A stretch of 64,000 bases of DNA, taken from a virus. Lineage: Duplodnaviria > Caudoviricetes. The stretch covers positions 4,183-68,182 of IMG/VR virus record IMGVR_UViG_3300043422_000086; one strand, written 5' to 3'. A program made the position numbers and the translations under genes. Shown here piece by piece: positions 1 to 64,000 of this stretch; within the stretch, counting starts at the first letter, position 1, and each line of letters opens with the position of its first letter. Below the pieces are notes generated by a model. The model did not search any database. It was not told where the DNA came from and was given only the letters and a program-made list of their open reading frames with translations.

Positions 1-418
1 TACCTTGTGAAGACAATGGATATGCAGAACCTGATATGTATGTATATCCAAATGTTGTTCCAACTGGAACTTCAAATGTTGTATGATAATTGTTAGAAGC
101 TAACCAAGCTAATGCATTTGTTGTATTAACAAAAGATTGACCAGCTAATTGCGCAACTAAATCTATAAAAGATTGATCTGTTAAATTTGCAGATCTTACG
201 AAGTTTAAAGTTGAATATGTACCATCTGGTGTAATTCTGCTTGCTCCTTCAAAGCTTATGATATGTCCAGTTTCTTCTGGACCGTTATACCACTTTAAAC
301 CAGTTGATGCAAAATCAAATGTATTTATATTACTTGGTACTACTGCTGAAATATTTCCAGTTTTATTAGTTCCGGAAATTTCTGAACCAGTATGTTTTGC
401 GAAAGGTCTTGTTGCCAT
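1..418 (-). CDS. Partial (runs off the window edge) putative virion structural protein, MATRPFAKHTGSEISG...WYNGPEETG...
   Basis: Manual translation from ATG at 418 is open to the window start; late-type ATATATAA box at 441-450. Confidence 0.7.
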   Translation of the reverse strand, partial: MATRPFAKHTGSEISGTNKTGNISAVVPSNINTFDFASTGLKWYNGPEETGHIISFEGASRITPDGTYSTLNFVRSANLTDQSFIDLVAQLAGQSFVNTTNALAWLASNNYHTTFEVPVGTTFGYTYISGSAYPLSSQG

Positions 419-462
419 TTTATTTAAGTATTTTTATATGTTATATATTTGCTAGTAAGCTA

Positions 463-705
463 TTATTCTTCTGTGATTTCTAATTTATCTCTGTCTTTTT
501 TCTTTAATCTATTTCGTAAAAAGAAATACAAGCCAAAGAATACAGCTGATAGGCAATAAAAAATTAAATCCGTAACCCAAAAAGATCCCGTCCACTTCAT
601 TACTAAAGCGAATGCTGCGTCGAATCCAAGAGGATTGAAGAAGGTTGCTATGATCAAACAGATCGAGGCTAGATTCTTGTGTAGTGTTATTTTCCAAGTT
701 GTCAT
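463..705 (-). CDS. Small membrane protein (2 TM)
   Basis: Hydrophobic ORF with basic tail, collinear with neighbours. Confidence 0.6.
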   Translation of the reverse strand: MTTWKITLHKNLASICLIIATFFNPLGFDAAFALVMKWTGSFWVTDLIFYCLSAVFFGLYFFLRNRLKKKDRDKLEITEE

Positions 706-741
706 GTTTTAAACTATCGGGGTCCATATTATATGTTATTT

Positions 742-1362
742 TTAAAACTTAGGAATTCCACCAATCTGAATTGCTCGTTTTCTCCAAACTGCAATAACAG
801 ATTCTTTTCTTTCTTCATCAATTTCTTCAGAATCTAAGTATTGTTCAATTGTATTTATCAATGGTTCTTTCTTTTTTCTAGACTTTAAAGCCAATCCTTG
901 TAAATTAGCGTCAATTTCTTTAGGTAATAAAAGATATAAGTAAGCTTCTAAGATGCCTTGATTTATTAAATTTCTTTCAAGACTATCATCTTCAAGCCAT
1001 TTACCGTGTTTTTCATTCCAACCATTTTGTGTTAGATGCTCCATTTCATGACGCATAACATCTATTAAATCAAAATATATTTCAGACCATTTGTTTGGTA
1101 AATCAATCGGATCAATCGTAAAATCAATCCATATTTTACCACAAATATCTTTATCGCCTTCGTCTGAAAAACCTTGAATATGATAACTAACTCCTTTTTT
1201 AAATCTAAGTTTGGCGGTTAATTCAAACTCTAAAAAGTCAAATTCAAATTCTCTTTCAAGTGTTGATGTTTTACGTTGTTTTAAAAAAGAATAGATCCAT
1301 CGCTTCATTATCTGTTTTACACAAATAGAAACGATGGATCTGTATTTTAAATTAGAGTTCAA
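742..1362 (-). CDS. Hypothetical protein with HExxH zincin-like motif
   Basis: RHEMEH plus downstream EIDA; TTG start. Confidence 0.6.
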   Translation of the reverse strand: MNSNLKYRSIVSICVKQIMKRWIYSFLKQRKTSTLEREFEFDFLEFELTAKLRFKKGVSYHIQGFSDEGDKDICGKIWIDFTIDPIDLPNKWSEIYFDLIDVMRHEMEHLTQNGWNEKHGKWLEDDSLERNLINQGILEAYLYLLLPKEIDANLQGLALKSRKKKEPLINTIEQYLDSEEIDEERKESVIAVWRKRAIQIGGIPKF

Positions 1363-1368
1363 CGACTC

Positions 1369-4300
1369 TTATTTGTTTTTTAAGATTTCAATTTCAGCCT
1401 TTAATTCTTGTATAGCTTGAACCAAATAAACTGAAAGTCTAGCATAATCAACTGTTAAATATTCAGTATCATCACCAACACCATTCATTTTTAAGATTTC
1501 ACTTTTGTGAATTAAATGTGGGAATTGAGCTTGTATATCTTGAGCTATAAAACCAACATCATGACCTCTACCCATTTCTTTAATCCAATCAAATTCTACA
1601 GGCGTGATGTTCATTATTTTATCAAGCGCATAACCATCAATTGGTGTTACATTTTCTTTTAGTCTATTATCAGATGTTATACTTGAGAAACCGATAATAT
1701 TTCCAGAAGCTTCGAATGCACCGTTAGTATTCCAAGCAAATTGTGTACCAATAAATCTTTTAACAGATATTGGAGTTAAACCAACTGTAGGCGAACCTAA
1801 TTGAACTGTAGTTCCAGACACAAATCCACCTTCATTATATCCAGTCAATCCACTAGCTCCTTGAGCTCCTGTAGCACCTTGAGCTCCTGTAGCACCTTGA
1901 GCTCCTGTAGCGCCTTGAGCTCCTGTAGCGCCTTGAGCACCTGTAGCACCTTGAGCTCCTGTTGCACCTTGAGCGCCTTGAACAGAAACACCTGAAGTTC
2001 CGCTAGCGCCTTGAGCGCCTGTAGCACCTTGCGCTCCCGTTGCACCTTGTGCTCCTTGAAGTCCAGAAGTTCCAGCTGCACCTTGAGCACCATTTACACC
2101 TGATATACCTGAAGTTCCTGAAGTACCGTTAACGCCTTGAGCGCCTGTAGCACCTTGTGCTCCATTCACACCGGAAGTTCCACTGGCACCCTGTGCTCCT
2201 GTAGCACCTTGAGCACCTTGAGCACCATTTACACCAGAAGTTCCAGCAGCACCTTGAGCACCTGTAGCACCTTGAGCACCTGTGGCACCTTGTGCTCCAT
2301 TAATACCAGAAGTTCCACTAGCTCCTTGAGCTCCTTGTGCTCCATTAACACCGGATATACCAGAAGTTCCGTTAGCTCCTTGCGCTCCATTAACACCAGA
2401 AGATCCAGAAGTTCCACTTGTTCCTGAAGAACCATTAGTTCCTGAAGTTCCAGCTGTTCCGCTTGAACCAGATGTTCCAGCCGTTCCGCTTGAACCAGAT
2501 GAACCAGAAGTTCCTGCGCTACCAGAAGTTCCACTAGAACCTGAAGCGCCCTGTGCTCCATTTATACCGGATATACCAGAAGTTCCTGAAGATCCAGATG
2601 TTCCACTTGAACCAGAAGTTCCAGCACTACCAGAAGTTCCACTTGAACCAGAAGTTCCAGATGTTCCACTTGAACCAGAAGTTCCTGAAGATCCAGACGT
2701 TCCACTTGAACCGTTAACACCTTGAGCTCCTTGAGGACCCATTGGTCCTTCGGTTGCACCTAAAGATGAAATGATATGTGAATAGTTTGAAATACCTTCA
2801 GTATAAAATTTAATAGTTCTATTTTGATTATCGTCATTAGTAGCATAAATTTGAACTAATACTTTATCAGTCGGATCCACATAATGTTGTTCTAAAAATA
2901 AATCTTGATACACATCAACTGGTATTGTATTGCTAGTGTCCCATCCAATTAAGTCAGGTGTTGTTGTACCCCACACTGCAATTGGAGTTCCACTTGCATT
3001 TGTACGAGTTACTTTAACATATATTTGAATGTTATCTGAATCTACATTTTTAGTAAAGTGCATTTTAAATTGCTGAATACCCGGAGGTACTACAGCAACA
3101 CCTAAACCAGACGGTGTAATATATTGAGTAATTAATACATTAGATTGTAATGGTGTTAAAGAAGATGTTACTACGTTTTGTACACTAGATACAGGAATTG
3201 GTGAAATTTCATTAATATCATTAGCTCCGCCGCCATTATTAACAACAATAACAGATTCATTCATATAAAATATTTGACCTACACTAGATCCAGCTTCTCC
3301 TGTTGCTCCTTGTGCTCCATTAACACCAGAAGTTCCAGATGATCCAGAAGAACCAGAAGAACCAGAAGTTCCATCTTGACCTGCAGCACCTTGTGCTCCA
3401 TTAATACCAGAGATTCCTGATGTTCCACTTAAACCTGAAGAACCAGAAGTTCCATTTAAACCATCAACGCCTGAGCTTCCGCTTGAACCAGAAGTTCCAG
3501 CACTACCAGATGTTCCACTAGAACCAGAAGTTCCGGCTGTTCCACTAGAACCTGAAGATCCAGAAGTTCCATCTTGACCTGCAGCACCTTGTGCTCCATT
3601 AATACCAGATATTCCTGATGTTCCACTTGTTCCTGCTATTCCGCTTGAACCAGAAGTTCCTGATGTTCCACTTGAACCGTTTGTTCCTGCAGTTCCACTT
3701 GAACCAGAAGTTCCAGCAGTCCCGCTTGAACCTGAAGTTCCTGAAGTTCCAGCTGCACCTTGTGCTCCATTTATACCAGATATTCCTGATGTTCCTGAAG
3801 TTCCAGCTACACCTTGTGCTCCATCAATACCAGAAGTTCCAGCTACACCTTGCGCTCCATCAATACCAGAAGTTCCAGCTGCACCTTGTGCTCCATTGAT
3901 TCCACTTGTTCCATCTTGACCTGCTGCACCTTGCGCTCCATCTGCACCGATAATCCCGCTAATACCACTAGAACCTGAAGTTCCATCTGTACCAGACGTT
4001 CCATTGGTTAAACCAGAAGAACCGCTTGTTCCTGTCGTTCCACTTGTTCCAGCTGCACCTTGTGCGCCTTGTAAACCAGGAGAACCAACAGCACCTTGTG
4101 CTCCTCTAGCACCTGATGTTCCACTTGTTCCAGAAAGACCAATACTACCTTGAGCACCTTGGGGTCCAGCTATACCTTGAGCACCTGTTGCACCTACTGC
4201 ACCTTGTGCTCCTTGAGCACCTCCACCGCCGCCACCGCCAGTAGCTTCACTTAAATCCCAATAGTATTCAGTACCATTTACAGTTTGACGACTACTTAAA

Positions 4301-4524
4301 ACAGGTGTTTTACCTAAATCAATATTAGGATCGATGATACCTTGATCTCCGTGACCTAGAATTTCATAATTTTTAATAATCTCACCGGTTAAGGCTAAAT
4401 TATAATTCATTTCTTCATGAGTCAATGCTCTACCTAATAATTCCTTAGATAATTGAATATATGAACCATTAGCACCTCTGTGCAATCCATGTGGGAATGT
4501 ATATTCGCTAATTTTTTTAGACAT
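1369..4524 (-). CDS. Collagen-like (G-X-Y: GTS/GSS/GAQ) tail fibre with C-terminal peptidase S74 intramolecular chaperone
   Basis: Long GXY repeats in two blocks around a globular insert; C-terminal SDNRLKENV...GFIAQD...VDYARL...AIQEL. Confidence 0.85.
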
Positions 4525-4551
4525 TTTATATGTTACTGTTTTTTATATTTA

Positions 4552-5139
4552 TTATAAATTATCGAACAAATCTATCAACGCATCTTTTGCATTTTTAGTA
4601 TGTGTTGAACCGTTCTTACTATACGTTACGTTATTAGTTCCAAAAAGACCTTGAATATAACCACAATCAATGTATTGCATAGTCAAATTACCGTTTATAT
4701 CTTCTTCAACTTGAATATAAACGTCTGTATATAATTTATCCCAAATATTTACCAATTCATTGTATTTTGGTAAATACATTTGATTTAAAGTATCTAAGAT
4801 AGCTTGTATTTCATTAGGATATTTCTCACTATTAGACGATTTGTATCTTTTAAGAGTATCGTCAAATGAAATTATAAAATTAGAACCATTTATATCTGTA
4901 ACAATACTCGATATTTGATATAATTTCATGTTTGAACATTCTGCTGCATTTTTAAATTGAGCAGGTGTTAAACCAGACAAAGACACCGAGCTTAAATTAA
5001 CACCAATACTTGAATTCTTATTAGAAAATTCTTTGTAAATTAATCTAGCATCAACTACTTTAATAATACCAGACGAATTGTTTGGAATATTATTAACTGC
5101 TTCACGAGCATAGATCAAAGATATTTTATCACTTACCAT
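4552..5139 (-). CDS. Hypothetical protein
   Basis: ORF track, operon context. Confidence 0.6.
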   Translation of the reverse strand: MVSDKISLIYAREAVNNIPNNSSGIIKVVDARLIYKEFSNKNSSIGVNLSSVSLSGLTPAQFKNAAECSNMKLYQISSIVTDINGSNFIISFDDTLKRYKSSNSEKYPNEIQAILDTLNQMYLPKYNELVNIWDKLYTDVYIQVEEDINGNLTMQYIDCGYIQGLFGTNNVTYSKNGSTHTKNAKDALIDLFDNL

Positions 5140-5533
5140 TGTTTAAAAAGTTTGTTACGATATATGTGACAAGACCACCTAAACCTGTTAAAAGAGCCCA
5201 AAAAACTTTAGTAATTGCAGTTTTCCATTTAACCAAATCATTATGCTCTTCGATGATTTTATCCATTTTGGTTTCTAATTCTTCTTGAGATTCTCTGAAT
5301 TCAGTATTTTTCTTAGTTTCAACTACAATACCATCGTATGGATTAAGCAATTTCTGCTTTAGATCTGAAATACTAGCTTTCATTTCATTTTGATTTTCCA
5401 TTAATTGCTTAATGGCACCTTCAATTTGGATATAAGATGGATCCTCCATTTTACGACGAAATGATTCAAAAGCTTTGTATAAGCCTTCAATTAATTCTTT
5501 AGGAGTTTGGTCTGGGTTCTGATTTTCAAACAT
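5129..5533 (-). CDS. Coiled-coil protein with C-terminal TM helix (holin/XhlA-like topology possible)
   Basis: Heptad-rich body, C-terminal VFWALLTGLGGLVTYIV. Confidence 0.55.
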   Translation of the reverse strand: MFENQNPDQTPKELIEGLYKAFESFRRKMEDPSYIQIEGAIKQLMENQNEMKASISDLKQKLLNPYDGIVVETKKNTEFRESQEELETKMDKIIEEHNDLVKWKTAITKVFWALLTGLGGLVTYIVTNFLNNGK

Positions 5534-5542
5534 AAATAAAAA

Positions 5543-5582
5543 CGGTCTTTTTAGTCATATTATATATCGACTAAAAAGACCG
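5543..5582 (-). terminator. 14-bp perfect inverted repeat, likely intrinsic terminator
   Basis: cggtctttttagtc-N12-gactaaaaagaccg followed by T-run on minus strand. Confidence 0.6.
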
Positions 5583-5603
5583 CTTAATTATGTAAGTGTA
5601 AAT

Positions 5604-5936
5604 TTATTTATCTTGTCCTTCGGTAGAGTGACCGTAGTGTGCTAAGTATTCAGCTGGCGACATGCCATGTAAAGCAGCTTGTGCTAATAAAATATCTGGA
5701 TATGCTCCGTTTGGTTGTACACCAGTTGCAGTTTGTGACCAAGTTCCGTATTGCAAAACAGGATCTTGTTGTGTAAGTGGTATAATGCTTCCTTCAGACT
5801 CAGCGCCTGTACTTGTAGTTGGTACTTTACCAGCGCCTTGTACAGTTCCTACAACAATATTTGCCGCGGCAGATGGATTGAAAGTAGTTTGATACTCAGC
5901 TATAAAGTCTTCTAAGTTTTTAACGTGTGTTTTCAT
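5604..5936 (-). CDS. Putative internal head protein with CTS-like leader (MKTHVKNLEDFIAE)
   Basis: Leader ends FIAE like T4 IPIII CTS; late box at 5940-5948. Confidence 0.65.
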   Translation of the reverse strand: MKTHVKNLEDFIAEYQTTFNPSAAANIVVGTVQGAGKVPTTSTGAESEGSIIPLTQQDPVLQYGTWSQTATGVQPNGAYPDILLAQAALHGMSPAEYLAHYGHSTEGQDK

Positions 5937-5939
5937 ACT

Positions 5940-5948
5940 TTATATATC
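5940..5948 (-). promoter_or_regulatory. Late-type box (class L) GATATATAA
   Basis: Just upstream of CTS-leader gene. Confidence 0.55.
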
Positions 5949-5951
5949 TGA

Positions 5952-6500
5952 TTAAAGTCCTTTAAATTCTGGAAAACTTTTAGTACTTTGATTGTCTCTT
6001 TCAGTATAAATCTTATAAGCTTTCTTTTTATCAGAAGCACTTAATTTATCATATAAAGCTACAATGTTTTTCTCACTAGCAACACCTGTTTTCCAAACAT
6101 CATGTGAGTCAGAATAGTTATAATAAGTGTCGTGTGATTTCCAAGCCAATTCCCATTGTTCTAATGGACTCAAAGACTTTTTAATTAATTCAGTTCTAAT
6201 TTCCTGTTGAGATTTCTTTTTCTTGTTTAAATACAATTCCCAGTTACCTCTCATCGAACCTATTTTAAAAGCATGTAAAATATCTCCAGTTGATAATTTA
6301 ATTTCAAACTTAATACCTTTGGCATCATCAGATTGGTCTGCAATGGACTTAATCCATTTATCATCAAATGTCGGTGTAGCGTGTTTAATTGTAACTTTTA
6401 CATCATCTACAAGATCTTCTGGTGAACCCCAATTACCTTTCTTTTGATAATCATTATATGTTTGATAAGCTTCAAACGTCATTACTATTTTATTGCTCAT
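5952..6500 (-). CDS. Hypothetical protein
   Basis: ORF directly downstream of early-type promoter repeat. Confidence 0.65.
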   Translation of the reverse strand: MSNKIVMTFEAYQTYNDYQKKGNWGSPEDLVDDVKVTIKHATPTFDDKWIKSIADQSDDAKGIKFEIKLSTGDILHAFKIGSMRGNWELYLNKKKKSQQEIRTELIKKSLSPLEQWELAWKSHDTYYNYSDSHDVWKTGVASEKNIVALYDKLSASDKKKAYKIYTERDNQSTKSFPEFKGL

Positions 6501-6509
6501 AAGTCTTTG

Positions 6510-6564
6510 TTTTAATTATAGTGTAAATATACTAAAAAAAGCCCAAACTAAAAAATTTGGGCTT
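6510..6564 (-). promoter_or_regulatory. Early-type promoter repeat (class E) with stem-loop
   Basis: aagcccaaa..tttgggctt-T6-TATATTTAC-N-TAATTAAAA. Confidence 0.7.
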
Positions 6565-6572
6565 AATTATTT

Positions 6573-7118
6573 TTATCCTAAATATAATTCTTCGAAGTGT
6601 AAAAGATCTAGCCTCTTATCGATGTCGATTAATTGTAAAGCATTTAATAAATCTGAGTATTCTGCTACAGATTCTGTTTGAATGCCTCTGAATTCTTGTA
6701 AGAAATCAAACGTAGCTAAGTCACTTGTAAATAAAACTTGAGAATCAGCTATGTATTTTTTATATAAATCCAATTCTAATTCATAAGCTCTTTCTATGAT
6801 TTCTGGTAAATTACCAAAGTCAACGTGTGTTTCAACTTTAGGAATAACTGGTAAAACATTCCAGTCTACAAGATATTTTTGTAATTTTTGAGCGTGTGCT
6901 AATTCATTAGCAGTTTCAGTTGTGAAAAAAGCAGCAGCTTTTAAATAACCAGCACCTGCACACCAATTGGCTGCAGAATTATAAAAATAATGAGCAGTAT
7001 ACTCATCACCAATTCTTTGTGTTAACAATTTAACTGATTCTCCAAATAAAACTACAGGCTGTCTTAAACCGTTGTTTAAATTTGGCGCAGCTGCATTTTC
7101 ATTAATTGATCTAATCAT
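6573..7118 (-). CDS. ftn: Ferritin (non-haem) family protein
   Basis: IGDEYTAHYFY...ELAHAQKL...AYELE...FLQEF...Q.E ferroxidase-type pattern. Confidence 0.85.
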   Translation of the reverse strand: MIRSINENAAAPNLNNGLRQPVVLFGESVKLLTQRIGDEYTAHYFYNSAANWCAGAGYLKAAAFFTTETANELAHAQKLQKYLVDWNVLPVIPKVETHVDFGNLPEIIERAYELELDLYKKYIADSQVLFTSDLATFDFLQEFRGIQTESVAEYSDLLNALQLIDIDKRLDLLHFEELYLG

Positions 7119-7129
7119 GATATTTTAGT

Positions 7130-7882
7130 TTATTTTAAATTTTTAATAACAGCATCGTCTGCTTTAATTTCACCCATTGGTATTTGTAAATTTTTAACCA
7201 ACATTTGTACGAAATCAACAGCTGCATCTTTTTCTTTAAATGAGAATACATCAGTTGATGGTCTTTTACCATATTTAATAAACATGTCATTGAAAAGTGC
7301 AATAGCATCTTTAGCGTGTCTATTGCTTACTGTAACATCAAAAGCCTCATTAACTAATGATTCTTTAACACCTACTTCTTTTAAAGATTTAACTTGTTTA
7401 CCTTTTTGTTCACCATTACCTGAAGCAAACCATAATAAACCGTCTTTGATTAATCTTTTATAAAGTTCAGCTTTAATAATTTCAAAATTGATAGTATCTG
7501 ATGAATTCTCCCAAGTTTCTTCTACGTAGTCTGGATCAATCCAACCAAATCCTGATTTAATGTTTTTAACCATTTCTTTGTAATCAGTTTCAAATTGTTT
7601 TACAGCAGCTTCATTAACTACAGATTCATAAGCAGTACCTTCAACATCTCCAGCTTTGTCAAATTTCTTAACAGATGAGCTAATACGTTGTAAATTTTTA
7701 ATGATACGATCAATTTCTTTTGGTGAAACATCATCACCTGCAGCCGCTCCACTATATAAAGATTGTATCGATTGGTTTACGACATATAATTCATTTCTAA
7801 TTATATCTTTAGGTAATCTGTAAAATGATTCTTGTATAGATTCTTCACCATTGAATTCTTCGAATAGTTTAATTTTCTTCAT
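7130..7882 (-). CDS. CTS-leader protein, multi-module with internal (V/L)xE sites
   Basis: MKKIKLFEEF leader; internal VVNE/AA and LVNE/AF. Confidence 0.7.
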   Translation of the reverse strand: MKKIKLFEEFNGEESIQESFYRLPKDIIRNELYVVNQSIQSLYSGAAAGDDVSPKEIDRIIKNLQRISSSVKKFDKAGDVEGTAYESVVNEAAVKQFETDYKEMVKNIKSGFGWIDPDYVEETWENSSDTINFEIIKAELYKRLIKDGLLWFASGNGEQKGKQVKSLKEVGVKESLVNEAFDVTVSNRHAKDAIALFNDMFIKYGKRPSTDVFSFKEKDAAVDFVQMLVKNLQIPMGEIKADDAVIKNLK

Positions 7883-7922
7883 GTTTTAGTAAATCTTTTT
7901 CTTTTATTTAAATAAATATAAA

Positions 7923-7931
7923 CTATATATC
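7923..7931 (-). promoter_or_regulatory. Late-type box (class L)
   Basis: GATATATAG upstream of 7882. Confidence 0.5.
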
Positions 7932-7933
7932 TC

Positions 7934-8503
7934 TTATTTGAATTGTTCTTTTAATTTGTACTTTTCGATAGTTGCTTTCAAAACTCGAATATAATTAGGA
8001 TCTTCAGCGTAACTAGCTGATAAATACTCAAAATATTCTTGTTCAGACTTGATAGAACTTAAATATCTTGACTGATAAAATGCATAATCATACACAGATT
8101 CTTTCCATGATTCATAAAATGCATGATTATTTTGAGTTCCATCCGCAGTCGTAACTCTTTGCTTAGCTTCTTTCATACCAAACAAATTATTATTCTCAAC
8201 AAAGATGTTTGATTTCCAGTGACCTGTCTCAACAATCGATTGAGCCATTGGAATCCAAGCAAATTTAATGTTCAATCCTTTCATCATAGTCACTAATTTT
8301 TGACTACTAAAGCTATCTGATTTTTTAATCAAGACTACTTTTTCATATTCTGTCAAGCCATTAATAGCTTTATCAATACCTAATCGGTAACTGTAAAATG
8401 AGGTTAAACTTATGGCTAAAGCGCCTAAAGCACCAGCTTTAATATATGATTTTAATTTTAAAGACTTGAAAACTAATTGATTTTTATCGTACTTATATAA
8501 CAT
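7934..8503 (-). CDS. Glucosaminidase (GH73-like) peptidoglycan hydrolase with N-terminal membrane anchor
   Basis: AQSIVETGHW...NNNLFGMK...YAEDPNY motifs. Confidence 0.8.
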   Translation of the reverse strand: MLYKYDKNQLVFKSLKLKSYIKAGALGALAISLTSFYSYRLGIDKAINGLTEYEKVVLIKKSDSFSSQKLVTMMKGLNIKFAWIPMAQSIVETGHWKSNIFVENNNLFGMKEAKQRVTTADGTQNNHAFYESWKESVYDYAFYQSRYLSSIKSEQEYFEYLSASYAEDPNYIRVLKATIEKYKLKEQFK

Positions 8504-8523
8504 AATTTAAGATTTCGTTAAAC

Positions 8524-8715
8524 TTATTTTATCATTTGCTGTGCAAATCTGGCTTCTTGTAGCCTTTTGATAAATTCTTTTTTCTCAGATGTATCTTCAG
8601 TCCATAGAGAAGATACTTTGAATTTTTTAGCCCACTTATTAAACTCTTTGGATTCTTGTGGTTGCTTTGCTTTTTTAATTAGACTCTTTTCCATTTTCTT
8701 CTGATTTAGATTCAA
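8524..8715 (-). CDS. Small basic hypothetical protein (start may be MEKS)
   Basis: ORF track. Confidence 0.5.
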   Translation of the reverse strand: MNLNQKKMEKSLIKKAKQPQESKEFNKWAKKFKVSSLWTEDTSEKKEFIKRLQEARFAQQMIK

Positions 8716-8863
8716 TTAATACATATCTGATTCCAGACTCGGTTACTTTTAAAGTAGCATCTTTTGAATTTATTATATCCAAGTGTTGTTTATGTGCAGT
8801 TGGATTTTCTTCTGATTTTTGAGCCATTGCCATTAAGGTTTGCTCCATGTAAATTTGTTTCAT
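8675..8863 (-). CDS. Small hypothetical protein
   Basis: ORF track, tightly packed. Confidence 0.5.
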   Translation of the reverse strand: MKQIYMEQTLMAMAQKSEENPTAHKQHLDIINSKDATLKVTESGIRYVLIESKSEENGKESN

Positions 8864-8864
8864 A

Positions 8865-9212
8865 TTAACAGTATTCTAAAGATTCTTCACCAATCATGTT
8901 CCACAATTCTAAATCATAACGACTATTTTTCTTGCAAGCTGCGCTACAAGCTCTTTTAAGTACTTCGTAAGTTTCGCTTTTAATTTCAGTAAAACCAAAA
9001 CCAGCAACCATAAAATATCTGCGATCATAGTTAATTACATCACCAACAGAAACTGAAGGTGCATTCTGCGGTTGAAACATATTCTGACCGTAGTGAAATA
9101 CTAAGTCTAATACGCTAAACACATCGCCTGTAATTTCTGAAGTAGGAACTTCTACGTTACGATATTGGCCATCGTTAAATCTGAATTGTTGAACTTGGAT
9201 GATTGTATTCAT
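8865..9212 (-). CDS. YodL-like domain protein
   Basis: PSVSVGDVI...YFMVAGFGF motif; early promoter upstream. Confidence 0.55.
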   Translation of the reverse strand: MNTIIQVQQFRFNDGQYRNVEVPTSEITGDVFSVLDLVFHYGQNMFQPQNAPSVSVGDVINYDRRYFMVAGFGFTEIKSETYEVLKRACSAACKKNSRYDLELWNMIGEESLEYC

Positions 9213-9222
9213 TTTGTTTATC

Positions 9223-9278
9223 TTTTAATTACATAGTAAATATACCACTAATTATTCAAATAAAAAAATTATTTAGCG
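9223..9278 (-). promoter_or_regulatory. Early-type promoter (class E)
   Basis: TATATTTAC..TAATTAAAA. Confidence 0.65.
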
Positions 9279-9318
9279 TTTATTTTTTAATTATTTTTCA
9301 ATTGGTTGATAACCAAGA

Positions 9319-11049
9319 CTAAACTGCTTTAATTCGACTCTTAATATCTTTAGGAATACATCCGGGTTTGCTAATTAAGCTTCTAAAACAAGCATCTAGC
9401 ACATAAGTTACAGCCCAATCTTCTTTACTTCTGACAGAACGCCCGACGCCCTGTAAAAAACTTACGCTAGTTTTCCAATCATACCAATCTGGCATGTATT
9501 GCATTTTAGCTTTAATATGAGGACTATTCAAAGATGGATATGGTACCTTAAAGAAGACTTGGAACCTACTTGTATCATCTTTTAAGTCTAACCCTTCTAA
9601 GATAGATGGTCCAATAAGTATTCCATCAGTTGATTTTTTAAACGTCTCTAATGCGCTTGCTTTTGATTTGGAGTCATCATAAGCTATTAATCTTGAGCTA
9701 ATTGCGCTGTTTTCTAATATTTTTTGTGTGAATTCATAAGAACCCGAGTGAATAACACCTCTTTGTCCAACATGCTTAGAAGCTATTTTGTCCATGATGG
9801 CTAAAACCTTGTCAAAGTTTTGATCCTTTTCTTTCATAGACATTTTATGACGGTTAACAAAAACAATTGGTGACTTTTCATAAGTAAAATCATTAGTCAA
9901 TCTAATAAACCTTGCATTTTCAATGCCCATAATTCTCATATAAGAAGCCGGATCACCAATAGTAGCACTCATAAAGACTTTAAATTCTGCCTTTGCATGT
10001 AAGTGCTTTCTAATCATCCATTGTTCTTCAATACATGTAAATTTAGCCTCTTCTCTGTTTTGATCTATAACCATTTTGTCTAAACCAACTTCAGCTATAA
10101 TGTCTATGTAATCATCAAATTTACAGTAAACATCTTTGATTCTATCAAGAGCTGTCATTGCATTTTGCCAATCTTTAGGCACTGCATTACTATTAAATCT
10201 TTTTTTGGCTGCAGTTTTAATCTCTTGATTCATAGACATATATTGACCTAGATATTGCTTTAAGTAACCCATGGCTTCAAAGATCTTTTTCTTGTCACGT
10301 TCATTCAACAACATTAAAACAACGCTATCTATTCTATTCTTGGTAACTTTAGGCTCTGAGAAACCCCATTTAACTAAGAATGAGTTAACCGTTTGAATTC
10401 TTGAAGAAACATCTGAATCAATACGTGGACTAAAATGATTTTGAACAATCTCATCTACTTTGTGAGCTTCATCAAAAAAGACAAAGTCTCTTTGTGCAAA
10501 TGGTGAGCCACCATCATCAGCTTTTTTATCTTCTACGTAATTTCTTTGTAACAACCAAAACGCATAGTTAAGTAAACAAACTCTGTGGTTAATTGCGCGT
10601 TGTCTATTTTGTAGATAATCACAGCTACCATAACAATCAAGTTTAGAAGCTTGCTCATAACCCATACCTTTTAAACGACAATCACCTAATGAAAATGGTA
10701 AATTATTAACAGAACATTCATAATTATCTGCACCTTTAACTGAAGGCCAATGTAAACCCAGTCTATAGAAATCTGATTCATATTGATCTTGTAATGATAA
10801 ATCACTCGTAATCAAATAACCTTGTTTGTCAAAACTTGATAAAACCAAACTTGAAGCCATGGCAATAATAGATTTACCGGTCCCTGTAGGTGCATCTATA
10901 ACAATAGTGGCTTTTGGATCTTCAAAGTATGTTTTACAAATAGCCGTGATAGTTTCTCTTTGGCCTGTACGAAATTCAAAGCCTTTGCCAAGCTTTTCTT
11001 CTTTTATAATCTGATCTAATTTCTCGTTGATTTCTTCTAGCACGTTCAC
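9319..11049 (-). CDS. DinG/Rad3-family SF2 DNA helicase
   Basis: DAPTGTGKS, DEAH, MSAT, EGLDL, KVPYP, QGVGRSVRS; Fe-S cysteines. Confidence 0.9.
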   Translation of the reverse strand: MNVLEEINEKLDQIIKEEKLGKGFEFRTGQRETITAICKTYFEDPKATIVIDAPTGTGKSIIAMASSLVLSSFDKQGYLITSDLSLQDQYESDFYRLGLHWPSVKGADNYECSVNNLPFSLGDCRLKGMGYEQASKLDCYGSCDYLQNRQRAINHRVCLLNYAFWLLQRNYVEDKKADDGGSPFAQRDFVFFDEAHKVDEIVQNHFSPRIDSDVSSRIQTVNSFLVKWGFSEPKVTKNRIDSVVLMLLNERDKKKIFEAMGYLKQYLGQYMSMNQEIKTAAKKRFNSNAVPKDWQNAMTALDRIKDVYCKFDDYIDIIAEVGLDKMVIDQNREEAKFTCIEEQWMIRKHLHAKAEFKVFMSATIGDPASYMRIMGIENARFIRLTNDFTYEKSPIVFVNRHKMSMKEKDQNFDKVLAIMDKIASKHVGQRGVIHSGSYEFTQKILENSAISSRLIAYDDSKSKASALETFKKSTDGILIGPSILEGLDLKDDTSRFQVFFKVPYPSLNSPHIKAKMQYMPDWYDWKTSVSFLQGVGRSVRSKEDWAVTYVLDACFRSLISKPGCIPKDIKSRIKAV

Positions 11050-11064
11050 ACATTTAAGTCTAAT

Positions 11065-11091
11065 TTATACGTGAATCTTGCGAAAAGTTTA
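11065..11091 (-). promoter_or_regulatory. Class M promoter (G/T)AAAC-N17-TATAA
   Basis: Upstream of helicase. Confidence 0.6.
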
Positions 11092-11100
11092 TTGCATAAA

Positions 11101-11125
11101 AAAAGGAACCAGTTAGATTCCTTTT
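11101..11125 (-). terminator. Intrinsic terminator
   Basis: aaaaggaa-N-ttcctttt hairpin with T-run. Confidence 0.5.
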
Positions 11126-11134
11126 GATTTCTTT

Positions 11135-11311
11135 TTAGGCCGGGCCACCAACTCCGAACCAAATCCAATCAGACTCTTCGTCGTCTTCGTTTAAAATAGA
11201 AATAAAATCGAATTGCTCGATAATAGCTTCTACGGTTTCAACAATTGGACCTTTTGTCTCTTTGGGCTCGATCTCAGAAGTGATGTCGACTTCTGGGATG
11301 AACTTTTCCAT
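11135..11311 (-). CDS. 58-aa acidic hypothetical protein (MEKFIPEV...WFGVGGPA)
   Basis: Manual translation; own promoter and terminator flank it. Confidence 0.55.
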   Translation of the reverse strand: MEKFIPEVDITSEIEPKETKGPIVETVEAIIEQFDFISILNEDDEESDWIWFGVGGPA

Positions 11312-11387
11312 AAAAGATTTAGATATTTTTTGTAGAGGATTAGAGGTTCTACTGTTTATATATTAATCTTTTTTAAAAAGTTTCAAA

Positions 11388-11981
11388 TTATTGTTGCGTT
11401 TCTTTGATTTTATCGTCAATAAAATCAGTTAAATCTTTTACAGAACCTCTAAAGGCTCTAATATCTACCATTCGTTGATCTTCACTTGGATTTCCAACGA
11501 AGGTATCTGAGTCTTTTGCTTCTAAAATTATATCATTATCAAATTTAATAGTTGGAGAAGGTGAGAATTGAGTTCCACCGTCTTGAGCTTCTAAACCATA
11601 AACATCTTTTAAAGTTTTAATAACTTTAGATTTATAAGACTTGTCTTTTAAATGAAAGTAAGTAACGCTGTCATTAGGTTGATCAAGTACGCCTTTAACA
11701 TATTGTGATAGCTCTTTTGCAATATACTCAGCCGCATCTCCTGCAATGTTTCCATTGTATTTAGATTCTTTAAGACTTAATTGTTTTTGCAATTCAGCCA
11801 TAAATGGTTTAATGTTATGGTCACCGTATTCATCTTTGATAATAGTTGCAACTGCAATTGCAAATTCCGTGTATGGAAGTGAATCATCTACTTTATCAAT
11901 GGCTTTTAACATTAAAGGCACTAATTTATCTGATTTAGCAGACTCATTAATAAATGAATTAAAATCTGTCATGTGTTTCAT
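11388..11981 (-). CDS. CTS-leader protein (MKHMTDFNSFINE)
   Basis: Leader motif; internal LKE/S, ILE/A. Confidence 0.7.
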   Translation of the reverse strand: MKHMTDFNSFINESAKSDKLVPLMLKAIDKVDDSLPYTEFAIAVATIIKDEYGDHNIKPFMAELQKQLSLKESKYNGNIAGDAAEYIAKELSQYVKGVLDQPNDSVTYFHLKDKSYKSKVIKTLKDVYGLEAQDGGTQFSPSPTIKFDNDIILEAKDSDTFVGNPSEDQRMVDIRAFRGSVKDLTDFIDDKIKETQQ

Positions 11982-12268
11982 TATTTCTTTTTAAGTTCTT
12001 TTCCAAATTCTGTTAAAGCGCCATTATCATCCATAGCACAAAAGTGTTCTCTAGAATTACCTTTAGTTAATTCAATGTGTAATCCAGGATTCATACCTCC
12101 AAGATCCTTTGGCGCCCATAATCTTGCAACTGTCCAAGTTCCAGATTCTGATTTTAAAGTTACTTTGTCCTGTGTTGAGATTCCAGTTTCTTCTGTAAAT
12201 TTTTTGGTTAATTTATCTCCAATTTGAGCTTCGTTAACGAATTCTTCGTATAGTTTTATGTGTTTCAT
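11981..12268 (-). CDS. CTS-leader protein (MKHIKLYEEFVNE)
   Basis: Leader motif. Confidence 0.7.
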   Translation of the reverse strand: MKHIKLYEEFVNEAQIGDKLTKKFTEETGISTQDKVTLKSESGTWTVARLWAPKDLGGMNPGLHIELTKGNSREHFCAMDDNGALTEFGKELKKK

Positions 12269-12276
12269 ATCTTATT

Positions 12277-13089
12277 TTAATTTTTTGGCCATAACATAAT
12301 AGTTCCTGGGTCATTCCAAGAAAAATACCAACCTGCTTTTTCTACAGCTGCAACAACATTTTTAAGCACTCCGTTTTGGTATTTTGCACCTTTATTGTAG
12401 TAATCAAATATTTTACCACCACTCATTGTTTCACCGTTGTCAGCTGCCATCCAAATACCTCCAGTTTCGCCATTGAATTTTTCTGATGGTGAAACATGTT
12501 TAATTTTGTATTTGTCTTCCATCATAATAGACATTGCACCTCTATCAAGTTCTTTAGCTTCATTAAGAGATTCTCCTAATGTTATATTGCTTTTTAATGT
12601 TTTTACAAAACACGAATCAATATTTCCAATTACGCTTGATGTATAATCATCAAGAATATCATAAAACACCTTTGCTTTCGTGAATGATACTTTAACTACA
12701 GATCCCCATCTTTCGTCATCACCTGGTGCAGTTATAAACGATACAGGTTCTCCAATTTCAAATTGTGCTGGAAAGTTTACTTCTTCGTTTACAATAGCTT
12801 CACCGATAGCTTCTTGCGAAATCATGGCCTGGATAATATCAGTTGAAATCCATCCAGCTGCTCTAAAAAAATCATGTGCTAGCTTAATTACTTTCTTTTC
12901 ATCACCGTTAGTAACTTCATTGTCTTTGCCATCTTCGTTATTAAGATTCCATTCTTCAACTTCGTCTTCAACAGCACGATTCACTTTAGAAGCAGATGTT
13001 ATCTTTGTAGATTTTTCATGATAATCTGCCCAATATTTAATGTTTATTGACTCGTTGATAAACTGTTCAAATAGTTTTACTTTTTTCAT
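12277..13089 (-). CDS. CTS-leader protein, three modules separated by IVNE/LNE sites
   Basis: MKKVKLFEQFINE; internal EAIVNE, GESLNE. Confidence 0.7.
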   Translation of the reverse strand: MKKVKLFEQFINESINIKYWADYHEKSTKITSASKVNRAVEDEVEEWNLNNEDGKDNEVTNGDEKKVIKLAHDFFRAAGWISTDIIQAMISQEAIGEAIVNEEVNFPAQFEIGEPVSFITAPGDDERWGSVVKVSFTKAKVFYDILDDYTSSVIGNIDSCFVKTLKSNITLGESLNEAKELDRGAMSIMMEDKYKIKHVSPSEKFNGETGGIWMAADNGETMSGGKIFDYYNKGAKYQNGVLKNVVAAVEKAGWYFSWNDPGTIMLWPKN

Positions 13090-13391
13090 TATGATATGTA
13101 TGCGTTTAGTTCGTATTTATCACCCATTCCATATATTGAAATTGCAAGGGCTTTCTTTTGTTCTTTACCATCTTTAAAAAGAGTGATAGTAAATCTGTTT
13201 GTAAAACCATCACCTGGTTTTTTAGGACCCATACCAATTTTAGTGGCAGTTTCTTCTTTGTCATATTCATATCCTTGCGATTCAGCATATTCTAATGCAG
13301 TCTCAACAGCTGATGTATAACTTCTGTGGTAAACTTGGTAACTTGATTTCTTTTCAGTTACAAATTGTTCGAATAATAAAGTATGTTTCAT
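13089..13391 (-). CDS. CTS-leader protein (MKHTLLFEQFVTE)
   Basis: Leader motif. Confidence 0.7.
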   Translation of the reverse strand: MKHTLLFEQFVTEKKSSYQVYHRSYTSAVETALEYAESQGYEYDKEETATKIGMGPKKPGDGFTNRFTITLFKDGKEQKKALAISIYGMGDKYELNAYIS

Positions 13392-13392
13392 A

Positions 13393-13815
13393 TTATTTAC
13401 CTAAGGCTTTTTTAACTTCTTTAACAAATTTAACTGCTCTATCAGCTGCATCTTTCATAGATTTTGCTGTAGCTTTTCTAAATTTGATTTTTAAACGAGT
13501 TTCATAAGATACTTGTTTTCCTGGCTCATATAAAGACTGTGTGAAAACTTCCATTTTACCATCTTTGTAAATTGCCATTCTAAAATAGTTAGAATTTTCT
13601 ACGTAACCATGAGACCACTCAGTCTTTGGTTCAAATGAAACCAAAAGCATGATTGTATCATTACCAAAAACACCTTTACTTAAAGAGATATAACCTGGAT
13701 TTTCTTTTTCTAAAGCATCTTTTAATATCGCAGATGCTTGTACAATATCTGTAGTTCCATCATCAAAGATTAAGGCTTCATTTACGTATTGTTCAAATAA
13801 TTTTACTTTTTGCAT
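13393..13815 (-). CDS. CTS-leader protein (MQKVKLFEQYVNE)
   Basis: Leader motif; late box at 13837-13845. Confidence 0.7.
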   Translation of the reverse strand: MQKVKLFEQYVNEALIFDDGTTDIVQASAILKDALEKENPGYISLSKGVFGNDTIMLLVSFEPKTEWSHGYVENSNYFRMAIYKDGKMEVFTQSLYEPGKQVSYETRLKIKFRKATAKSMKDAADRAVKFVKEVKKALGK

Positions 13816-13836
13816 GATTTAAGTTTATTTTATAGT

Positions 13837-13845
13837 CTATATATT
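13837..13845 (-). promoter_or_regulatory. Late-type box (class L)
   Basis: AATATATAG upstream of CTS-leader run. Confidence 0.5.
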
Positions 13846-14296
13846 ATTTTATTATTAAGTAATTTAAAACTTGTTCCCAGTTTTCAAAATTAGGTTGACC
13901 AAACTGAATCCATTGACCTTTGAATTCTGCTGCACCATTATTAGGTCTATCATCAATAAGGTAATCACCCATTAAAAGATCCTTTCTGTGAGAGAGTATA
14001 AGTCTTTTGTGTGCTAATTTACCCATGTATTTTTGAACCCAACGTCTTTTAGAACTCCAAGACTCTGCATTTGACCATGGCGCTGTGCTTAAAAAGTAAA
14101 CTTCATACTGTTCCATGAGTATTTTAACAGCGTCTAGAGCTCCTTTGATAGGCTCTGGATTCTCAAACAACTCTTTATCTACTGACGTTAATCTTCCTAA
14201 GTGTCTAACTGCATCTGGTCCGTGTCTTTCGATTGCGTGAGCTTCTAAATCAACCATTACTCCGTCTAAATCGATATAAACTATTTTCTTGTTCAT
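13844..14296 (-). CDS. 5'(3')-deoxyribonucleotidase (NT5C, HAD family)
   Basis: YIDLDGV, FLSTAPW, KDLLMGDYLIDDR; start moved to MNKK downstream of early promoter. Confidence 0.85.
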   Translation of the reverse strand: MNKKIVYIDLDGVMVDLEAHAIERHGPDAVRHLGRLTSVDKELFENPEPIKGALDAVKILMEQYEVYFLSTAPWSNAESWSSKRRWVQKYMGKLAHKRLILSHRKDLLMGDYLIDDRPNNGAAEFKGQWIQFGQPNFENWEQVLNYLIIK

Positions 14297-14303
14297 CTTC
14301 TTG

Positions 14304-14360
14304 TTTTTAATTATAATGTAAATATACAAAAAAAAGCCCAAATAAAAAAATATTTGAGCG
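14304..14360 (-). promoter_or_regulatory. Early-type promoter (class E)
   Basis: Same motif. Confidence 0.7.
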
Positions 14361-14384
14361 TTTATTTTAAAAATTTAATGATTT

Positions 14385-15104
14385 TTATGAATTGGCCTTA
14401 ATCCATTCTTTACCAATACGGTTTTGTAACGGTTTATTAAGTAATTTGTTAATAGCGCCTGCCATTTTATCAAAGTGTTCAGTCCCAGAGACTGAATTGT
14501 CAACAATGATTAAGTTATCTCCACCAAAAATAGTTTGAAAGTGACCTATATTGTTTTGTACATTCTGCCAAATTTCTTTAACCATTTCTTCAGGTAAAGA
14601 TCTCGATCTAGCTGCATTTCTTTGTAATGCAACTTCTAATGAAGTATTAACAAAAATCATATAACAATCATAACCATAAGCTTCAATTGCTCCTTTTTTA
14701 GCTGCAATTTTCTTATAATCATCTCCTGTACCATCGATAATCATACCTAGTCTACCTTGTAAGTATAATTTCTGTTTTAAATCTGTAACTCTTTTAGCTT
14801 TACCTCTTGGTGATTCTTCGCCAGAAGTCAATTCTGCAAATTTCTTAGGGTCCATAGTAGCTAAATCCTTTGGATCAACTCCCATATTCTTTAATTGCAA
14901 TTCAAAGGCTTGATCTGAATTAATAACTTTAAGACCGTTTCTATATGAGATGCTTTGAATACCATTCTCAGGTACACCAAACAATTCTTCAGCTGCTCTT
15001 GATTTACCAGAACCTGGTCCTCCAGCCATGAAAAATGCTTTTAAGATATTTTTATCGTGCACGCCTTCATTAATAAACTCTTCAAATAATTTAACTAGCT
15101 TCAT
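14385..15104 (-). CDS. P-loop kinase (zeta-toxin/AAA_33-like) with CTS-like leader
   Basis: MKLVKLFEEFINE; AGGPGSGKS, INSD, IIDGTG, ALQRNAARSR. Confidence 0.8.
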   Translation of the reverse strand: MKLVKLFEEFINEGVHDKNILKAFFMAGGPGSGKSRAAEELFGVPENGIQSISYRNGLKVINSDQAFELQLKNMGVDPKDLATMDPKKFAELTSGEESPRGKAKRVTDLKQKLYLQGRLGMIIDGTGDDYKKIAAKKGAIEAYGYDCYMIFVNTSLEVALQRNAARSRSLPEEMVKEIWQNVQNNIGHFQTIFGGDNLIIVDNSVSGTEHFDKMAGAINKLLNKPLQNRIGKEWIKANS

Positions 15105-15658
15105 TTTAATTTACCGTATATTCTTTTTGTAATTCTTTTACCAGCTTTTGATAAAAATCTTGTGTAATAGCCATTTTCAGTGAATTCTGGCTTTTTATCT
15201 AATCCAACAACATCTTCAATCATTTCTTTGTCTGTAATAACGGGAGCTTTGGCTTGACTTAATAACTCTTCCATTCTTAAAGAAGCCTCTATAAACCAAC
15301 CTTTAGTATTAACCAACTGCAAAAGCTTTTTAACAATATCAGATTTAGCTTCTTTTTTACCATTAGTACCTAATAAAGCTATTTTATTGCCCCATTTAGT
15401 AGGCTTGTATATGATAAAAGCATCTGCTTGATGATCTGAGTCTACATCTTTTAAGGCAGTTGCTTTGTATTTTGCTTGCATTTCTTCCCAATCATCAGCT
15501 GATAAATCCATACCAGCATCTAAATATGTTTTGGTGTACATAGCCCAAATTGATTCCATGCCTTCTTTGTCAATCTTCTTAAGATCCATGTCGACCCACT
15601 TATTAGAAGGTATTTCGAATTCATTTAAGAATTGTTCAAATAATTTAACTTTCTTCAT
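15101..15658 (-). CDS. CTS-leader protein
   Basis: MKKVKLFEQFLNE. Confidence 0.7.
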   Translation of the reverse strand: MKKVKLFEQFLNEFEIPSNKWVDMDLKKIDKEGMESIWAMYTKTYLDAGMDLSADDWEEMQAKYKATALKDVDSDHQADAFIIYKPTKWGNKIALLGTNGKKEAKSDIVKKLLQLVNTKGWFIEASLRMEELLSQAKAPVITDKEMIEDVVGLDKKPEFTENGYYTRFLSKAGKRITKRIYGKLK

Positions 15659-15659
15659 A

Positions 15660-16118
15660 TTATTGAGGTAATCTTACCATTGTATTTCGTGTTTCGCTTT
15701 TATCGGTGTTCTTTACAAAACCATGGTCTTTGTAAAACTTTTCTAATCTAGATGTTGAAGAGGCTCCGAAATCTTTAGAAGGTGTTAAGTATATTTTTAA
15801 ACCTTTAGAATCAGCATAAGCATTAATTTGTTTCATGATTTCTGAACCAATACCTTCACCTCTTTTATCTTTTGGAATAATAATTCTTGACAACTCTAAA
15901 AATTTACCATTGTCATATAGATCTAAGTCAATACCGTATTTGTCTTCTAAATCTCTTAAAACAAAAGCTTCTCCTAAAATAGTTGTATTATCGTGAAAAC
16001 ATTTATGACATGTATATAAATCGTGGCCACCATCTTCTAACTTCCAAGTCCATCCGCAATTATCACACTTGATTTTATTGCCATCTACAAATTCTTCATA
16101 TAACTTTACGTATTGCAT
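15660..16118 (-). CDS. Zn-ribbon + GNAT acetyltransferase with CTS-like leader
   Basis: MQYVKLYEEFV; CDNC/CHKC; RGEGIGS and FYKDHGF GNAT motifs. Confidence 0.8.
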   Translation of the reverse strand: MQYVKLYEEFVDGNKIKCDNCGWTWKLEDGGHDLYTCHKCFHDNTTILGEAFVLRDLEDKYGIDLDLYDNGKFLELSRIIIPKDKRGEGIGSEIMKQINAYADSKGLKIYLTPSKDFGASSTSRLEKFYKDHGFVKNTDKSETRNTMVRLPQ

Positions 16119-16119
16119 C

Positions 16120-16680
16120 TTACTTTAAATTTTTATCGTGGCCACCGTCTCTAACTTCTTTAGCTAAATCTTTATCAGCTCCACCCCAAGTTCCTTCTTG
16201 CTTAGTTAAAAATGAATTTACACGAGCATAACCCCATTGTTGTTGATTTGCACCAGGTCTATGACCTGTTTTCCAAGCTGCTAAGCCTCTTCTCATTACT
16301 GCTCTAAGAATTCCAATTGGAACTCCTGTTTCTTCAGATTTAGTTTTTAAACCTGTTTCTATAGCGTCATCGTCAATTGCAGATCTATCAGTTGATTGTT
16401 CTTCTTCAAAAACTAAAGACTCGTTCTTTTCTTCTTTATCGCCATACAATTCATGATATGACTTAGTGTGTTTAGAAGTTTTTACTTGTCCCTTTTCTTT
16501 GGCTTCTTTATCGCCAGGTAATTCTTTATAAGCTGCTTCGTCATCATCTGACATTTCAGCTTGTTTTTTCATTTGATCCTTTTTATCTTCTTCAGTTTCA
16601 TCACTTAAACCAGTCATATATGGATCTGGTCCAGGTTTAGCTTCATTTAAGAAATCTTCGTATAGTTTTACGTGTTGCAT
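16120..16680 (-). CDS. CTS-leader protein with conserved viral domain RGLAAWKTGHRPGA..QQWGYARVNSF (DUF5824-like)
   Basis: Leader MQHVKLYEDFLNE; recalled motif. Confidence 0.65.
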   Translation of the reverse strand: MQHVKLYEDFLNEAKPGPDPYMTGLSDETEEDKKDQMKKQAEMSDDDEAAYKELPGDKEAKEKGQVKTSKHTKSYHELYGDKEEKNESLVFEEEQSTDRSAIDDDAIETGLKTKSEETGVPIGILRAVMRRGLAAWKTGHRPGANQQQWGYARVNSFLTKQEGTWGGADKDLAKEVRDGGHDKNLK

Positions 16681-16689
16681 TGCTTTTAT

Positions 16690-16938
16690 TTATTTTTCAA
16701 CTTCACCGTCATTACCATCCATTGCATCATGCACAGCATTTAAGTTTTCTAAAGAAACTGTTAATTGAGAATACATCCAAGATTCTAATTGTTCACCTTT
16801 AGTCATTCTGTCCTTGATCATGTTTGCATAGTCTGCAATTCTTTCAAGTTGACCTAAGGTCATTTCGTTTAATTCAGCTAGAGTATCTCTACCTTCAGCT
16901 TCATTTATAAATTCATTAAAATCTGTTACGTGTTTCAT
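16690..16938 (-). CDS. CTS-leader protein (MKHVTDFNEFINE)
   Basis: Leader motif. Confidence 0.7.
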   Translation of the reverse strand: MKHVTDFNEFINEAEGRDTLAELNEMTLGQLERIADYANMIKDRMTKGEQLESWMYSQLTVSLENLNAVHDAMDGNDGEVEK

Positions 16939-17477
16939 TATAAATTGATCTTTGTTTTTGTACCATCTGGTTGGGAATAGACTATATATTTGGGTTTAAG
17001 CTCCTTTTTAGTATCGTCTAACATTTCAGTGTATTTCTTACCTAAACCTGGTTTTAAATAAGCAACTGTCATGTGTGGATGATAGTCTGGGTAATCTGTT
17101 GTGTGTGGTAATTTACTAAGTTCAGTATTACAATCATGTAAACTTGGACCTTCTACGTCATATTTCAACACATCAAACTTTTCATTTTCAAAAAGAGATG
17201 CATTTGTAATCGTGCAGTTACCAAAAACAAAGTTTTTAGCTATGTTTTCAATCACTTCAAGTTTTATATCATCATGTAAGCCATAAAGTAATGTGCAATG
17301 CGGTTCAGTTTCTAGGCCAAATGTAGCATCTTTAGGATCTACAAAGACATCTTCTTCATCTATTTGTTTGTGCAAGTTTTCCATTTCAGGAAAATCAAAG
17401 TACAACATAGCACAACCATAATCATACGTCTTTTTCTTTTCAGTCACGAATTCTTCAAATAATTTTACGTGTTTCAT
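16938..17477 (-). CDS. acb1: 2H phosphoesterase, Acb1/T4 gp57B-like anti-CBASS nuclease, with CTS-like leader
   Basis: Two HxT motifs (PHCTLLYG, PHMTVAY), YGCAML N-terminus. Confidence 0.75.
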   Translation of the reverse strand: MKHVKLFEEFVTEKKKTYDYGCAMLYFDFPEMENLHKQIDEEDVFVDPKDATFGLETEPHCTLLYGLHDDIKLEVIENIAKNFVFGNCTITNASLFENEKFDVLKYDVEGPSLHDCNTELSKLPHTTDYPDYHPHMTVAYLKPGLGKKYTEMLDDTKKELKPKYIVYSQPDGTKTKINL

Positions 17478-17489
17478 CTTTTAAATTTA

Positions 17490-17789
17490 TTATGCTCCGA
17501 AACCTAGGTCAAGAGTATCATCTTTTTCATCATCGTAATCTCCGGTTAAATCAACATCTTCTAAATCTATACCTTCAACTTTAATCTTCGGTCTAAAATG
17601 ACCATCTCCGTCAAAATATGCTTTAAAGCTTCTACCAGAACCTACAGCACCACACCAATGCATGAAAGCAAACATTTTTAAAAAATCATCTGCTGTTGAT
17701 TGGTCAATATTAGAAATAGTTACATTTAAGGTAACTGTTCCATCTTCTGCTTCTGTTAAGAAGTTTTCAAATAGTTTAATGTGTTTCAT
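17490..17789 (-). CDS. CTS-leader protein (MKHIKLFENFLTE)
   Basis: Leader motif. Confidence 0.7.
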   Translation of the reverse strand: MKHIKLFENFLTEAEDGTVTLNVTISNIDQSTADDFLKMFAFMHWCGAVGSGRSFKAYFDGDGHFRPKIKVEGIDLEDVDLTGDYDDEKDDTLDLGFGA

Positions 17790-18553
17790 TATTTCTTGTT
17801 TTCTTTTTTATCGTAATATTCCCAAACCTCATCTAATTGTTTAGGATCTGCTAACCAGCTTTCCCACCAGCCTCCTCCTTCTTCTTCAACTAAAGAACCA
17901 TCTTCTAACCTACGATATTCTTTTTCATGAACTGTAATTTTAAAAGTCTTTGGTGCAAATGGAAATGATTTAATATAATGCATGCAACCGATTTGTTCTT
18001 CACTACCTTCGCTTATACTAACATGACCTGTAAATCCATAATCTTTTCCTTCAGGAATCCATACAATTGCATCTAAGTAATATGGTTTACCCTCTTTACC
18101 TTCTTTGAAAACTGAACTAAGTCTTTTATTTTGAAAAGTTCCAGTGCCTTCTTCAGCGTCTTCATATACTGAACAGTCTGACCATTCTTCGTCTGTTCCC
18201 ATAATGCCTTCACCAAGTGGTTCATGAGCTAATAGTTTTTGCAATACTTGAACGATAACTGCACTCGTAAAAGGAGCTGAGCCACCGCTTTGACCAGAAT
18301 CAGCAAATTTCTTTACCAAGGCCATTACTTCAGGCACAAACTCTTTAATAATTGGAGTCCCACCTTCACCTTTGCCTTCAGCGTTTTTCATCATAAGATC
18401 CAATTCAAATTGAGCCTTATCGACTAAGCCCTCATTGATAGAATCAACTTGAATCATTCTCACACCTTCATGTAAGAATTTAATTAACTGAAATTTAACT
18501 TTGTTTTCGATTGATTCTGCTAAGAATTCTTCGAATAATTTAACTGTTTTCAT
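17789..18553 (-). CDS. CTS-leader protein with conserved phage domain (GQSGGSA...QNKRLSSVFKE)
   Basis: Start moved to MKTVKLFEEFLAE; internal SINE/G. Confidence 0.7.
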   Translation of the reverse strand: MKTVKLFEEFLAESIENKVKFQLIKFLHEGVRMIQVDSINEGLVDKAQFELDLMMKNAEGKGEGGTPIIKEFVPEVMALVKKFADSGQSGGSAPFTSAVIVQVLQKLLAHEPLGEGIMGTDEEWSDCSVYEDAEEGTGTFQNKRLSSVFKEGKEGKPYYLDAIVWIPEGKDYGFTGHVSISEGSEEQIGCMHYIKSFPFAPKTFKITVHEKEYRRLEDGSLVEEEGGGWWESWLADPKQLDEVWEYYDKKENKK

Positions 18554-18564
18554 AGGTTTATTTA

Positions 18565-18891
18565 TCAAGATTCTAAATCTAATTCTCCTAGTTCATCGTC
18601 AGAGTATTTAGAGTCTTCTTTTACTTTATTAATTTGCTCACGAATTTCAATCATTCTCATCTCAAACTCAAACAATTCGTTAGCATTCATTTTACCTTGT
18701 TTGTGAATTTTCTTAGCCGCATTAAATTCAACCTTAGCTCTAGATAAAGCTTTGTTTAACTCTACTAATATTTTATCTAAGGCTTGTTCTTCTAATTTCT
18801 TTTCTGTAACTTTAGGTTTAACAGGCTCTCTATTAATAGTAAATTCTATAGATTTAAAAAGAGAACAAAATTTATCTAATGTGCTAGCCAT
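18565..18891 (-). CDS. Hypothetical coiled-coil protein
   Basis: ORF track. Confidence 0.55.
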   Translation of the reverse strand: MASTLDKFCSLFKSIEFTINREPVKPKVTEKKLEEQALDKILVELNKALSRAKVEFNAAKKIHKQGKMNANELFEFEMRMIEIREQINKVKEDSKYSDDELGELDLES

Positions 18892-18902
18892 AATGCTATA
18901 GT

Positions 18903-19295
18903 TTATTTTTTATAATCAGCGTATGACTTTTCTTCAGTAAGTGTAGAACCAGTTAAAGCATCTATTTTCTTTTTAACTAAATTTCTATCGTCATTAGTCC
19001 AATAAACTGCTCGAGCTAATCTAATAAATTCATCACCAAAATCATTACTTCTTTCGCAATCTCTAATGTCATCTTCGATGTTCCAAAGTTTTAAATTAAC
19101 GTCGTACATTTCTTGATAGGCTGTGTGAATTTCTGGATCTTTACAATTGCTTACAATTTCTTGTACAATTGGTGTTAAAATCATCCATTCTTTATTTAGA
19201 TTTGCGACTTTAGCGGGATCTGTAATTTTTTCTAATTTGATCTTTAAGATTGTGTGTTTATCTAAGATCTCTCCATTTGAAACTTCAATTTTCAT
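18903..19295 (-). CDS. DUF6165-like protein (typically linked to glycosyltransferases)
   Basis: EVSNGEILDK.TIL.IK...VN..LW.IED.IR.CE...F..LAR.VY..ND.R...EEKSY. Confidence 0.75.
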   Translation of the reverse strand: MKIEVSNGEILDKHTILKIKLEKITDPAKVANLNKEWMILTPIVQEIVSNCKDPEIHTAYQEMYDVNLKLWNIEDDIRDCERSNDFGDEFIRLARAVYWTNDDRNLVKKKIDALTGSTLTEEKSYADYKK

Positions 19296-19316
19296 GATAG
19301 TAAAATTTTATATAGT

Positions 19317-20189
19317 TTATTTATTCTTCTTAATCCAAGAAATTATATTGGTCGATGGTGTCCAACCTAATTCTATTGTTGCCATTTTAATATCAGCACG
19401 TGACTGATATGGCTCATTTCTCTTTGGTATAAATTGAATTTCACCGCCAAAGGCTTCAGCTACTTCTAAAATACTTAGTTCTTCACCAGAACCTATATTT
19501 AAAATAAAGAAATTATCTCTACTCATGGCCATAATTAGGGCTGCAACTACATCTTTAACATAAACATAATCTCTGGTTTGTGAACCATCTCCTGTGACAG
19601 TAATAGGTTCAAAATCACTATACTGCGTCATGAAACGAGCCACTGCTGGAGCATAAGAGCCAGAAGTAGGTTGTCCTTCTCCAAAAACATTAAAGAACCT
19701 TAAACAAGCTGTAGTCAAACCTTTACCGTGGCAGTGCGCTAAATGATTTTCAGCTCTCCATTTATATTCAGCGTAAGGTGACATTGGATTCACAGGTACA
19801 CCTTCATGTGTTGGTATAATAGAAGGATCTCCGTAAACTGCAGCTGTTGAAGCCATAACTATTCTTCTAGCGTTAATATCGGCTGCCCAAATTAGTAATC
19901 TTTTAGTAGCTGATAGAATATTAGCTTTGTATTTAGGTGCATTAGATAAAGATTCTTCAACTGAGGTTGTAGCTGCTAAGTGATAAATGGCATCTACATT
20001 CTGTAAATTAGGAAATTCATCAATAGTTAAATCCATTTTATACAAAGTGGCTCCTTCTGGCATATCTGTAAATCTACCAGTTGATAAATTATCTAAAACC
20101 ACTACAGTTTTACCAATATCTACAAGTCTTTTGACTAAATGATGCCCGATAAAGCCGCATCCACCTGTTACTACTGTTATTTTGTCCAT
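19317..20189 (-). CDS. NAD-dependent nucleotide-sugar epimerase/dehydratase
   Basis: TGGCGFIG, YxxxK (PYAEYK), LRFFNVFG, GDGSQTRDYVYV. Confidence 0.9.
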   Translation of the reverse strand: MDKITVVTGGCGFIGHHLVKRLVDIGKTVVVLDNLSTGRFTDMPEGATLYKMDLTIDEFPNLQNVDAIYHLAATTSVEESLSNAPKYKANILSATKRLLIWAADINARRIVMASTAAVYGDPSIIPTHEGVPVNPMSPYAEYKWRAENHLAHCHGKGLTTACLRFFNVFGEGQPTSGSYAPAVARFMTQYSDFEPITVTGDGSQTRDYVYVKDVVAALIMAMSRDNFFILNIGSGEELSILEVAEAFGGEIQFIPKRNEPYQSRADIKMATIELGWTPSTNIISWIKKNK

Positions 20190-22420
20190 GTTTTAATTTT
20201 TGCAATCACATCAGAACCTGATATTGATTTTGTACATTCAAATTGTTTTTCTGTTGCTTCATGCTTAGGACACCAGTTCCATTTATTTTTATCAAAGTGA
20301 TCCCATTCCCAACATGAATTACAAACAGTTTTGTCTATAATTCTTAAAGTTTTATCAGTAAACTCGCAAATTTCTGGAGTAAAACCACTGATTAAAACTA
20401 TTTTAACATCTAAAGACCATGCTAACCAACTTAAACCGCTTGAAATACCCATAAAATAGTCAGCGTGTTTAATATAATTTGCAACTACTTGTAAATCTGA
20501 TGGTAATCTTTGAGCTCCTTTAGGATAAAAGTTACCCATGTAACCATTTTCTTCACTTGAAGCTATATAAACTTTATAGCCTTGGCTTTTATGCCAATCT
20601 ACTATTTCTTGCCAACCTGTTGGATTATTCCAGTATTTAGCTTGCGCTGTACTTTGAGTAGCAATGACAATATATTTACCAGCCACTGGACGACCTAGAT
20701 CTAGAAAAGAAAGTTTTGGTCTAATTTCTCCAATAGGTTTTAAACCAAGTGCATCTGTTGCAATATCACCCAAGTAAATCTTGCGCCAATCTCTAGGATT
20801 TTTATCCTCAAACCAAGCAGGTCCTTGACCAACGTTTGCCATGTGCACTCCTATTTCATAAGTAGCATCACAGCTTGGTGTTTGAGTACCCGGTTGCATA
20901 GCGTAGATGCCTTTTTTATTGTAGTACGTCCAATCAAATAGCCAATTCTTATAAGTTAATAAGTTAACTTTACTTAATTTGTGTTCTTCTTTAAAAGACA
21001 CAACAGCTTCTATAAAGGCTAACGTATCGCCAAGAGAAGAGCTGCCAAATTCTATGTTAACAACTCCATTAGTTAGATCTTGCGTCCATGTTTCTGGTTC
21101 TGAGCCTTCAAACTGAAAATCAATTTGCCAAGGCATAAAGAATTTTTCGTATGGCGCTCCCCAGTGATTAGGCTCTAAATTCATAGAGCACAAAACTTCT
21201 TGAGTGCGCGCGTTTTTAAAGCTAACTTGGCATTTTTTATCTGAGTCGTTATAGAATTTTATACCTCTGTTTATTTCTACGTGCCATTTTTTTGTGTCTT
21301 GCATAGCTATTGGTCTTCTAGCCTTTGGGCTAGCTAATAATTTTTTATATAAGTATTGGTGTTGCAGCGCAAATTCTGAGTTTGAGTCTCGAGCTACTCT
21401 AGGTTTTTGATTAAAACAAAGTCCAATAACGGATTCAGCGTCTTTACTGGCAACGCCTGTTAAATGCGTTAACGTTTTGGTCCATTGGTCACCGTACTGT
21501 GGTAAGTTAAAAGCCATGGTTGGTATACCAAGAGATGCGGCCTCTGCTAAAACTATCGGGTTGCATTCCCAGTTTGATGTAAATAGCATTAAATCGCTCA
21601 TTTGTAAGAGCGTCGATGTGTCTTCGCGTTCGCCCCAGACTTTACAGTTAGGTGGTAGGTCATTCATCAGTGGTTGCCAGTACTCAGAGAAGTTTGAAGC
21701 TTGGTTACCAACAAAATGAAATTGGTATGTGTGGCCATATTTAGCATACAACGTGCGTGCGATGTCTATGGCGTACTTTTGGTTTTTACCTTGGGTCCAT
21801 AAGCCTATGTTGATAATATGAAATTCTCCTTGGGTACGGTAACCAAAATCTCCTAAAATCTCCTTGCGGTCTTTGAGAATAACAGACTTAGACTTAGTCC
21901 ATGGAAAAGTAATCAGAGACTTAGTAACATCTATGTCTTTAAATGTTTTTAATTCATGTTCAGGTGAAACCATTGCAAAACCGTCGGGTAGAATCTTCTT
22001 CATTGTCGAAGGATTAAACCAAATGTTGTGGCAAGTTTCTACAATTCTCCATGGATGTTTAGTATCATAAAGCTCTTGTTGTAATTCAATTGGAAATGGA
22101 TTAAAACCATCAAAGCCTTCTGGAATTTCATCGATGTGAATAATATCAATGCCCCATCCATAACACAAATCTACTAATTTAGATTTCTTTTCAATTTGAA
22201 TTTCTTTTGATTCAGCTAAATCTCCAAGTGAAACAAAGTGATCCTTGTCTAATAGCTTTTCAATTTGATCTCTTTGAACCGTATAAGCATCTGAGTATTT
22301 GGTCCATTCAGCTACATAAATTTCATGCTCAGTCCATTCTTGCATTTCTTGAATACGTCTAAGTAAAAAAGCTGGCATGCCTCCTGTGGATAAATGAGGT
22401 GCTAAGTATAAAATCTTCAT
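20177..22420 (-). CDS. GT4-like glycosyltransferase fused to Aah/TibC-like protein O-heptosyltransferase
   Basis: PHLSTGGMP...ECNPIVLAEA (GT4); SLGDTLA, QSTAQAKYWNN, GISSGLSWLAW, VCNSCW..CP..FECTKSI (Aah/TibC). Confidence 0.8.
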   Translation of the reverse strand: MKILYLAPHLSTGGMPAFLLRRIQEMQEWTEHEIYVAEWTKYSDAYTVQRDQIEKLLDKDHFVSLGDLAESKEIQIEKKSKLVDLCYGWGIDIIHIDEIPEGFDGFNPFPIELQQELYDTKHPWRIVETCHNIWFNPSTMKKILPDGFAMVSPEHELKTFKDIDVTKSLITFPWTKSKSVILKDRKEILGDFGYRTQGEFHIINIGLWTQGKNQKYAIDIARTLYAKYGHTYQFHFVGNQASNFSEYWQPLMNDLPPNCKVWGEREDTSTLLQMSDLMLFTSNWECNPIVLAEAASLGIPTMAFNLPQYGDQWTKTLTHLTGVASKDAESVIGLCFNQKPRVARDSNSEFALQHQYLYKKLLASPKARRPIAMQDTKKWHVEINRGIKFYNDSDKKCQVSFKNARTQEVLCSMNLEPNHWGAPYEKFFMPWQIDFQFEGSEPETWTQDLTNGVVNIEFGSSSLGDTLAFIEAVVSFKEEHKLSKVNLLTYKNWLFDWTYYNKKGIYAMQPGTQTPSCDATYEIGVHMANVGQGPAWFEDKNPRDWRKIYLGDIATDALGLKPIGEIRPKLSFLDLGRPVAGKYIVIATQSTAQAKYWNNPTGWQEIVDWHKSQGYKVYIASSEENGYMGNFYPKGAQRLPSDLQVVANYIKHADYFMGISSGLSWLAWSLDVKIVLISGFTPEICEFTDKTLRIIDKTVCNSCWEWDHFDKNKWNWCPKHEATEKQFECTKSISGSDVIAKIKTWTK

Positions 22421-22422
22421 AA

Positions 22423-24045
22423 TTAATTTTTAAATTCTCTGTATTGTGATTCTATGGCTGAAATTCCACTTAATTGTGTAGCCATTGATTCTTCAAACAT
22501 ACCTAAATTAAACTTGGCAAAGAATATATCATTTAAAAATATATCTGCGCCGTCCCATGTTGCATATTTGTATTTGTCTATTAAATATCTTCTAATTCTT
22601 TGTGGAAACATAATCATCTGAGCACCTATGATTCTATTAACCAAATGAGTGTCTTCTATTTTCTGCAAGGTTTCGCTTTGTAAACCGTCACCTTCTAATA
22701 AAAATCTAGAACCAAATGAAAAATAAGAGATGTCATTCTTAACAATCGATTCAGAAGCTTTGTCTATTTTTTGTAATGCTGTTTTCAAATTAACTTCTAA
22801 CATAGCATCGCCTTCACAGACAATAAAAAAATCTGTATCTTCTGTGAAGTGTTCGATTGTTGCATCAGCAAAAGCTCTAAAGGCACCGTAATGACCTGGT
22901 CTAATTGGTATAGAATCGTATTGATCTGGTCTAGTAAAAGTTTCTCTTGGTGGTGTTTCAGTCCATCGCTTATTCCAAACTTGAATATACTCAACACCTA
23001 TACGTGATAATTCTGAAATTGACTCTATAGATTTTGTTTGTCTGTCTTGATCTAAATCATCTTCTAATAACAAATGAACTAGTTTGATTTTAGATTTGAC
23101 GTTGTAATGTGATAAAACTGCTTCAAATACTTGATCTACGGAAGGATGACATTCGAACGTTGGTTTGCCTTCTAAACAATAAACCTGAGGTGGCACACCA
23201 TGAATTGAACCATGTACTTTAACATTATATTTCATGTTAGATGAACAAAACAAATCACATGAGCCTTTTACATATTGATATTTGTAAGCTTGTGAACCTT
23301 GTCTATAAGGTGCTCTTAGTTTTGGATCAATTGAACTACCTAATTGAATAAGATTAACATCTGTAGTTCCAGCTACGTGTAAAATACCTGAGTCCATTGT
23401 AACTACACACATGGCCTGATGATTCATCATCCATCTTAATTCAGCTACATCATTATCTGGATCATCTAACAAATTAACACCATATCTAATATGTAAATCC
23501 ATTACTGGTTTGTCAATGTTAAAGAAACCTTGTTCTTTACCACTTCTACCAACTGCCACGACTGGAATTCCTGCGTCGAATAATTTGTCTATTAAAGCTT
23601 GCCATTTTTCTTGAGCCCAAGTTCTTGATTCCCAAGTATATGTTGGATGTATCATCACATAGGAGCTGACTGGCAGCTCACGTTTTCTTTCAATATACAA
23701 ATCAGTTTCCATTTCTTGCTCAGTCAGGGCAAATCCCTGTGATACGGCATGAAATTGTCGGATGTCCATGTTAGAATATCTCCACTCTATGGTTTCACCG
23801 TTATGTAATTGATATGATTTACCAACAAGTGGCATAAACATTCGATGTACTTTACGAAAGTGATTTAGATCTGTTGATTCTGGTCTAGAAATATGTGAAA
23901 ATGAAGGATGGCCTTCAAATAAGTAGGGATGGTTTGTTATGATATGAACCTCTTCATTATCATAAGCCTTTGCTATCTTTTTACAAGCTGGAATTGCAGC
24001 AATTGTATCTCCAAGTGCAAGCGTATCAATAAAGACTCCTATCAT
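22423..24045 (-). CDS. GT9 (heptosyltransferase-like) fused to a second glycosyltransferase-like domain
   Basis: LGDTIAAIP, MIHP..WESRTW, TMDSGILHVAG; C-terminal GHYGAF..FIVCEGDA. Confidence 0.75.
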   Translation of the reverse strand: MIGVFIDTLALGDTIAAIPACKKIAKAYDNEEVHIITNHPYLFEGHPSFSHISRPESTDLNHFRKVHRMFMPLVGKSYQLHNGETIEWRYSNMDIRQFHAVSQGFALTEQEMETDLYIERKRELPVSSYVMIHPTYTWESRTWAQEKWQALIDKLFDAGIPVVAVGRSGKEQGFFNIDKPVMDLHIRYGVNLLDDPDNDVAELRWMMNHQAMCVVTMDSGILHVAGTTDVNLIQLGSSIDPKLRAPYRQGSQAYKYQYVKGSCDLFCSSNMKYNVKVHGSIHGVPPQVYCLEGKPTFECHPSVDQVFEAVLSHYNVKSKIKLVHLLLEDDLDQDRQTKSIESISELSRIGVEYIQVWNKRWTETPPRETFTRPDQYDSIPIRPGHYGAFRAFADATIEHFTEDTDFFIVCEGDAMLEVNLKTALQKIDKASESIVKNDISYFSFGSRFLLEGDGLQSETLQKIEDTHLVNRIIGAQMIMFPQRIRRYLIDKYKYATWDGADIFLNDIFFAKFNLGMFEESMATQLSGISAIESQYREFKN

Positions 24046-24067
24046 AGTTATAACATTTATATGTTAT

Positions 24068-24094
24068 TTATATAAAAAAGCTGGGCTTTGTTTA
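24068..24094 (-). promoter_or_regulatory. Class M promoter
   Basis: Upstream of glycosyltransferase operon. Confidence 0.6.
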
Positions 24095-24550
24095 TTCGAA
24101 AGAGTCTAAAATAATTTGTAAATCCGTGTAACAATCATCTATGTGTTTATAGATAGATTTTTCTTTGATACAAGTTTCACTAAATTTATAAATATATTTG
24201 TTTGATTTTAAATCTTTAAGAGCACACATGATTTTGTATTTTGGCTTTTTAGATAATAAAGATTTAAGGTGAGTAATAGACCATGTCTGTGCTTTGGCTT
24301 TACCAACAACAGCATAATCTACTTTAACAGTGGCAGTTAATTGAAAATCTGGATTGTCTAACGTAGCAAAATCATAGTATTGCTTGAATCCATTTTTTAT
24401 AATAAGTAAACCATAGTAAACTGAATCGCTTGATTCTAAAACCTTTTTTAAGGAATCTGAATCAAGCGATTCTGTTAAATAAAATGGTGGTAAGTTAACT
24501 TGAATTTTTTCTAGAACATTAAGCTCCTGTAAATCCTGTTGGTCTTGCAT
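24092..24550 (-). CDS. Hypothetical protein
   Basis: ORF track. Confidence 0.55.
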   Translation of the reverse strand: MQDQQDLQELNVLEKIQVNLPPFYLTESLDSDSLKKVLESSDSVYYGLLIIKNGFKQYYDFATLDNPDFQLTATVKVDYAVVGKAKAQTWSITHLKSLLSKKPKYKIMCALKDLKSNKYIYKFSETCIKEKSIYKHIDDCYTDLQIILDSFE

Positions 24551-25289
24551 CGTTTTCTGATTTAATATTTCTTTTCTCAGTATTTTTGTTGATCAATCCT
24601 CCTTTAACTTCATTTCTTTTAGCAAGATATTCATTAAGATCATCTTCATTTTTGATAACCTTCGCGTATGTTTCCACTGAAGGTTCTTCTTCAACAGTTA
24701 AACCTAAAATAGATTCAGCTGATTCTTCAGAACTAATTTCATCTAAACCATAATCATCTGGTCCAACATTTCCTTTAGGTCCTTCTAAAATCTCTGAAGA
24801 AGGCGATACGAATACTGGCTCATTAACTTCTATGTCTTTTAATTCCTTTGTTTTCTCAGGTTTAATATAATCAACTAAAGATTTAATAAAACCTAATGCA
24901 ACTAAAGGTAAAATAGCTCCCGAAACAAAAGATAAAATTCTCTTTTGATATAAAGGATCTTCTTCAACTAAGTTGAATAATTGAACCCATGAATCATAAC
25001 CATTTAAATTTTTGAATGCGTAATACATGTTACCTTGCATTTGCATTAAAGTAATGGTAATGAATAAGGCCCATACTAAACTTTTATTCATTTTATCCAA
25101 TGCAATCAAAGATGCAAGAGATGCTGCAGCTCCAACTTCAAACGCAATAGCTAAAGAAACTGCCAACCAATATGGGTTTGACATGCTAAAGAAATCTATA
25201 ACGTGAATTGTTGAAATTATTGAAACTATTAAGTATAGCATCACAAAGGTAGAGATTACGAATCTATTAACCAAAGTTTGTTGTGTCAT
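24519..25289 (-). CDS. Multi-pass membrane protein with acidic C-terminal tail
   Basis: Four hydrophobic segments. Confidence 0.65.
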   Translation of the reverse strand: MTQQTLVNRFVISTFVMLYLIVSIISTIHVIDFFSMSNPYWLAVSLAIAFEVGAAASLASLIALDKMNKSLVWALFITITLMQMQGNMYYAFKNLNGYDSWVQLFNLVEEDPLYQKRILSFVSGAILPLVALGFIKSLVDYIKPEKTKELKDIEVNEPVFVSPSSEILEGPKGNVGPDDYGLDEISSEESAESILGLTVEEEPSVETYAKVIKNEDDLNEYLAKRNEVKGGLINKNTEKRNIKSENDARPTGFTGA

Positions 25290-25473
25290 TGTCTTCTGTA
25301 TTTTTTTTACTATAAGGCCACATTTCGTTCCAGTCTTTTTGTCTTTGACTACATCCGCAATCTTCTGCGCCTAATGCATTTGCAACCTTTTTGGCAACTT
25401 TGTCCAAACCTGTAGCTTTTGTGAACTTTGCTACAGTGTCACCAAACCCTTCAGATTTTTCTTCAATTGGCAT
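25267..25473 (-). CDS. Conserved small phage protein (GDTVAK..TG....DCGC..R..WN)
   Basis: Motif common in phages. Confidence 0.6.
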   Translation of the reverse strand: MPIEEKSEGFGDTVAKFTKATGLDKVAKKVANALGAEDCGCSQRQKDWNEMWPYSKKNTEDNDTTNFG

Positions 25474-25745
25474 TATTTTTCTAATTTTTTTATCTCTTGA
25501 TCGATTTCAGTTTGACGTTGCACATCTAACATTTTTCTGTCAGTTGCTTGGATCATTCTTTTTTCTGCTTTCAAACCTTCGATTTGAAGTTGTTTTTGAG
25601 TAGGTAGAGAATCAATAACTGTTAAATGTTTTTTAACTTTAGTTAATTCTGAGTCAATACTACAAGATTTCACATACGTTAAAAACAATAAAACGATAAT
25701 TACCTTAATGCCATGTTTGGCTAAAAAATTGTTTAATTTATCCAT
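25473..25745 (-). CDS. Small membrane-anchored/lipoprotein-like coiled-coil protein
   Basis: Hydrophobic stretch ending KSC; late box 25767-25775. Confidence 0.55.
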   Translation of the reverse strand: MDKLNNFLAKHGIKVIIVLLFLTYVKSCSIDSELTKVKKHLTVIDSLPTQKQLQIEGLKAEKRMIQATDRKMLDVQRQTEIDQEIKKLEK

Positions 25746-25778
25746 GATTAGATTTTTTATTTTTTTGTATATATTTGA

Positions 25779-26513
25779 TTAAAGTTGTTTAAATGCCGCT
25801 AATCTTTCTTGAAACAGTTTAAAATAGATTTTAATATCTGCTTCACTTAATTTAAATATCTGTGGACATGATTCTGGTTCACTTGCAATCCAAATTTCAA
25901 CGCCTCTTGGTCTAATACCAGTTCTTTCCCAATAAGCTATAACATAAGCAGAAGCTTGTATAAAATAGTCTTGGATCCAACGTTCTTCTTTTGGCTTTCT
26001 AGAATTCTTATAGTCAATAACAACAACTGTATCATCTATCAACTCTGAAACATTATCTACAGTGCCTGCATAACCGCCAGCTTTAACTGACCACAAAAAC
26101 TTTTCTGCTGCTAAAACCTTCTTAACTCTATCGAAAAAATAACTAGAATTGTTGTAGAACTTCATAAAGAATTCAAAACCTTGATCGATATAAGTTTGAT
26201 CAAAGTCTGTAATTTCTTTATCATTTATCATCAAAGTTTTGAGCATTGATAATCTGTCTTCTTTAGAACCTTTAAGTGGTTTATAAAGCTCAATTAATCG
26301 GTGCATGACAGTTCCTCTGTTCATAGAATTGGTAGAAATGCGATTAGCTTCTTCTTCACCAACTTTAGCTTTCCATTTGTCTAAGCCTGATTTGTCTGAT
26401 GTTTGACCGAGAACTGCGGTCACTGACGGAAATGTGCCAAGAATTTTAGAGCCTTGACTTACTTGATAGTGTCTAATACCATCTATCTCAACTCTTTTAA
26501 TCTTTTCTTTCAT
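25779..26513 (-). CDS. PD-(D/E)XK exonuclease (Cas4/lambda-exo-like)
   Basis: PSVTAVL, RGTVMH, YAGTVD, VIDYKNS, Q.SAY; start moved to MKEK. Confidence 0.85.
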   Translation of the reverse strand: MKEKIKRVEIDGIRHYQVSQGSKILGTFPSVTAVLGQTSDKSGLDKWKAKVGEEEANRISTNSMNRGTVMHRLIELYKPLKGSKEDRLSMLKTLMINDKEITDFDQTYIDQGFEFFMKFYNNSSYFFDRVKKVLAAEKFLWSVKAGGYAGTVDNVSELIDDTVVVIDYKNSRKPKEERWIQDYFIQASAYVIAYWERTGIRPRGVEIWIASEPESCPQIFKLSEADIKIYFKLFQERLAAFKQL

Positions 26514-26968
26514 TAAGCCGCCAATTGTTGTACTGTTGCTGTAAGCCAAGCCCAAGGTACATATTTAAAAGCTAACCAAGCAATGCAAACTGCTATAACT
26601 GTTACAGCTGTGCTTGTAACAAATTCACCAAGTTCTACATAATCTCTTTCTGGCCAAAGAATAATTAAATACGAGTTTGAACCTTCAATTTTTTGAATTT
26701 CAGGAAATGAACTATCAGCCATGCCGTATTTCATTAAGATATTGGTTAAAGGACCTAATTGACCTAATACATAAGATTGTTGCATTAATTCAGGTTGTGT
26801 TAGCAATTCTTCTTTAAGATTAATAACCGTGTAAATTCTACCTAAATTATCAACTCTTAAACCTTCTGCTTCTATTTCAGTTTTTAAAGATATTGCTGCT
26901 TTGCGGTACTTATAAAGCAATCTTAGTTCTTTAAAGAAGTTGTACCAATATGAAAAGATGTTAAGCAT
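26513..26968 (-). CDS. Hypothetical protein with C-terminal TM
   Basis: ORF track. Confidence 0.55.
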   Translation of the reverse strand: MLNIFSYWYNFFKELRLLYKYRKAAISLKTEIEAEGLRVDNLGRIYTVINLKEELLTQPELMQQSYVLGQLGPLTNILMKYGMADSSFPEIQKIEGSNSYLIILWPERDYVELGEFVTSTAVTVIAVCIAWLAFKYVPWAWLTATVQQLAA

Positions 26969-26987
26969 ATAAAATATATTTTAGTTG

Positions 26988-27014
26988 TTATATTTATTTA
27001 AATCATTTTGTTTC
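26988..27014 (-). promoter_or_regulatory. Class M promoter
   Basis: GAAAC-N17-TATAA. Confidence 0.6.
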
Positions 27015-27020
27015 ATAAAA

Positions 27021-27050
27021 AAAGAGGAACTAGTGCACAGCTCCTCTTTT
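27021..27050 (-). terminator. Intrinsic terminator ending the small-RNA operon
   Basis: aaagagga...tcctcttt hairpin with T-run on minus strand. Confidence 0.6.
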
Positions 27051-27052
27051 CC

Positions 27053-27152
27053 AACAGTCGCATTACAGTTTAGCTTCTGTTTTTTCTTGTAAGTTATTTT
27101 CTTCATTAACCAATGAACCGGCGTAATGCTTCTCGCCAAAGAAGGGACAGTT
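27053..27152 (-). ncRNA. Candidate structured RNA with possible pseudoknot
   Basis: gcattac/gtaatgc, ttcatt/aatgaa, cttct/agaag stems; loop ggcg can pair cgcc. Confidence 0.35.
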
Positions 27153-27248
27153 CTTCAAAGATAATTACTGCCAAACTTAATCGCTCTAACTTTGTTTTAT
27201 TTTAAGATGTAACAAATCGCGTTGATCAAACTACCGTAAAACATCTAC

Positions 27249-27325
27249 TGGAGCGAAAGACCGGGTTCGAACCGGCGACCTTCTCGTTGGCAACGAGACG
27301 CTCTGACCAGCTGAGCTACTTTCGC
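27249..27325 (-). tRNA. trnG: tRNA-Gly(GCC), CCA encoded
   Basis: Full cloverleaf gcgaaag/ctttcgc; loop ttGCCaa. Confidence 0.95.
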
Positions 27326-27330
27326 ATTTT

Positions 27331-27399
27331 GGGTTGGATCAGAGGCCTTCTGCCAACCGGGACCTTGTCGTTGACTTTCGTCAGAGCGGACCAAGACAC
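27331..27399 (-). ncRNA. Candidate two-hairpin RNA upstream of tRNA-Gly
   Basis: cttggtccg..tgac-gaaa-gtca..cgacaag and ggttgg..cagaaggcctctg..ccaacc. Confidence 0.35.
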
Positions 27400-27414
27400 T
27401 TTTTAATAATAAGC

Positions 27415-27549
27415 AGGATGGGCTTTTATACGTGCTCTACCAACTGAGCTACTCTGAACGTGCCACTTAAGGCTGTGTTCAAAGGCCGGATTCGAACCGA
27501 CGACCACGAGGTTAACAGCCTAGTTTTTATGGATTGCTGGAACCATCCT
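27415..27549 (-). ncRNA. CAGCAA-motif RNA A: circularly permuted tRNA body (Y-RNA/YrlA-like) with Asn-type anticodon loop
   Basis: Terminal stem aggatgg/ccatcct; order anticodon loop-T arm-closed acceptor-D arm. Confidence 0.7.
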
Positions 27550-27565
27550 TGTATAATTAATAAAC

Positions 27566-27622
27566 GGAATACGCATTGGTTTGAGTAAAAGTCAAAGTTT
27601 GTAAATTTGCTGTAGGTATTCC
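27566..27622 (-). ncRNA. CAGCAA-motif RNA B with isolated Lys-like anticodon stem-loop
   Basis: ggaatac/gtattcc terminal stem; TACAGCAA; tttga-cTTTTac-tcaaa. Confidence 0.55.
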
Positions 27623-27632
27623 AATAATTTTC

Positions 27633-27772
27633 AGGTTTCTATTGTTTTGACCAGCGCGTCTACCAATTTCGCCACACTCCAATTTGATTTAAATTTCGTT
27701 GGAGAGGTAGGACTCGAACCTACACGTCTTTCGACACCGGTTTCTTATAGAATTAATTGCTGTAAGAAACCT
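27633..27772 (-). ncRNA. CAGCAA-motif RNA C: circularly permuted tRNA-Leu-like body
   Basis: aggtttct/agaaacct stem; variable arm gtcgaaagac, T arm, closed acceptor, then Leu-type D loop. Confidence 0.7.
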
Positions 27773-27781
27773 TTAATGTTT

Positions 27782-27946
27782 TTATTTTACAGTCGCTGTG
27801 TCTACTGTAACTGTGTCTACTTGTACAGAATCAACTTGAACTGTTGTAGAATCAGCTGTTTCAGTTTTTGAAGTTGCTCCATTACCACAAGAAGCGATTG
27901 AGATTGTTGCTACGATAGCTGCGATTGCGAAAAATACTTTTTTCAT
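27782..27946 (-). CDS. 54-aa lipoprotein with D-S/T-x repeats
   Basis: MKKVFFAIAAIVATISIAS-C lipobox; DST, DSV, DTV, DTA. Confidence 0.7.
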   Translation of the reverse strand: MKKVFFAIAAIVATISIASCGNGATSKTETADSTTVQVDSVQVDTVTVDTATVK

Positions 27947-27984
27947 TTTGATTTTTGTTTTAGTTTTAAATTTAATTGTAAAGA

Positions 27985-28011
27985 TTATACCTTTAAAATT
28001 GGCTTTGTTTC
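27985..28011 (-). promoter_or_regulatory. Class M promoter
   Basis: Upstream of lipoprotein and CAGCAA RNAs. Confidence 0.6.
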
Positions 28012-28016
28012 AAAAA

Positions 28017-28193
28017 TTAAGCCTCTTTGTTTTTCTCAGAAACATCAACTCTTACTGCTTGAGCTAAAGCTTTAATGTCTTGCATTGCTTTACGAACTCT
28101 GGTTCCAGCTGCTTTGTTTCCTTTTTCGAAAAATTTAGTTGCGTCTTCTTTGATTGAGTTAAGAATCTCTTCGATCTGATTTAAATTTTGCAT
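28017..28193 (-). CDS. Histone H1-like protein (Hc1 family), 58 aa
   Basis: Manual translation: EDATKFFEKGNKAAGTRVRKAMQDIKALAQAVR. Confidence 0.8.
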   Translation of the reverse strand: MQNLNQIEEILNSIKEDATKFFEKGNKAAGTRVRKAMQDIKALAQAVRVDVSEKNKEA

Positions 28194-28217
28194 GTTTTTT
28201 AATTTTTTAATTAATAA

Positions 28218-28244
28218 TTATACTGGTAAAATAAAAAAGGTTTC
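28218..28244 (-). promoter_or_regulatory. Class M promoter
   Basis: Upstream of Hc1 gene. Confidence 0.6.
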
Positions 28245-28266
28245 ATCGTTAAATGAAACCTTTTTA
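28233..28266 (-). terminator. Inverted repeat/terminator after tRNA-Ala, overlapping a promoter -35
   Basis: aaaaaaggtttcat-N-atgaaacctttttt. Confidence 0.55.
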
Positions 28267-28267
28267 G

Positions 28268-28340
28268 TGGAGCTGCCCGGTTACGATCCGAGAACTACAG
28301 AATGCAAATCTGTGATGATAGCCAATTTCACCACAGCCCC
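28268..28340 (-). tRNA. trnA: tRNA-Ala(TGC) with atypical T loop (ATCGTAA)
   Basis: ggggctg/cagctcc with G3:U70; acaga-ttTGCat-tctgt. Confidence 0.85.
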
Positions 28341-28417
28341 GAGAGAGTTAGGACCTGAGACTTCTGCTATCTAGAATCTCTGCTGCTCCGTCCATACTCT
28401 TAGTCTTTTAAAAAAAC

Positions 28418-28469
28418 AGGATGCTATGTTTTGCTTTTCCATAAAGTTGTTAATTGCTGGAAGCATCCT
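28418..28469 (-). ncRNA. CAGCAA-motif RNA D (short)
   Basis: aggatgct/agcatcct stem followed by TCCAGCAAT. Confidence 0.5.
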
Positions 28470-28480
28470 AATGTATGTGA

Positions 28481-28654
28481 TTAACGTCCTGTATCTGATC
28501 CGTAACCTGAAGTTCCAAGATCTGGTCCAACATAAGAACCTCCGCCATAAGATGAACCACCACCATTTGGTTTGTTTCCACCTTTGTTGTTTTTACCTTT
28601 GAAGATAAAATAAGCAACTGCGGCTACTGCGATAATAATAATTACTGTTATCAT
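28481..28654 (-). CDS. 57-aa membrane-anchored Gly-rich peptide
   Basis: Manual translation MITVIIIIAVAAVAYFIFKG...; late box 28686-28694. Confidence 0.55.
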   Translation of the reverse strand: MITVIIIIAVAAVAYFIFKGKNNKGGNKPNGGGSSYGGGSYVGPDLGTSGYGSDTGR

Positions 28655-28699
28655 GATTTATAAATATTTTTATTAATGATATAACTTATATATCTGCAA

Positions 28700-29317
28700 T
28701 TATTTTTGTTTCAAACTTTTTTTAAGCCATTTGATTGGCATTATTTCTGGATAACTTTTTAATGGTCCTTCTTTTCTTTCAGGATGCCATTGCACACCTA
28801 AATAAATGTCTTCTTTGCCTATAAAAGCTTCTGTTAAACCATCTAACGAAACATAAATAACTTTTAATTCATCGCTTAGATATGAACAATATTGATGGTG
28901 TCTTGAATTAACCATGAAAATATCGCCTGTTTCCGTACTTTTGATCCAATGATAATGTGATTTTTTCTCATGATGATCATCATCACTTTTAAAATCATCA
29001 GCTTGGTGATCTTCAACTATTAAATTATCTATGTCTTTGACTTCTCCACCTAAAAAATAATTCAAGAGCTGCATACCTCGACAAACACCTAAGATTGGCA
29101 ATCTTTCTTTTATAGCTTGACTTATTAATTTAAGTTCAAATTCATCACGGTTTAAATTAGCACCGATATCTGGTCCTCCGCATAAAACTAAAGCTCCTTC
29201 GATAGAATCGTCTTTGTTTAAAATTTTAATTTCAAAATCTTCGCCCAACCAAGTTAAATAGTTTTGTAACTCTATTTTACTTTTTGGTGGTGCTAGGCTT
29301 ATTTTGGGTTTTGACAT
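28700..29317 (-). CDS. Class I glutamine amidotransferase / peptidase C26 family
   Basis: LCGGPDI, LGVCRGMQ, VNSRHHQ, GVQWHPE. Confidence 0.85.
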   Translation of the reverse strand: MSKPKISLAPPKSKIELQNYLTWLGEDFEIKILNKDDSIEGALVLCGGPDIGANLNRDEFELKLISQAIKERLPILGVCRGMQLLNYFLGGEVKDIDNLIVEDHQADDFKSDDDHHEKKSHYHWIKSTETGDIFMVNSRHHQYCSYLSDELKVIYVSLDGLTEAFIGKEDIYLGVQWHPERKEGPLKSYPEIMPIKWLKKSLKQK

Positions 29318-29555
29318 CTTTGGTTTCTTTGATTACAACAGCTCTGATTCTATCAAATAATTTTTCTAAATCTTCAGCTGAATCTACTGACCATTTCTTT
29401 GTCTTTAAAATAAAGAAACATTCATTATCTCTATCTATTCCTAAACTTGAAACAGCTTCTATTTCTAGAAATTCATATTCATCTTCGCTTGATAAACAAT
29501 TAGCGTCTTGTGAGAATTTAAATGCAGCCTCTTCTAATATTAATCCTTGTTCCAT
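29277..29555 (-). CDS. Hypothetical protein
   Basis: ORF track. Confidence 0.55.
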   Translation of the reverse strand: MEQGLILEEAAFKFSQDANCLSSEDEYEFLEIEAVSSLGIDRDNECFFILKTKKWSVDSAEDLEKLFDRIRAVVIKETKDVKTQNKPSTTKK

Positions 29556-29557
29556 AA

Positions 29558-29758
29558 TTATTTTACATTTGGTTTTTCAATAACTCTTAAATACGACTCT
29601 TTGTCTTCTAAACAATCTTCACAATAAGGTGAATAATATTCGTCTGTATCGTGATCTACTCCTCTGTGCTTTTTTCTGGCCACTGTGTACATTTCATTTG
29701 TTGCAAATTCATCTAGACAATTTGAACAAACTTTGGTTGATGTGCTTCTCTTCTTCAT
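29558..29758 (-). CDS. Small Zn-finger protein
   Basis: CSNC...CEDC. Confidence 0.55.
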   Translation of the reverse strand: MKKRSTSTKVCSNCLDEFATNEMYTVARKKHRGVDHDTDEYYSPYCEDCLEDKESYLRVIEKPNVK

Positions 29759-29761
29759 AAT

Positions 29762-31054
29762 TTAAAAGTTTCTTTCAGTTTCGTAAATTGCTTTAATAGT
29801 TGGAAATCTTAAACTAATTCCACCGTTTTTATTTTGTGATTCTTCGAAGTATTGTATGGTCACTTGCTTGCCAAGAATTGCATCTGGATTTTCTTTATAT
29901 AACCTTCTTTGTTCAAGACTAAATCCAGAGCCAACATCAACTCTGTAACCTTTGTGCTCAATTACAATATTACGCATTACATCTTCTTCAACTTCTTTAC
30001 CATCTACAATAACTCTAAATGGTCCGTTTTGAATGTCAATAACTTTATACTCAGCGTCATAAAATTGTTTTACCTTAAGTACATCATTACTTCTTTTGCC
30101 TTGATATGGTGCATCTTTGCGTAACATAAGTCCTTCCCAAGCATTTTCTTTGGCTAATCCAATATAATAGGTTAACATTCTCTCGTCAATTAGTAACTTT
30201 TGCTCTAGATAACCAATGTTTTTAAATTCTCTTTCAAAGAAAAGATTGTCTAATTGCACATTTCTGATTGAGAAGCTTGTTGTACCTTCTTTGTTAACGA
30301 ATTCTTCTAATGTTAAAATATCAAACATGTAAAAGAAAGGATTTTCAATCGTATGATCTTTGCGTTTAATCTCTTTAATGATACCTTGAAAATTCTCATT
30401 ACCATTTTCGTCTAACATGCAAATTTCGCCATCAATGACCATATTTTTAAGGCCTAATGAAATAATCTCAGCATCTAAATTTTTAAGAGTCATAAATTCA
30501 TTACCAGCTCTTGAAAAATACTTAGGCTCGCCATTTTCATCAATGATACAGATACAACGACAGCCATCTAATTTACGACTTACGTACCAATTATCTTCAT
30601 TAAAGTTAACCTTCTTAGCCATTTTCTCATCAAAAGAATTAGCTAAAGCAACATCAAATGTTGGAATCAGCCCAGGAATCACTTTATTGATCATGGACGC
30701 AGTCGACCTTGTCTTTAAGTTTCTATCTATGATGTTGAAGATAAGCTCCTCGTGTCTCTTATTTACAGCCACAAAGCCATTTACTGCGCTAATTGCATTA
30801 TGGCCAGTTAGATGCCTAGAATTTAGATCATTTAATAGATCAAACAAAGAAGAGTAACCATAACTTGAAAGATGACTAAGCTTCTTACAGTTTTCTGAAG
30901 TTACACCATATTGTTTGAATGTATTGTATGTGTATTCTAAAGCTTTTCTAACAGATTCATTATCTGCATATTTCTCAAGCACTTTTAATTTGTCTGTGTT
31001 TGAATTAGTAGAATTTTGAGCATCTATAAACTCTTGTATTTCGTCTAAGTACAT
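29762..31054 (-). CDS. lig: ATP-dependent DNA ligase
   Basis: KLDGCR, IDGEI, EGLMLR, LKVK, VGSGFS, LRFP. Confidence 0.95.
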   Translation of the reverse strand: MYLDEIQEFIDAQNSTNSNTDKLKVLEKYADNESVRKALEYTYNTFKQYGVTSENCKKLSHLSSYGYSSLFDLLNDLNSRHLTGHNAISAVNGFVAVNKRHEELIFNIIDRNLKTRSTASMINKVIPGLIPTFDVALANSFDEKMAKKVNFNEDNWYVSRKLDGCRCICIIDENGEPKYFSRAGNEFMTLKNLDAEIISLGLKNMVIDGEICMLDENGNENFQGIIKEIKRKDHTIENPFFYMFDILTLEEFVNKEGTTSFSIRNVQLDNLFFEREFKNIGYLEQKLLIDERMLTYYIGLAKENAWEGLMLRKDAPYQGKRSNDVLKVKQFYDAEYKVIDIQNGPFRVIVDGKEVEEDVMRNIVIEHKGYRVDVGSGFSLEQRRLYKENPDAILGKQVTIQYFEESQNKNGGISLRFPTIKAIYETERNF

Positions 31055-31065
31055 ATATTTTAAAA

Positions 31066-31293
31066 TTAGTTTATTACAATTACTTTTGATTCATGTCTTG
31101 GCATAAGAAGCGGTGAAGCTATAATTTGATTGACATTTTCATAAATAGCTTTAACTTCATCTTCTGTTGCATTTTTAACTTCAACTGTAATAGTTGAATA
31201 TCCATCTTTAATCATTCTAAATTTCACATTTGGGAATAATGATCTAAGTTCTTGTGCCTTTTTAAGTCTTGATTTCTTTGTAAAGTAATACAT
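31066..31293 (-). CDS. Early hypothetical protein
   Basis: First gene after early promoter. Confidence 0.55.
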   Translation of the reverse strand: MYYFTKKSRLKKAQELRSLFPNVKFRMIKDGYSTITVEVKNATEDEVKAIYENVNQIIASPLLMPRHESKVIVIN

Positions 31294-31302
31294 GATTTGT
31301 TG

Positions 31303-31384
31303 TTTTTAATTATATGTAAATATACACAAAAAAGCCCAAACTAAAAAATCTGGGCTTACTTATTTTTAAAAGTTACGAACAATT
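31303..31384 (-). promoter_or_regulatory. Early-type promoter (class E) with stem-loop and AATTGTTCGTAACTTT box
   Basis: Same motif. Confidence 0.7.
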
Positions 31385-32080
31385 TTACAAGAATGTAACT
31401 TCATTTGTTTCTGGATTCCAGTCAAACGTAACTGGCTTATTCACATAGTCATACCTCTCATTTAAAATAGAAGCATTAAAGAAATGAGTTCCATTGTGAA
31501 ACTTGTAGCCGTATCCGCCGTGGATATGACCAAATACGTGTATTTTCGGAGGTTGCTCATCTACTTTTTCTCTTAATAAGGCACAGCCTAAGTGTGGTTC
31601 ATTGTATGGAGGTCCACTCATATCTAAATGATCTTGCGGTGGTCCGTGTGTAATTAAAATATCTGTGTTTTTTGGAATTGCTTCCCATTTTGCCATTAAG
31701 CCAGGTCCACCTTTAGGTAAATTAAAGGCCCAACTGTAAAATTCAGGTTGCCAAGGACTACCGTAAATTTTTACCATCTTCTCGTCATCTCCAACTTCAA
31801 CCCAATCATCTTGTAAATAATCAATGTTCTTATAAGAATTAACTATTTCCATTGCCTTCTCTGGTTTATCTTCAAACATTCTATCATGATTTCCAGCAAT
31901 GAAGATTTTATAATCGTACTGTTCAAGTGAATCAAACCAATCACAAAAGTCTGTGATGTCTTCTGCATTTCTACCAGAATTCATTAAATCACCAGCGTGA
32001 ATTAACAAATTACCACCAGGCAAATCATTACTGATCTCTCGGTGCTTAGTGTGCGTATCTGAACACAATGTGATAATCAT
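31385..32080 (-). CDS. Calcineurin-like metallophosphoesterase
   Basis: SDTH, HAGD, AGNHD, ITHGPP, FGHIH. Confidence 0.9.
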   Translation of the reverse strand: MIITLCSDTHTKHREISNDLPGGNLLIHAGDLMNSGRNAEDITDFCDWFDSLEQYDYKIFIAGNHDRMFEDKPEKAMEIVNSYKNIDYLQDDWVEVGDDEKMVKIYGSPWQPEFYSWAFNLPKGGPGLMAKWEAIPKNTDILITHGPPQDHLDMSGPPYNEPHLGCALLREKVDEQPPKIHVFGHIHGGYGYKFHNGTHFFNASILNERYDYVNKPVTFDWNPETNEVTFL

Positions 32081-32436
32081 TAGTCGTGAATAGTTTTGAA
32101 TGTTACAAATTCCATGGCCTTATGAGCTTCGTGTAATCTTTTTAAAGCTGATCTTTCAGAAACTGCTCTACCAGATGGAGTTTTAATGTGTGTAATACCT
32201 CTTTGATTTAAATCATCAGTATTACCCCAAAGTAAATAATATTCTGGCTTTAAAGTTCCAGATCTCCATGTTTTGTGTACATAACCTTCGAATCTATCAC
32301 CCCATTTGCCTTCATCAGGTTTCATAAAGCATTTAACTAAAGCTACTCTTTTACCTGTACCTTTATAATCTTCAGCTCTTTCAATTTCGAGTAAAACTTT
32401 TACTTGGCCTAATGCGTCGTGCATAATTGTTTTCAT
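32080..32436 (-). CDS. Hypothetical protein
   Basis: ORF track. Confidence 0.55.
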   Translation of the reverse strand: MKTIMHDALGQVKVLLEIERAEDYKGTGKRVALVKCFMKPDEGKWGDRFEGYVHKTWRSGTLKPEYYLLWGNTDDLNQRGITHIKTPSGRAVSERSALKRLHEAHKAMEFVTFKTIHD

Positions 32437-32437
32437 A

Positions 32438-32779
32438 CTATCTTATATTTAAAGTTTTGCGATAGTTTACAGTAGCTCTGTAAATAATATCTAATCTTTT
32501 ATTTGGATCCATTTCTAAGATTCTTTCAGTACATTCAACAAATTTACCAGGCATCCATGTTAATTCTCGTTGAACCTTTTTAGTTTTGTTTAACTGATAG
32601 ATTGTAAAAATGGTTTTACGAGTTCTCCAGTGTTTTGTTGTGTATTTGCGGCGAACATATCCACTCTCATAACTCATGTAATCTGTGTTTGTCAATGGAT
32701 CGTGAAAACATTGAGTTCCATTGTTTGCTTGAGTTTGAGAAGTAACTTCAATTAATCTAAGTGCTTGTGTCTTTGTCAT
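32438..32779 (-). CDS. Early hypothetical protein
   Basis: First gene after early promoter. Confidence 0.55.
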   Translation of the reverse strand: MTKTQALRLIEVTSQTQANNGTQCFHDPLTNTDYMSYESGYVRRKYTTKHWRTRKTIFTIYQLNKTKKVQRELTWMPGKFVECTERILEMDPNKRLDIIYRATVNYRKTLNIR

Positions 32780-32789
32780 AACTTGTTTG

Positions 32790-32845
32790 TTTTAATTACT
32801 CTGTAAATATACACAAAACATTTGACATAAAAAAATATTTAAGCT
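32790..32845 (-). promoter_or_regulatory. Early-type promoter (class E)
   Basis: Same motif. Confidence 0.65.
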
Positions 32846-32846
32846 T

Positions 32847-33323
32847 TTATTTTACGTCTTTTAATTCTGTTCTTAATCTTCCAATTGCAGATTCCAATGT
32901 ATTATAAACTGGAACGTTATATCTGCTACAAACAATATCTACATTACCTTTACGCCAAAATCCATCTGGGCAACATACGATCATTTTACCAGATTCAGCG
33001 TATAAACCAAGTTCTAATAGACTAATTGGACTCTTGGTTTCTGGTGAAAAGTACATGAAAATAAGATTACACTCATCCAATTTATTCATTTCCCAATTTA
33101 CTTGTTCACTGAATTGTGGATTAGATTCTTTTTGTTCCCATGAACTATCCCAATCATCTCTTCGGGGATTGAAAAAGGTTAAATTATCACGGTCCTTAAA
33201 TATCTTGGGTATTACTGCTTGCCAATCTTCAGCCTTACCCATTTCTATAGAACCTGCTAAAAATACTTTAACACTTTCATCACTGTAATATACGTTTTTT
33301 GGTTCTGGTTTAATTACTTCCAT
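32847..33323 (-). CDS. Nucleoside 2-deoxyribosyltransferase-like protein
   Basis: VFLAGSI, FNPRR, QVNWE, SPISLLELG. Confidence 0.85.
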   Translation of the reverse strand: MEVIKPEPKNVYYSDESVKVFLAGSIEMGKAEDWQAVIPKIFKDRDNLTFFNPRRDDWDSSWEQKESNPQFSEQVNWEMNKLDECNLIFMYFSPETKSPISLLELGLYAESGKMIVCCPDGFWRKGNVDIVCSRYNVPVYNTLESAIGRLRTELKDVK

Positions 33324-33648
33324 TTTGTGTAGCTTTAAGTTCTTCTATTTCTTTTTGCCAAGCTCTAATGTCATACGCGTCCTTTGGATCTTGGCATGGA
33401 GATTCTTTAATATATTTCTCCAACTTTTCAATTCTAAGTTGTGTTTCTGACTTGGCTCTTTTCTCTCTTTCTAAATGCTCGATAATTGATTTTTCTAATT
33501 CATTAAATGCTTTTAAAAGCGTAGGATTTGTCTGTGCATCATATCTAAATTTAGCCTCTTGAAAATTCTCAATCGGCGTAGTCGGATATTGCCAACACCA
33601 ACGAAAAAAGGCTCCAGTTGCATCAAAAAATGCTTTAACTTTATTCAT
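33310..33648 (-). CDS. Hypothetical protein
   Basis: ORF track. Confidence 0.55.
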   Translation of the reverse strand: MNKVKAFFDATGAFFRWCWQYPTTPIENFQEAKFRYDAQTNPTLLKAFNELEKSIIEHLEREKRAKSETQLRIEKLEKYIKESPCQDPKDAYDIRAWQKEIEELKATQNGSN

Positions 33649-35111
33649 TATACTAATTTTAAACGTTCACGAATTTCAGTTAAAGTGGTTTGGTTTTCAA
33701 ATTGACCATTCAAATAAATAGTTTTTAACATTCCTTTACTCTCATCATACCAATTAACTTGGTCAAACAATGTAATCTCTCCATCTTCATTTTTTGCAAC
33801 TCTTAATAAACCTTTAGCAGATTTTTTAACACCATCATCAGTGATTGGATCTTTGAAGATTTCTCTACCAACTCCATCAACTTCAACATAGGTTGCTTTC
33901 ATTGCAAAACCAAATGTATCTCTAGTGTTGAATTGGTATGTGAATGAACCTACACCTAAAACAATGTTTGTACTTGCAAATCCCTTTGCTTCTAATCTTG
34001 TGAAGATTTGTTCAGCACGGTCTAATGTGATTGAATCTCCGTAGATTGCTCCGATGTGAGAGTCTAAAACTTTGTAACCTTGTTCGTTGATAGTTCCACC
34101 AAATACATCCCAAAGTAATTCAATAACTCCTTTGTATTTTGCGTCCTTTAAACCATATTCACTCATTGGTGTTTGTAATCCGCAAATAATATCAACTGGA
34201 TCACCAGAGTCAGGTCTAATAACTACTTTACCGTCTCTTGCTAAAATCTCTTCTTTTAATGTAACAACGTGTTCAGTACAAACTTTAAAAAGATCCCAAG
34301 TATCTGATACGATTGAAAGAATTCCTGTTGGATATGTTTCCATTAAGTTTCTAAATGTTCCAACCTCATCTTCTTTAGATCCAGCACACATAACTGAGTG
34401 TTCAGTCGCATTCACAGAACCTGCTACAAATTCAGTTTCATTGTAGAATTTACGGGCACCAAAGATTGCTGGTAAAGAGTCAGAACCAGAGAAACTTGTT
34501 AAGTGACCAAGACCTGAACTAATAGTTGCATCAATAGAATCAAGACCTCTCATTGAGAAATCATGTGCTTGCCAATCTACGAACCAACCTTTTTCAGCAT
34601 CAGTTTTTTCTTGCCATGATGTAAATAATTTACGGTATGCATGTGCAATAGTCGCTGAAGTCATTGGTTTCCATAACAAGTTAGAAATAACAGTTTCTAA
34701 GTAATTTGTAATCCAATAGAAACCTGGATGTGTATTGTAAATTGTCAATACTGGAGTCTTCATTGGAACTAGGGTTCCTTCTTCAAGAACTTTAACATTG
34801 ATTGGCAAATAACCTAAATCATGCAAGGCTTCAAAGTGACTAACATCATAATCAGTGTTTAAGTACATTGACAATTCACGTTTCATTTCGCCACAAACTT
34901 CATCTTTTGGCTTTGAAAAGAAATCTTTGTCAAAAGCCTCATGAATTTGTTTGATTACCATTTGTTGTCCAAATGATACTAATTGATCACAACCTTTAGG
35001 CGCATACTTATTACTACGAGGAGTAAAGTTAGAATAAACTAAAGTTGTTCCTTTAGGATATTGTTGATGGTGCCCTGTTTTGTAACCGTCAGTAAGAAAT
35101 AATGGATTCAT
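33648..35111 (-). CDS. Nicotinamide phosphoribosyltransferase-like (NAMPT / NARP1 Namat-like)
   Basis: TDGYKTGH, HDFSMRG, ATEHSVM, VSDTWD, IRPDSGDP, IYGDSIT, RDTFGFAMKAT. Confidence 0.9.
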   Translation of the reverse strand: MNPLFLTDGYKTGHHQQYPKGTTLVYSNFTPRSNKYAPKGCDQLVSFGQQMVIKQIHEAFDKDFFSKPKDEVCGEMKRELSMYLNTDYDVSHFEALHDLGYLPINVKVLEEGTLVPMKTPVLTIYNTHPGFYWITNYLETVISNLLWKPMTSATIAHAYRKLFTSWQEKTDAEKGWFVDWQAHDFSMRGLDSIDATISSGLGHLTSFSGSDSLPAIFGARKFYNETEFVAGSVNATEHSVMCAGSKEDEVGTFRNLMETYPTGILSIVSDTWDLFKVCTEHVVTLKEEILARDGKVVIRPDSGDPVDIICGLQTPMSEYGLKDAKYKGVIELLWDVFGGTINEQGYKVLDSHIGAIYGDSITLDRAEQIFTRLEAKGFASTNIVLGVGSFTYQFNTRDTFGFAMKATYVEVDGVGREIFKDPITDDGVKKSAKGLLRVAKNEDGEITLFDQVNWYDESKGMLKTIYLNGQFENQTTLTEIRERLKLV

Positions 35112-35112
35112 A

Positions 35113-35259
35113 TTATTTGTTTTTAGATTTTTGTTTTTTCATTAATTTTTTTGCTTGATAGCTGTCGAATTTTTCATGACTGCTAACATGTTGAAATGCA
35201 ACGTAGATAAACACAATGCATACAATAGCGACTGGTATTAAAAAGTATAATGCTTCCAT
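35113..35259 (-). CDS. 48-aa single-TM peptide (MEALYFLIPVAIV...)
   Basis: Manual translation filling an intergenic gap. Confidence 0.5.
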   Translation of the reverse strand: MEALYFLIPVAIVCIVFIYVAFQHVSSHEKFDSYQAKKLMKKQKSKNK

Positions 35260-35262
35260 AAA

Positions 35263-35520
35263 TTACTTATAAAATGTTTTTAAATAAATTGCCTGTTGTC
35301 TGATACCATATTCTCTGGTTAGAACATTAGCAGGTGCTTCATCTGTCAAAAAAAGATTTAAGCCTTTTATCATTTTGGCAGCATCAAACTTTCTTTCTCG
35401 ACCTTGAATCATTCCTTCAGGATCTGCTAATTTGTTAATTATAAAAGCTAAACGCTGAGGTGTTTCACTTTGATTAACTGCTTGCCATGTTTCTAATTCA
35501 TTCATAATTTGTTTGTTCAT
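35263..35520 (-). CDS. Early hypothetical protein (LTREYGIRQQA motif)
   Basis: First gene after early promoter. Confidence 0.6.
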   Translation of the reverse strand: MNKQIMNELETWQAVNQSETPQRLAFIINKLADPEGMIQGRERKFDAAKMIKGLNLFLTDEAPANVLTREYGIRQQAIYLKTFYK

Positions 35521-35530
35521 AACTTCTTTG

Positions 35531-35614
35531 TTTTAATTAGATATGTAAATATACGTAAAATTATCCAAATATAAAAGCATTTAAGCAATTATTTTTATAA
35601 AGTTACGAACAATT
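35531..35614 (-). promoter_or_regulatory. Early-type promoter (class E) with AATTGTTCGTAACTTT box
   Basis: Same motif. Confidence 0.7.
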
Positions 35615-36071
35615 ATACTTCTACCAATTTAGCTAAAATTTCTTTAACTGTTCCAACGTCTGCTTTACCTTGATGTCTTTTGTTAAATTCACCTATAGTT
35701 TTACCAACAAGAGCTTGCGGATTTTTTACAGTTTGTGCAATTTCTTGTAAGATTATAATCAACTCATTTGAGATTTCATCATAAGACATTTGAGCTGGCA
35801 TGTATTTTTTCAAGACTTCCATTTCATCTCTTTCTTTATCAACAAGTTCTTGTCTACCTGCAGTTTCATACATTTTAATGGACTCCTCGCGTTGTTTGAT
35901 TCCTTTATTAATGATTTTAATAATCTCATCGTCGGTAGCAACCCAAGTTCCGTTGCTTTTAAAAGCAATTGTGATTGCTGCCTTAATACTACTTAATGCT
36001 GTTTTAGCCGTAATATCTTTTGCTTTGTATGCAGTGATATAATCTGCATCTATTCTTTCTTTAATTGTCAT
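35613..36071 (-). CDS. GatB/YqeY domain protein
   Basis: IKQREESIKMYETAGRQELVDKE..E...L..YMPAQMS. Confidence 0.85.
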   Translation of the reverse strand: MTIKERIDADYITAYKAKDITAKTALSSIKAAITIAFKSNGTWVATDDEIIKIINKGIKQREESIKMYETAGRQELVDKERDEMEVLKKYMPAQMSYDEISNELIIILQEIAQTVKNPQALVGKTIGEFNKRHQGKADVGTVKEILAKLVEV

Positions 36072-36077
36072 CTTTCT

Positions 36078-36287
36078 TTAGTTTTTTCTAATTCCTGTTA
36101 CCATTACGTATTTAAATGTTTTATCTATAAAATTAAAAGTATGCTGAACAAATGTTACTTCATACGTTTTAAATTCACCATCAAATTCCATTGTTATTTG
36201 TTCATCAATTAACGGTTTTTCAACTTCACAAATAAAATCACTTTCGCAAACGCCTTTATTCATTAGGATAAATCTACACTTTGTCAT
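36078..36287 (-). CDS. Hypothetical protein (start moved to MTKCRF)
   Basis: The upstream extension in the ORF track overlaps 36304-36831. Confidence 0.5.
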   Translation of the reverse strand: MTKCRFILMNKGVCESDFICEVEKPLIDEQITMEFDGEFKTYEVTFVQHTFNFIDKTFKYVMVTGIRKN

Positions 36288-36303
36288 TGTCTTTTTATTT
36301 GGT

Positions 36304-36831
36304 TTAATAATCGCTTGAAGAACTTGAATCGTATGAGCTTCCTGAGTCATAAGAAGATCCTGAATCATAAGAACTACTCGAGTCGTATGAATCTGAACTG
36401 CTAGAAGAATTATCATCCCAACTTCCGCTAGCACCTCCACCAGAGAAATCTCCACCTCCAAAACCTCCATCAAAGCCAGAATCTGAATTAGAATCTGTAT
36501 TTGAATTAGAATCACTGTCATTCAACGCATCTCCAACAATAGCACCAAAGATATCGCCTCCAACTGCAGCACCAATTAAGGTTGAATCAGTTACGGCAGC
36601 AACTACCATTGAAGTTAAGAAACTTGATTCGTCTTCTCTAGCTTTTTTACGGGAACGTTCATAGATTTCATCACGACGAATGCGTTCTGCTTCTACAATT
36701 TCTCTCATACGTTTTTCTTTATCAATGGGTGTAGTCTTAGAAGTTCCTTTAAGAGTGTAATATGATTCTTTCATTTGTAAACCTTGAGGTTCTACTTCTT
36801 TAATTCCAAATAATCTTTTAATCCAGCTCAT
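36304..36831 (-). CDS. Protein with Gly/Ser/Asp-rich low-complexity tail
   Basis: GGFGGGDFSGGGASGSW and SSYDSG repeats. Confidence 0.65.
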   Translation of the reverse strand: MSWIKRLFGIKEVEPQGLQMKESYYTLKGTSKTTPIDKEKRMREIVEAERIRRDEIYERSRKKAREDESSFLTSMVVAAVTDSTLIGAAVGGDIFGAIVGDALNDSDSNSNTDSNSDSGFDGGFGGGDFSGGGASGSWDDNSSSSSDSYDSSSSYDSGSSYDSGSSYDSSSSSDY

Positions 36832-36832
36832 T

Positions 36833-37930
36833 TTATTTGTTTTTAGTAATTTCTTTAAAATATGGTTTTCCTTGTTTGTCGTAATATTTTACTTTACTCT
36901 CATCGTAAGGTTCAATTTCTGAAAGCTTTACCCAGCCAGCGCCAATGGCGTTGTTTGTTCCACCGCTCCAATCTCCGTAAATTTCAACTTCATCTTTTCT
37001 AATACCATTTACTATGAATGGTGCTGCATCTACAGGGTAATACACCCAATCGCCGATTTTAGGACTATATGGAACTTTACTTTGCTCAACATCTGCATTT
37101 CCTTTATGATTACTTAGCAATCCTGCTAAAAAGAATGGATCTTGTGTAAAAATAGGAGTATCAATAACTTCCCATACGTTTCTAGTAAAAGTGTGTTCAG
37201 AAGGAATATAAGATGTATTTGAATCATAATGATTTGATCTTTTTGTCAATATCTTTTCTACTTTACCAATCACAGCTCCTCGTTTCATACGGAAATCATA
37301 ATCATTCCAATTGATTCCTTTTTGAAAAATCATCTCTTGCATTTGATCTGTCTTAACTCCATGTAATTCTTTAGTACTATAAAGACTTTGAGCAACTGAA
37401 GAGATACTGTTTCTTACAGCATCTTGTTGTCTCCAAATAAAATAGTTTTTAACTTCATCAATAAATGGAATTTGAAAAGCTCTAGCGTCAAACATTGCAA
37501 GTTTGAAGTTTTGAATATCGTCAACGTCTAACATGCCTTCGATATCATTTCCTTCCCAAGTTGCTCTTGCCATTCTTAATTGATTAAATCTTGCAGTTGC
37601 CATAGAAGCTGCAACACTTACCATTTTCTGTAGATTGTTGTCAAACCAAGCATGAGTTCCTAAGTCATCGAAGTCTGTTAGGACTAAACTAATCTCGTCT
37701 GATTGTACGTAACCAAATTTAGCGCCTTGGATATTTTTACATAGATATGCAGTAGTTGCATTCATGTCTTCAATAAGTCCTTGGTCAAATGGTCGTTGTA
37801 AGCCTTTCGTGTAGGTGTGAAATGCCTTTCCGTCAATGCGGATAATTGTGAATGTTCTTCGTGGAAGTTTGATTCTGGTTCTATCTTCGTAGAACTCTTT
37901 CATGCGATCGCCTAATGCATCGTTTTTCAT
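36833..37930 (-). CDS. tRNA(His) guanylyltransferase Thg1-like protein with extra C-terminal domain
   Basis: RIDGKAFHTYT, YVQSDEIS, FDARAF, YFIWRQQDAVRNS. Confidence 0.9.
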   Translation of the reverse strand: MKNDALGDRMKEFYEDRTRIKLPRRTFTIIRIDGKAFHTYTKGLQRPFDQGLIEDMNATTAYLCKNIQGAKFGYVQSDEISLVLTDFDDLGTHAWFDNNLQKMVSVAASMATARFNQLRMARATWEGNDIEGMLDVDDIQNFKLAMFDARAFQIPFIDEVKNYFIWRQQDAVRNSISSVAQSLYSTKELHGVKTDQMQEMIFQKGINWNDYDFRMKRGAVIGKVEKILTKRSNHYDSNTSYIPSEHTFTRNVWEVIDTPIFTQDPFFLAGLLSNHKGNADVEQSKVPYSPKIGDWVYYPVDAAPFIVNGIRKDEVEIYGDWSGGTNNAIGAGWVKLSEIEPYDESKVKYYDKQGKPYFKEITKNK

Positions 37931-38002
37931 AATATATGTTATTGTGCAACCTTCGTTAGTTGGATGCTAGTTAGTGCTATTCTTTAAAGGGAATAACTGA
38001 CC

Positions 38003-38221
38003 TTATTTTAAAAACCAGTCAAATGCTGATTTAATAATCGTGAGATTTACTTCTTGAAAGATAAACCATTTAATCCAAGCTAATGGCCAAAAGATAAAAT
38101 CCATAAAGGCCCAAAAACCGCTTGAATGAATTTGATAACCAATCATCGCAGTTGGCAATGAAAAGATAATATTTGGAATTGAAATTGGTCTAAAAGAGTA
38201 AGTTACTTTTTTGTTTGACAT
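38003..38221 (-). CDS. Small membrane protein
   Basis: Hydrophobic; middle-type promoter upstream. Confidence 0.55.
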   Translation of the reverse strand: MSNKKVTYSFRPISIPNIIFSLPTAMIGYQIHSSGFWAFMDFIFWPLAWIKWFIFQEVNLTIIKSAFDWFLK

Positions 38222-38238
38222 CTTAAAATTGTTTTATA

Positions 38239-38265
38239 TTATATAAATTAAAATAATAAAGTTTC
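38239..38265 (-). promoter_or_regulatory. Class M promoter
   Basis: GAAAC-N17-TATAA. Confidence 0.6.
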
Positions 38266-38272
38266 TTAAATA

Positions 38273-38578
38273 TTAAAATAAGTCTTTGATTAATTCAAAC
38301 AATGTTGGTTTGTTTTTTATGAATCCTATAGGAGCATATTCATGTAAAAAAGATCTCTTCTTAACATCAGACAATGAATCAAAGTTTTGCCAATTTGAAA
38401 TCATATCAGCCATTTCGCAAATACCTACGGTTTTGGCAGCTTCTACAAGTTGCTCGTAAACCTCTACGTCGGTTGATGTTGTATATTCACCTAATGTTGT
38501 GATTTTTGGTGGATTAGCTTGTCTTTGACCTTGTTTGTTTAGCATATTAGCTGCTACGATTGCTGAGTATGGAAACAT
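38273..38578 (-). CDS. Early hypothetical protein
   Basis: First gene after early promoter. Confidence 0.55.
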   Translation of the reverse strand: MFPYSAIVAANMLNKQGQRQANPPKITTLGEYTTSTDVEVYEQLVEAAKTVGICEMADMISNWQNFDSLSDVKKRSFLHEYAPIGFIKNKPTLFELIKDLF

Positions 38579-38663
38579 AATTTCTTTGTTTTAATTAGAT
38601 ATGTAAATATAAACAAAAAACTCCAGACTAAAAAATCTAGAGTGTTAAATTTATGTTAAATTT
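38576..38663. repeat. 88-bp direct repeat copy 1 (promoter cassette)
   Basis: Near-identical to 40069-40156. Confidence 0.85.
38589..38645 (-). promoter_or_regulatory. Early-type promoter (class E)
   Basis: Same motif. Confidence 0.7.
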
Positions 38664-38874
38664 AATAAAAGCATCCTCTTGCTCTTGCACGTCTTACAGC
38701 TTCCCTGTCCCTCTGTATTTCTTCTCTCCAACCGCATCTTGTTTCTGCATAGGCAATTCTTTTGTCCCATTCAAGAATATAACCTTCACGCTTAGCAAGA
38801 CTTTCAACATACTTAATATAATCTTCAGTATGTTCTCGCTCATTCATCATTCTTACAAAATCACTTGATACCAT
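38662..38874 (-). CDS. Hypothetical protein
   Basis: ORF track. Confidence 0.5.
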   Translation of the reverse strand: MVSSDFVRMMNEREHTEDYIKYVESLAKREGYILEWDKRIAYAETRCGWREEIQRDREAVRRARARGCFY

Positions 38875-38877
38875 ACT

Positions 38878-39153
38878 TTATTTTGTTTTATGCCACAGAA
38901 CTTCTGTAACTGGTTTCTTTCTAGCGCTTCTAAAAGTACCATAATCTCTTTGAATCATAATCTGTAACTTTGTGAATAATTCATCAAATGATTCTTGTTT
39001 TTCTTTAAAGGAATAGTCTGTATAGTAACAATCTTCATTATCGATTAAAGCTGTTACAGGTCCTTTAAAGAACTCTTGATAAATATACAATCCTTCTGGA
39101 TAATGTACAATTGAAAATCTTTTTCTGATCTTTTTTAATAATTTTGCTTTCAT
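38878..39153 (-). CDS. Hypothetical protein (MKAKLLKKIRKR)
   Basis: ORF track. Confidence 0.55.
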   Translation of the reverse strand: MKAKLLKKIRKRFSIVHYPEGLYIYQEFFKGPVTALIDNEDCYYTDYSFKEKQESFDELFTKLQIMIQRDYGTFRSARKKPVTEVLWHKTK

Positions 39154-39156
39154 GTT

Positions 39157-40071
39157 TTATTTGTTTTTAAATTGTTCTTTAACTAAAAATTCGTAATGTA
39201 AAGGGAGATGCATACTAAGACTATGAAACATATCCATAATTTCTTCCTCACTATATCTTTCCTCTTGTTTTTCAAAACCATACTTCTCAAGCAATCTTAT
39301 AGCTTGTGATTCATTATTACATTCAAGACATATTTTAATATACTGTAATAATCCATATTCGAGTGTTTCTTCATTTACAAGAATTTGACCCACTTCTAAA
39401 ATATCGGTTTGTTCTTCTTCGCTGTACATTTTCTTGTCTTGTTTTTGTTGCCATTTAGCACCTGCAATAAATGCAGTTTTTGTTGAGAACAACCCACAAC
39501 TATAAGCTCTATCTGATGCTTCTTCAAGTGTTTCTTGCTTAGGTTCTTCTTTTGGACAAATACATTTTTTTGATAATGATTTACTACAAGATTCTATTTG
39601 TTTACATTGTGGATTATTTAGTAACCAATCTTCTTTTGGAATGATGATTTTATATTCATAATAACCTTCCTCATGGTACTGCATTGATATATCTTCAATC
39701 TCAACATCCCCACAACTTGGATTCTTAACAAACCATTCAAGGAACTCATCATCAATAGCTTGTACACCATCTTTGATTAAGTCTTGGTCTGTTGTTAGGA
39801 TGATTTTTTTGCAGTTGTTACTTGTCTTTTTAGCATATCTTTCAAGTTCTAATTGATTGTCTATTCTACATAGTTCTTTGTGAGCATAAGGAGAATTAAG
39901 ATTAATAACCCAATCTCCCTCTTTAATTTCTTCATCAGAAGTAGTATAGATGTTTTGAGGAGTGTACATTGTTAAATCAATACCTTTGGTTACCAAAGAA
40001 TACTTTTTTGTAATTTTATTTTGTTTTAACCTACTCGGTTTCTCTGTTGGTAATGTGTGTATGTTTTTCAT
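39157..40071 (-). CDS. Mosaic hypothetical protein of Bacteroidota-phage type
   Basis: SDEEIKEGDW, CKKIILTTDQDLIKDGVQAIDDEFLEWFVKNPSC, QETLEEA, repeated YSEEE. Confidence 0.65.
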   Translation of the reverse strand: MKNIHTLPTEKPSRLKQNKITKKYSLVTKGIDLTMYTPQNIYTTSDEEIKEGDWVINLNSPYAHKELCRIDNQLELERYAKKTSNNCKKIILTTDQDLIKDGVQAIDDEFLEWFVKNPSCGDVEIEDISMQYHEEGYYEYKIIIPKEDWLLNNPQCKQIESCSKSLSKKCICPKEEPKQETLEEASDRAYSCGLFSTKTAFIAGAKWQQKQDKKMYSEEEQTDILEVGQILVNEETLEYGLLQYIKICLECNNESQAIRLLEKYGFEKQEERYSEEEIMDMFHSLSMHLPLHYEFLVKEQFKNK

Positions 40072-40156
40072 AATTTCTTTGTTTTAATTAGATATGTAAA
40101 TATAAACAAAAAACTACAGACTAAAAAATCTGGAGTGTTAAAATTATGTTAAATTT
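40069..40156. repeat. 88-bp direct repeat copy 2 (promoter cassette)
   Basis: Near-identical to 38576-38663. Confidence 0.85.
40082..40138 (-). promoter_or_regulatory. Early-type promoter (class E)
   Basis: Same motif. Confidence 0.7.
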
Positions 40157-40382
40157 TACTTAGTTCTAACTGAAACAAATCCTTGTCTCTTTTCCAAATC
40201 TTTTCGAGTCTTTTCATCTCTTTAATAAAAGTTGGATGATTCTCTGGATTCATTTTACCATATTTAGATTCTAATGCATCAAAGGCGGTAGTTCTCATCG
40301 TGGTCCATTCCTTCATGCAACCTGAACATATTCTTCTGTTATCGAAGATATTCTTTTCTTTACATCTAATACATGTTCTCAT
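40149..40382 (-). CDS. Small Zn-finger protein
   Basis: CIRC...CSGC. Confidence 0.55.
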   Translation of the reverse strand: MRTCIRCKEKNIFDNRRICSGCMKEWTTMRTTAFDALESKYGKMNPENHPTFIKEMKRLEKIWKRDKDLFQLELSKI

Positions 40383-40564
40383 TCTTCTTCTGGCATTAAT
40401 TCACTTAAACTAGTCAATGAACCGCAGTTTTTACAAGAGATATAAACCTCATTGTAAGTTTCTCCTGTGTCATCATCAACATCTTCTGAAATATGATATT
40501 CAAACATTTTATTTGAACCACATATACCACAAATTACATGGATTCTAGGATTCGCTATTGCCAT
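40379..40564 (-). CDS. Small Zn-ribbon protein
   Basis: CGIC...CKNC. Confidence 0.55.
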   Translation of the reverse strand: MAIANPRIHVICGICGSNKMFEYHISEDVDDDTGETYNEVYISCKNCGSLTSLSELMPEEE

Positions 40565-40742
40565 CTGGTAAACCTTCTATAATTGTAAACATACTTGGAA
40601 ATGCAAATGCTAATCTTCTAGTTTCTCCGTATGCGCCTGTCCAAAAACAATATGAATTTCGATCAATTGTCATTTCTCGACATTCGATGATTTGTTCATG
40701 AACATCACCATCAATTCTACATCTTACTTTGTATCTTTTCAT
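40545..40742 (-). CDS. Hypothetical protein
   Basis: ORF track. Confidence 0.5.
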   Translation of the reverse strand: MKRYKVRCRIDGDVHEQIIECREMTIDRNSYCFWTGAYGETRRLAFAFPSMFTIIEGLPDGNSES

Positions 40743-40746
40743 ACTT

Positions 40747-41322
40747 CTATTTTAAAATGGTTTCTAATGTTGCTTTATACGCTGAGCTTTTAAATACATT
40801 AGATGCTGATTCCTTTGCGCCTCCTTCAAATAATTCTCTTGCTTTTTCTACGCCATGATATTTCATGATTAATTTTGCAGCAGACGGAACTGTTATTGGA
40901 GCATCTTCACCTTTAGTTGCAATTAATTCATCAATGATCTGTTTTATTTGCTCTTCATAACTTGGTTGCAAATCATCTAAAGCCTCTTCTAACATTTCAG
41001 AGAAACATGTGCCTCCATTATAGAATTGTCCGATGAATGAAAGAGAACCGTTCTCATTTCTGCTAAGCTTCATGAAGTACTCTTCAGAATCTGATTCTTC
41101 ATGATCGATTACTCGATAGAGTTTTTCTCCATGGATAAAATACTCTTCGGGTACTCTTTCACGTTTATATTCATATTCGTTAAAGTTTTCTCTAAAGTCT
41201 TCTTGCCAATCCTCGCCTAATTCAATATTATGACGTGTTGCAATTGCTCTGCAAGTTTCCTCTAAATTCTTTTCAATTTTTACTGGATATAATCTACCTG
41301 TATGAAATTCTGTTTGACTCAT
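40747..41322 (-). CDS. Hypothetical protein (FYNGGTCFSEM motif)
   Basis: ORF track. Confidence 0.6.
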   Translation of the reverse strand: MSQTEFHTGRLYPVKIEKNLEETCRAIATRHNIELGEDWQEDFRENFNEYEYKRERVPEEYFIHGEKLYRVIDHEESDSEEYFMKLSRNENGSLSFIGQFYNGGTCFSEMLEEALDDLQPSYEEQIKQIIDELIATKGEDAPITVPSAAKLIMKYHGVEKARELFEGGAKESASNVFKSSAYKATLETILK

Positions 41323-41843
41323 TATGTGTGCATTTTTTTATTAACTAAATTACATAAAAATTCTGTGACTAATTCTGCTTCTGGATTTCTCCAAGCATGA
41401 TTCAAATAAACATCGGCATCTTTGTGATAATGATAGTCATTTGTATCTAAATGTGCTTGAGCAGCTTTCGCTGTTAAAAAAGAATTAGTATAAATTGGTT
41501 CCATCGAATATGAACATTCTTTTAAATCCTCACAGTTCTCTTCAATCCAATCTTGTATATCATAACCATCTTCCCATAGTTCTTCTATATTTTCAGGTGG
41601 AAGTATGTCACAATTTTCTAAATAATCTTTTAGATCCGCTAAAGTTTCTACAACACAAAAATCTGCGCTTGGGTCTATCCAACATTTAATGTTTCCATTT
41701 AAATTCCAATCATAAACTCGTTTCCAATCTCTAATTTGAAAAAGATGTGGCATCCTTGTGCCTCTAGGATCTTGAGTCGTCATTTCAGTTGCAAGTTCTA
41801 TTAACTTAGCATACATTTCATCACTGATTTCTATCGATTTCAT
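41322..41843 (-). CDS. Conserved phage protein (TQD.R.T..P...FLT.KAA..H)
   Basis: ORF track, recurring phage motif. Confidence 0.6.
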   Translation of the reverse strand: MKSIEISDEMYAKLIELATEMTTQDPRGTRMPHLFQIRDWKRVYDWNLNGNIKCWIDPSADFCVVETLADLKDYLENCDILPPENIEELWEDGYDIQDWIEENCEDLKECSYSMEPIYTNSFLTAKAAQAHLDTNDYHYHKDADVYLNHAWRNPEAELVTEFLCNLVNKKMHT

Positions 41844-41995
41844 TCTTCGTCTTGATTAAATTTTGTTATACGTAATAAAATAAAGAATGGAATTACAATT
41901 GCATAAAACTGCCATGTCATAAATGATATTTTACCAAAGGCTGAAAGTGAAAATCCTAACCATAAAGGTCCTATGTGTCTGTATACATTATTCAT
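41840..41995 (-). CDS. 51-aa membrane peptide
   Basis: Manual translation MNNVYRHIGPLWLGF... Confidence 0.45.
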   Translation of the reverse strand: MNNVYRHIGPLWLGFSLSAFGKISFMTWQFYAIVIPFFILLRITKFNQDEE

Positions 41996-41999
41996 TTTC

Positions 42000-42518
42000 T
42001 TAAGGTTTATAAATTACTACTGACACTTTCATGTCCTTTAACTCTGTTTGAATAATCTTTTTGATTCTGTTCCAATCTCCACCTGCTAATCCAGCGCCAA
42101 TCTTCGGTAAGCCAATATGTTTACCTTTAAATTGATGATTGATCTTGCGCATACATAGGGTCAATGCTTCGTAGTCTAATGGCTTTGAAACTCCATCCGT
42201 GTGATTCTTACCATAACGATATTGTGTATATGAATTTACAACACTTAACGTTGGTTCGTTTTGATTGTTTTTAAAACCAGCCAAAGACCAAACTAAATTT
42301 TCACTGAGTACGAATGTTTCATAATCAATATTACCAAGTTTCAAAATACTTGGACCTTCTGCTTCCATTTGAAATTTATCAACATCAAAAGCTTTTGCCA
42401 TTTGAGGCGCAATGCCAGCACCCATGTTTGATAAACAATTACAACCATGTGTAATCACATCAAATGTACCCTGTTTTGCTAATGCAATTAAATCACCTTC
42501 TATTTCTTGATAGTTCAT
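42000..42518 (-). CDS. Macrodomain (ADP-ribose processing) protein
   Basis: IEGDL, HGCNC..MGAGIA, PKIGAGLAGGDW. Confidence 0.9.
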   Translation of the reverse strand: MNYQEIEGDLIALAKQGTFDVITHGCNCLSNMGAGIAPQMAKAFDVDKFQMEAEGPSILKLGNIDYETFVLSENLVWSLAGFKNNQNEPTLSVVNSYTQYRYGKNHTDGVSKPLDYEALTLCMRKINHQFKGKHIGLPKIGAGLAGGDWNRIKKIIQTELKDMKVSVVIYKP

Positions 42519-42519
42519 C

Positions 42520-43020
42520 TTATGCTAGTCTAAAGTTCTTTAAAAAATCTCTTAAGAAAACGATTTGATCTGCTTCCTTTTCAGTTTCTGCAAATTTTCT
42601 TTTCCATTCAGTATAGTATTGAAACTCATCATGAATATCTGGATAATTACGTGAATCAAAATCTGGCCAAGTAACTTTATCAAAAACTCTATCATCAACT
42701 AAGAAAACTATAGCAGTTAGTTGGTCACCTAAATCTGGCTCAAAAAAAGTTGCAAATTGTGTATTATTTAATACAAGTGTCAATAAATGATTGTTTAATG
42801 AACCTAGTGGTAATCCATCTTCAATATTAAATCTCGTGTTAGTTGTACCTCCATTCAAAATGATAAATGTTTTATCTTCTCTTGCCCATTTTTGATATGC
42901 TGAAGTAGTACCAAATTCTAAACCGTATTCAACTACTGCATGACCAAATTGGATGCCTTGTTGGATTGGGCTTATGTTATAAGGGACTAGTCCCATCATT
43001 CTATAAGTTCTATTGCTCAT
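42520..43020 (-). CDS. Peptidyl-tRNA hydrolase 2-like protein
   Basis: QGIQFGHA, IILNGG, FFEPDLGDQLTAI. Confidence 0.65.
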   Translation of the reverse strand: MSNRTYRMMGLVPYNISPIQQGIQFGHAVVEYGLEFGTTSAYQKWAREDKTFIILNGGTTNTRFNIEDGLPLGSLNNHLLTLVLNNTQFATFFEPDLGDQLTAIVFLVDDRVFDKVTWPDFDSRNYPDIHDEFQYYTEWKRKFAETEKEADQIVFLRDFLKNFRLA

Positions 43021-43156
43021 CAGATTCTACAGATTCGTTTTCTTCTTCGACACGCACTTCAACTGATTGTAACTCGTATCTTGAGCCTAAGATTGGATCT
43101 TGTACCAAGACCACTCTGTCTACTGTTTCTGTTTTTGGTTTTTGTTCTTTTGCCAT
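43010..43156 (-). CDS. 48-aa acidic peptide
   Basis: Manual translation MAKEQKPKTETVDRVVLVQDP... Confidence 0.45.
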   Translation of the reverse strand: MAKEQKPKTETVDRVVLVQDPILGSRYELQSVEVRVEEENESVESDEQ

Positions 43157-43157
43157 T

Positions 43158-43370
43158 TTATATTAGTTTTAAAAATTTTAATTCTTCAACAGCTGCATCA
43201 AATGCATCTTGCCATGTTCGGTATAAATACCATTCTCTAACTTCAATTAGTTCATAGTTTCCAAAATGCTCATATTTGTATATGTCAAACGCGTATTTTG
43301 GATAACTTGTTTGATCTAAGCTAATTTCTACAACATATCCTAATGTTGCTAATGAATCTATAGTGTACAT
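43158..43370 (-). CDS. Hypothetical protein
   Basis: ORF track. Confidence 0.5.
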   Translation of the reverse strand: MYTIDSLATLGYVVEISLDQTSYPKYAFDIYKYEHFGNYELIEVREWYLYRTWQDAFDAAVEELKFLKLI

Positions 43371-44251
43371 TAGAATATGTTAAATGCAGTTGTGTTTGTT
43401 TTTTCTTCATACTCGTTATCTGCAACATCTCTATAACTATTTGTTGTATAAACTCTTTCAAAGTTACGTGATAATTCTGCAAAACCAGCGCTGAATATTC
43501 CGTGAGTTACTACTAAATAAATTTTAGCATCTGCTCTTTGTGCTCTAATTGCCTTTGCAAGTTCATTAAATGTTCTACCACCATCACAAATATCATCAAT
43601 TATCACATATTTTAAATCATCTCCAACCAATCCTGGTAAGTCTGAAATCTCAGTTTTAAGAATTTTACCAGTTCTCATGTCTCGAACTTTGTTTGCTGTG
43701 ACAACATTTTGGATTTCAAACTTCTTAGCAACATCAAAGATCTTTTTATATGCACCGGCGTCTGGGCTTACTAAACAGATTCTTTCTTGAGCATCTTTTT
43801 TATTATCAATGCTTGTTAGAGCATCTTTGACTAAACGATGATTGTCGTGCTTGTGATAATTATTTAAACAGGCTTCTAAAACATCTGAATGCGGATCCAA
43901 AACAGTAACTCTTGAGAAGTTTTGTGCATTAATAATTGGGCAAATAACTGTTTTAAGATAGTTACTAGTACCTGCTTCAAATTTACGATCAGAACGAGCT
44001 CCTAAGAAATAAGGAACATTTAGCTTAACATTTTCAACGTAAGAGAATTCTCTTAGAGCTTGATTAGCTGAGATAATAACTTCTAAATCCCTGAATGAAT
44101 TTAATCGACTTGTAATACTTACCGTGATTTTGTTAGGTAAATCTGCATCAACCATATCTAATGTGATTGATTGCTGTCCATCTGGAAATCGAGAGATTTT
44201 GTATTTAATATCTGAATTTTCAGGGTTTACTAAGTTTAATCTTTGTATCAT
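43370..44251 (-). CDS. Ribose-phosphate pyrophosphokinase-like (PRS / NARP1 Adps-like)
   Basis: FPDGQ, PYFLGARSDR, LDPHS, VSPDAGA, IIDDICDGGRTF, VTHGIFS. Confidence 0.9.
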   Translation of the reverse strand: MIQRLNLVNPENSDIKYKISRFPDGQQSITLDMVDADLPNKITVSITSRLNSFRDLEVIISANQALREFSYVENVKLNVPYFLGARSDRKFEAGTSNYLKTVICPIINAQNFSRVTVLDPHSDVLEACLNNYHKHDNHRLVKDALTSIDNKKDAQERICLVSPDAGAYKKIFDVAKKFEIQNVVTANKVRDMRTGKILKTEISDLPGLVGDDLKYVIIDDICDGGRTFNELAKAIRAQRADAKIYLVVTHGIFSAGFAELSRNFERVYTTNSYRDVADNEYEEKTNTTAFNIF

Positions 44252-44260
44252 GATTTGTTC

Positions 44261-44316
44261 TTTTTAATTATATGTAAATATATACAAAAGTTTTAATATG
44301 GTAAAACTTTTAACGC
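44261..44316 (-). promoter_or_regulatory. Early-type promoter (class E)
   Basis: Same motif, upstream of PRS-like gene. Confidence 0.65.
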
Positions 44317-44320
44317 TTTA

Positions 44321-44719
44321 TTATTCAAACTTATTAACAATTATTCTAGCAGCTACTCTAGTTCCCATTGCAGTTTCTTCAATTGACCATTCAAATAGAT
44401 CACTTTTCATAATCTCATCACAGATTTCTCGTTTAAGTCCTTGTTTAACCATATCTAATGCAAAGTTTGAATTTAAACCTGCGTTGCCACTGGTACCAAA
44501 GTTTCTAGGAACGCCATCTATAGCATAAAGTCTTTCGATTTCGCCCATCATTTTTTCAGATCTAATGATAACTGGTTTGCCTTGTTTTGTAACGTACACT
44601 GCATTATTGCCAGTAAAATTAGTGCCTCTTGTTTTAAAGAGATCAATTACAGATTGAATTGGTCCAAATAAAAATGGTATCAAATCAATTTTTTGGTTTA
44701 ATAGGTCTTTGATTTTCAT
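44321..44719 (-). CDS. Hypothetical protein
   Basis: ORF track. Confidence 0.5.
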   Translation of the reverse strand: MKIKDLLNQKIDLIPFLFGPIQSVIDLFKTRGTNFTGNNAVYVTKQGKPVIIRSEKMMGEIERLYAIDGVPRNFGTSGNAGLNSNFALDMVKQGLKREICDEIMKSDLFEWSIEETAMGTRVAARIIVNKFE

Positions 44720-44721
44720 AA

Positions 44722-45138
44722 TTAGCTTCTATATCTTAATTCATTTTGACGATAAACACTTAACACTGATCCTTGACCATGTGTGATTGCAAACTGATAC
44801 CCGTAGTAATCATAAATATAAGATGGAAAGTTCTCCGTTAAACCATCGATTGGATCAATTTCTAAACCTTCAAGACTTGCTAATTCCCACATTAAATTCA
44901 TGATATGTAAAGATCTGTCAGTATATGTTGAATAATGACGCTCATCATACTTTTCTTGCTTCTTCAAGATTGTCAACATCAAATCATCAAATGTTGCGTC
45001 ATCACAAACACCCCATTTTTGTTTGATTTTTTGAGCTCTTTCTCTTTGAATCCTATCTTTTTCTGCAAGTTTTTCAAGGTAATCTTCCATTGCTTTTTGT
45101 CCTTCAGGACTTTTCATGTATGCTAGTGCGTCTTTCAT
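44722..45138 (-). CDS. Hypothetical protein (HGQGS motif)
   Basis: ORF track. Confidence 0.55.
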   Translation of the reverse strand: MKDALAYMKSPEGQKAMEDYLEKLAEKDRIQRERAQKIKQKWGVCDDATFDDLMLTILKKQEKYDERHYSTYTDRSLHIMNLMWELASLEGLEIDPIDGLTENFPSYIYDYYGYQFAITHGQGSVLSVYRQNELRYRS

Positions 45139-45142
45139 AATT

Positions 45143-45547
45143 TTATTTGTTAATGATTACGTGAAACTTTTTGTCTGAACTTGCAATTAACTCATCTACA
45201 TAAGCTTGTGCCTCTTCGTTTGAATCAAAATTTGCTCCAAATGATTGTTTATATCCTAAGCGGATTTCAACATGTGCTTTATTATGAATACGAAAAGGAG
45301 TTACTTTAAGCCATTTGTAATCTTCAAAATATGATGACTGTCTTCTATTATGTGGATATCGATCTGTACCATCTCCTTTAATATAGTCATTCCAACCTGC
45401 TGGAAATTCAGGATGCATGCCATATTTAATTCCTAAGAATGTTTTAGGACGTGCTGTAATTGCATCCATCCATCGCCATGATGTATCGGTTTCGTAATTT
45501 AAAGTAATTGATTCTACTTTGTCTAATTCAAAATAATGTTTTTTCAT
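45143..45547 (-). CDS. Hypothetical protein
   Basis: ORF track. Confidence 0.55.
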   Translation of the reverse strand: MKKHYFELDKVESITLNYETDTSWRWMDAITARPKTFLGIKYGMHPEFPAGWNDYIKGDGTDRYPHNRRQSSYFEDYKWLKVTPFRIHNKAHVEIRLGYKQSFGANFDSNEEAQAYVDELIASSDKKFHVIINK

Positions 45548-45548
45548 T

Positions 45549-46118
45549 TTATTTTTCTTTTCTAGGTTCTATAAATAATTCTTGTAAGTCACAGAACATT
45601 GGATATAATTGATCTGTAACATCACCAAACCATCCAAGTTCTTGAATAAAGTTTGAGTTTTCTTTCTTGTACATTTCAAACATTCTGCTTCCAGTCATTT
45701 TTGAATATTGTACGTTTGCAATACGGTCGCATAGTTTTACGAAAGTTGCTCCTGGAGTCTCTCTAATTCCTTTGTAATAAGTTGCGTTTGCTCGTTCTTT
45801 ACGGTTTTTACCTTTTTCATTTGAAACTGCATAAACGATTTCAGCCGCGTAGAGTCCTAAAACCTCTCTAACATCATTGTATGAAGTTCTAGTGTCTTCG
45901 ATTAAATCATGACCCCATGCACCTAAGATAACTCCATCTCTAAAAGATTCTTCACCATCATTAGCATCTGGAAGTAAGTATAAATATTTAGCAGCTGTTG
46001 CAACTACCATTCTTAAATGAAATTCGTATGGAAGGTAAGTATCATACATGTGATTTGTATCAGCATGTCGCTTCATAATCCATTTTAATTTATTAGCATT
46101 TGAGATTGTTTTTTCCAT
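45549..46118 (-). CDS. HD-domain hydrolase (SpoT/Mesh1-like (p)ppGpp hydrolase family)
   Basis: PYEFHL, GHDLIEDT, VKLCDRIAN. Confidence 0.85.
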   Translation of the reverse strand: MEKTISNANKLKWIMKRHADTNHMYDTYLPYEFHLRMVVATAAKYLYLLPDANDGEESFRDGVILGAWGHDLIEDTRTSYNDVREVLGLYAAEIVYAVSNEKGKNRKERANATYYKGIRETPGATFVKLCDRIANVQYSKMTGSRMFEMYKKENSNFIQELGWFGDVTDQLYPMFCDLQELFIEPRKEK

Positions 46119-46119
46119 C

Positions 46120-46374
46120 TTAGTAAGTATTAGTGATTTGTTGTGTTAAAATTCTTGAATCCTCTTCTTGAGAAGGAATCCCTAATGAAACTGATCTACC
46201 ATAAGCATTTACTTTAATGATGGTTTCTCCATATTCATCAACTTCTGCTGAAAAATGTACAAAACCAGCACCTGTTGCTTTTTGATTAAAGCCAACCATA
46301 TCTTTATGTTGGATTGCTGCTGAGAAGATGATTCCACAACCATCGATGATTACGTATTTTGCTGGATTTAACAT
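46120..46374 (-). CDS. Hypothetical protein
   Basis: ORF track. Confidence 0.55.
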   Translation of the reverse strand: MLNPAKYVIIDGCGIIFSAAIQHKDMVGFNQKATGAGFVHFSAEVDEYGETIIKVNAYGRSVSLGIPSQEEDSRILTQQITNTY

Positions 46375-46375
46375 A

Positions 46376-46714
46376 CTATTTAACTTCTATAATGTTAGGA
46401 TATTCGCTTGCCCAACCGATACGGTAACCTGAAGTCTTAATTGTATATGTAGAACCTTCTTTAAGTTTTCCATAAACATCACTTGAATAGAAGTTACCTC
46501 GTAACATATCATCTTCTAATTTAAAAGTACCTTTGTCTGTATAAACTACATAGAATGATGTGATTGTTTTTCCAGATTGCTCTGTGATTCTTTCTTTACC
46601 TTCTACTTTTACAGTATGAGTTTCGATGTGATTGTACGCTTTAATGTTGAAATAAATTGCTGCAATAACTAAAGCTACAAATAATGCGATAAATAATTTA
46701 ATTGATGTGTTCAT
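46376..46714 (-). CDS. Membrane-anchored secreted protein (DUF1523-like)
   Basis: N-terminal TM; VYTDKGTF...SSDVYG...GYRI...YPNI. Confidence 0.6.
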   Translation of the reverse strand: MNTSIKLFIALFVALVIAAIYFNIKAYNHIETHTVKVEGKERITEQSGKTITSFYVVYTDKGTFKLEDDMLRGNFYSSDVYGKLKEGSTYTIKTSGYRIGWASEYPNIIEVK

Positions 46715-46724
46715 AAGTTCTTTG

Positions 46725-46780
46725 TTTTAATTAGATATGTAAATATACAAAATACTTTTGATATAAAAAAATATTTTAGT
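46725..46780 (-). promoter_or_regulatory. Early-type promoter (class E)
   Basis: Same motif. Confidence 0.65.
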
Positions 46781-46788
46781 AATTATTT

Positions 46789-46974
46789 TTAAATTAAATC
46801 TTCTTTGTCTATGTAAGTTTCTGTTGCAAATCCAGAATAATCACTAAATTTGTATTTTGAAACTCTAATTTTGTCAAGTTTGAAACCTAGAATAGTTCCA
46901 TAATAAGTTTGCAAACTAGCTTTACTTGTCTTGTATTTAACTTTATCTCCTACTTTCATATCTTTAATAATCAC
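46789..46974 (-). CDS. Small SH3-like hypothetical protein
   Basis: MKVGDKVKY. Confidence 0.5.
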   Translation of the reverse strand: MIIKDMKVGDKVKYKTSKASLQTYYGTILGFKLDKIRVSKYKFSDYSGFATETYIDKEDLI

Positions 46975-47344
46975 AGTTACAGTTTTCAGGTATCATATCA
47001 ACATCATCTAAAGCATCTACTATTTTGTTAAAGGCTGCATTCATTTCTTTTGTTCTTCTTGCAAAACCTTCAGATGCGTTTATTACTCCTTCTCGATATG
47101 CATATTCCATTAGAACATTTACATATCTTTCTCTAAAACCAAAAACACCATTAGCATCTCGAATCGTATGTAGTTCACTTGCATCTTCCTCGTTGATTTT
47201 ACCAGACTTAATATCGGCTTCAACTTTTTCCATTGCTGCCATTTTCAAAGTGTTAAACTTTGAAAAGTACTTTAAATCTTTAGGTACATCATTTAGTGTT
47301 TTTGCCTTTGCTTTATAAGCTGCTTTTCTTTCTTCCCAGTCCAT
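46964..47344 (-). CDS. Hypothetical protein
   Basis: ORF track. Confidence 0.55.
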   Translation of the reverse strand: MDWEERKAAYKAKAKTLNDVPKDLKYFSKFNTLKMAAMEKVEADIKSGKINEEDASELHTIRDANGVFGFRERYVNVLMEYAYREGVINASEGFARRTKEMNAAFNKIVDALDDVDMIPENCNCDY

Positions 47345-47349
47345 GATTC

Positions 47350-47553
47350 TTATTTTAAATATTTTCTAATAAATTTTGTTTCTCTTTTGTTTAAAACCAA
47401 CACATATTGAGATCCACCTTTGGTTTGATAAACTTGGTATCTTTGACCATTTTCAAAATGCCATTCATTTGTATAGCTATAGTCTTTGATGCTTTCTTCT
47501 GCAGATTTACATGAGAATGAAATAATCGCTAATAATATTAATAAAGCTTTCAT
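47350..47553 (-). CDS. Small lipoprotein
   Basis: MKALLILLAIISFS-C lipobox. Confidence 0.6.
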   Translation of the reverse strand: MKALLILLAIISFSCKSAEESIKDYSYTNEWHFENGQRYQVYQTKGGSQYVLVLNKRETKFIRKYLK

Positions 47554-47555
47554 AA

Positions 47556-48467
47556 TTATGCTTGTTCTTTATAATTGTTAATCAAGCCTCCAATTCTGTT
47601 TGAAATTGCTCTCTGTGAATTGTATTCTTTTTGTTTAACATCTAAACTAGAAATTGAGTTCTGTAAAGATCTTAATTCGGTTAAAAGATACCCAACAGTT
47701 GATGTGTCTACAATCTTTTGAGATTGTTTAGCTAAATGAAAGCTTACAGCATCTTCTAATTTTTTACGATTCACATCCATTCTAGCAATACAACCTTCAT
47801 AAGTATCAATAATGATTAAGTTAGCAGTTTTTTCAAATTCTTCCATGCCTGCTACAAATTTATCATCAATTTTAACAAATCTTAAACCTGAATGCGTTGG
47901 TACGTCAATTCTGCTTTTATCAATTCCAAATGCATCACAAACTGTAAAGAATAATTCAATGTTACTTGGTACATACTTACATTTTGTTTCAAACACATTC
48001 TCTGCATTAATTGAATACAAAGGAATGATACATTTATAGGCGCTCACTGGATAGTTAATAAGCTCAATTTCTAAGTTATGAACTTCTTCAGATGTTTCAT
48101 AGACTGGTTTGTGTGTTCTTGCAAATCTTATAGCAAAAACCTCATCTTCTAAAGTATTGTAAATATAATCTTCGGTATCGTCGTCGTATTCTCTAGTTGA
48201 ATCAATTACAGCTTGAACCTCTTTGAATTTTTCAACTGAAATAGTGATTCCAAATTCAGTGTTATCGTAACCGATTAATTTACGGCCAGATGTTTTATAT
48301 GTGATTGATTCTGGTTTTTCAGAAGTTACTACAAGTTCACCACTTCTAAAGCCTCGTAATGGATCGCTTGTGGATTTACCATTTACTTCCATTGTTGTGT
48401 TAAACCCATTTTTGAATGTGTAAAAACCTGTTTGAGAATCATAACCTACTTTAATTGAATTTTCCAT
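47556..48467 (-). CDS. Early hypothetical protein (start MENSIK)
   Basis: Start moved downstream of early promoter. Confidence 0.6.
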   Translation of the reverse strand: MENSIKVGYDSQTGFYTFKNGFNTTMEVNGKSTSDPLRGFRSGELVVTSEKPESITYKTSGRKLIGYDNTEFGITISVEKFKEVQAVIDSTREYDDDTEDYIYNTLEDEVFAIRFARTHKPVYETSEEVHNLEIELINYPVSAYKCIIPLYSINAENVFETKCKYVPSNIELFFTVCDAFGIDKSRIDVPTHSGLRFVKIDDKFVAGMEEFEKTANLIIIDTYEGCIARMDVNRKKLEDAVSFHLAKQSQKIVDTSTVGYLLTELRSLQNSISSLDVKQKEYNSQRAISNRIGGLINNYKEQA

Positions 48468-48477
48468 GTTGTTTATC

Positions 48478-48560
48478 TTTTTAATTACTCTGTAAATATA
48501 CGAAAAAAAGCCCAAACTAAAAAATTTGGGCTTAATTATTTTTCAAAAGTTACGAACAAT
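48478..48560 (-). promoter_or_regulatory. Early-type promoter (class E) with stem-loop and AATTGTTCGTAACTTT box
   Basis: Same motif. Confidence 0.7.
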
Positions 48561-48571
48561 TTTTAATTATT

Positions 48572-49222
48572 TTAATCCCACCAACCCTGCATACCACTAC
48601 CATCAAACCATTTGTTGTAATTATCTGGATCGTTTTTCTCTTCTTCAGTTAAACTGTTACGATATTCTTTGTAACTCTTACCTTTGAAGATTTCCCATAG
48701 CTCATTCCACTCTTGCTCTTCAAGCTCGTGTGTGCGATCATAGACTTTACGGTTGTGTTCCTTTTCTGAATCAGTTTCATTATCCACTAATCTATAAAGC
48801 TTTTCACCCTTTTCACCAAACGGATTGTCTGTAGTATCGCCAGTTTCTTCAAATTCCCATTCGTGATGAATAATCTCGCCTAATTCAGCTTCAGCCATGG
48901 CAATATAACTATCTTCTCCGATATTCTTAAGAATCTGGATAGCTCTTTGCATCTTTTCAATCTTTTTACCGCGAGATTCAAAGACTTCCATGCCATCGTG
49001 CATTTTGTTTTCCATTATTTCTAATGAAGTTTGCAAAGCTTCTAATGTATATCTGTAATCCCACCATCTATGGTTCCATAAAACTTTACGAAATCTATAA
49101 ATGTTTTTAAAGAACACTGGTATTTTATAACGAACTGTTTCATATATTTTGTACCACCATGATTCATGCATAATCAATGTTTTAATTGAATCACCGAAAC
49201 TATCTGCAAATTTTATTTCCAT
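48572..49222 (-). CDS. Hypothetical protein (start MEIKFADSFG)
   Basis: Start moved to follow promoter at 49240-49266 and avoid overlap with + strand gene. Confidence 0.65.
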   Translation of the reverse strand: MEIKFADSFGDSIKTLIMHESWWYKIYETVRYKIPVFFKNIYRFRKVLWNHRWWDYRYTLEALQTSLEIMENKMHDGMEVFESRGKKIEKMQRAIQILKNIGEDSYIAMAEAELGEIIHHEWEFEETGDTTDNPFGEKGEKLYRLVDNETDSEKEHNRKVYDRTHELEEQEWNELWEIFKGKSYKEYRNSLTEEEKNDPDNYNKWFDGSGMQGWWD

Positions 49223-49239
49223 AATATTATGTTTAGGAA

Positions 49240-49266
49240 TTATATCTGATAAATAATAAAAGTTTC
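49240..49266 (-). promoter_or_regulatory. Class M promoter
   Basis: GAAAC-N17-TATAA. Confidence 0.6.
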
Positions 49267-49283
49267 TAAAAATAATTATAAGC

Positions 49284-49874
49284 ATGTATACAAGGCAACA
49301 AATAGAAAAAGCTGTAAAATCAAAAAAATACCTTTGGTTTAATTCCAACAAAGATTATGACGTGAATATTGTAGGTATTAGAACTTCTAACACCGGTAAA
49401 AAGGTGACTAATGTCTTTGATGATTTTTTAACCATTTCATTTAGAATTGATGGTGTTTGGCAATATTTTATTTGGAATGCAACCACAGAGCCTGGTAAAA
49501 AAGGCATGTTAGAAGGTACAGCTAAAAATGGTGTTGCGAGACTAGTTCCTGGCCAATACCGAGGAGTTTGGGAAATAGACAAACATCAAGGTAAATATGA
49601 AGCTTTGTGCCAAAGAAAAGGAGATGTTATTGTTTATAGAGATGCAAACAAAGATTTAGTTTTTGATGAAACTAAAACAGAAACAGGTATGTTTGGTATT
49701 AATATTCATAAAGCTGGTAGAGATTCCACTTGGGTTGAAAATTGGTCTGAAGGTTGTCAAGTCTTTAAAAGAGTCAAAGACTTTGATCAATTTATGCAGA
49801 TATGTAAAATGGCTGCCAAAGTTCATGGCAACCATTTTAGTTATACTTTAATAGAGTCTAAAGATATTATTTAG
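49284..49874 (+). CDS. Putative cell-wall peptidase/endolysin (L,D-transpeptidase-like His/Cys motif)
   Basis: FGINIHKAG...NWSEGCQV. Confidence 0.65.
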   Translation: MYTRQQIEKAVKSKKYLWFNSNKDYDVNIVGIRTSNTGKKVTNVFDDFLTISFRIDGVWQYFIWNATTEPGKKGMLEGTAKNGVARLVPGQYRGVWEIDKHQGKYEALCQRKGDVIVYRDANKDLVFDETKTETGMFGINIHKAGRDSTWVENWSEGCQVFKRVKDFDQFMQICKMAAKVHGNHFSYTLIESKDII

Positions 49875-50385
49875 TAAAATAAAGAGCAGCTTCGGCTGTT
49901 CTTCTTTTTAAGAGACCTTCTAATTTTTGCTTTTCACCAGCCTCGTCAATAAGACCATCATTATCATCATCTTTACCATTATGTGTTCCATCAGCTTTGC
50001 ACCATTTTAAAAATTCATCCTTAATAGTAGGATCATTTACGTTCTTATTTAATTTAACTAATAATGTACTTGTTTTTAATGCATTTGATCCAGTGTTATA
50101 CACGAAACTAACCAAAGCATCAAACTGATTTTGATTAATTTTATCTTGACAAAAAACATCTACATACTTTTCAGATATTGCAACTTCGTGTAATAACATT
50201 TTAGTTGCTTTAGCTTCAGTTATAGCTTTATCTTTTAAAGTAACTTTGGTACCGTCTTCATAAAAAGTACTTCCATAGCCTATCGTTGGAATTCCAGCTG
50301 GGCATAAATATGGTTTTAAAGAGAGTCCTTCGAAAGATTTGATTAGCTCTAATCCTTTCTTTCCAATTTTAGTTATTTTTTTCAT
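49867..50385 (-). CDS. Phage lysozyme (GH24) endolysin
   Basis: FEGL..KPYLCPAGIPTIGYG, QNQFDALVSF.YN.G, GL..RR.AE. Confidence 0.9.
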   Translation of the reverse strand: MKKITKIGKKGLELIKSFEGLSLKPYLCPAGIPTIGYGSTFYEDGTKVTLKDKAITEAKATKMLLHEVAISEKYVDVFCQDKINQNQFDALVSFVYNTGSNALKTSTLLVKLNKNVNDPTIKDEFLKWCKADGTHNGKDDDNDGLIDEAGEKQKLEGLLKRRTAEAALYFTK

Positions 50386-50388
50386 GAT

Positions 50389-50397
50389 TTATATATC
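50389..50397 (-). promoter_or_regulatory. Late-type box (class L)
   Basis: GATATATAA upstream of lysozyme. Confidence 0.55.
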
Positions 50398-50410
50398 ATG
50401 AAAATTTGGG

Positions 50411-50553
50411 CTGTAGTGGGTGGATTCGAACCACCAAGAGGCAATTAGGTAAAGGACATTGCTAGCTTGTGGTCAATCCATTATCCTTACTTTATTTCGT
50501 TATCCTCACCTTCGAGACAGGAAGTGCGCGTCTGCCAATTTCGCCACACTACA
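50411..50553 (-). ncRNA. tRNA-like RNA with ~70-nt variable-arm insertion (anticodon loop ctGTCtc)
   Basis: tgtagtg/cactaca acceptor, Leu-type D loop, ggtgg-ttcgaat-ccacc T arm. Confidence 0.7.
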
Positions 50554-50561
50554 GTGTTAAA

Positions 50562-50921
50562 TTAATCTAAAAGTCTTCTGACCTTTTCACCTAATTCTTG
50601 ATCATTAGGCGTGTCATTGATTAGTCTAGCATCAATTACTACTCTATTTACATTTTCATTTGCACCAAACTTTTTAGGTGCGCCGTAGTCTTCTGTTAAT
50701 GAGTTTGATGTGTTGTAACATTTTGCGCACAATTGACCAACACCAACTTCATAATACATTCTGGATTCTACATGTGTGTCTACATTAATACGAGTGTCGC
50801 ATCCACACGAAATACAAGCTTCTGTTGCCATAATATTTGGTTTTTTATATCTTAATTCTTCACATCTCCAACAAGGTTCTTTATCTAACTCGTCCCATAG
50901 ATGTCTATCGCACTTTGGCAT
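50562..50921 (-). CDS. Cys-rich hypothetical protein
   Basis: CISC...GQLCAKC. Confidence 0.55.
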   Translation of the reverse strand: MPKCDRHLWDELDKEPCWRCEELRYKKPNIMATEACISCGCDTRINVDTHVESRMYYEVGVGQLCAKCYNTSNSLTEDYGAPKKFGANENVNRVVIDARLINDTPNDQELGEKVRRLLD

Positions 50922-50926
50922 TAAAT

Positions 50927-51685
50927 TTATACTTTATTTTTAAGTGATTCGTTTTCTAATGTTGGTTCTAAAACATCTTTTTCAAAGTAAGAAAGCTCTG
51001 TAACTAAAGTGTCGATTCTTTCTTTCATTTTCTTAAACTCTTTGACAAAACCCATAGCTAATTCGATATTAGCAACTTTTAAATTGACTGCGAAATCTCC
51101 ACCTCTGTAAAATTGGTTTGCGTATGAAGAGTAATTATACTTAATACCGATTGGCTCGTCTTTGTATGTTTTAGCATGCATCTCAAAGCCATGTGAATTG
51201 TTTAAACCTGACATACAAGGGTACTCTGGCTTACCTGAAATTCCTGCCATAAAGTGAATATAGTTTTTAACTTTAGTGTCTAGGACGTGTAAACCTAAGT
51301 CACAGGAAGAGTGCGGAGTATCTTTGAAAGCCAATGATTGTAATAAGTTAGCTCTTTGTAAAATGCTACCTGAAAATCTACCGGCTATCACTGAAATGTC
51401 TCCCGAATTTACAACTATTAAATCTTTATCTAGCATAAATGGATTACTAAAGTCTTCTAAGACCATAACTTCTGGCATCATTGCGATAACTACAGTTTCT
51501 TCATTATCGACTAAAGTTGTGATAAAATTCTCGTAGAAAATCCAATTGCCTGTTTTGTCAACTTCGGTTTCTATGATTTCATGCTCAATGTCATGTTTTT
51601 TAGCCCAAACTGCCTGAGATTTAATACAATCTTTGAAAATGTGCAAGTCATGCTCAGAACCTACTGTTATTAATTTGCTTTTCAT
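50927..51685 (-). CDS. Possible glycosyltransferase-like protein
   Basis: Weak N-terminal resemblance to GT34-type enzymes; next to 51689. Confidence 0.4.
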   Translation of the reverse strand: MKSKLITVGSEHDLHIFKDCIKSQAVWAKKHDIEHEIIETEVDKTGNWIFYENFITTLVDNEETVVIAMMPEVMVLEDFSNPFMLDKDLIVVNSGDISVIAGRFSGSILQRANLLQSLAFKDTPHSSCDLGLHVLDTKVKNYIHFMAGISGKPEYPCMSGLNNSHGFEMHAKTYKDEPIGIKYNYSSYANQFYRGGDFAVNLKVANIELAMGFVKEFKKMKERIDTLVTELSYFEKDVLEPTLENESLKNKV

Positions 51686-51688
51686 ATT

Positions 51689-52654
51689 TTAAATTTTATA
51701 TCCTAATTCTTCTTGTAAATCTTGTTCTTTGTATTTTAAAAAATCTATTAGATTTTGTCTAATTACCCAGGCTTTAGGTCCACTGTTTTGTAAAGCGCTT
51801 AATAAATTATAAAAAACTTTGATTTTTAAAGATTGACCTTCTGGTCTAGAATACTCTACCTTTTCACCCCATAAGTGAAACCATGTTAAAGTTTCTCTTT
51901 GTCCTAATTCGCCGTGAGTATATTCTTCACCTGTTTCCCATGATCTCCATCTTAAAGTATCTCCCATATAAGTGTATGGAAATAATTGACGCTTTTTATA
52001 GTTACCATTATCTACAACAGCTGAAAGTAATCTTTGCTCAACAAATAATGGTTTCCAAAATATTCTAAGTCCTTCTGGAGCCCATTTAACAGGAGCTGGT
52101 TTCTTAGAATTTTTAGTCATGAAATCTATAGCTAATGCACAGTATTCATCTCTAAGTTTGCGATCATTGATAACAAATAAACCAACATTAATTGGTTGAC
52201 ATGTTTCTAAGGATTCCATTTTAGGAAACTCATAACCATCTCGCTTGCTTAAGAAATCTAAAGGTGGATAGTTTTTATGAAAGCGACCTTCGTCGTGTAA
52301 ATAAATAATGCTTTCGTCTTTGATTTCAATCTTTTCTCTATAAATTAAATCATTGTCGATAAATGCAACTGGAAATTCTTCAACAGAATTCAAAACTTTC
52401 ATTTTACTAGCTGCACCAAAATGTGGCCAATAGATGTCGTCTTTTTGTTCTAGAACGTCAGTATTAATATTATCATAAAGTTGATCCATACCTAAAGCTT
52501 CAAAAAACTTTAAGTCTTTTTTGGTAGTGTATAAGTGAATTGGACCATTGTGTTTTTTCCATTCAAGAGCAGAAAGTGTTTGAATCATCAAAACATGTTC
52601 TGAATAACTTGAGGAAGAAACTGATTTAAAAACGTGTATGCCTGTTAAATTCAT
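51689..52654 (-). CDS. DUF6734-like nucleotide-diphospho-sugar transferase fold protein
   Basis: SALEWKK, AASKMKVL..PVAFIDND, INVGL, FVEQRLL, HLWG.K. Confidence 0.6.
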   Translation of the reverse strand: MNLTGIHVFKSVSSSSYSEHVLMIQTLSALEWKKHNGPIHLYTTKKDLKFFEALGMDQLYDNINTDVLEQKDDIYWPHFGAASKMKVLNSVEEFPVAFIDNDLIYREKIEIKDESIIYLHDEGRFHKNYPPLDFLSKRDGYEFPKMESLETCQPINVGLFVINDRKLRDEYCALAIDFMTKNSKKPAPVKWAPEGLRIFWKPLFVEQRLLSAVVDNGNYKKRQLFPYTYMGDTLRWRSWETGEEYTHGELGQRETLTWFHLWGEKVEYSRPEGQSLKIKVFYNLLSALQNSGPKAWVIRQNLIDFLKYKEQDLQEELGYKI

Positions 52655-52673
52655 GTATCTTTAAGTTTAGATG

Positions 52674-52700
52674 TTATATCTATCCTTTTTAAAAAGTTTA
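52674..52700 (-). promoter_or_regulatory. Class M promoter
   Basis: TAAAC-N17-TATAA. Confidence 0.6.
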
Positions 52701-52706
52701 CAATAA

Positions 52707-52732
52707 AAAAGCCAATCTTTCGATTGGCTTTT
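52707..52732. terminator. Intrinsic (bidirectional-looking) terminator
   Basis: aaaagccaatc-tttc-gattggctttt. Confidence 0.7.
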
Positions 52733-52753
52733 AAAATTAATTAAAATTAATTA

Positions 52754-53440
52754 TTATCTTATTGGTTTTCTATTATGCGTAACAATGTTGTTTGCAACGA
52801 ATAAGTCGATTGTTTCTACGTCAATTAAATAAACATTAACGCTTTTACCGTCTGGCATACGCTCGTTGTCTACACTTGTAATTACAACTTCATTAAGTTG
52901 ACCGTCTAATAAAATGTCTCCAACTAAAAGTTCAGATGATTGAACAAACATATAAACTGTTTCTCTTTTAACCAAATGTACGTGTTCAGCTGTTGCTTTA
53001 AGCAATCCATTATTAACATTATAAACTGCAAATGCTTCTACTTTAGTAGCATTAACTACAATAGTGTCTGCTATTGTAATATTTGGATTTGCAGAAGTCC
53101 ATGCGAAGTGTAAAGTTTCATCTAAAGGTAATCCTTCAATATTAATACTTTTTAATGAATCTCCGGCGATTAGTTCTTCAATTTTTTTAGTTGTGCCATC
53201 AGCCATTGCAATTAAAGTTCCTTCTAATAAACAAGCTGACTGTGGTTGATCTGCAAAAGCTGTTCCATAAAATTCGCTCATAGAGTCCGGTAATGATGTC
53301 ATACTAGCTGGATAATATCCGTATGGATTTGAACCGGACATTGTTCTAGATCTATTATACAAAGATACGTTAGATTGTGCTACGCCCATTTCTGTTGCTA
53401 TTTGTCCCATGGAGATTGAACCTCCTGATGATAGTGCCAT
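52754..53440 (-). CDS. Tail-fibre-tip/adhesin-like N-terminus fused to Hint (intein-like) autoprocessing domain
   Basis: MALSSGGSISMGQI..E.G; CLLEGT.I.MADG, TAEH, VANNIVTHN. Confidence 0.8.
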   Translation of the reverse strand: MALSSGGSISMGQIATEMGVAQSNVSLYNRSRTMSGSNPYGYYPASMTSLPDSMSEFYGTAFADQPQSACLLEGTLIAMADGTTKKIEELIAGDSLKSINIEGLPLDETLHFAWTSANPNITIADTIVVNATKVEAFAVYNVNNGLLKATAEHVHLVKRETVYMFVQSSELLVGDILLDGQLNEVVITSVDNERMPDGKSVNVYLIDVETIDLFVANNIVTHNRKPIR

Positions 53441-53464
53441 ATTTTAATTTATTTTTTTTATACT

Positions 53465-53473
53465 TTATATATC
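53465..53473 (-). promoter_or_regulatory. Late-type box (class L)
   Basis: GATATATAA upstream of Hint gene. Confidence 0.55.
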
Positions 53474-53740
53474 TTACAAATTTTGTTCTAGGAAGCTTTT
53501 CATAGAAAAAATTCTATTATTAAATTCAGCTTCTGTGATAGACACATATTCTGTTGGATTTGAACTAATTTGAGTGTTCATTTGAATAATATTTGAATTT
53601 GCTAACTCGGTATACATCACTGCGCACATATTAGCCGAGCCTTCGTGATTTGGATCTGTAACTACTTTAAACGTGTCTGTTTCTGAGTCAAACGCGTAAA
53701 ATGCGTTATCGTAATTTCTTTTGTAAAATTGATATGCCAT
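53474..53740 (-). CDS. Small tail-associated hypothetical protein
   Basis: Between two MAL.SSG paralogues. Confidence 0.55.
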   Translation of the reverse strand: MAYQFYKRNYDNAFYAFDSETDTFKVVTDPNHEGSANMCAVMYTELANSNIIQMNTQISSNPTEYVSITEAEFNNRIFSMKSFLEQNL

Positions 53741-53750
53741 GATTTTAAAT

Positions 53751-54245
53751 TTATGTTAGAATTTGTCTGTGTACGTTATATCGTGTTTTAGCTTGATATT
53801 GATCAAAGCTAGTAGAATATACATAATCTCCAGTTTGATCTGGAGATACGTTTGTGATTTGTAATTCTGCTAAATATGCACCTGGTCCATAATATGTATA
53901 TGACACATTAAATATCGTAGAAATGCTAGAACCTTGTGGTATAATACGATTTCCTGGTAACAAAACAGTTTCCCAATAAATACCATTAAATGCATAAGTT
54001 TGTACAGCGGCATATATGATAGTATCAGCTGTGTATCTATAAGGATGTGATGAACTTATACCAATAGTACATTTTGCTGTACCGTTAAAATTATCTATAT
54101 CAACTTCTCCGACTACTAACAATAAACCATTCCATAAACTGTTTTTAACTGTGTTTATGTCTTCATTAGGGTCTGCTGGAGCTCCTGTTTCTGCCCAAAT
54201 TTGACCTATCGAAATAGAACCTCCAGATGATGATGGTAATGCCAT
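53751..54245 (-). CDS. Tail-fibre-tip/adhesin-like protein (MALPSSSGGSISIGQI..E.G)
   Basis: Shares N-terminus with 52754; late box upstream. Confidence 0.6.
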   Translation of the reverse strand: MALPSSSGGSISIGQIWAETGAPADPNEDINTVKNSLWNGLLLVVGEVDIDNFNGTAKCTIGISSSHPYRYTADTIIYAAVQTYAFNGIYWETVLLPGNRIIPQGSSISTIFNVSYTYYGPGAYLAELQITNVSPDQTGDYVYSTSFDQYQAKTRYNVHRQILT

Positions 54246-54294
54246 TGATTATTTATTTTTTAATAGACTTTATACTTCTTATATATTTATATTA

Positions 54295-55932
54295 TTATTT
54301 GTTTTCTAATAATGAAAATATAGCTGCTTTAAGTTCGTCTATTTCTTTTTGCTGTTCTTTCATTGCTTCTACTAAAACTGCCACCATATTTTGATATTTA
54401 ACTGATTTATAACCTGCTTCGTCAGTAGAAACTAATTCTGGAATACTTTCTTCTAATTCTTGTGCAATAAAACCAATATTATCTTTTGTGCCTGTGTCAA
54501 TTCTATCATAAACAACACCTTTAGAATTTAATATTTTATCTAACGGGTTTTTAATAGATCTTATGTTTTCTTTTACTCTAGCATCTGAAAAAGCAGTAAC
54601 ATCGCCAGAAGAATAAACTTCACCAAATGATACTTTACCTCCAGTTGAAGACCAAACGTCATTATACGCTGAAGAACTAGGAGAAACTGTATCACCGTAT
54701 AAAGAATAAGAACTTGTTCTTAAAGTTGGTGAAATTGCATGTGATGAATATAAAAAGTAATTTCCGCCACCTCTAACCCATACTACTTCTTCAGAAGAAT
54801 TATGCATTTGTCTAATACCACCAATAGGCGACATACCTGATACAAATCTATAGTTATATGAATCTATCAATCTTACGGTGTCATTTGTACCCCAACCATT
54901 ACCATTGGCATACCATATTAATTTAACTGAAAATCCAGCAGGATGCGTTGACCATGAAGGTGCATTTGAATTTAAAGCAACTCTGATCGATAATTTATAT
55001 AAAGTATTAGTTCCTAAACCTATAGTGATTGGATAATATGTGTTTGGATCTAAACCGGCTGTATTAATAGTATATCCGTATTCTATATCTCCATTTGCAC
55101 CGGCTGCTCCATTAACTCCCGATGAACCACTCGAACCTGAAGTTCCATTAACACCAGATGAACCGCTTGAGCCTGAAGTTCCATTAACACCAGATGAACC
55201 GCTTGAACCTGAAGTTCCTGAAACGCCTGAAGTTCCACTACTACCAGATGAACCTGAAGTTCCTGAAACGCCTGAAGTTCCACTACTACCAGATGAACCT
55301 GAAGTTCCTGAAACGCCTGAAGTTCCACTTGAGCCATTAGTTCCATTGATTCCTGAAGTTCCGCTTGAACCGTTAGTTCCTGAAGTTCCATTGATTCCTG
55401 AAGTTCCACTTGAACCATTAGTTCCAGAAGTTCCATTGATTCCTGAAGTTCCGCTTGAACCTGAAGTTCCTGAAACACCTGAAGTTCCACTTGAACCATT
55501 AGTTCCAGAAGTTCCATTGATTCCTGAAGTTCCGCTCGAACCATTGGTTCCAGAAGTTCCTGAAACACCTGAAGTTCCACTTGAACCATTAGTTCCATTG
55601 ATTCCAGAAGTTCCATTAATTCCACTTGAGCCGTTAGTTCCATTTATACCAGAAGTTCCATTGATTCCGCTTGAACCAGAAGTTCCTGAAACACCTGAGG
55701 TTCCATTAATTCCGCTTGATCCATTAGTTCCATTTGATCCTAATATACCGTCAACTCCACTTGAACCTGAAGTTCCTGCAGTTCCGCTTAAACCAGAAGT
55801 TCCTGCTGTTCCACTTGAGCCAGATGTATTTGTTGCATTTACAGAATTAACTGATTCTATAGCTGTTATTTTATTATTAATAGCTAATAAACGACCTTCG
55901 AGATCTTTAATTTGATTAATGTTTGCCTTCAT
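54295..55932 (-). CDS. Collagen-like Gly-Ser/Thr tail fibre with peptidase S74 chaperone
   Basis: GTS/GSS/GIN repeats; SDARVKENI..GFIAQE..VKYQNMVAVLVEAMKE; start moved to MKAN after late box. Confidence 0.85.
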   Translation of the reverse strand: MKANINQIKDLEGRLLAINNKITAIESVNSVNATNTSGSSGTAGTSGLSGTAGTSGSSGVDGILGSNGTNGSSGINGTSGVSGTSGSSGINGTSGINGTNGSSGINGTSGINGTNGSSGTSGVSGTSGTNGSSGTSGINGTSGTNGSSGTSGVSGTSGSSGTSGINGTSGTNGSSGTSGINGTSGTNGSSGTSGINGTNGSSGTSGVSGTSGSSGSSGTSGVSGTSGSSGSSGTSGVSGTSGSSGSSGVNGTSGSSGSSGVNGTSGSSGSSGVNGAAGANGDIEYGYTINTAGLDPNTYYPITIGLGTNTLYKLSIRVALNSNAPSWSTHPAGFSVKLIWYANGNGWGTNDTVRLIDSYNYRFVSGMSPIGGIRQMHNSSEEVVWVRGGGNYFLYSSHAISPTLRTSSYSLYGDTVSPSSSAYNDVWSSTGGKVSFGEVYSSGDVTAFSDARVKENIRSIKNPLDKILNSKGVVYDRIDTGTKDNIGFIAQELEESIPELVSTDEAGYKSVKYQNMVAVLVEAMKEQQKEIDELKAAIFSLLENK

Positions 55933-56131
55933 GCTTATTTCACAATATTGTTTGTCTATATATTCATTTTTTAAAGTCTTAATTTTAGATTGTAATGATT
56001 TAATAAAATATAACAATTTTTAAACAACTTTCAAAAACAGTAGAACCTGATAAACAACTTGTTGTACTTTTTTGATAAATGACTAAACACACTAGTGATT
56101 TTCAATTATATAGTATATAAACAATCTTAAA

Positions 56132-56422
56132 ATGAAAAACAATATCAAACACATCGCCTTTTTTATCGGATTATCTTCGATTGCATTTTTAGTTTTGTCT
56201 TCTGGCAAAAAATGCGAAGAAGTTAAATCTGTCACAATTAACAAACCTCAAATCGTTGAAACTATTGACATCAAATCAAATTCCATTCAACGCAAAAAAG
56301 CCTCTAAATTAAATTCAGAGGCTTCTATTTCTAATCAAAAAGTTTATACAATGTCAATGTTTACTAATGAAGACATTGATTCAATTGCAAATGAAGTAAT
56401 TCAATTACCCGAAGAAGATTAA
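56132..56422 (+). CDS. Membrane-anchored hypothetical protein
   Basis: N-terminal signal/TM; fills gap. Confidence 0.55.
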   Translation: MKNNIKHIAFFIGLSSIAFLVLSSGKKCEEVKSVTINKPQIVETIDIKSNSIQRKKASKLNSEASISNQKVYTMSMFTNEDIDSIANEVIQLPEED

Positions 56423-57507
56423 ATCTTCGGGTTTTTAACGTCTTCGATCCATTCTGGAGTAATTGACAATAAAGTTTCTACAAAAAGATCAATACACGCG
56501 TTAACATCACCTTTGTGTGCCATTTCTACAGTCGTGTGCATGTATTTTAAAGGCGTAGCTAAGATAGCTGTTGGTGTATTTTCTAAAAAGAATGACATCG
56601 TATCATTTCCATAGGATCCAACCGTATGTTGAATTTTAATATCATTGGCTTTAGCTATTTCTTTAAATTTATTTAAAATCTTTCTGTGATTTTGTGCAGT
56701 GTATTCGACGCATGGACCATCTCCACCTTTGGTATCGCAATCTTTAGCCTTGTTCATATTAGGGTGTGAAGTGTTATGACAAACGTCATGTACTAAAGCA
56801 ATATCTGCTTGTAATTTTTTAGCGATCATTCTAGCTCCATATAAACCAACTTCTTCTTGAACCGAGTTAACTATATATAAATCATAGGGTAGCTTAATGT
56901 CAGCCTCTGTAATAACTCTAAGCGCTTCGGCTATGATGTAACCGCCGATCTTATTGTCTAATGATCTTCCAACGTAATAGTCTCCAAGCTCACTAAATTG
57001 ATCATCAAACGTTGCGATGCATCCGACTTCAACACCAAGTTCTCTAACCTTTTCAGCTGAATCTACACCTAAATCTAACCAAAGTTCATGTTGTTCTGGT
57101 CCCATTTCGGTGTATTTGTCTCTGACATGAACAGCTGGAGAACCAAAAAGAGCTCTAACTTTTGTGTTGTCGTGAGTGTGAATTAAAACGGTTTTAGAAG
57201 CTGCGATCATATTATCAGATCCGCCGTGTCTTTTAACTCTAACATAACCATCTGATTCGATGTGAGTAATCATCCATGCAATTTCATCGCAATGGGCTTC
57301 GATCACTACTTTGTAAGGCTCGCCTAATCTAGATGAAAGATCCGGCTGTGTACCTTTACGAAGAGCATAAGCTGTGCCGTAAGCATCTAATTTGACATCA
57401 TTGGTAAATTGTTTAATGTAATCTGTCCAGATTTTTTGGCCTTGGGTTTCTTGGCCAACTGGTGCATACGCATTTAAGTATGCATATAAGAATTCTGTGT
57501 TTTGCAT
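56419..57507 (-). CDS. M42 family metallo-aminopeptidase
   Basis: AHCDEI, LDNKIG, VQEEVGLYGA, HDV, YMHTTVE. Confidence 0.9.
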   Translation of the reverse strand: MQNTEFLYAYLNAYAPVGQETQGQKIWTDYIKQFTNDVKLDAYGTAYALRKGTQPDLSSRLGEPYKVVIEAHCDEIAWMITHIESDGYVRVKRHGGSDNMIAASKTVLIHTHDNTKVRALFGSPAVHVRDKYTEMGPEQHELWLDLGVDSAEKVRELGVEVGCIATFDDQFSELGDYYVGRSLDNKIGGYIIAEALRVITEADIKLPYDLYIVNSVQEEVGLYGARMIAKKLQADIALVHDVCHNTSHPNMNKAKDCDTKGGDGPCVEYTAQNHRKILNKFKEIAKANDIKIQHTVGSYGNDTMSFFLENTPTAILATPLKYMHTTVEMAHKGDVNACIDLFVETLLSITPEWIEDVKNPKI

Positions 57508-57523
57508 ATTGGTAAAAGTTTAG

Positions 57524-57597
57524 TAGGCAATGTAAGACTCGAACTTACGACCTCCTCGGTATCAGCGAGGCGCTCTAACCAACTGAGCTAAATGCCT
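57524..57597 (-). tRNA. trnI: tRNA-Ile(GAT)
   Basis: cctcg-ctGATac-cgagg cloverleaf. Confidence 0.92.
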
Positions 57598-57759
57598 GAA
57601 TTTGGAAGGTCACCAACAGCACCTTCCTTGGTAGTTTTAGGAATAATTGACATTCCAAGGTTTCGAATTGTTTAACGTCTTGTTCTAAAAGACTCAACGA
57701 CTGTTGCATCGTCGCCGCACGAGACTACTTCTACCTTAACGCGTACTGGTTTTAAGCTG

Positions 57760-57831
57760 CTGAGATGGTAGGATTCGAACCTACGACCAATTGATTAACA
57801 GTCAACTGCGCTACCACTGCGCTACATCTCA
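57760..57831 (-). tRNA. trnN: tRNA-Asn(GTT)
   Basis: gttga-ctGTTaa-tcaat. Confidence 0.92.
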
Positions 57832-57836
57832 ATTTA

Positions 57837-58373
57837 TTAATAAAGAATATCTATAACTTCTGATCTTAGATCGGTTTGTTTAGCAAAAGCTTCTGTTTCC
57901 CACGGTCTAACATCATAAGCTGGTAATTCTTTAACTTGATAAACTTTTTTATCAAAAATCAATTGATTATTATTACGATCAATTATTAAATTGCCTGAAC
58001 TATATTGCTGTAGATGTATTAGTTCATGTGAAATAATTTCTAAAGCATAATTTCTATCAACTTCTTTAATAAAAATAATGTAACCATTTTCAATGCACAC
58101 TATATGTGCTTTTAATTCTAAATCTTGTGTTGGCTGAACTTCTAAAGGTAATATTAAAACTGAAGTCTTGTCGATTTTTAAAGCATGTAAACCTGCTAAA
58201 ACTAAAGTATCTAAGTACTTCATGTTTGTTTTATTCTTAACAAAATTAGATTCAGTAAAAGTAACTTTGTTAAACGGTTTGTCTTCATTAGCTTTATTTA
58301 TTAACCAGATAGTTAAAGCCATGGCCAACATCGATATTAATATTATCAATGTTGCTTTCAGTTTTTTGTTCAT
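57837..58373 (-). CDS. Membrane-anchored HExxH metallopeptidase-like protein
   Basis: SHELIHLQQY...RPWETEA. Confidence 0.65.
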   Translation of the reverse strand: MNKKLKATLIILISMLAMALTIWLINKANEDKPFNKVTFTESNFVKNKTNMKYLDTLVLAGLHALKIDKTSVLILPLEVQPTQDLELKAHIVCIENGYIIFIKEVDRNYALEIISHELIHLQQYSSGNLIIDRNNNQLIFDKKVYQVKELPAYDVRPWETEAFAKQTDLRSEVIDILY

Positions 58374-58384
58374 TTACATTATTT

Positions 58385-59029
58385 TTATATAATTTTTCTA
58401 CCTAATCTCCATCCTTCAGGTATTATATCACCTTTATTGATTTTTTTAGATTCTATTTCATTTGTTATCCAACACTTTCCATATTGAGAGTTATTAGATC
58501 CTTTTTGTTTAATAGAGTTAGCTGCTCCTATTTTTACCTTTGTTTCTTCTGAATGAGATTTACCTTCGAAGTTGTTATATTTAAATTTACTTTCAGAATG
58601 AAGTTTTTTAAATTTTATTCTTTGAATATCTGCAAATTCTTTATAAAAAATTGAATCGTTTTTGATTTTATTACCAAATGCTTTACCACCAGCTAAAGAC
58701 CTATTTCTCTGTTGTTCTTCTGAAATAAAACCTAAACCGCCGATTCCACCGACTTTAAGATTCATACAAAGCTCTTCGTTAATTAATTCGATATTAACTA
58801 ATTCTTTTTCTCTATCAGCTAATTCTGTTCTATTAGGTAAGAATTCTAATATTTCACAAACATGATTGTCTTTACCGTGTTTATTGATTGAATACCAAAG
58901 TCTTTTACCTGAACCGATATATCCGTCTTCTAGATTATCGGTTGAGTGCATTCCAATATAAAACTTATTTGTAATAATACACGTTGTTTTATAAATGTAA
59001 TGATATTTTCTTCTTGATGCTCTTTCCAT
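58385..59029 (-). CDS. GIY-YIG homing endonuclease (Seg-like, NUMOD3)
   Basis: YIYKTT...FYIGMH...YIGSG; GKSHSEETK; WITN..GWRLGR. Confidence 0.85.
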   Translation of the reverse strand: MERASRRKYHYIYKTTCIITNKFYIGMHSTDNLEDGYIGSGKRLWYSINKHGKDNHVCEILEFLPNRTELADREKELVNIELINEELCMNLKVGGIGGLGFISEEQQRNRSLAGGKAFGNKIKNDSIFYKEFADIQRIKFKKLHSESKFKYNNFEGKSHSEETKVKIGAANSIKQKGSNNSQYGKCWITNEIESKKINKGDIIPEGWRLGRKII

Positions 59030-59052
59030 GGATATTTAGATGTTTTTATAAT

Positions 59053-59061
59053 CTATATATC
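59053..59061 (-). promoter_or_regulatory. Late-type box (class L)
   Basis: GATATATAG upstream of GIY-YIG. Confidence 0.5.
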
Positions 59062-59089
59062 CACAGAAAGTGGCAAAAAGGTTAGAGTG

Positions 59090-59161
59090 CGGTCCCACGG
59101 AGAATCGAACTCCGAACTCAGCCGTGACAGGGCTGCATTATAGCCGTTTAACTATGAGACC
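59090..59161 (-). tRNA. trnD: tRNA-Asp(GTC)
   Basis: cagcc-ctGTCac-ggctg. Confidence 0.9.
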
Positions 59162-59282
59162 ATTTGACTTTACATTTCAAAGTCTAAGTAGGTTTGCGAA
59201 AACTTTCCTTCCGTGATTGCTTCATTTTTTTACGGGTCTGTTATATCACATTTAATGCATTGACCATATACATTAGCATTCG

Positions 59283-59354
59283 TAGCCCGTAGGGGAGTCG
59301 AACCCCTCTTTCCAGGATGAAAACCTGACGACCTAACCGATAGTCGAACGGGCC
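59283..59354 (-). tRNA. trnE: tRNA-Glu(TTC)
   Basis: tcagg-ttTTCat-cctgg. Confidence 0.9.
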
Positions 59355-59363
59355 AAAATTTAG

Positions 59364-59438
59364 TTGCGAGAGAGGGATTCGAACCCCCGACCTCCAGGTT
59401 ATGAGCCTGGCGAGCTGACCAACTGCTACTATCTCGCT
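59364..59438 (-). tRNA. trnM: tRNA-Met(CAT), initiator-like (1:72 mismatch)
   Basis: ccagg-ctCATaa-cctgg; A1/A72. Confidence 0.8.
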
Positions 59439-59447
59439 ATATGTTTC

Positions 59448-59474
59448 TTATATATCAACCTAATAAAAGGTTTC
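59448..59474 (-). promoter_or_regulatory. Class M promoter inside tRNA array (overlaps a class L box)
   Basis: GAAAC-N17-TATAA. Confidence 0.55.
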
Positions 59475-59481
59475 AATTTAG

Positions 59482-59552
59482 TTACCCGAGCAGGATTCGA
59501 ACCTACACGAACAGAATCAAAATCTGTGATGCTACCTTTACATCATCGGGCA
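59482..59552 (-). tRNA. trnQ: tRNA-Gln(TTG)
   Basis: acaga-ttTTGat-tctgt. Confidence 0.9.
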
Positions 59553-59556
59553 ATTG

Positions 59557-60099
59557 TTATCTTTCTAACTTTTTAATACATTCATTGACTTTGTCTCTGA
59601 GTCTACCACCGTAACCATGATCTCCATCAACTTGAACGTGTCTCCACATTGGCTCTCGAGGTGTCATCCATTTAAAAGCTTCACTTAAATTTAAATCATC
59701 GATTGCAATCCAATTTGAAACTTTATTATCTTTGACCCATTTTAAAATTTGTGTAGCTCTTTCAAAATCAATCGAAGGTCTACTCATTTTATTCCATGCA
59801 CCTGTTTGATATGCATTTTGATGGGTTGTAATATCAATGATATTAGCTGTGATTCCGTAGTATTGAAATATGTGCTTTAATTGAATAAAACTAAAATGCA
59901 TTTTCCAATCTGAACTAATAACTAATTCTGCATCAGTTTCATCACATATTTTTTGTAAAGCTTCACAATCTTCTTTAACCCAAGGATATGGAATTTGAAA
60001 TTCAAAATGCGATCCTTCTCTGATAGTAACTTTACCATCATCCCATGTTGCCCAAGCCAATGGACCATCTACGTCAATAAAAATTACTTTCTTTTTCAT
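59557..60099 (-). CDS. HAD phosphatase (Swiss-Army-knife RNA-repair-type)
   Basis: FIDVDGP, VISSDW, WIAIDD. Confidence 0.8.
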   Translation of the reverse strand: MKKKVIFIDVDGPLAWATWDDGKVTIREGSHFEFQIPYPWVKEDCEALQKICDETDAELVISSDWKMHFSFIQLKHIFQYYGITANIIDITTHQNAYQTGAWNKMSRPSIDFERATQILKWVKDNKVSNWIAIDDLNLSEAFKWMTPREPMWRHVQVDGDHGYGGRLRDKVNECIKKLER

Positions 60100-60117
60100 G
60101 ATTTATATATTTTAATA

Positions 60118-60160
60118 TGGCGGAAGCTACAGGATTCGAACCTGTGGGGCCGTGAAGCCC
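60118..60160 (-). pseudogene. 3' half of a tRNA-Ser (variable arm, T arm, acceptor 3' strand, G73, CCA)
   Basis: gggcttcacggcccc-acagg-ttcgaat-cctgt-agcttcc-g-cca; no adjacent 5' half. Confidence 0.7.
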
Positions 60161-60163
60161 ATT

Positions 60164-60886
60164 TTATAATATTCCTAATTTTATCAAATTGACTTTTTCC
60201 CAGATTATTAATTTTTCAGGAAATTGAGACCATTTACATAAATCTAATTCGGTTTTATATCCTTTAACTTCAATGTATGAATTCCAATCTTCAACATAAA
60301 AATCAGGTTTGTATGTTGATTTTTTGCCACATGGTTTAATATAATCAAATCTATTAGTTGGTCTGGACCATTTTACACCAATAGAATCTAGATATATTGC
60401 AACCTTTAATTCCCATGTTCCATCTACTTTAATTTTACCAGCAACGTTACTCTCATATTCATATTTTTTACTTCTTCCGCAAATCGCATCCCAACCAGAT
60501 GCGTATTGAGCTTTCATTCTTTCGCTAACCTGCTTTGAAAAAGCAGATATAGCTTCTTTAGTCCATGGAATTCTATCATAGGCTTTTAAGCTATCAGATA
60601 ATTTTTGCTTAATTTCTAATGCCCTATCTGCGCCATAAATTTCTTCAAATGATTTTCCTTTCTGCCATCCACCTCTTTTACCAGGATGAGTTTTCCTTCT
60701 TATAGAACGAGGACCTCTACCATCGCATGATTTAATATGTTTTTGTATACTTGCTTTAATTTCATATCCACACTTTTCGCATTTATATAATTCTTTTTTA
60801 TGCTTTATATTTCCACATGTTTTTTCGTGATTTGTTTTAGATGCTCTTGTAGTAAATATTTTATTACATTTTTCACACTGGTACAT
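60164..60886 (-). CDS. Zn-finger + PD-(D/E)XK free-standing (homing-type) endonuclease
   Basis: Two CxxC..H..C fingers, GKSFEEIYG, YKPDFY...IEVKGY. Confidence 0.8.
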   Translation of the reverse strand: MYQCEKCNKIFTTRASKTNHEKTCGNIKHKKELYKCEKCGYEIKASIQKHIKSCDGRGPRSIRRKTHPGKRGGWQKGKSFEEIYGADRALEIKQKLSDSLKAYDRIPWTKEAISAFSKQVSERMKAQYASGWDAICGRSKKYEYESNVAGKIKVDGTWELKVAIYLDSIGVKWSRPTNRFDYIKPCGKKSTYKPDFYVEDWNSYIEVKGYKTELDLCKWSQFPEKLIIWEKVNLIKLGIL

Positions 60887-60907
60887 ACTTATTAAAGTTT
60901 ATTTTAA

Positions 60908-60916
60908 TTATATATC
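60908..60916 (-). promoter_or_regulatory. Late-type box (class L)
   Basis: GATATATAA upstream of PD-(D/E)XK endonuclease. Confidence 0.5.
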
Positions 60917-60958
60917 TCTTAAAGATGCACAAAAAACCACTCTATGATAATTCTAAAG

Positions 60959-61044
60959 TAGAGAGTGAGGGGCTCGAACCCTCGCGGCTTTGACACCCTA
61001 AAGATTTAGCAAATCGCACCCTTCACCAACTTGGGTAACTCTCT
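60959..61044 (-). tRNA. trnS: tRNA-Ser(GCT), imperfect anticodon stem
   Basis: agagagt/actctct; ttGCTaa; long variable arm. Confidence 0.75.
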
Positions 61045-61046
61045 AT

Positions 61047-61123
61047 TGGGGTGATTAATGGGGCTCGAACCCATACTAGCAGAATCACAATCTGACGTGC
61101 TAACCATTAACACTATAACCACC
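61047..61123 (-). tRNA. trnH: tRNA-His(GTG) with encoded G-1 and CCA
   Basis: g-gtggtta/taatcac-c-cca; ttGTGat. Confidence 0.92.
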
Positions 61124-61132
61124 ATATAATTG

Positions 61133-61213
61133 TAGCCTAGGAGAGACTCGAACTCTCACGTCTTTCGACACTGGTTTCTAAGACCAGCACGGTTACCATT
61201 ACGTCACTAGGCT
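61133..61213 (-). tRNA. trnL: tRNA-Leu(TAG)
   Basis: ctggt-ctTAGaa-accag; variable arm gtcgaaagac. Confidence 0.9.
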
Positions 61214-61308
61214 ATAAAGCCAATCCCGTAGATTGGCCGCTCAACTTTAGGTATCGAGTTTGCAAGAATAAATCTCTGACCAGTGCATGCGTCCTTTGGG
61301 CGCCGCTG

Positions 61309-61383
61309 TGCCTTCTACAGGATTCGAACCTGTGACCCTCTCGGTGTAAACGAGATGCTCTGAACCAACTGAGCTAAGAAAGC
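61309..61383 (-). tRNA. trnV: tRNA-Val(TAC)
   Basis: tctcg-ttTACac-cgaga. Confidence 0.92.
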
Positions 61384-61490
61384 ATGGAGCTTCATGTAGT
61401 TCACAACTAATAATCATATTGGATTATTCATTTACGTCTGCAACAGCTTTTAACTGAGAGATTGCAGAATTGTGCATGAAGCATTTAATT

Positions 61491-61569
61491 TGGAGCAAAG
61501 ATAGGATTCGAACCTATAACCTAATCTGGCCACATTGCCAGTTGCACGTCCAATTGTGCTTCAAAGCTC
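61491..61569 (-). ncRNA. tRNA-like RNA, 8-nt non-canonical anticodon loop, U-U mismatched acceptor
   Basis: D arm gcac/gtgc, T arm atagg-ttcgaat-cctat. Confidence 0.6.
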
Positions 61570-61578
61570 ATATAACTT

Positions 61579-61627
61579 GGGAAATGGTAGGATTCGAACC
61601 TACGTGACCACCGTTGTCTCATTTCCC
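61579..61627 (-). ncRNA. Mini-tRNA (acceptor + T arm + one small hairpin)
   Basis: gggaaatg/catttccc; gtagg-ttcgaat-cctac. Confidence 0.6.
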
Positions 61628-61632
61628 GTTCG

Positions 61633-61706
61633 TGACCCCGAATGGATTCGAACCATTGACTCCCTCATTAAAAGTGAGGTGCTCTAACCAACTGAGCTAC
61701 GAAGTC
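61633..61706 (-). tRNA. trnK: tRNA-Lys(TTT)
   Basis: cctca-ctTTTaa-tgagg. Confidence 0.92.
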
Positions 61707-61814
61707 TGGTGGAAGCTAATCGCGTTTTTTTAAATAGAACCGGAGCTACCATTAAAACTATTACAAGGATATTCTTATGCGTTATTAAGGACTCTCTTGT
61801 GCTTCCTTTCACAG

Positions 61815-61940
61815 TGACTGTAAGGGGATTCGAACCATGATGATTACTAACTCGCGACACTTTCATCATCTTTCATTAACCTAGTCGTTAGACGTCTGAT
61901 TTACCGGCAGACCTAGTTTTACCATTACTAGTATACAGTC
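61815..61940 (-). ncRNA. tRNA-like RNA with 9-nt anticodon loop and large variable insert
   Basis: gactgta/tacagtc; ctag D stem; gtctg/cagac. Confidence 0.55.
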
Positions 61941-61945
61941 ATTTG

Positions 61946-62019
61946 TTGCGACAATTGGATTTGAACCAATGTCTGTGCCTTATGAGAGCACCGTAAGAAA
62001 CCATCTCTACCATATCGCA
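61946..62019 (-). tRNA. trnM: tRNA-Met(CAT)
   Basis: gtgct-ctCATaa-ggcac. Confidence 0.8.
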
Positions 62020-62027
62020 ATGTGTTG

Positions 62028-62099
62028 TGATTCCTGAATGATTCGAACATTCAATGCTCGGTTCGTAGCCGAGAGGTTTATCCGTTAGCCTAAAGAATC
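62028..62099 (-). tRNA. trnR: tRNA-Arg(ACG)
   Basis: ctcgg-ctACGaa-ccgag. Confidence 0.88.
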
Positions 62100-62163
62100 A
62101 ATGGCATCCCGTTACTCGTGCACGAGCCATGGCATTACGGGACCGATGTTATTCCATATTCTG

Positions 62164-62237
62164 TGGACCAGGCTGGGCTCGAACCAACGACCTACTGATT
62201 ATGAGTCAGGCGCTCTAACCAACTGAGCTACAAGTCC
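62164..62237 (-). tRNA. tRNA(CAT), probably Ile2 (lysidine type) or Met
   Basis: cctga-ctCATaa-tcagt; Ile-like body. Confidence 0.85.
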
Positions 62238-62240
62238 ATT

Positions 62241-62429
62241 AATAATAAGTTGTTCCAGACCATGCTATTAGGAACTATTAGGGCTTCTCGGACGAGGTGC
62301 ACAACCCAACTGGTTATGATATGTTCTCTGTTACTTGGCTTCCACCTAGATTGGAATTAATACACGGGTTTCGAACCCACCTAATCAACGTATGCCTACA
62401 TTAACTTTCACAGCACATCAACTTATTAT
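62241..62429 (-). ncRNA. ~190-nt candidate structured RNA closed by a 12-bp terminal stem, with internal T-loop hairpin
   Basis: aataataagttg/caacttattatt; ggg-ttcgaaa-ccc. Confidence 0.5.
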
Positions 62430-62432
62430 TTG

Positions 62433-62503
62433 CACAAATGGAGAGATTCGAACTCCCATCAACGGTTTTGGAGACCGGCATGCTACCATTGCACCACACT
62501 TGT
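62433..62503 (-). tRNA. trnW: tRNA-Trp(CCA)
   Basis: ccggt-ctCCAaa-accgt. Confidence 0.9.
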
Positions 62504-62651
62504 AAATTTGACTACTATCTGACTCCTTTCGAACTTTCAGGGCTCGTATCATTCAATAATAGTAGTCCAAGGCTGTAGGAGCTCATCTGTACACTTAGGC
62601 TTTTTGTCTTCTCGATTCCGGAATCTTACGACCGTAGCGTCACCTTGTTTG

Positions 62652-62732
62652 TGGGAGCAGTAGGACTCGAACCTACATGCCCGAAGGACCGATTTTACAG
62701 ACCGGCGAGCCAACCAATTGCTCAATACTCCC
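62652..62732 (-). tRNA. trnY: tRNA-Tyr(GTA)
   Basis: ccggt-ctGTAaa-atcgg; variable arm. Confidence 0.9.
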
Positions 62733-62803
62733 AGTTCCAATTTTGATGGGCTCATCTGATAATATGTTTCAATTACCCAGCACTTGAGATTGGGAACTCC
62801 TTG

Positions 62804-62875
62804 CTGGCCCGGCAGGAATCGAACCTGCATAAGATGATTAACAGTCATCCGTAATAACCCTTATACGACAGGCCA
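62804..62875 (-). tRNA. trnN: tRNA-Asn(GTT), second divergent copy
   Basis: gatga-ctGTTaa-tcatc. Confidence 0.88.
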
Positions 62876-62945
62876 ATTTGCCTCATGTGAGGCCACGTAT
62901 CAATTCCATTAATACTACTCTATATGGAAACTAGATTGAATCTAG

Positions 62946-63046
62946 CGGTCACGACAGGATTCGAACCTGTAATTTCCAAAGAATAGAAGTATCTCGAGTT
63001 CGTTCTATTCCCTTTGAGGAAGTGTCACCTTTTACACCACGCAACC
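62946..63046 (-). ncRNA. tRNA-like RNA with greatly elongated anticodon arm
   Basis: ggttgcg/cgtgacc; gtgt/acac D stem; gaatagaa/ttctattc extension; canonical T arm. Confidence 0.65.
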
Positions 63047-63054
63047 AATATTAG

Positions 63055-63139
63055 TGTCTCTGTATGGGATTCGAACCCATAGTCTTCGGGATTCGTTTCC
63101 TGGTCCCGCGTTCACTGCCAAATATAAACTAAACAGAGC
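63055..63139 (-). ncRNA. tRNA-like RNA with 12-nt anticodon loop
   Basis: ctctgt/acagag; cggga/tcccg; atggg-ttcgaat-cccat. Confidence 0.6.
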
Positions 63140-63236
63140 AATCAATTAAAATTACAGAAATTAGTGACGTCAAATCTCTTTAAGCTATATGTAATCTTAA
63201 TCGTTAGGAAGATCTTGCTGATCAGGCATCTTCTTT

Positions 63237-63329
63237 GCTGATTAGAATGGATTCGAACCATAATCCTGAGTCCCCTTTCAGGTACTCCGACCCTACTACG
63301 TTCCTCTGTGCGCCTTTACACCATAATCA
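63237..63329 (-). ncRNA. tRNA-like RNA with remodelled central domain
   Basis: tgatta/taatca; gtgt/gcac; T arm. Confidence 0.5.
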
Positions 63330-63379
63330 ATCGACAGTTTCGAACCTGTCAGTCTTAAGTTAATTACTCTTAAGATTTG

Positions 63380-63458
63380 TTGCGATTAAAGGACTCGAAC
63401 CTCTGTTGGGTATATCTACCGATACGGCTCATGAGACCGTCAATGCACCTGCATCGCA
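63380..63458 (-). ncRNA. tRNA-like RNA, CAT anticodon, reduced D arm, long variable arm
   Basis: tgcgat/atcgca; acggt-ctCATga-gccgt. Confidence 0.55.
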
Positions 63459-63537
63459 ATAAATATCTGTCTTTCCAGATTGTCAGCGTTCTATTAAAAA
63501 CGGAAGAAGTTTTGCGCCTATACCTTTTGTAACATTG

Positions 63538-63614
63538 CAATAAAGGCAGGATTCGAACCTGCAACCCTTTCAAGATTTCCCTTGAATGCTGTACCTACTT
63601 CAGCTTACTTTATC
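63538..63614 (-). ncRNA. tRNA-like RNA with non-canonical anticodon loop (ggaaat)
   Basis: ataaag/ctttat; gctg/cagc; ttcaag/cttgaa; T arm. Confidence 0.6.
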
Positions 63615-63739
63615 TCCAGGTAATCTATAAGCCACTACCCTTGGAGCTGCGAATCGTATTAATATCATCCATTCTAGACTGAAGATAAAAACATCTTATA
63701 GAATGAGAGTTTTAAAACTGTTATACTCACAAACAATAG

Positions 63740-63816
63740 TAGTTAGGGTAAGAATCGAACTTACTACTTTAGTAGGGGAATATCCCATTGCTACGCGACC
63801 ACCGCACAACCTAACC
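63740..63816 (-). ncRNA. tRNA-like RNA, degenerate anticodon arm
   Basis: ggttagg/cctaact; gtaag-ttcgatt-cttac. Confidence 0.55.
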
Positions 63817-63880
63817 ATTTTGATGTCTTTCCATCAGTCAACATTGTGCAATTGAAGGGGCACGTTGCTCGTAACCTTTG

Positions 63881-63977
63881 TAATTATGATTGGATTCGAA
63901 CCAATTTCAGCTTTGCCATAAAGAGTCGATTTCAACTCAACCTTGGGGAGGTGCCGCCAACCAATGGCCTCATAATC
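63881..63977 (-). ncRNA. tRNA-like RNA with multi-hairpin central domain
   Basis: gattatg/cataatt; gagttg-aaat-cgactc; attgg-ttcgaat-ccaat. Confidence 0.55.
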
Positions 63978-63980
63978 ATT

Positions 63981-64000
63981 TGCGAAGTGAATGGATTCGA
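63981..64000 (-). tRNA. Partial tRNA or tRNA-like 3' end, truncated by window edge
   Basis: T-loop tcgaatcc plus acceptor strand. Confidence 0.45.

Follow-up and report, generated by a model that had tools for sequence, protein, structure and literature searches.

An N-terminal leader shared by unrelated proteins of an uncultured jumbo phage as a likely T4-type capsid targeting sequence

As set out in the excerpts of the literature cited here, the T4 internal proteins that bear a short capsid targeting sequence (CTS) are injected and inhibit restriction (PMC3012670, PMC12373910), "at least 10" internal-protein types are reported for the T-even phages (PMC12373910), and gp21 of T4 and its relatives cleave on the C-terminal side of Glu, ITE-6 and LTE-619 being two such sites (PMC5694885). 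The giant heads of phiKZ and SPN3US contain dozens of different internal proteins destined for delivery to the cell, the protease of the phiKZ-like phages (S80, kin to S77) likewise cleaves after Glu in a short motif, and paralogues in these phages can have identical N-terminal propeptides (PMC5694885). The P1 Dar system places anti-restriction proteins in the head at morphogenesis, and they are delivered together with the DNA (PMC12810830, PMC9024508). For polyvalent, MuF and portal-fused effectors, whose domains include ARTs, 2H and Nudix, packaging and early injection against host immunity have been predicted (PMC9503650). The window considered here, meaning the whole 64,000-nucleotide stretch of DNA that was analysed, covers part of the genome of an uncultured jumbo phage whose host range is probably Bacteroidota. 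Its contig is collinear with positions 176,979-247,146 of G001, a complete close relative of 256,444 b with terminal repeats, and long blocks of the two are 84-97% identical.

The leader has the 13-aa consensus M-K-H-[IV]-K-L-F-E-x-F-[IVL]-N-E. A position-specific matrix trained on 12 window leaders, taken by coordinate, was scanned over the 68,182-b contig and returned 15 sites scoring at least 21.9, every one on the minus strand, whereas 20 codon shuffles gave a top score of 13.3 and 0-1 sites scoring at least 6 per shuffle. Each of the 15 lies within 19 codons of the previous stop, so these strong sites are N-terminal, and no internal sites were found. Fourteen are in the window, with starts at 7882, 11981, 12268, 13089, 13391, 13815, 15104, 15658, 16118, 16680, 16938, 17477, 17789 and 18553, and the remaining one is on the same contig, 3.4 kb beyond the window. 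The 15 ORFs named in the original prediction were all present on the minus strand, at the positions given there, and the common leader of about 13 aa claimed for them held strongly for 14. The exception, 5604..5936 (110 aa), is a divergent candidate with a one-residue insertion and an I-A-E ending; its score of 13.5 is level with the best shuffle and makes it a possible member only, and the "FIAE" ending once cited in its favour is no evidence by itself for a doubtful ORF.

Pairwise blastp of the 15 bodies after removal of the first 14 residues gave no matches (best non-self E = 0.008), in agreement with the claim that the bodies are unrelated. Inside the leader, synonymous codons differ (TTC/TTT, TTA/CTA and GAA/GAG, for example) and no conserved DNA was found upstream of the leader ATGs, which together indicate selection on the peptide. 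Conservation stops sharply after Glu13, the last residue of an [ILV]-x-E motif: information content is 3.7 bits there, 1.2 bits one position further on and 0.5 bits at the position after that. Of the 128 cluster representatives among the matches listed, 112 have [ILVM]-x-E at leader positions 11-13, and in 70 the residue after Glu13 is A, S or G. In the window the leaders at 7882 (ending N-G-E) and 16118 (ending V-D-G) are without the terminal [ILV]-x-E.

The leader genes, all on the minus strand, begin with a Tad3-like ORF at 17789..18553 (ATG 18553, 254 aa, leader score 41.3), residues 47-168 of which match Pfam Tad3, the Thoeris ThsB-inhibitor family (71.8 bits, E 5.2e-20), and which has a C-terminal extension beyond the Tad3-like body. 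It is followed by 17490..17789 (99 aa, score 40.0), an uncharacterised body matching phrog_10928 (unknown function, 1.3e-8), and by a 2H phosphoesterase/Acb1-like ORF at 16938..17477 (179 aa, score 46.9), with two H-x-T motifs in its translation and Pfam matches to 2_5_RNA_ligase2 (4.4e-7) and Acb1 (3e-6; 27.4 bits, cut-off 27). The body of 16690..16938 (82 aa, score 42.4) had no match in Pfam or PHROG, and 16120..16680 (186 aa, score 42.1) matches DUF5824 (2.6e-18). The GNAT acetyltransferase ORF at 15660..16118 (152 aa, score 21.9; Acetyltransf_7 2.6e-7) has a leader without Glu13, followed by a 36-aa Cys-rich insert that is absent from the G001 orthologue. The uncharacterised body of 15101..15658 (185 aa, score 44.0) falls in a 12-member cluster among the IMG/VR leader proteins listed, and 14385..15104 (239 aa, score 42.8) encodes a P-loop kinase of the AAA_33/Zeta_toxin type (AAA_33 3.6e-10, Zeta_toxin 1.6e-8). 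Pfam thus confirmed the Acb1-like, GNAT and P-loop kinase bodies named in the original prediction and added Tad3 and DUF5824.

Inside the cluster lies a minus-strand gene without the leader, 13844..14341, which encodes an NT5C-type deoxyribonucleotidase (NT5C 9.3e-15) and probably starts at 14296. Beyond it are leader ORFs with uncharacterised bodies at 13393..13815 (140 aa, score 41.2), 13089..13391 (100 aa, score 39.8), 11981..12268 (95 aa, score 44.0) and 7130..7882 (250 aa, score 29.7). The ORF at 12277..13089 (270 aa, score 44.5) proved by blastp against the G001 proteins to be two separate G001 leader genes fused at the second leader, and it retains an internal [IV]-N-E remnant close to residue 100. 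Residues 67-197 of 11388..11981 (197 aa, score 37.1) match a G001 leader protein whose N-terminal part differs. The "TDFN" variant of the leader was found as described, at 11981 and 16938 (ORFs 11388..11981 and 16690..16938). Despite the high identity of the aligned blocks, the cluster has turned over rapidly between the two phages, and the differences inside it have junctions at or beside leaders. In the PHROG comparison no cargo protein was assigned to a family with a virion-protein annotation, and the GNAT and kinase bodies of the window align with interior stretches of very long families.

Two promoter-like motifs, with classes defined in G001, were considered: M1, GTATATTTA, of early/middle type, and M2, ATATATAR, of late type. 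In G001, M2 occurs 60 times on the coding strand versus 4 times on the other and lies upstream of portal, protease, MCP, tail-sheath and fibre genes, and GTATATTTA lies upstream of RNA ligase, PRPP synthetase and a nucleotidase; we infer the "late" label of M2 genes from this gene content. The late-type boxes that had been predicted ahead of the leader runs were present, on the minus strand, at 16982..16989 (51 nt 5' of ATG 16938, within the preceding ORF), at 13837..13844 (29 nt 5' of ATG 13815, heading the run from 13815 to 11388), at 7923..7930 (48 nt 5' of ATG 7882) and at 5940-5947 (11 nt 5' of 5604..5936), but not ahead of the run from 18553, where there was no exact M2 and relaxed matches were not above chance. 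The M1 copy at 14319..14327 on the same strand lies 31 nt 5' of the NT5C start. In G001, eight leader genes have a late-type motif within 100 nt upstream and none an early-type one, an association that is not significant alone (8:0 versus 41:20, Fisher p = 0.094). The leader was not found behind any early-type motif or on any metabolic gene, and its occurrence on such genes was what would have spoken against the original prediction. A T4 gp55-like sigma factor was sought, and none could be demonstrated.

Since the window is a fragment without the head module, a T4-type head was demonstrated in G001, which encodes Portal_T4 (8.5e-68), Gp23 (3.8e-43), a T4-type terminase and a prohead protease (Peptidase_S77 6.9e-12; phrog_207 8.5e-42). 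Another 30 leader-bearing IMG/VR contigs, fragments without exception, include 19 with Gp23; of the 14 that were at least 45% complete, 12 have it. S77 was seen in four of five. Between portal and protease, 11 of 14 head modules and also G001 encode a homologous protein of 112-149 aa with a leader-like N-terminus. This acidic protein is the most conserved leader bearer and sits where gp67 and gp68 do in T4. The MCP N-termini begin [LM]-[IL]-N-E in 13 of 14 loci of the lineage.

The tag was found in at least 119 IMG/VR loci, on at least 128 body clusters, and is nearly restricted to viral sequence. In about 596 Gb of prokaryote genomes the leader pattern occurred in only 15 stretches, of which at least 12 are not N-terminal leaders because they are inside longer frames, and one contig in which the leaders are N-terminal appears to be a binned phage. 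Relatives have leader variants of their own: when N-termini were compared without a preset pattern, G001 gave 21 ORFs with a shared start, PAU 19 and MA9V-2 6, versus no group of three or more when residues 22-33 were scanned as a control. Fourteen of the 19 PAU ORFs are around the head module, and the products labelled by the depositors as "internal capsid protein" (gp142, gp154) and "scaffolding" (gp152) are all tagged, the record giving no grounds for the "internal capsid protein" label; only 7 of the 19 PAU leaders run on to [KR]-L-N-E. MA9V-2 likewise has a leader-like small protein between portal and protease. PTm1 and pT24 have T4-type heads alike, yet no shared leader was found in them by the scan; heads of this type therefore do not require the tag. 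The cargo of 125 representatives matched only 18 Pfam families, one member each, and includes a phage lysozyme and a CHAP hydrolase. Tagged genes number 20-48 per genome, with 48 in a 482-kb relative; this many cargo species is far above T4 and counts against a targeting role.

In the T4 record, IPII and IPIII start M-K-T-Y-Q-E-F-I-A-E-A, and the window leader shows this pattern plus a 3-residue insert. The sole match of the leader profile in the six frames of T4 was the N-terminus of ipIII, a weak one (E 0.06, 12.5 bits), and the IPII/IPIII 7-mers ranked 3rd-4th of 69,391 (54 kb of T4). This weak likeness, the T4-type head of G001, the Glu13 boundary and the small protein between portal and protease support the capsid-targeting role originally predicted, and we consider it likely, judging from sequence, that the leader is a T4-type capsid (prohead-core) targeting sequence that delivers its cargo with the DNA. 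The cargo genes would be transcribed late, together with virion genes, and the amphipathic leader would draw each protein into the assembling prohead core, where the S77 (gp21-type) protease would cut after Glu13 of [ILV]-N-E and remove the leader. The mature cargo would remain in the DNA-filled head and at the next infection enter the cell with the DNA, ahead of phage gene expression. Some of it resembles known inhibitors of bacterial immunity and would counter host defences, the candidates being the Tad3-like ThsB inhibitor, the Acb1/2H-like phosphodiesterase, the GNAT protein and the P-loop kinase. On these grounds we infer that the tagged proteins are made late, packaged, cleaved and injected, and that some of them, perhaps uncharacterised bodies too, act against host defences.

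The tagged proteins might instead enter the prohead as core, scaffold or DNA-packing parts that are degraded or expelled, with no injected arsenal, the enzyme-like bodies working inside the head or in the cell that makes the virions. In T4, gp22, gp67 and gp68 are degraded or expelled at head maturation, and it is consistent with such a role that the best conserved leader protein is small, acidic and at the gp67/gp68 position, that a PAU protein annotated as scaffolding bears the leader and that most bodies are without a recognisable enzyme domain (the 18 families among 125 representatives). We nevertheless regard this as unlikely: the Tad3, 2H/Acb1, GNAT, kinase, lysozyme and CHAP bodies lack an obvious role in the head, the rapid cluster turnover is more in keeping with an arms-race repertoire than with a structural one, and the CTS-bearing internal proteins of T4, as excerpted from PMC12373910, are injected and inhibit restriction.

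It seems quite improbable that the leader is unrelated to the capsid and serves translation start, degradation or regulation, partner binding or localisation in the cell. PTm1 and pT24, which share the head type and have no shared leader, would accord with such a function, but the Glu13 boundary, the T4 CTS likeness, the head-module leaders and the co-occurrence with T4-type heads would then all be coincidental, and an RNA or translation element in particular is at odds with the synonymous variation in the leader and the unconserved upstream DNA. The junctions at or beside leaders, and the gene formed from two joined G001 genes, could also suggest that leader-coding DNA is primarily a recombination cassette shuffling accessory genes, with the peptide incidental. 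Residues are fixed while synonymous sites vary, however, and across all those loci and body clusters the peptide is kept and ends sharply at Glu13, which makes this very improbable indeed; recombination at leaders is more plausibly a by-product, one that aids modular exchange.

The phiKZ-like phages differ in their [A/S/G]-x-E cleavage motif and their long, heterogeneous propeptides, and the excerpted text of PMC5694885 describes no single short leader on some 20 unrelated proteins. Their head genes are also merely distantly T4-like. The P1 Dar proteins are incorporated by an ordered protein-protein assembly pathway and are not known to share a common cleavable leader. Polyvalent, MuF and portal-fused effectors have as their delivery address a covalent fusion to a head protein or one giant polypeptide, whereas here each effector is its own small gene with a short, predicted removable tag. 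Closest is the T4 CTS with IPI, IPII and IPIII, in which one short N-terminal leader also stands on otherwise unrelated proteins and has [ILV]-x-E at its end, ahead of a small residue, a gp21-type cut site; the present lineage has gp20, gp21 and gp23 homologues, and the T-even internal-protein loci vary among close relatives, as the leader loci do here. The T4 leader differs in having 10 residues versus 13 here, where position 12 is a fixed Asn, and in being borne by three genes versus 14-15 in the window, about 21 in G001 and up to 48. The T4 internal proteins are restriction inhibitors, whereas the cargo here also includes homologues of inhibitors of signalling-based immunity (Tad3, Acb1/2H) and predicted enzymes. 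On these comparisons the leader system is, as predicted from its sequences, a new and much expanded version of the T4 CTS/internal-protein system.

All 15 of the leader-bearing ORFs listed in the original prediction are present, and the central observation, a short N-terminal leader shared by otherwise dissimilar proteins, was confirmed overall. With a position-specific matrix built from 12 leaders, which were read off the window by coordinate, scores of at least 21.9 were obtained at 15 sites of the 68,182-b contig that holds the window, all on the minus strand and all at most 19 codons from the preceding stop; 14 of these sites lie inside the window and one is located 3.4 kb past its left end. 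The top matrix score in 20 codon shuffles of the contig was 13.3. The one doubtful entry, the ORF at 5604-5936 (minus strand), has a one-residue insertion in its leader and is treated as a possible member only, because its score of 13.5 is no better than chance. The bodies that follow the 13-residue leader (consensus M-K-H-[IV]-K-L-F-E-x-F-[IVL]-N-E) are indeed unrelated, with no pair among the 15 showing similarity once the first 14 residues were cut (best blastp E = 0.008). Among the window leaders the residues are fixed and the synonymous codons variable, and the DNA 5' of the ATG is unconserved; selection therefore appears to act on the peptide rather than on an RNA or DNA element. At the sequence level, 12 of the 14 strong window leaders end in [L/I/V]-x-E followed by a small residue, which is consistent with a putative cleavage site of the prohead-protease type.

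A degenerate DNA pattern for the leader, run on the IMG/VR contigs, matched at least 119 stretches. Among the matches listed, the 119 loci contain 239 ORFs with leader scores of at least 20; 232 of these ORFs (those of at least 60 aa) and the window's 15 were grouped by body into 128 clusters, of which 84 have a single member. With one representative per cluster among the matches listed, the information content fell from 3.7 bits at Glu13 to 1.2 at position 14 and 0.5 at position 15; positions 11-13 read [ILVM]-x-E in 112 of the 128 representatives, and position 14 was A, S or G in 70. In one or more ORFs of every locus, the search pattern itself dictated positions 1, 2, 4-8, 10 and 13 and, in part, position 11. 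Since positions 3, 9 and 12 and all positions from 14 onward were unconstrained by it, the prevalence of His3 and Asn12 and the sharp boundary of the leader are not artefacts of the search.

The same pattern matched only 15 stretches in approximately 596 Gb of prokaryote genomes. Eleven were rejected because they lie within a conserved protein of Ruminococcus/Clostridia, and a twelfth because it is internal to another long frame; one further match had no scoring site, and another is at the start of a 36-aa ORF of an archaeal MAG. The fifteenth belongs to a contig labelled as an uncultured Bacteroidetes MAG (CAIWBA010000291.1, 254,203 b; stretch L151), on which three ORFs with N-terminal leaders lie within 8 kb. 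This contig is about as large as the complete relative G001 described below and probably comes from a jumbo phage and was binned along with the host, in which case the host would be one of the Bacteroidota.

The window makes up the larger share of its contig, which was rated by CheckV as approximately 35% complete. It has about 32% G+C, nearly all of its genes lie on the minus strand, and it carries 20 tRNA genes, all on the minus strand and in two clusters (27249-28340 and 57523-63329), with a GIY-YIG-like ORF, assigned by eye only, among them at 58385-59029. Two long ORFs (1369-4524 and 54295-56016) are made up mostly of collagen-like G-x-x repeats, have conserved C-termini and are probably tail fibres; related repeats were found by blastn at several sites of G001. 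No near-identical DNA was found in the cultured-phage collection. The nearest match of the Rad3-type helicase of the contig was in LR756500.1, an uncultured 462-kb phage (42% identity), followed at about 31% by jumbo phages of Bacteroidota hosts, namely Chryseobacterium phage MA9V-2, PAU, and the Tenacibaculum phages pT24 and PTm1. G001, an IMG/VR genome of 256,444 b with terminal repeats that is rated 100% complete, was found among the leader-pattern matches; because it is complete and the window contig is collinear with its positions 176,979-247,146, in long blocks of 84-97% identity, it stands in here as the complete genome.

The T4-type set of portal (gp20), S77 prohead protease and capsid protein (gp23) was read in G001, the head module being outside the 68-kb fragment. 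The module, all on the same strand, comprises a Portal_T4 protein (8.5e-68), a 130-aa ORF, a 604-aa protein that has a Peptidase_S77 domain at its N-terminus (6.9e-12) and matches phrog_207, head maturation protease (8.5e-42), the major capsid protein, of the Gp23 family (3.8e-43), a T4-type large terminase and a gp15-like protein. S77 was found in four of the five large leader-bearing contigs, and Gp23 in 19 of 30 further leader-bearing contigs, which are all fragments (8-88% complete), and in 12 of the 14 among these 30 that are at least 45% complete. Between portal and protease, in the position of T4 genes 67 and 68, a homologous acidic protein of 112-149 aa is encoded in 11 of the 14 fetched head modules (12 of 15 with G001). 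Its N-terminus is leader-like, although the ORF called in module L171 extends upstream of the leader-like start. A canonical leader ORF stands between the protease and capsid genes in two other head modules, and in G001 one of 155 aa lies between the small and large terminase genes (40,511-40,978; L131:511-978).

The capsid proteins themselves start with [LM]-[IL]-N-E and have A, S or Q as the next residue in 13 of the 14 head modules, the same type of tetrapeptide as the leader end. The mature capsid protein of PAU comprises 520 of 585 residues by N-terminal sequencing, as given in PMC5646251 (Table 1), which places the cut at or beside L-M-E(64), in keeping with the T4-type rule. The idea that the capsid protein matures by one cut only, at the N-terminal [LM]-I-N-E, was withdrawn, because the G001 capsid protein has five [ILVM]-x-E motifs within its first 44 residues and the mature N-terminus of PAU lies near residue 65; with its five motifs the G001 N-terminus resembles the propeptide of T4 gp23, which is cut several times. 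A member that is more distant (L170, G020:74300-83000) has a pair of small ORFs, upstream of its protease gene, that start M-I-[KN]-N-F-[NK]-Q-F-L-N-E, which may be a further, shorter leader variant; the capsid protein of this member lacks the [LM]-I-N-E start.

The leader DNA pattern matched none of the five distant relatives (PAU, MA9V-2, PTm1, pT24 and LR756500.1), while giving 11 sites in the window's own contig, and the leader profile detected 14 weaker variants, all in LR756500.1, where the variant is also 13 residues long. All five relatives encode S77 and Gp23. An unbiased scan was run for N-terminal 12-mers common to ORFs with dissimilar bodies; in G001, the positive control, it recovered a single group of 21 ORFs sharing an N-terminus. 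The same scan yielded a group of 19 ORFs in PAU, starting M-K-T-[LI]-x-x-L-[YF]-E and continuing with [KR]-L-N-E-[ASN] in seven of the 19, and a group of six in MA9V-2 with a 10-residue leader ending in [IV]-N-E-[AS]; no N-terminal group was found in PTm1 or pT24. The largest group in T4, three homing endonucleases, was set aside as a false-positive type, and in the control scan of residues 22-33 no genome gave a group of three or more. Fourteen of the 19 tagged PAU ORFs lie at 100-121 kb, around the portal, protease and capsid genes, and three PAU proteins with the leader are labelled by the RefSeq depositors, on a basis not stated, as 'internal capsid protein' (gp142 and gp154) or 'scaffolding' (gp152). 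The gene order in MA9V-2 is portal, an 82-aa tagged ORF, prohead protease and capsid gene.

Comparison of the leader cluster of the window with G001 (193.2-198.7 kb) revealed fusions, replacements and one insertion, whose junctions coincide with the leader-coding segments or follow them immediately. The 270-aa product of the ORF at 12277-13089 corresponds to residues 1-108 of one G001 leader gene and 8-182 of the next, joined at the second leader, and retains an internal [IV]-N-E remnant. For the ORFs at 11388-11981 and 16690-16938, the segments from leader to body differ from those of their G001 counterparts, and the GNAT gene (15660-16118) has a 36-residue insert after its leader, in which Glu13 has been lost. 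Rearrangement at leader junctions is what a modular and rapidly evolving repertoire would be expected to show.

Five of the window bodies are named by Pfam: Tad3, 2H/Acb1, GNAT, an AAA_33/Zeta_toxin-type kinase and DUF5824. A gene for an NT5C-type nucleotidase inside the leader cluster is leaderless. The Tad3 match (PF25185; ORF 17789-18553) scored 71.8 bits against a cut-off of 27 (E 5e-20), with profile positions 7-110 of 119 on residues 47-168. According to PMC13728456, Tad3 is an inhibitor of type I Thoeris that binds ThsB and blocks signal synthesis. By homology, the predicted anti-defence role of the Tad3-like protein is well founded. The ORF at 16938-17477 scored 27.4 bits against a cut-off of 27 for Acb1, a borderline value, and 30.5 against 27 for 2_5_RNA_ligase2. 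Its translation contains two H-x-T motifs, the catalytic signature of 2H phosphoesterases being two H-x-[ST]-x motifs, and a safe name is '2H phosphoesterase, possibly Acb1-like', for which an anti-defence role is, again by homology, plausible. For the bodies without an assigned function such a role is put forward as a hypothesis. Among the 125 body representatives from the matches listed, just 18 Pfam families were matched, by one member each, including Phage_lysozyme, CHAP, methyltransferases, cytidylyltransferase-like, PAP2 and AAA_5. None of the cargo proteins falls in a PHROG annotated as a virion protein, and eight of the ten function-unassigned bodies match no PHROG. The kinase (14385-15104) and GNAT (15660-16118) bodies match internal segments of very long PHROGs of unknown function (phrog_12810, 788 positions, and phrog_10691, 3,925 positions, segment 2698-2782), and elsewhere these domains may form part of giant multidomain proteins of phages.

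The regions upstream of G001 genes are enriched in two motifs. ATATATAR, with 60 occurrences on the coding strand against 4 on the opposite one, lies upstream of the portal, protease, capsid, gp15-like, tail-sheath (phrog_34521, 1.9e-128), tail-fibre and lysozyme-like genes, and from this gene content we infer it to be a 'late' motif. The second, GTATATTTA (25 on the coding strand versus 9 on the other in stretches L129-L141), stands at a constant distance of 31-34 nt before genes that are small or metabolic, for example those for RNA ligase, PRPP synthetase and nucleotidase, and is a candidate for the early/middle promoter in this group of phages. Within 100 nt upstream, the leader genes of G001 have 8 ATATATAR and 0 GTATATTTA, compared with 41 and 20 for non-leader genes (Fisher p = 0.094). 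The late-type boxes said in the original prediction to precede the gene runs were recovered in part: ATATATAR heads the runs starting at 16938, 13815, 7882 and 5936, but no exact copy precedes the run that begins at 18553, and a search allowing one mismatch was uninformative, with 282 matches overall against 264 ± 17 expected by chance. In the window, GTATATTTA is found at 14319-14327 before the leaderless nucleotidase gene and, likewise before leaderless ORFs, at 9237-9245 (ORF starting at 9212) and 6524-6532 (ORF starting at 6500). A conserved 150-aa ORF near the head module was considered as a T4 gp55-like late sigma factor; it has no Pfam hit and no T4 match, and this assignment is not claimed.

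Based on these data, we consider it likely that the leader is a T4-type capsid targeting sequence (CTS): the S77 prohead protease would remove it after Glu13, and about 20 cargo proteins would be loaded into the head and delivered with the DNA. In a 482-kb relative, up to 48 proteins are tagged. Five leader variants can be told apart, those of T4, MA9V-2, LR756500.1, PAU and the window type, and we tentatively suggest that the leader may be a lineage-specific, cleavable 'loading code', matched to each phage's own prohead core and protease, by which dozens of interchangeable effectors, inhibitors of Thoeris and CBASS included, are pre-loaded. Under such a code, with inhibitors of signalling immunity among the effectors, these signalling-based defences would be disabled before any phage gene is transcribed. 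To our knowledge few injected anti-defence proteins are known (T4 Ip1-3, P1 Dar and a handful more), and inhibitors of Thoeris and CBASS are usually regarded as expressed after entry. If the loading code is real, counter-defence pre-loading would be far larger in scale than in T4 and would reach signalling-based immunity. The leader would then serve as a search key with which metagenomes could be mined for injected counter-defence proteins of more than 100 uncharacterised families, and as a portable tag by which proteins of choice could be loaded into capsids of this type; a 13-residue address on at least 128 unrelated clusters is a simple key for harvesting counter-defence candidates, most of them without a known family. 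As cultured relatives with leader variants of their own, PAU and MA9V-2 make the idea directly testable.

In the T4 record, IPII and IPIII start M-K-T-Y-Q-E-F-I-A-E-A, and IPI has M-K-T-F-x-E-F in common with them and I-T-E-A at residues 17-20. The window leader follows the same pattern as IPII and IPIII with three extra residues after the third position, and the 10-residue leader of MA9V-2 is intermediate between it and the T4 CTS. Searched against the six frames of T4, the window-leader profile had as its sole match the N-terminus of ipIII, the right place but a weak hit (E 0.06, 12.5 bits), and scored on leader positions 7-13 the heptamers of IPII and IPIII rank 3rd and 4th of 69,391 from 54 kb of T4. 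The T4 gene ipI directly adjoins 57B, annotated 'RNA ligase' (T4 record 73,591-74,410; L159), which we take to be the gene published as Acb1; in the window a 2H/Acb1-like body carries the leader itself. In T4, as described in PMC5694885, the CTS brings all internal head proteins to the prohead core, and gp21 cuts propeptides C-terminal to Glu, as at ITE-6 and LTE-619 of Alt. PMC3012670 and PMC12373910 describe the leader as the only common part of the T-even internal proteins, which are injected and inhibit type IV restriction enzymes. As a text string the window leader had no occurrence in the literature searched, and the papers found on CTSs with anti-defence, jumbo phages or metagenomes describe no such leaders outside T-even, phiKZ-like and P1 phages, both searches covering main texts; in a jumbo-phage review (PMC7824862), 'leader', 'targeting sequence' and 'internal protein' are absent. 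The kind of system is already known from the T-even phages. Within the reach of these searches, what appear to be new are the leader variant, its wide spread among uncultured jumbo phages of the T4 type, how large the repertoire is and the nature of some of the cargo.
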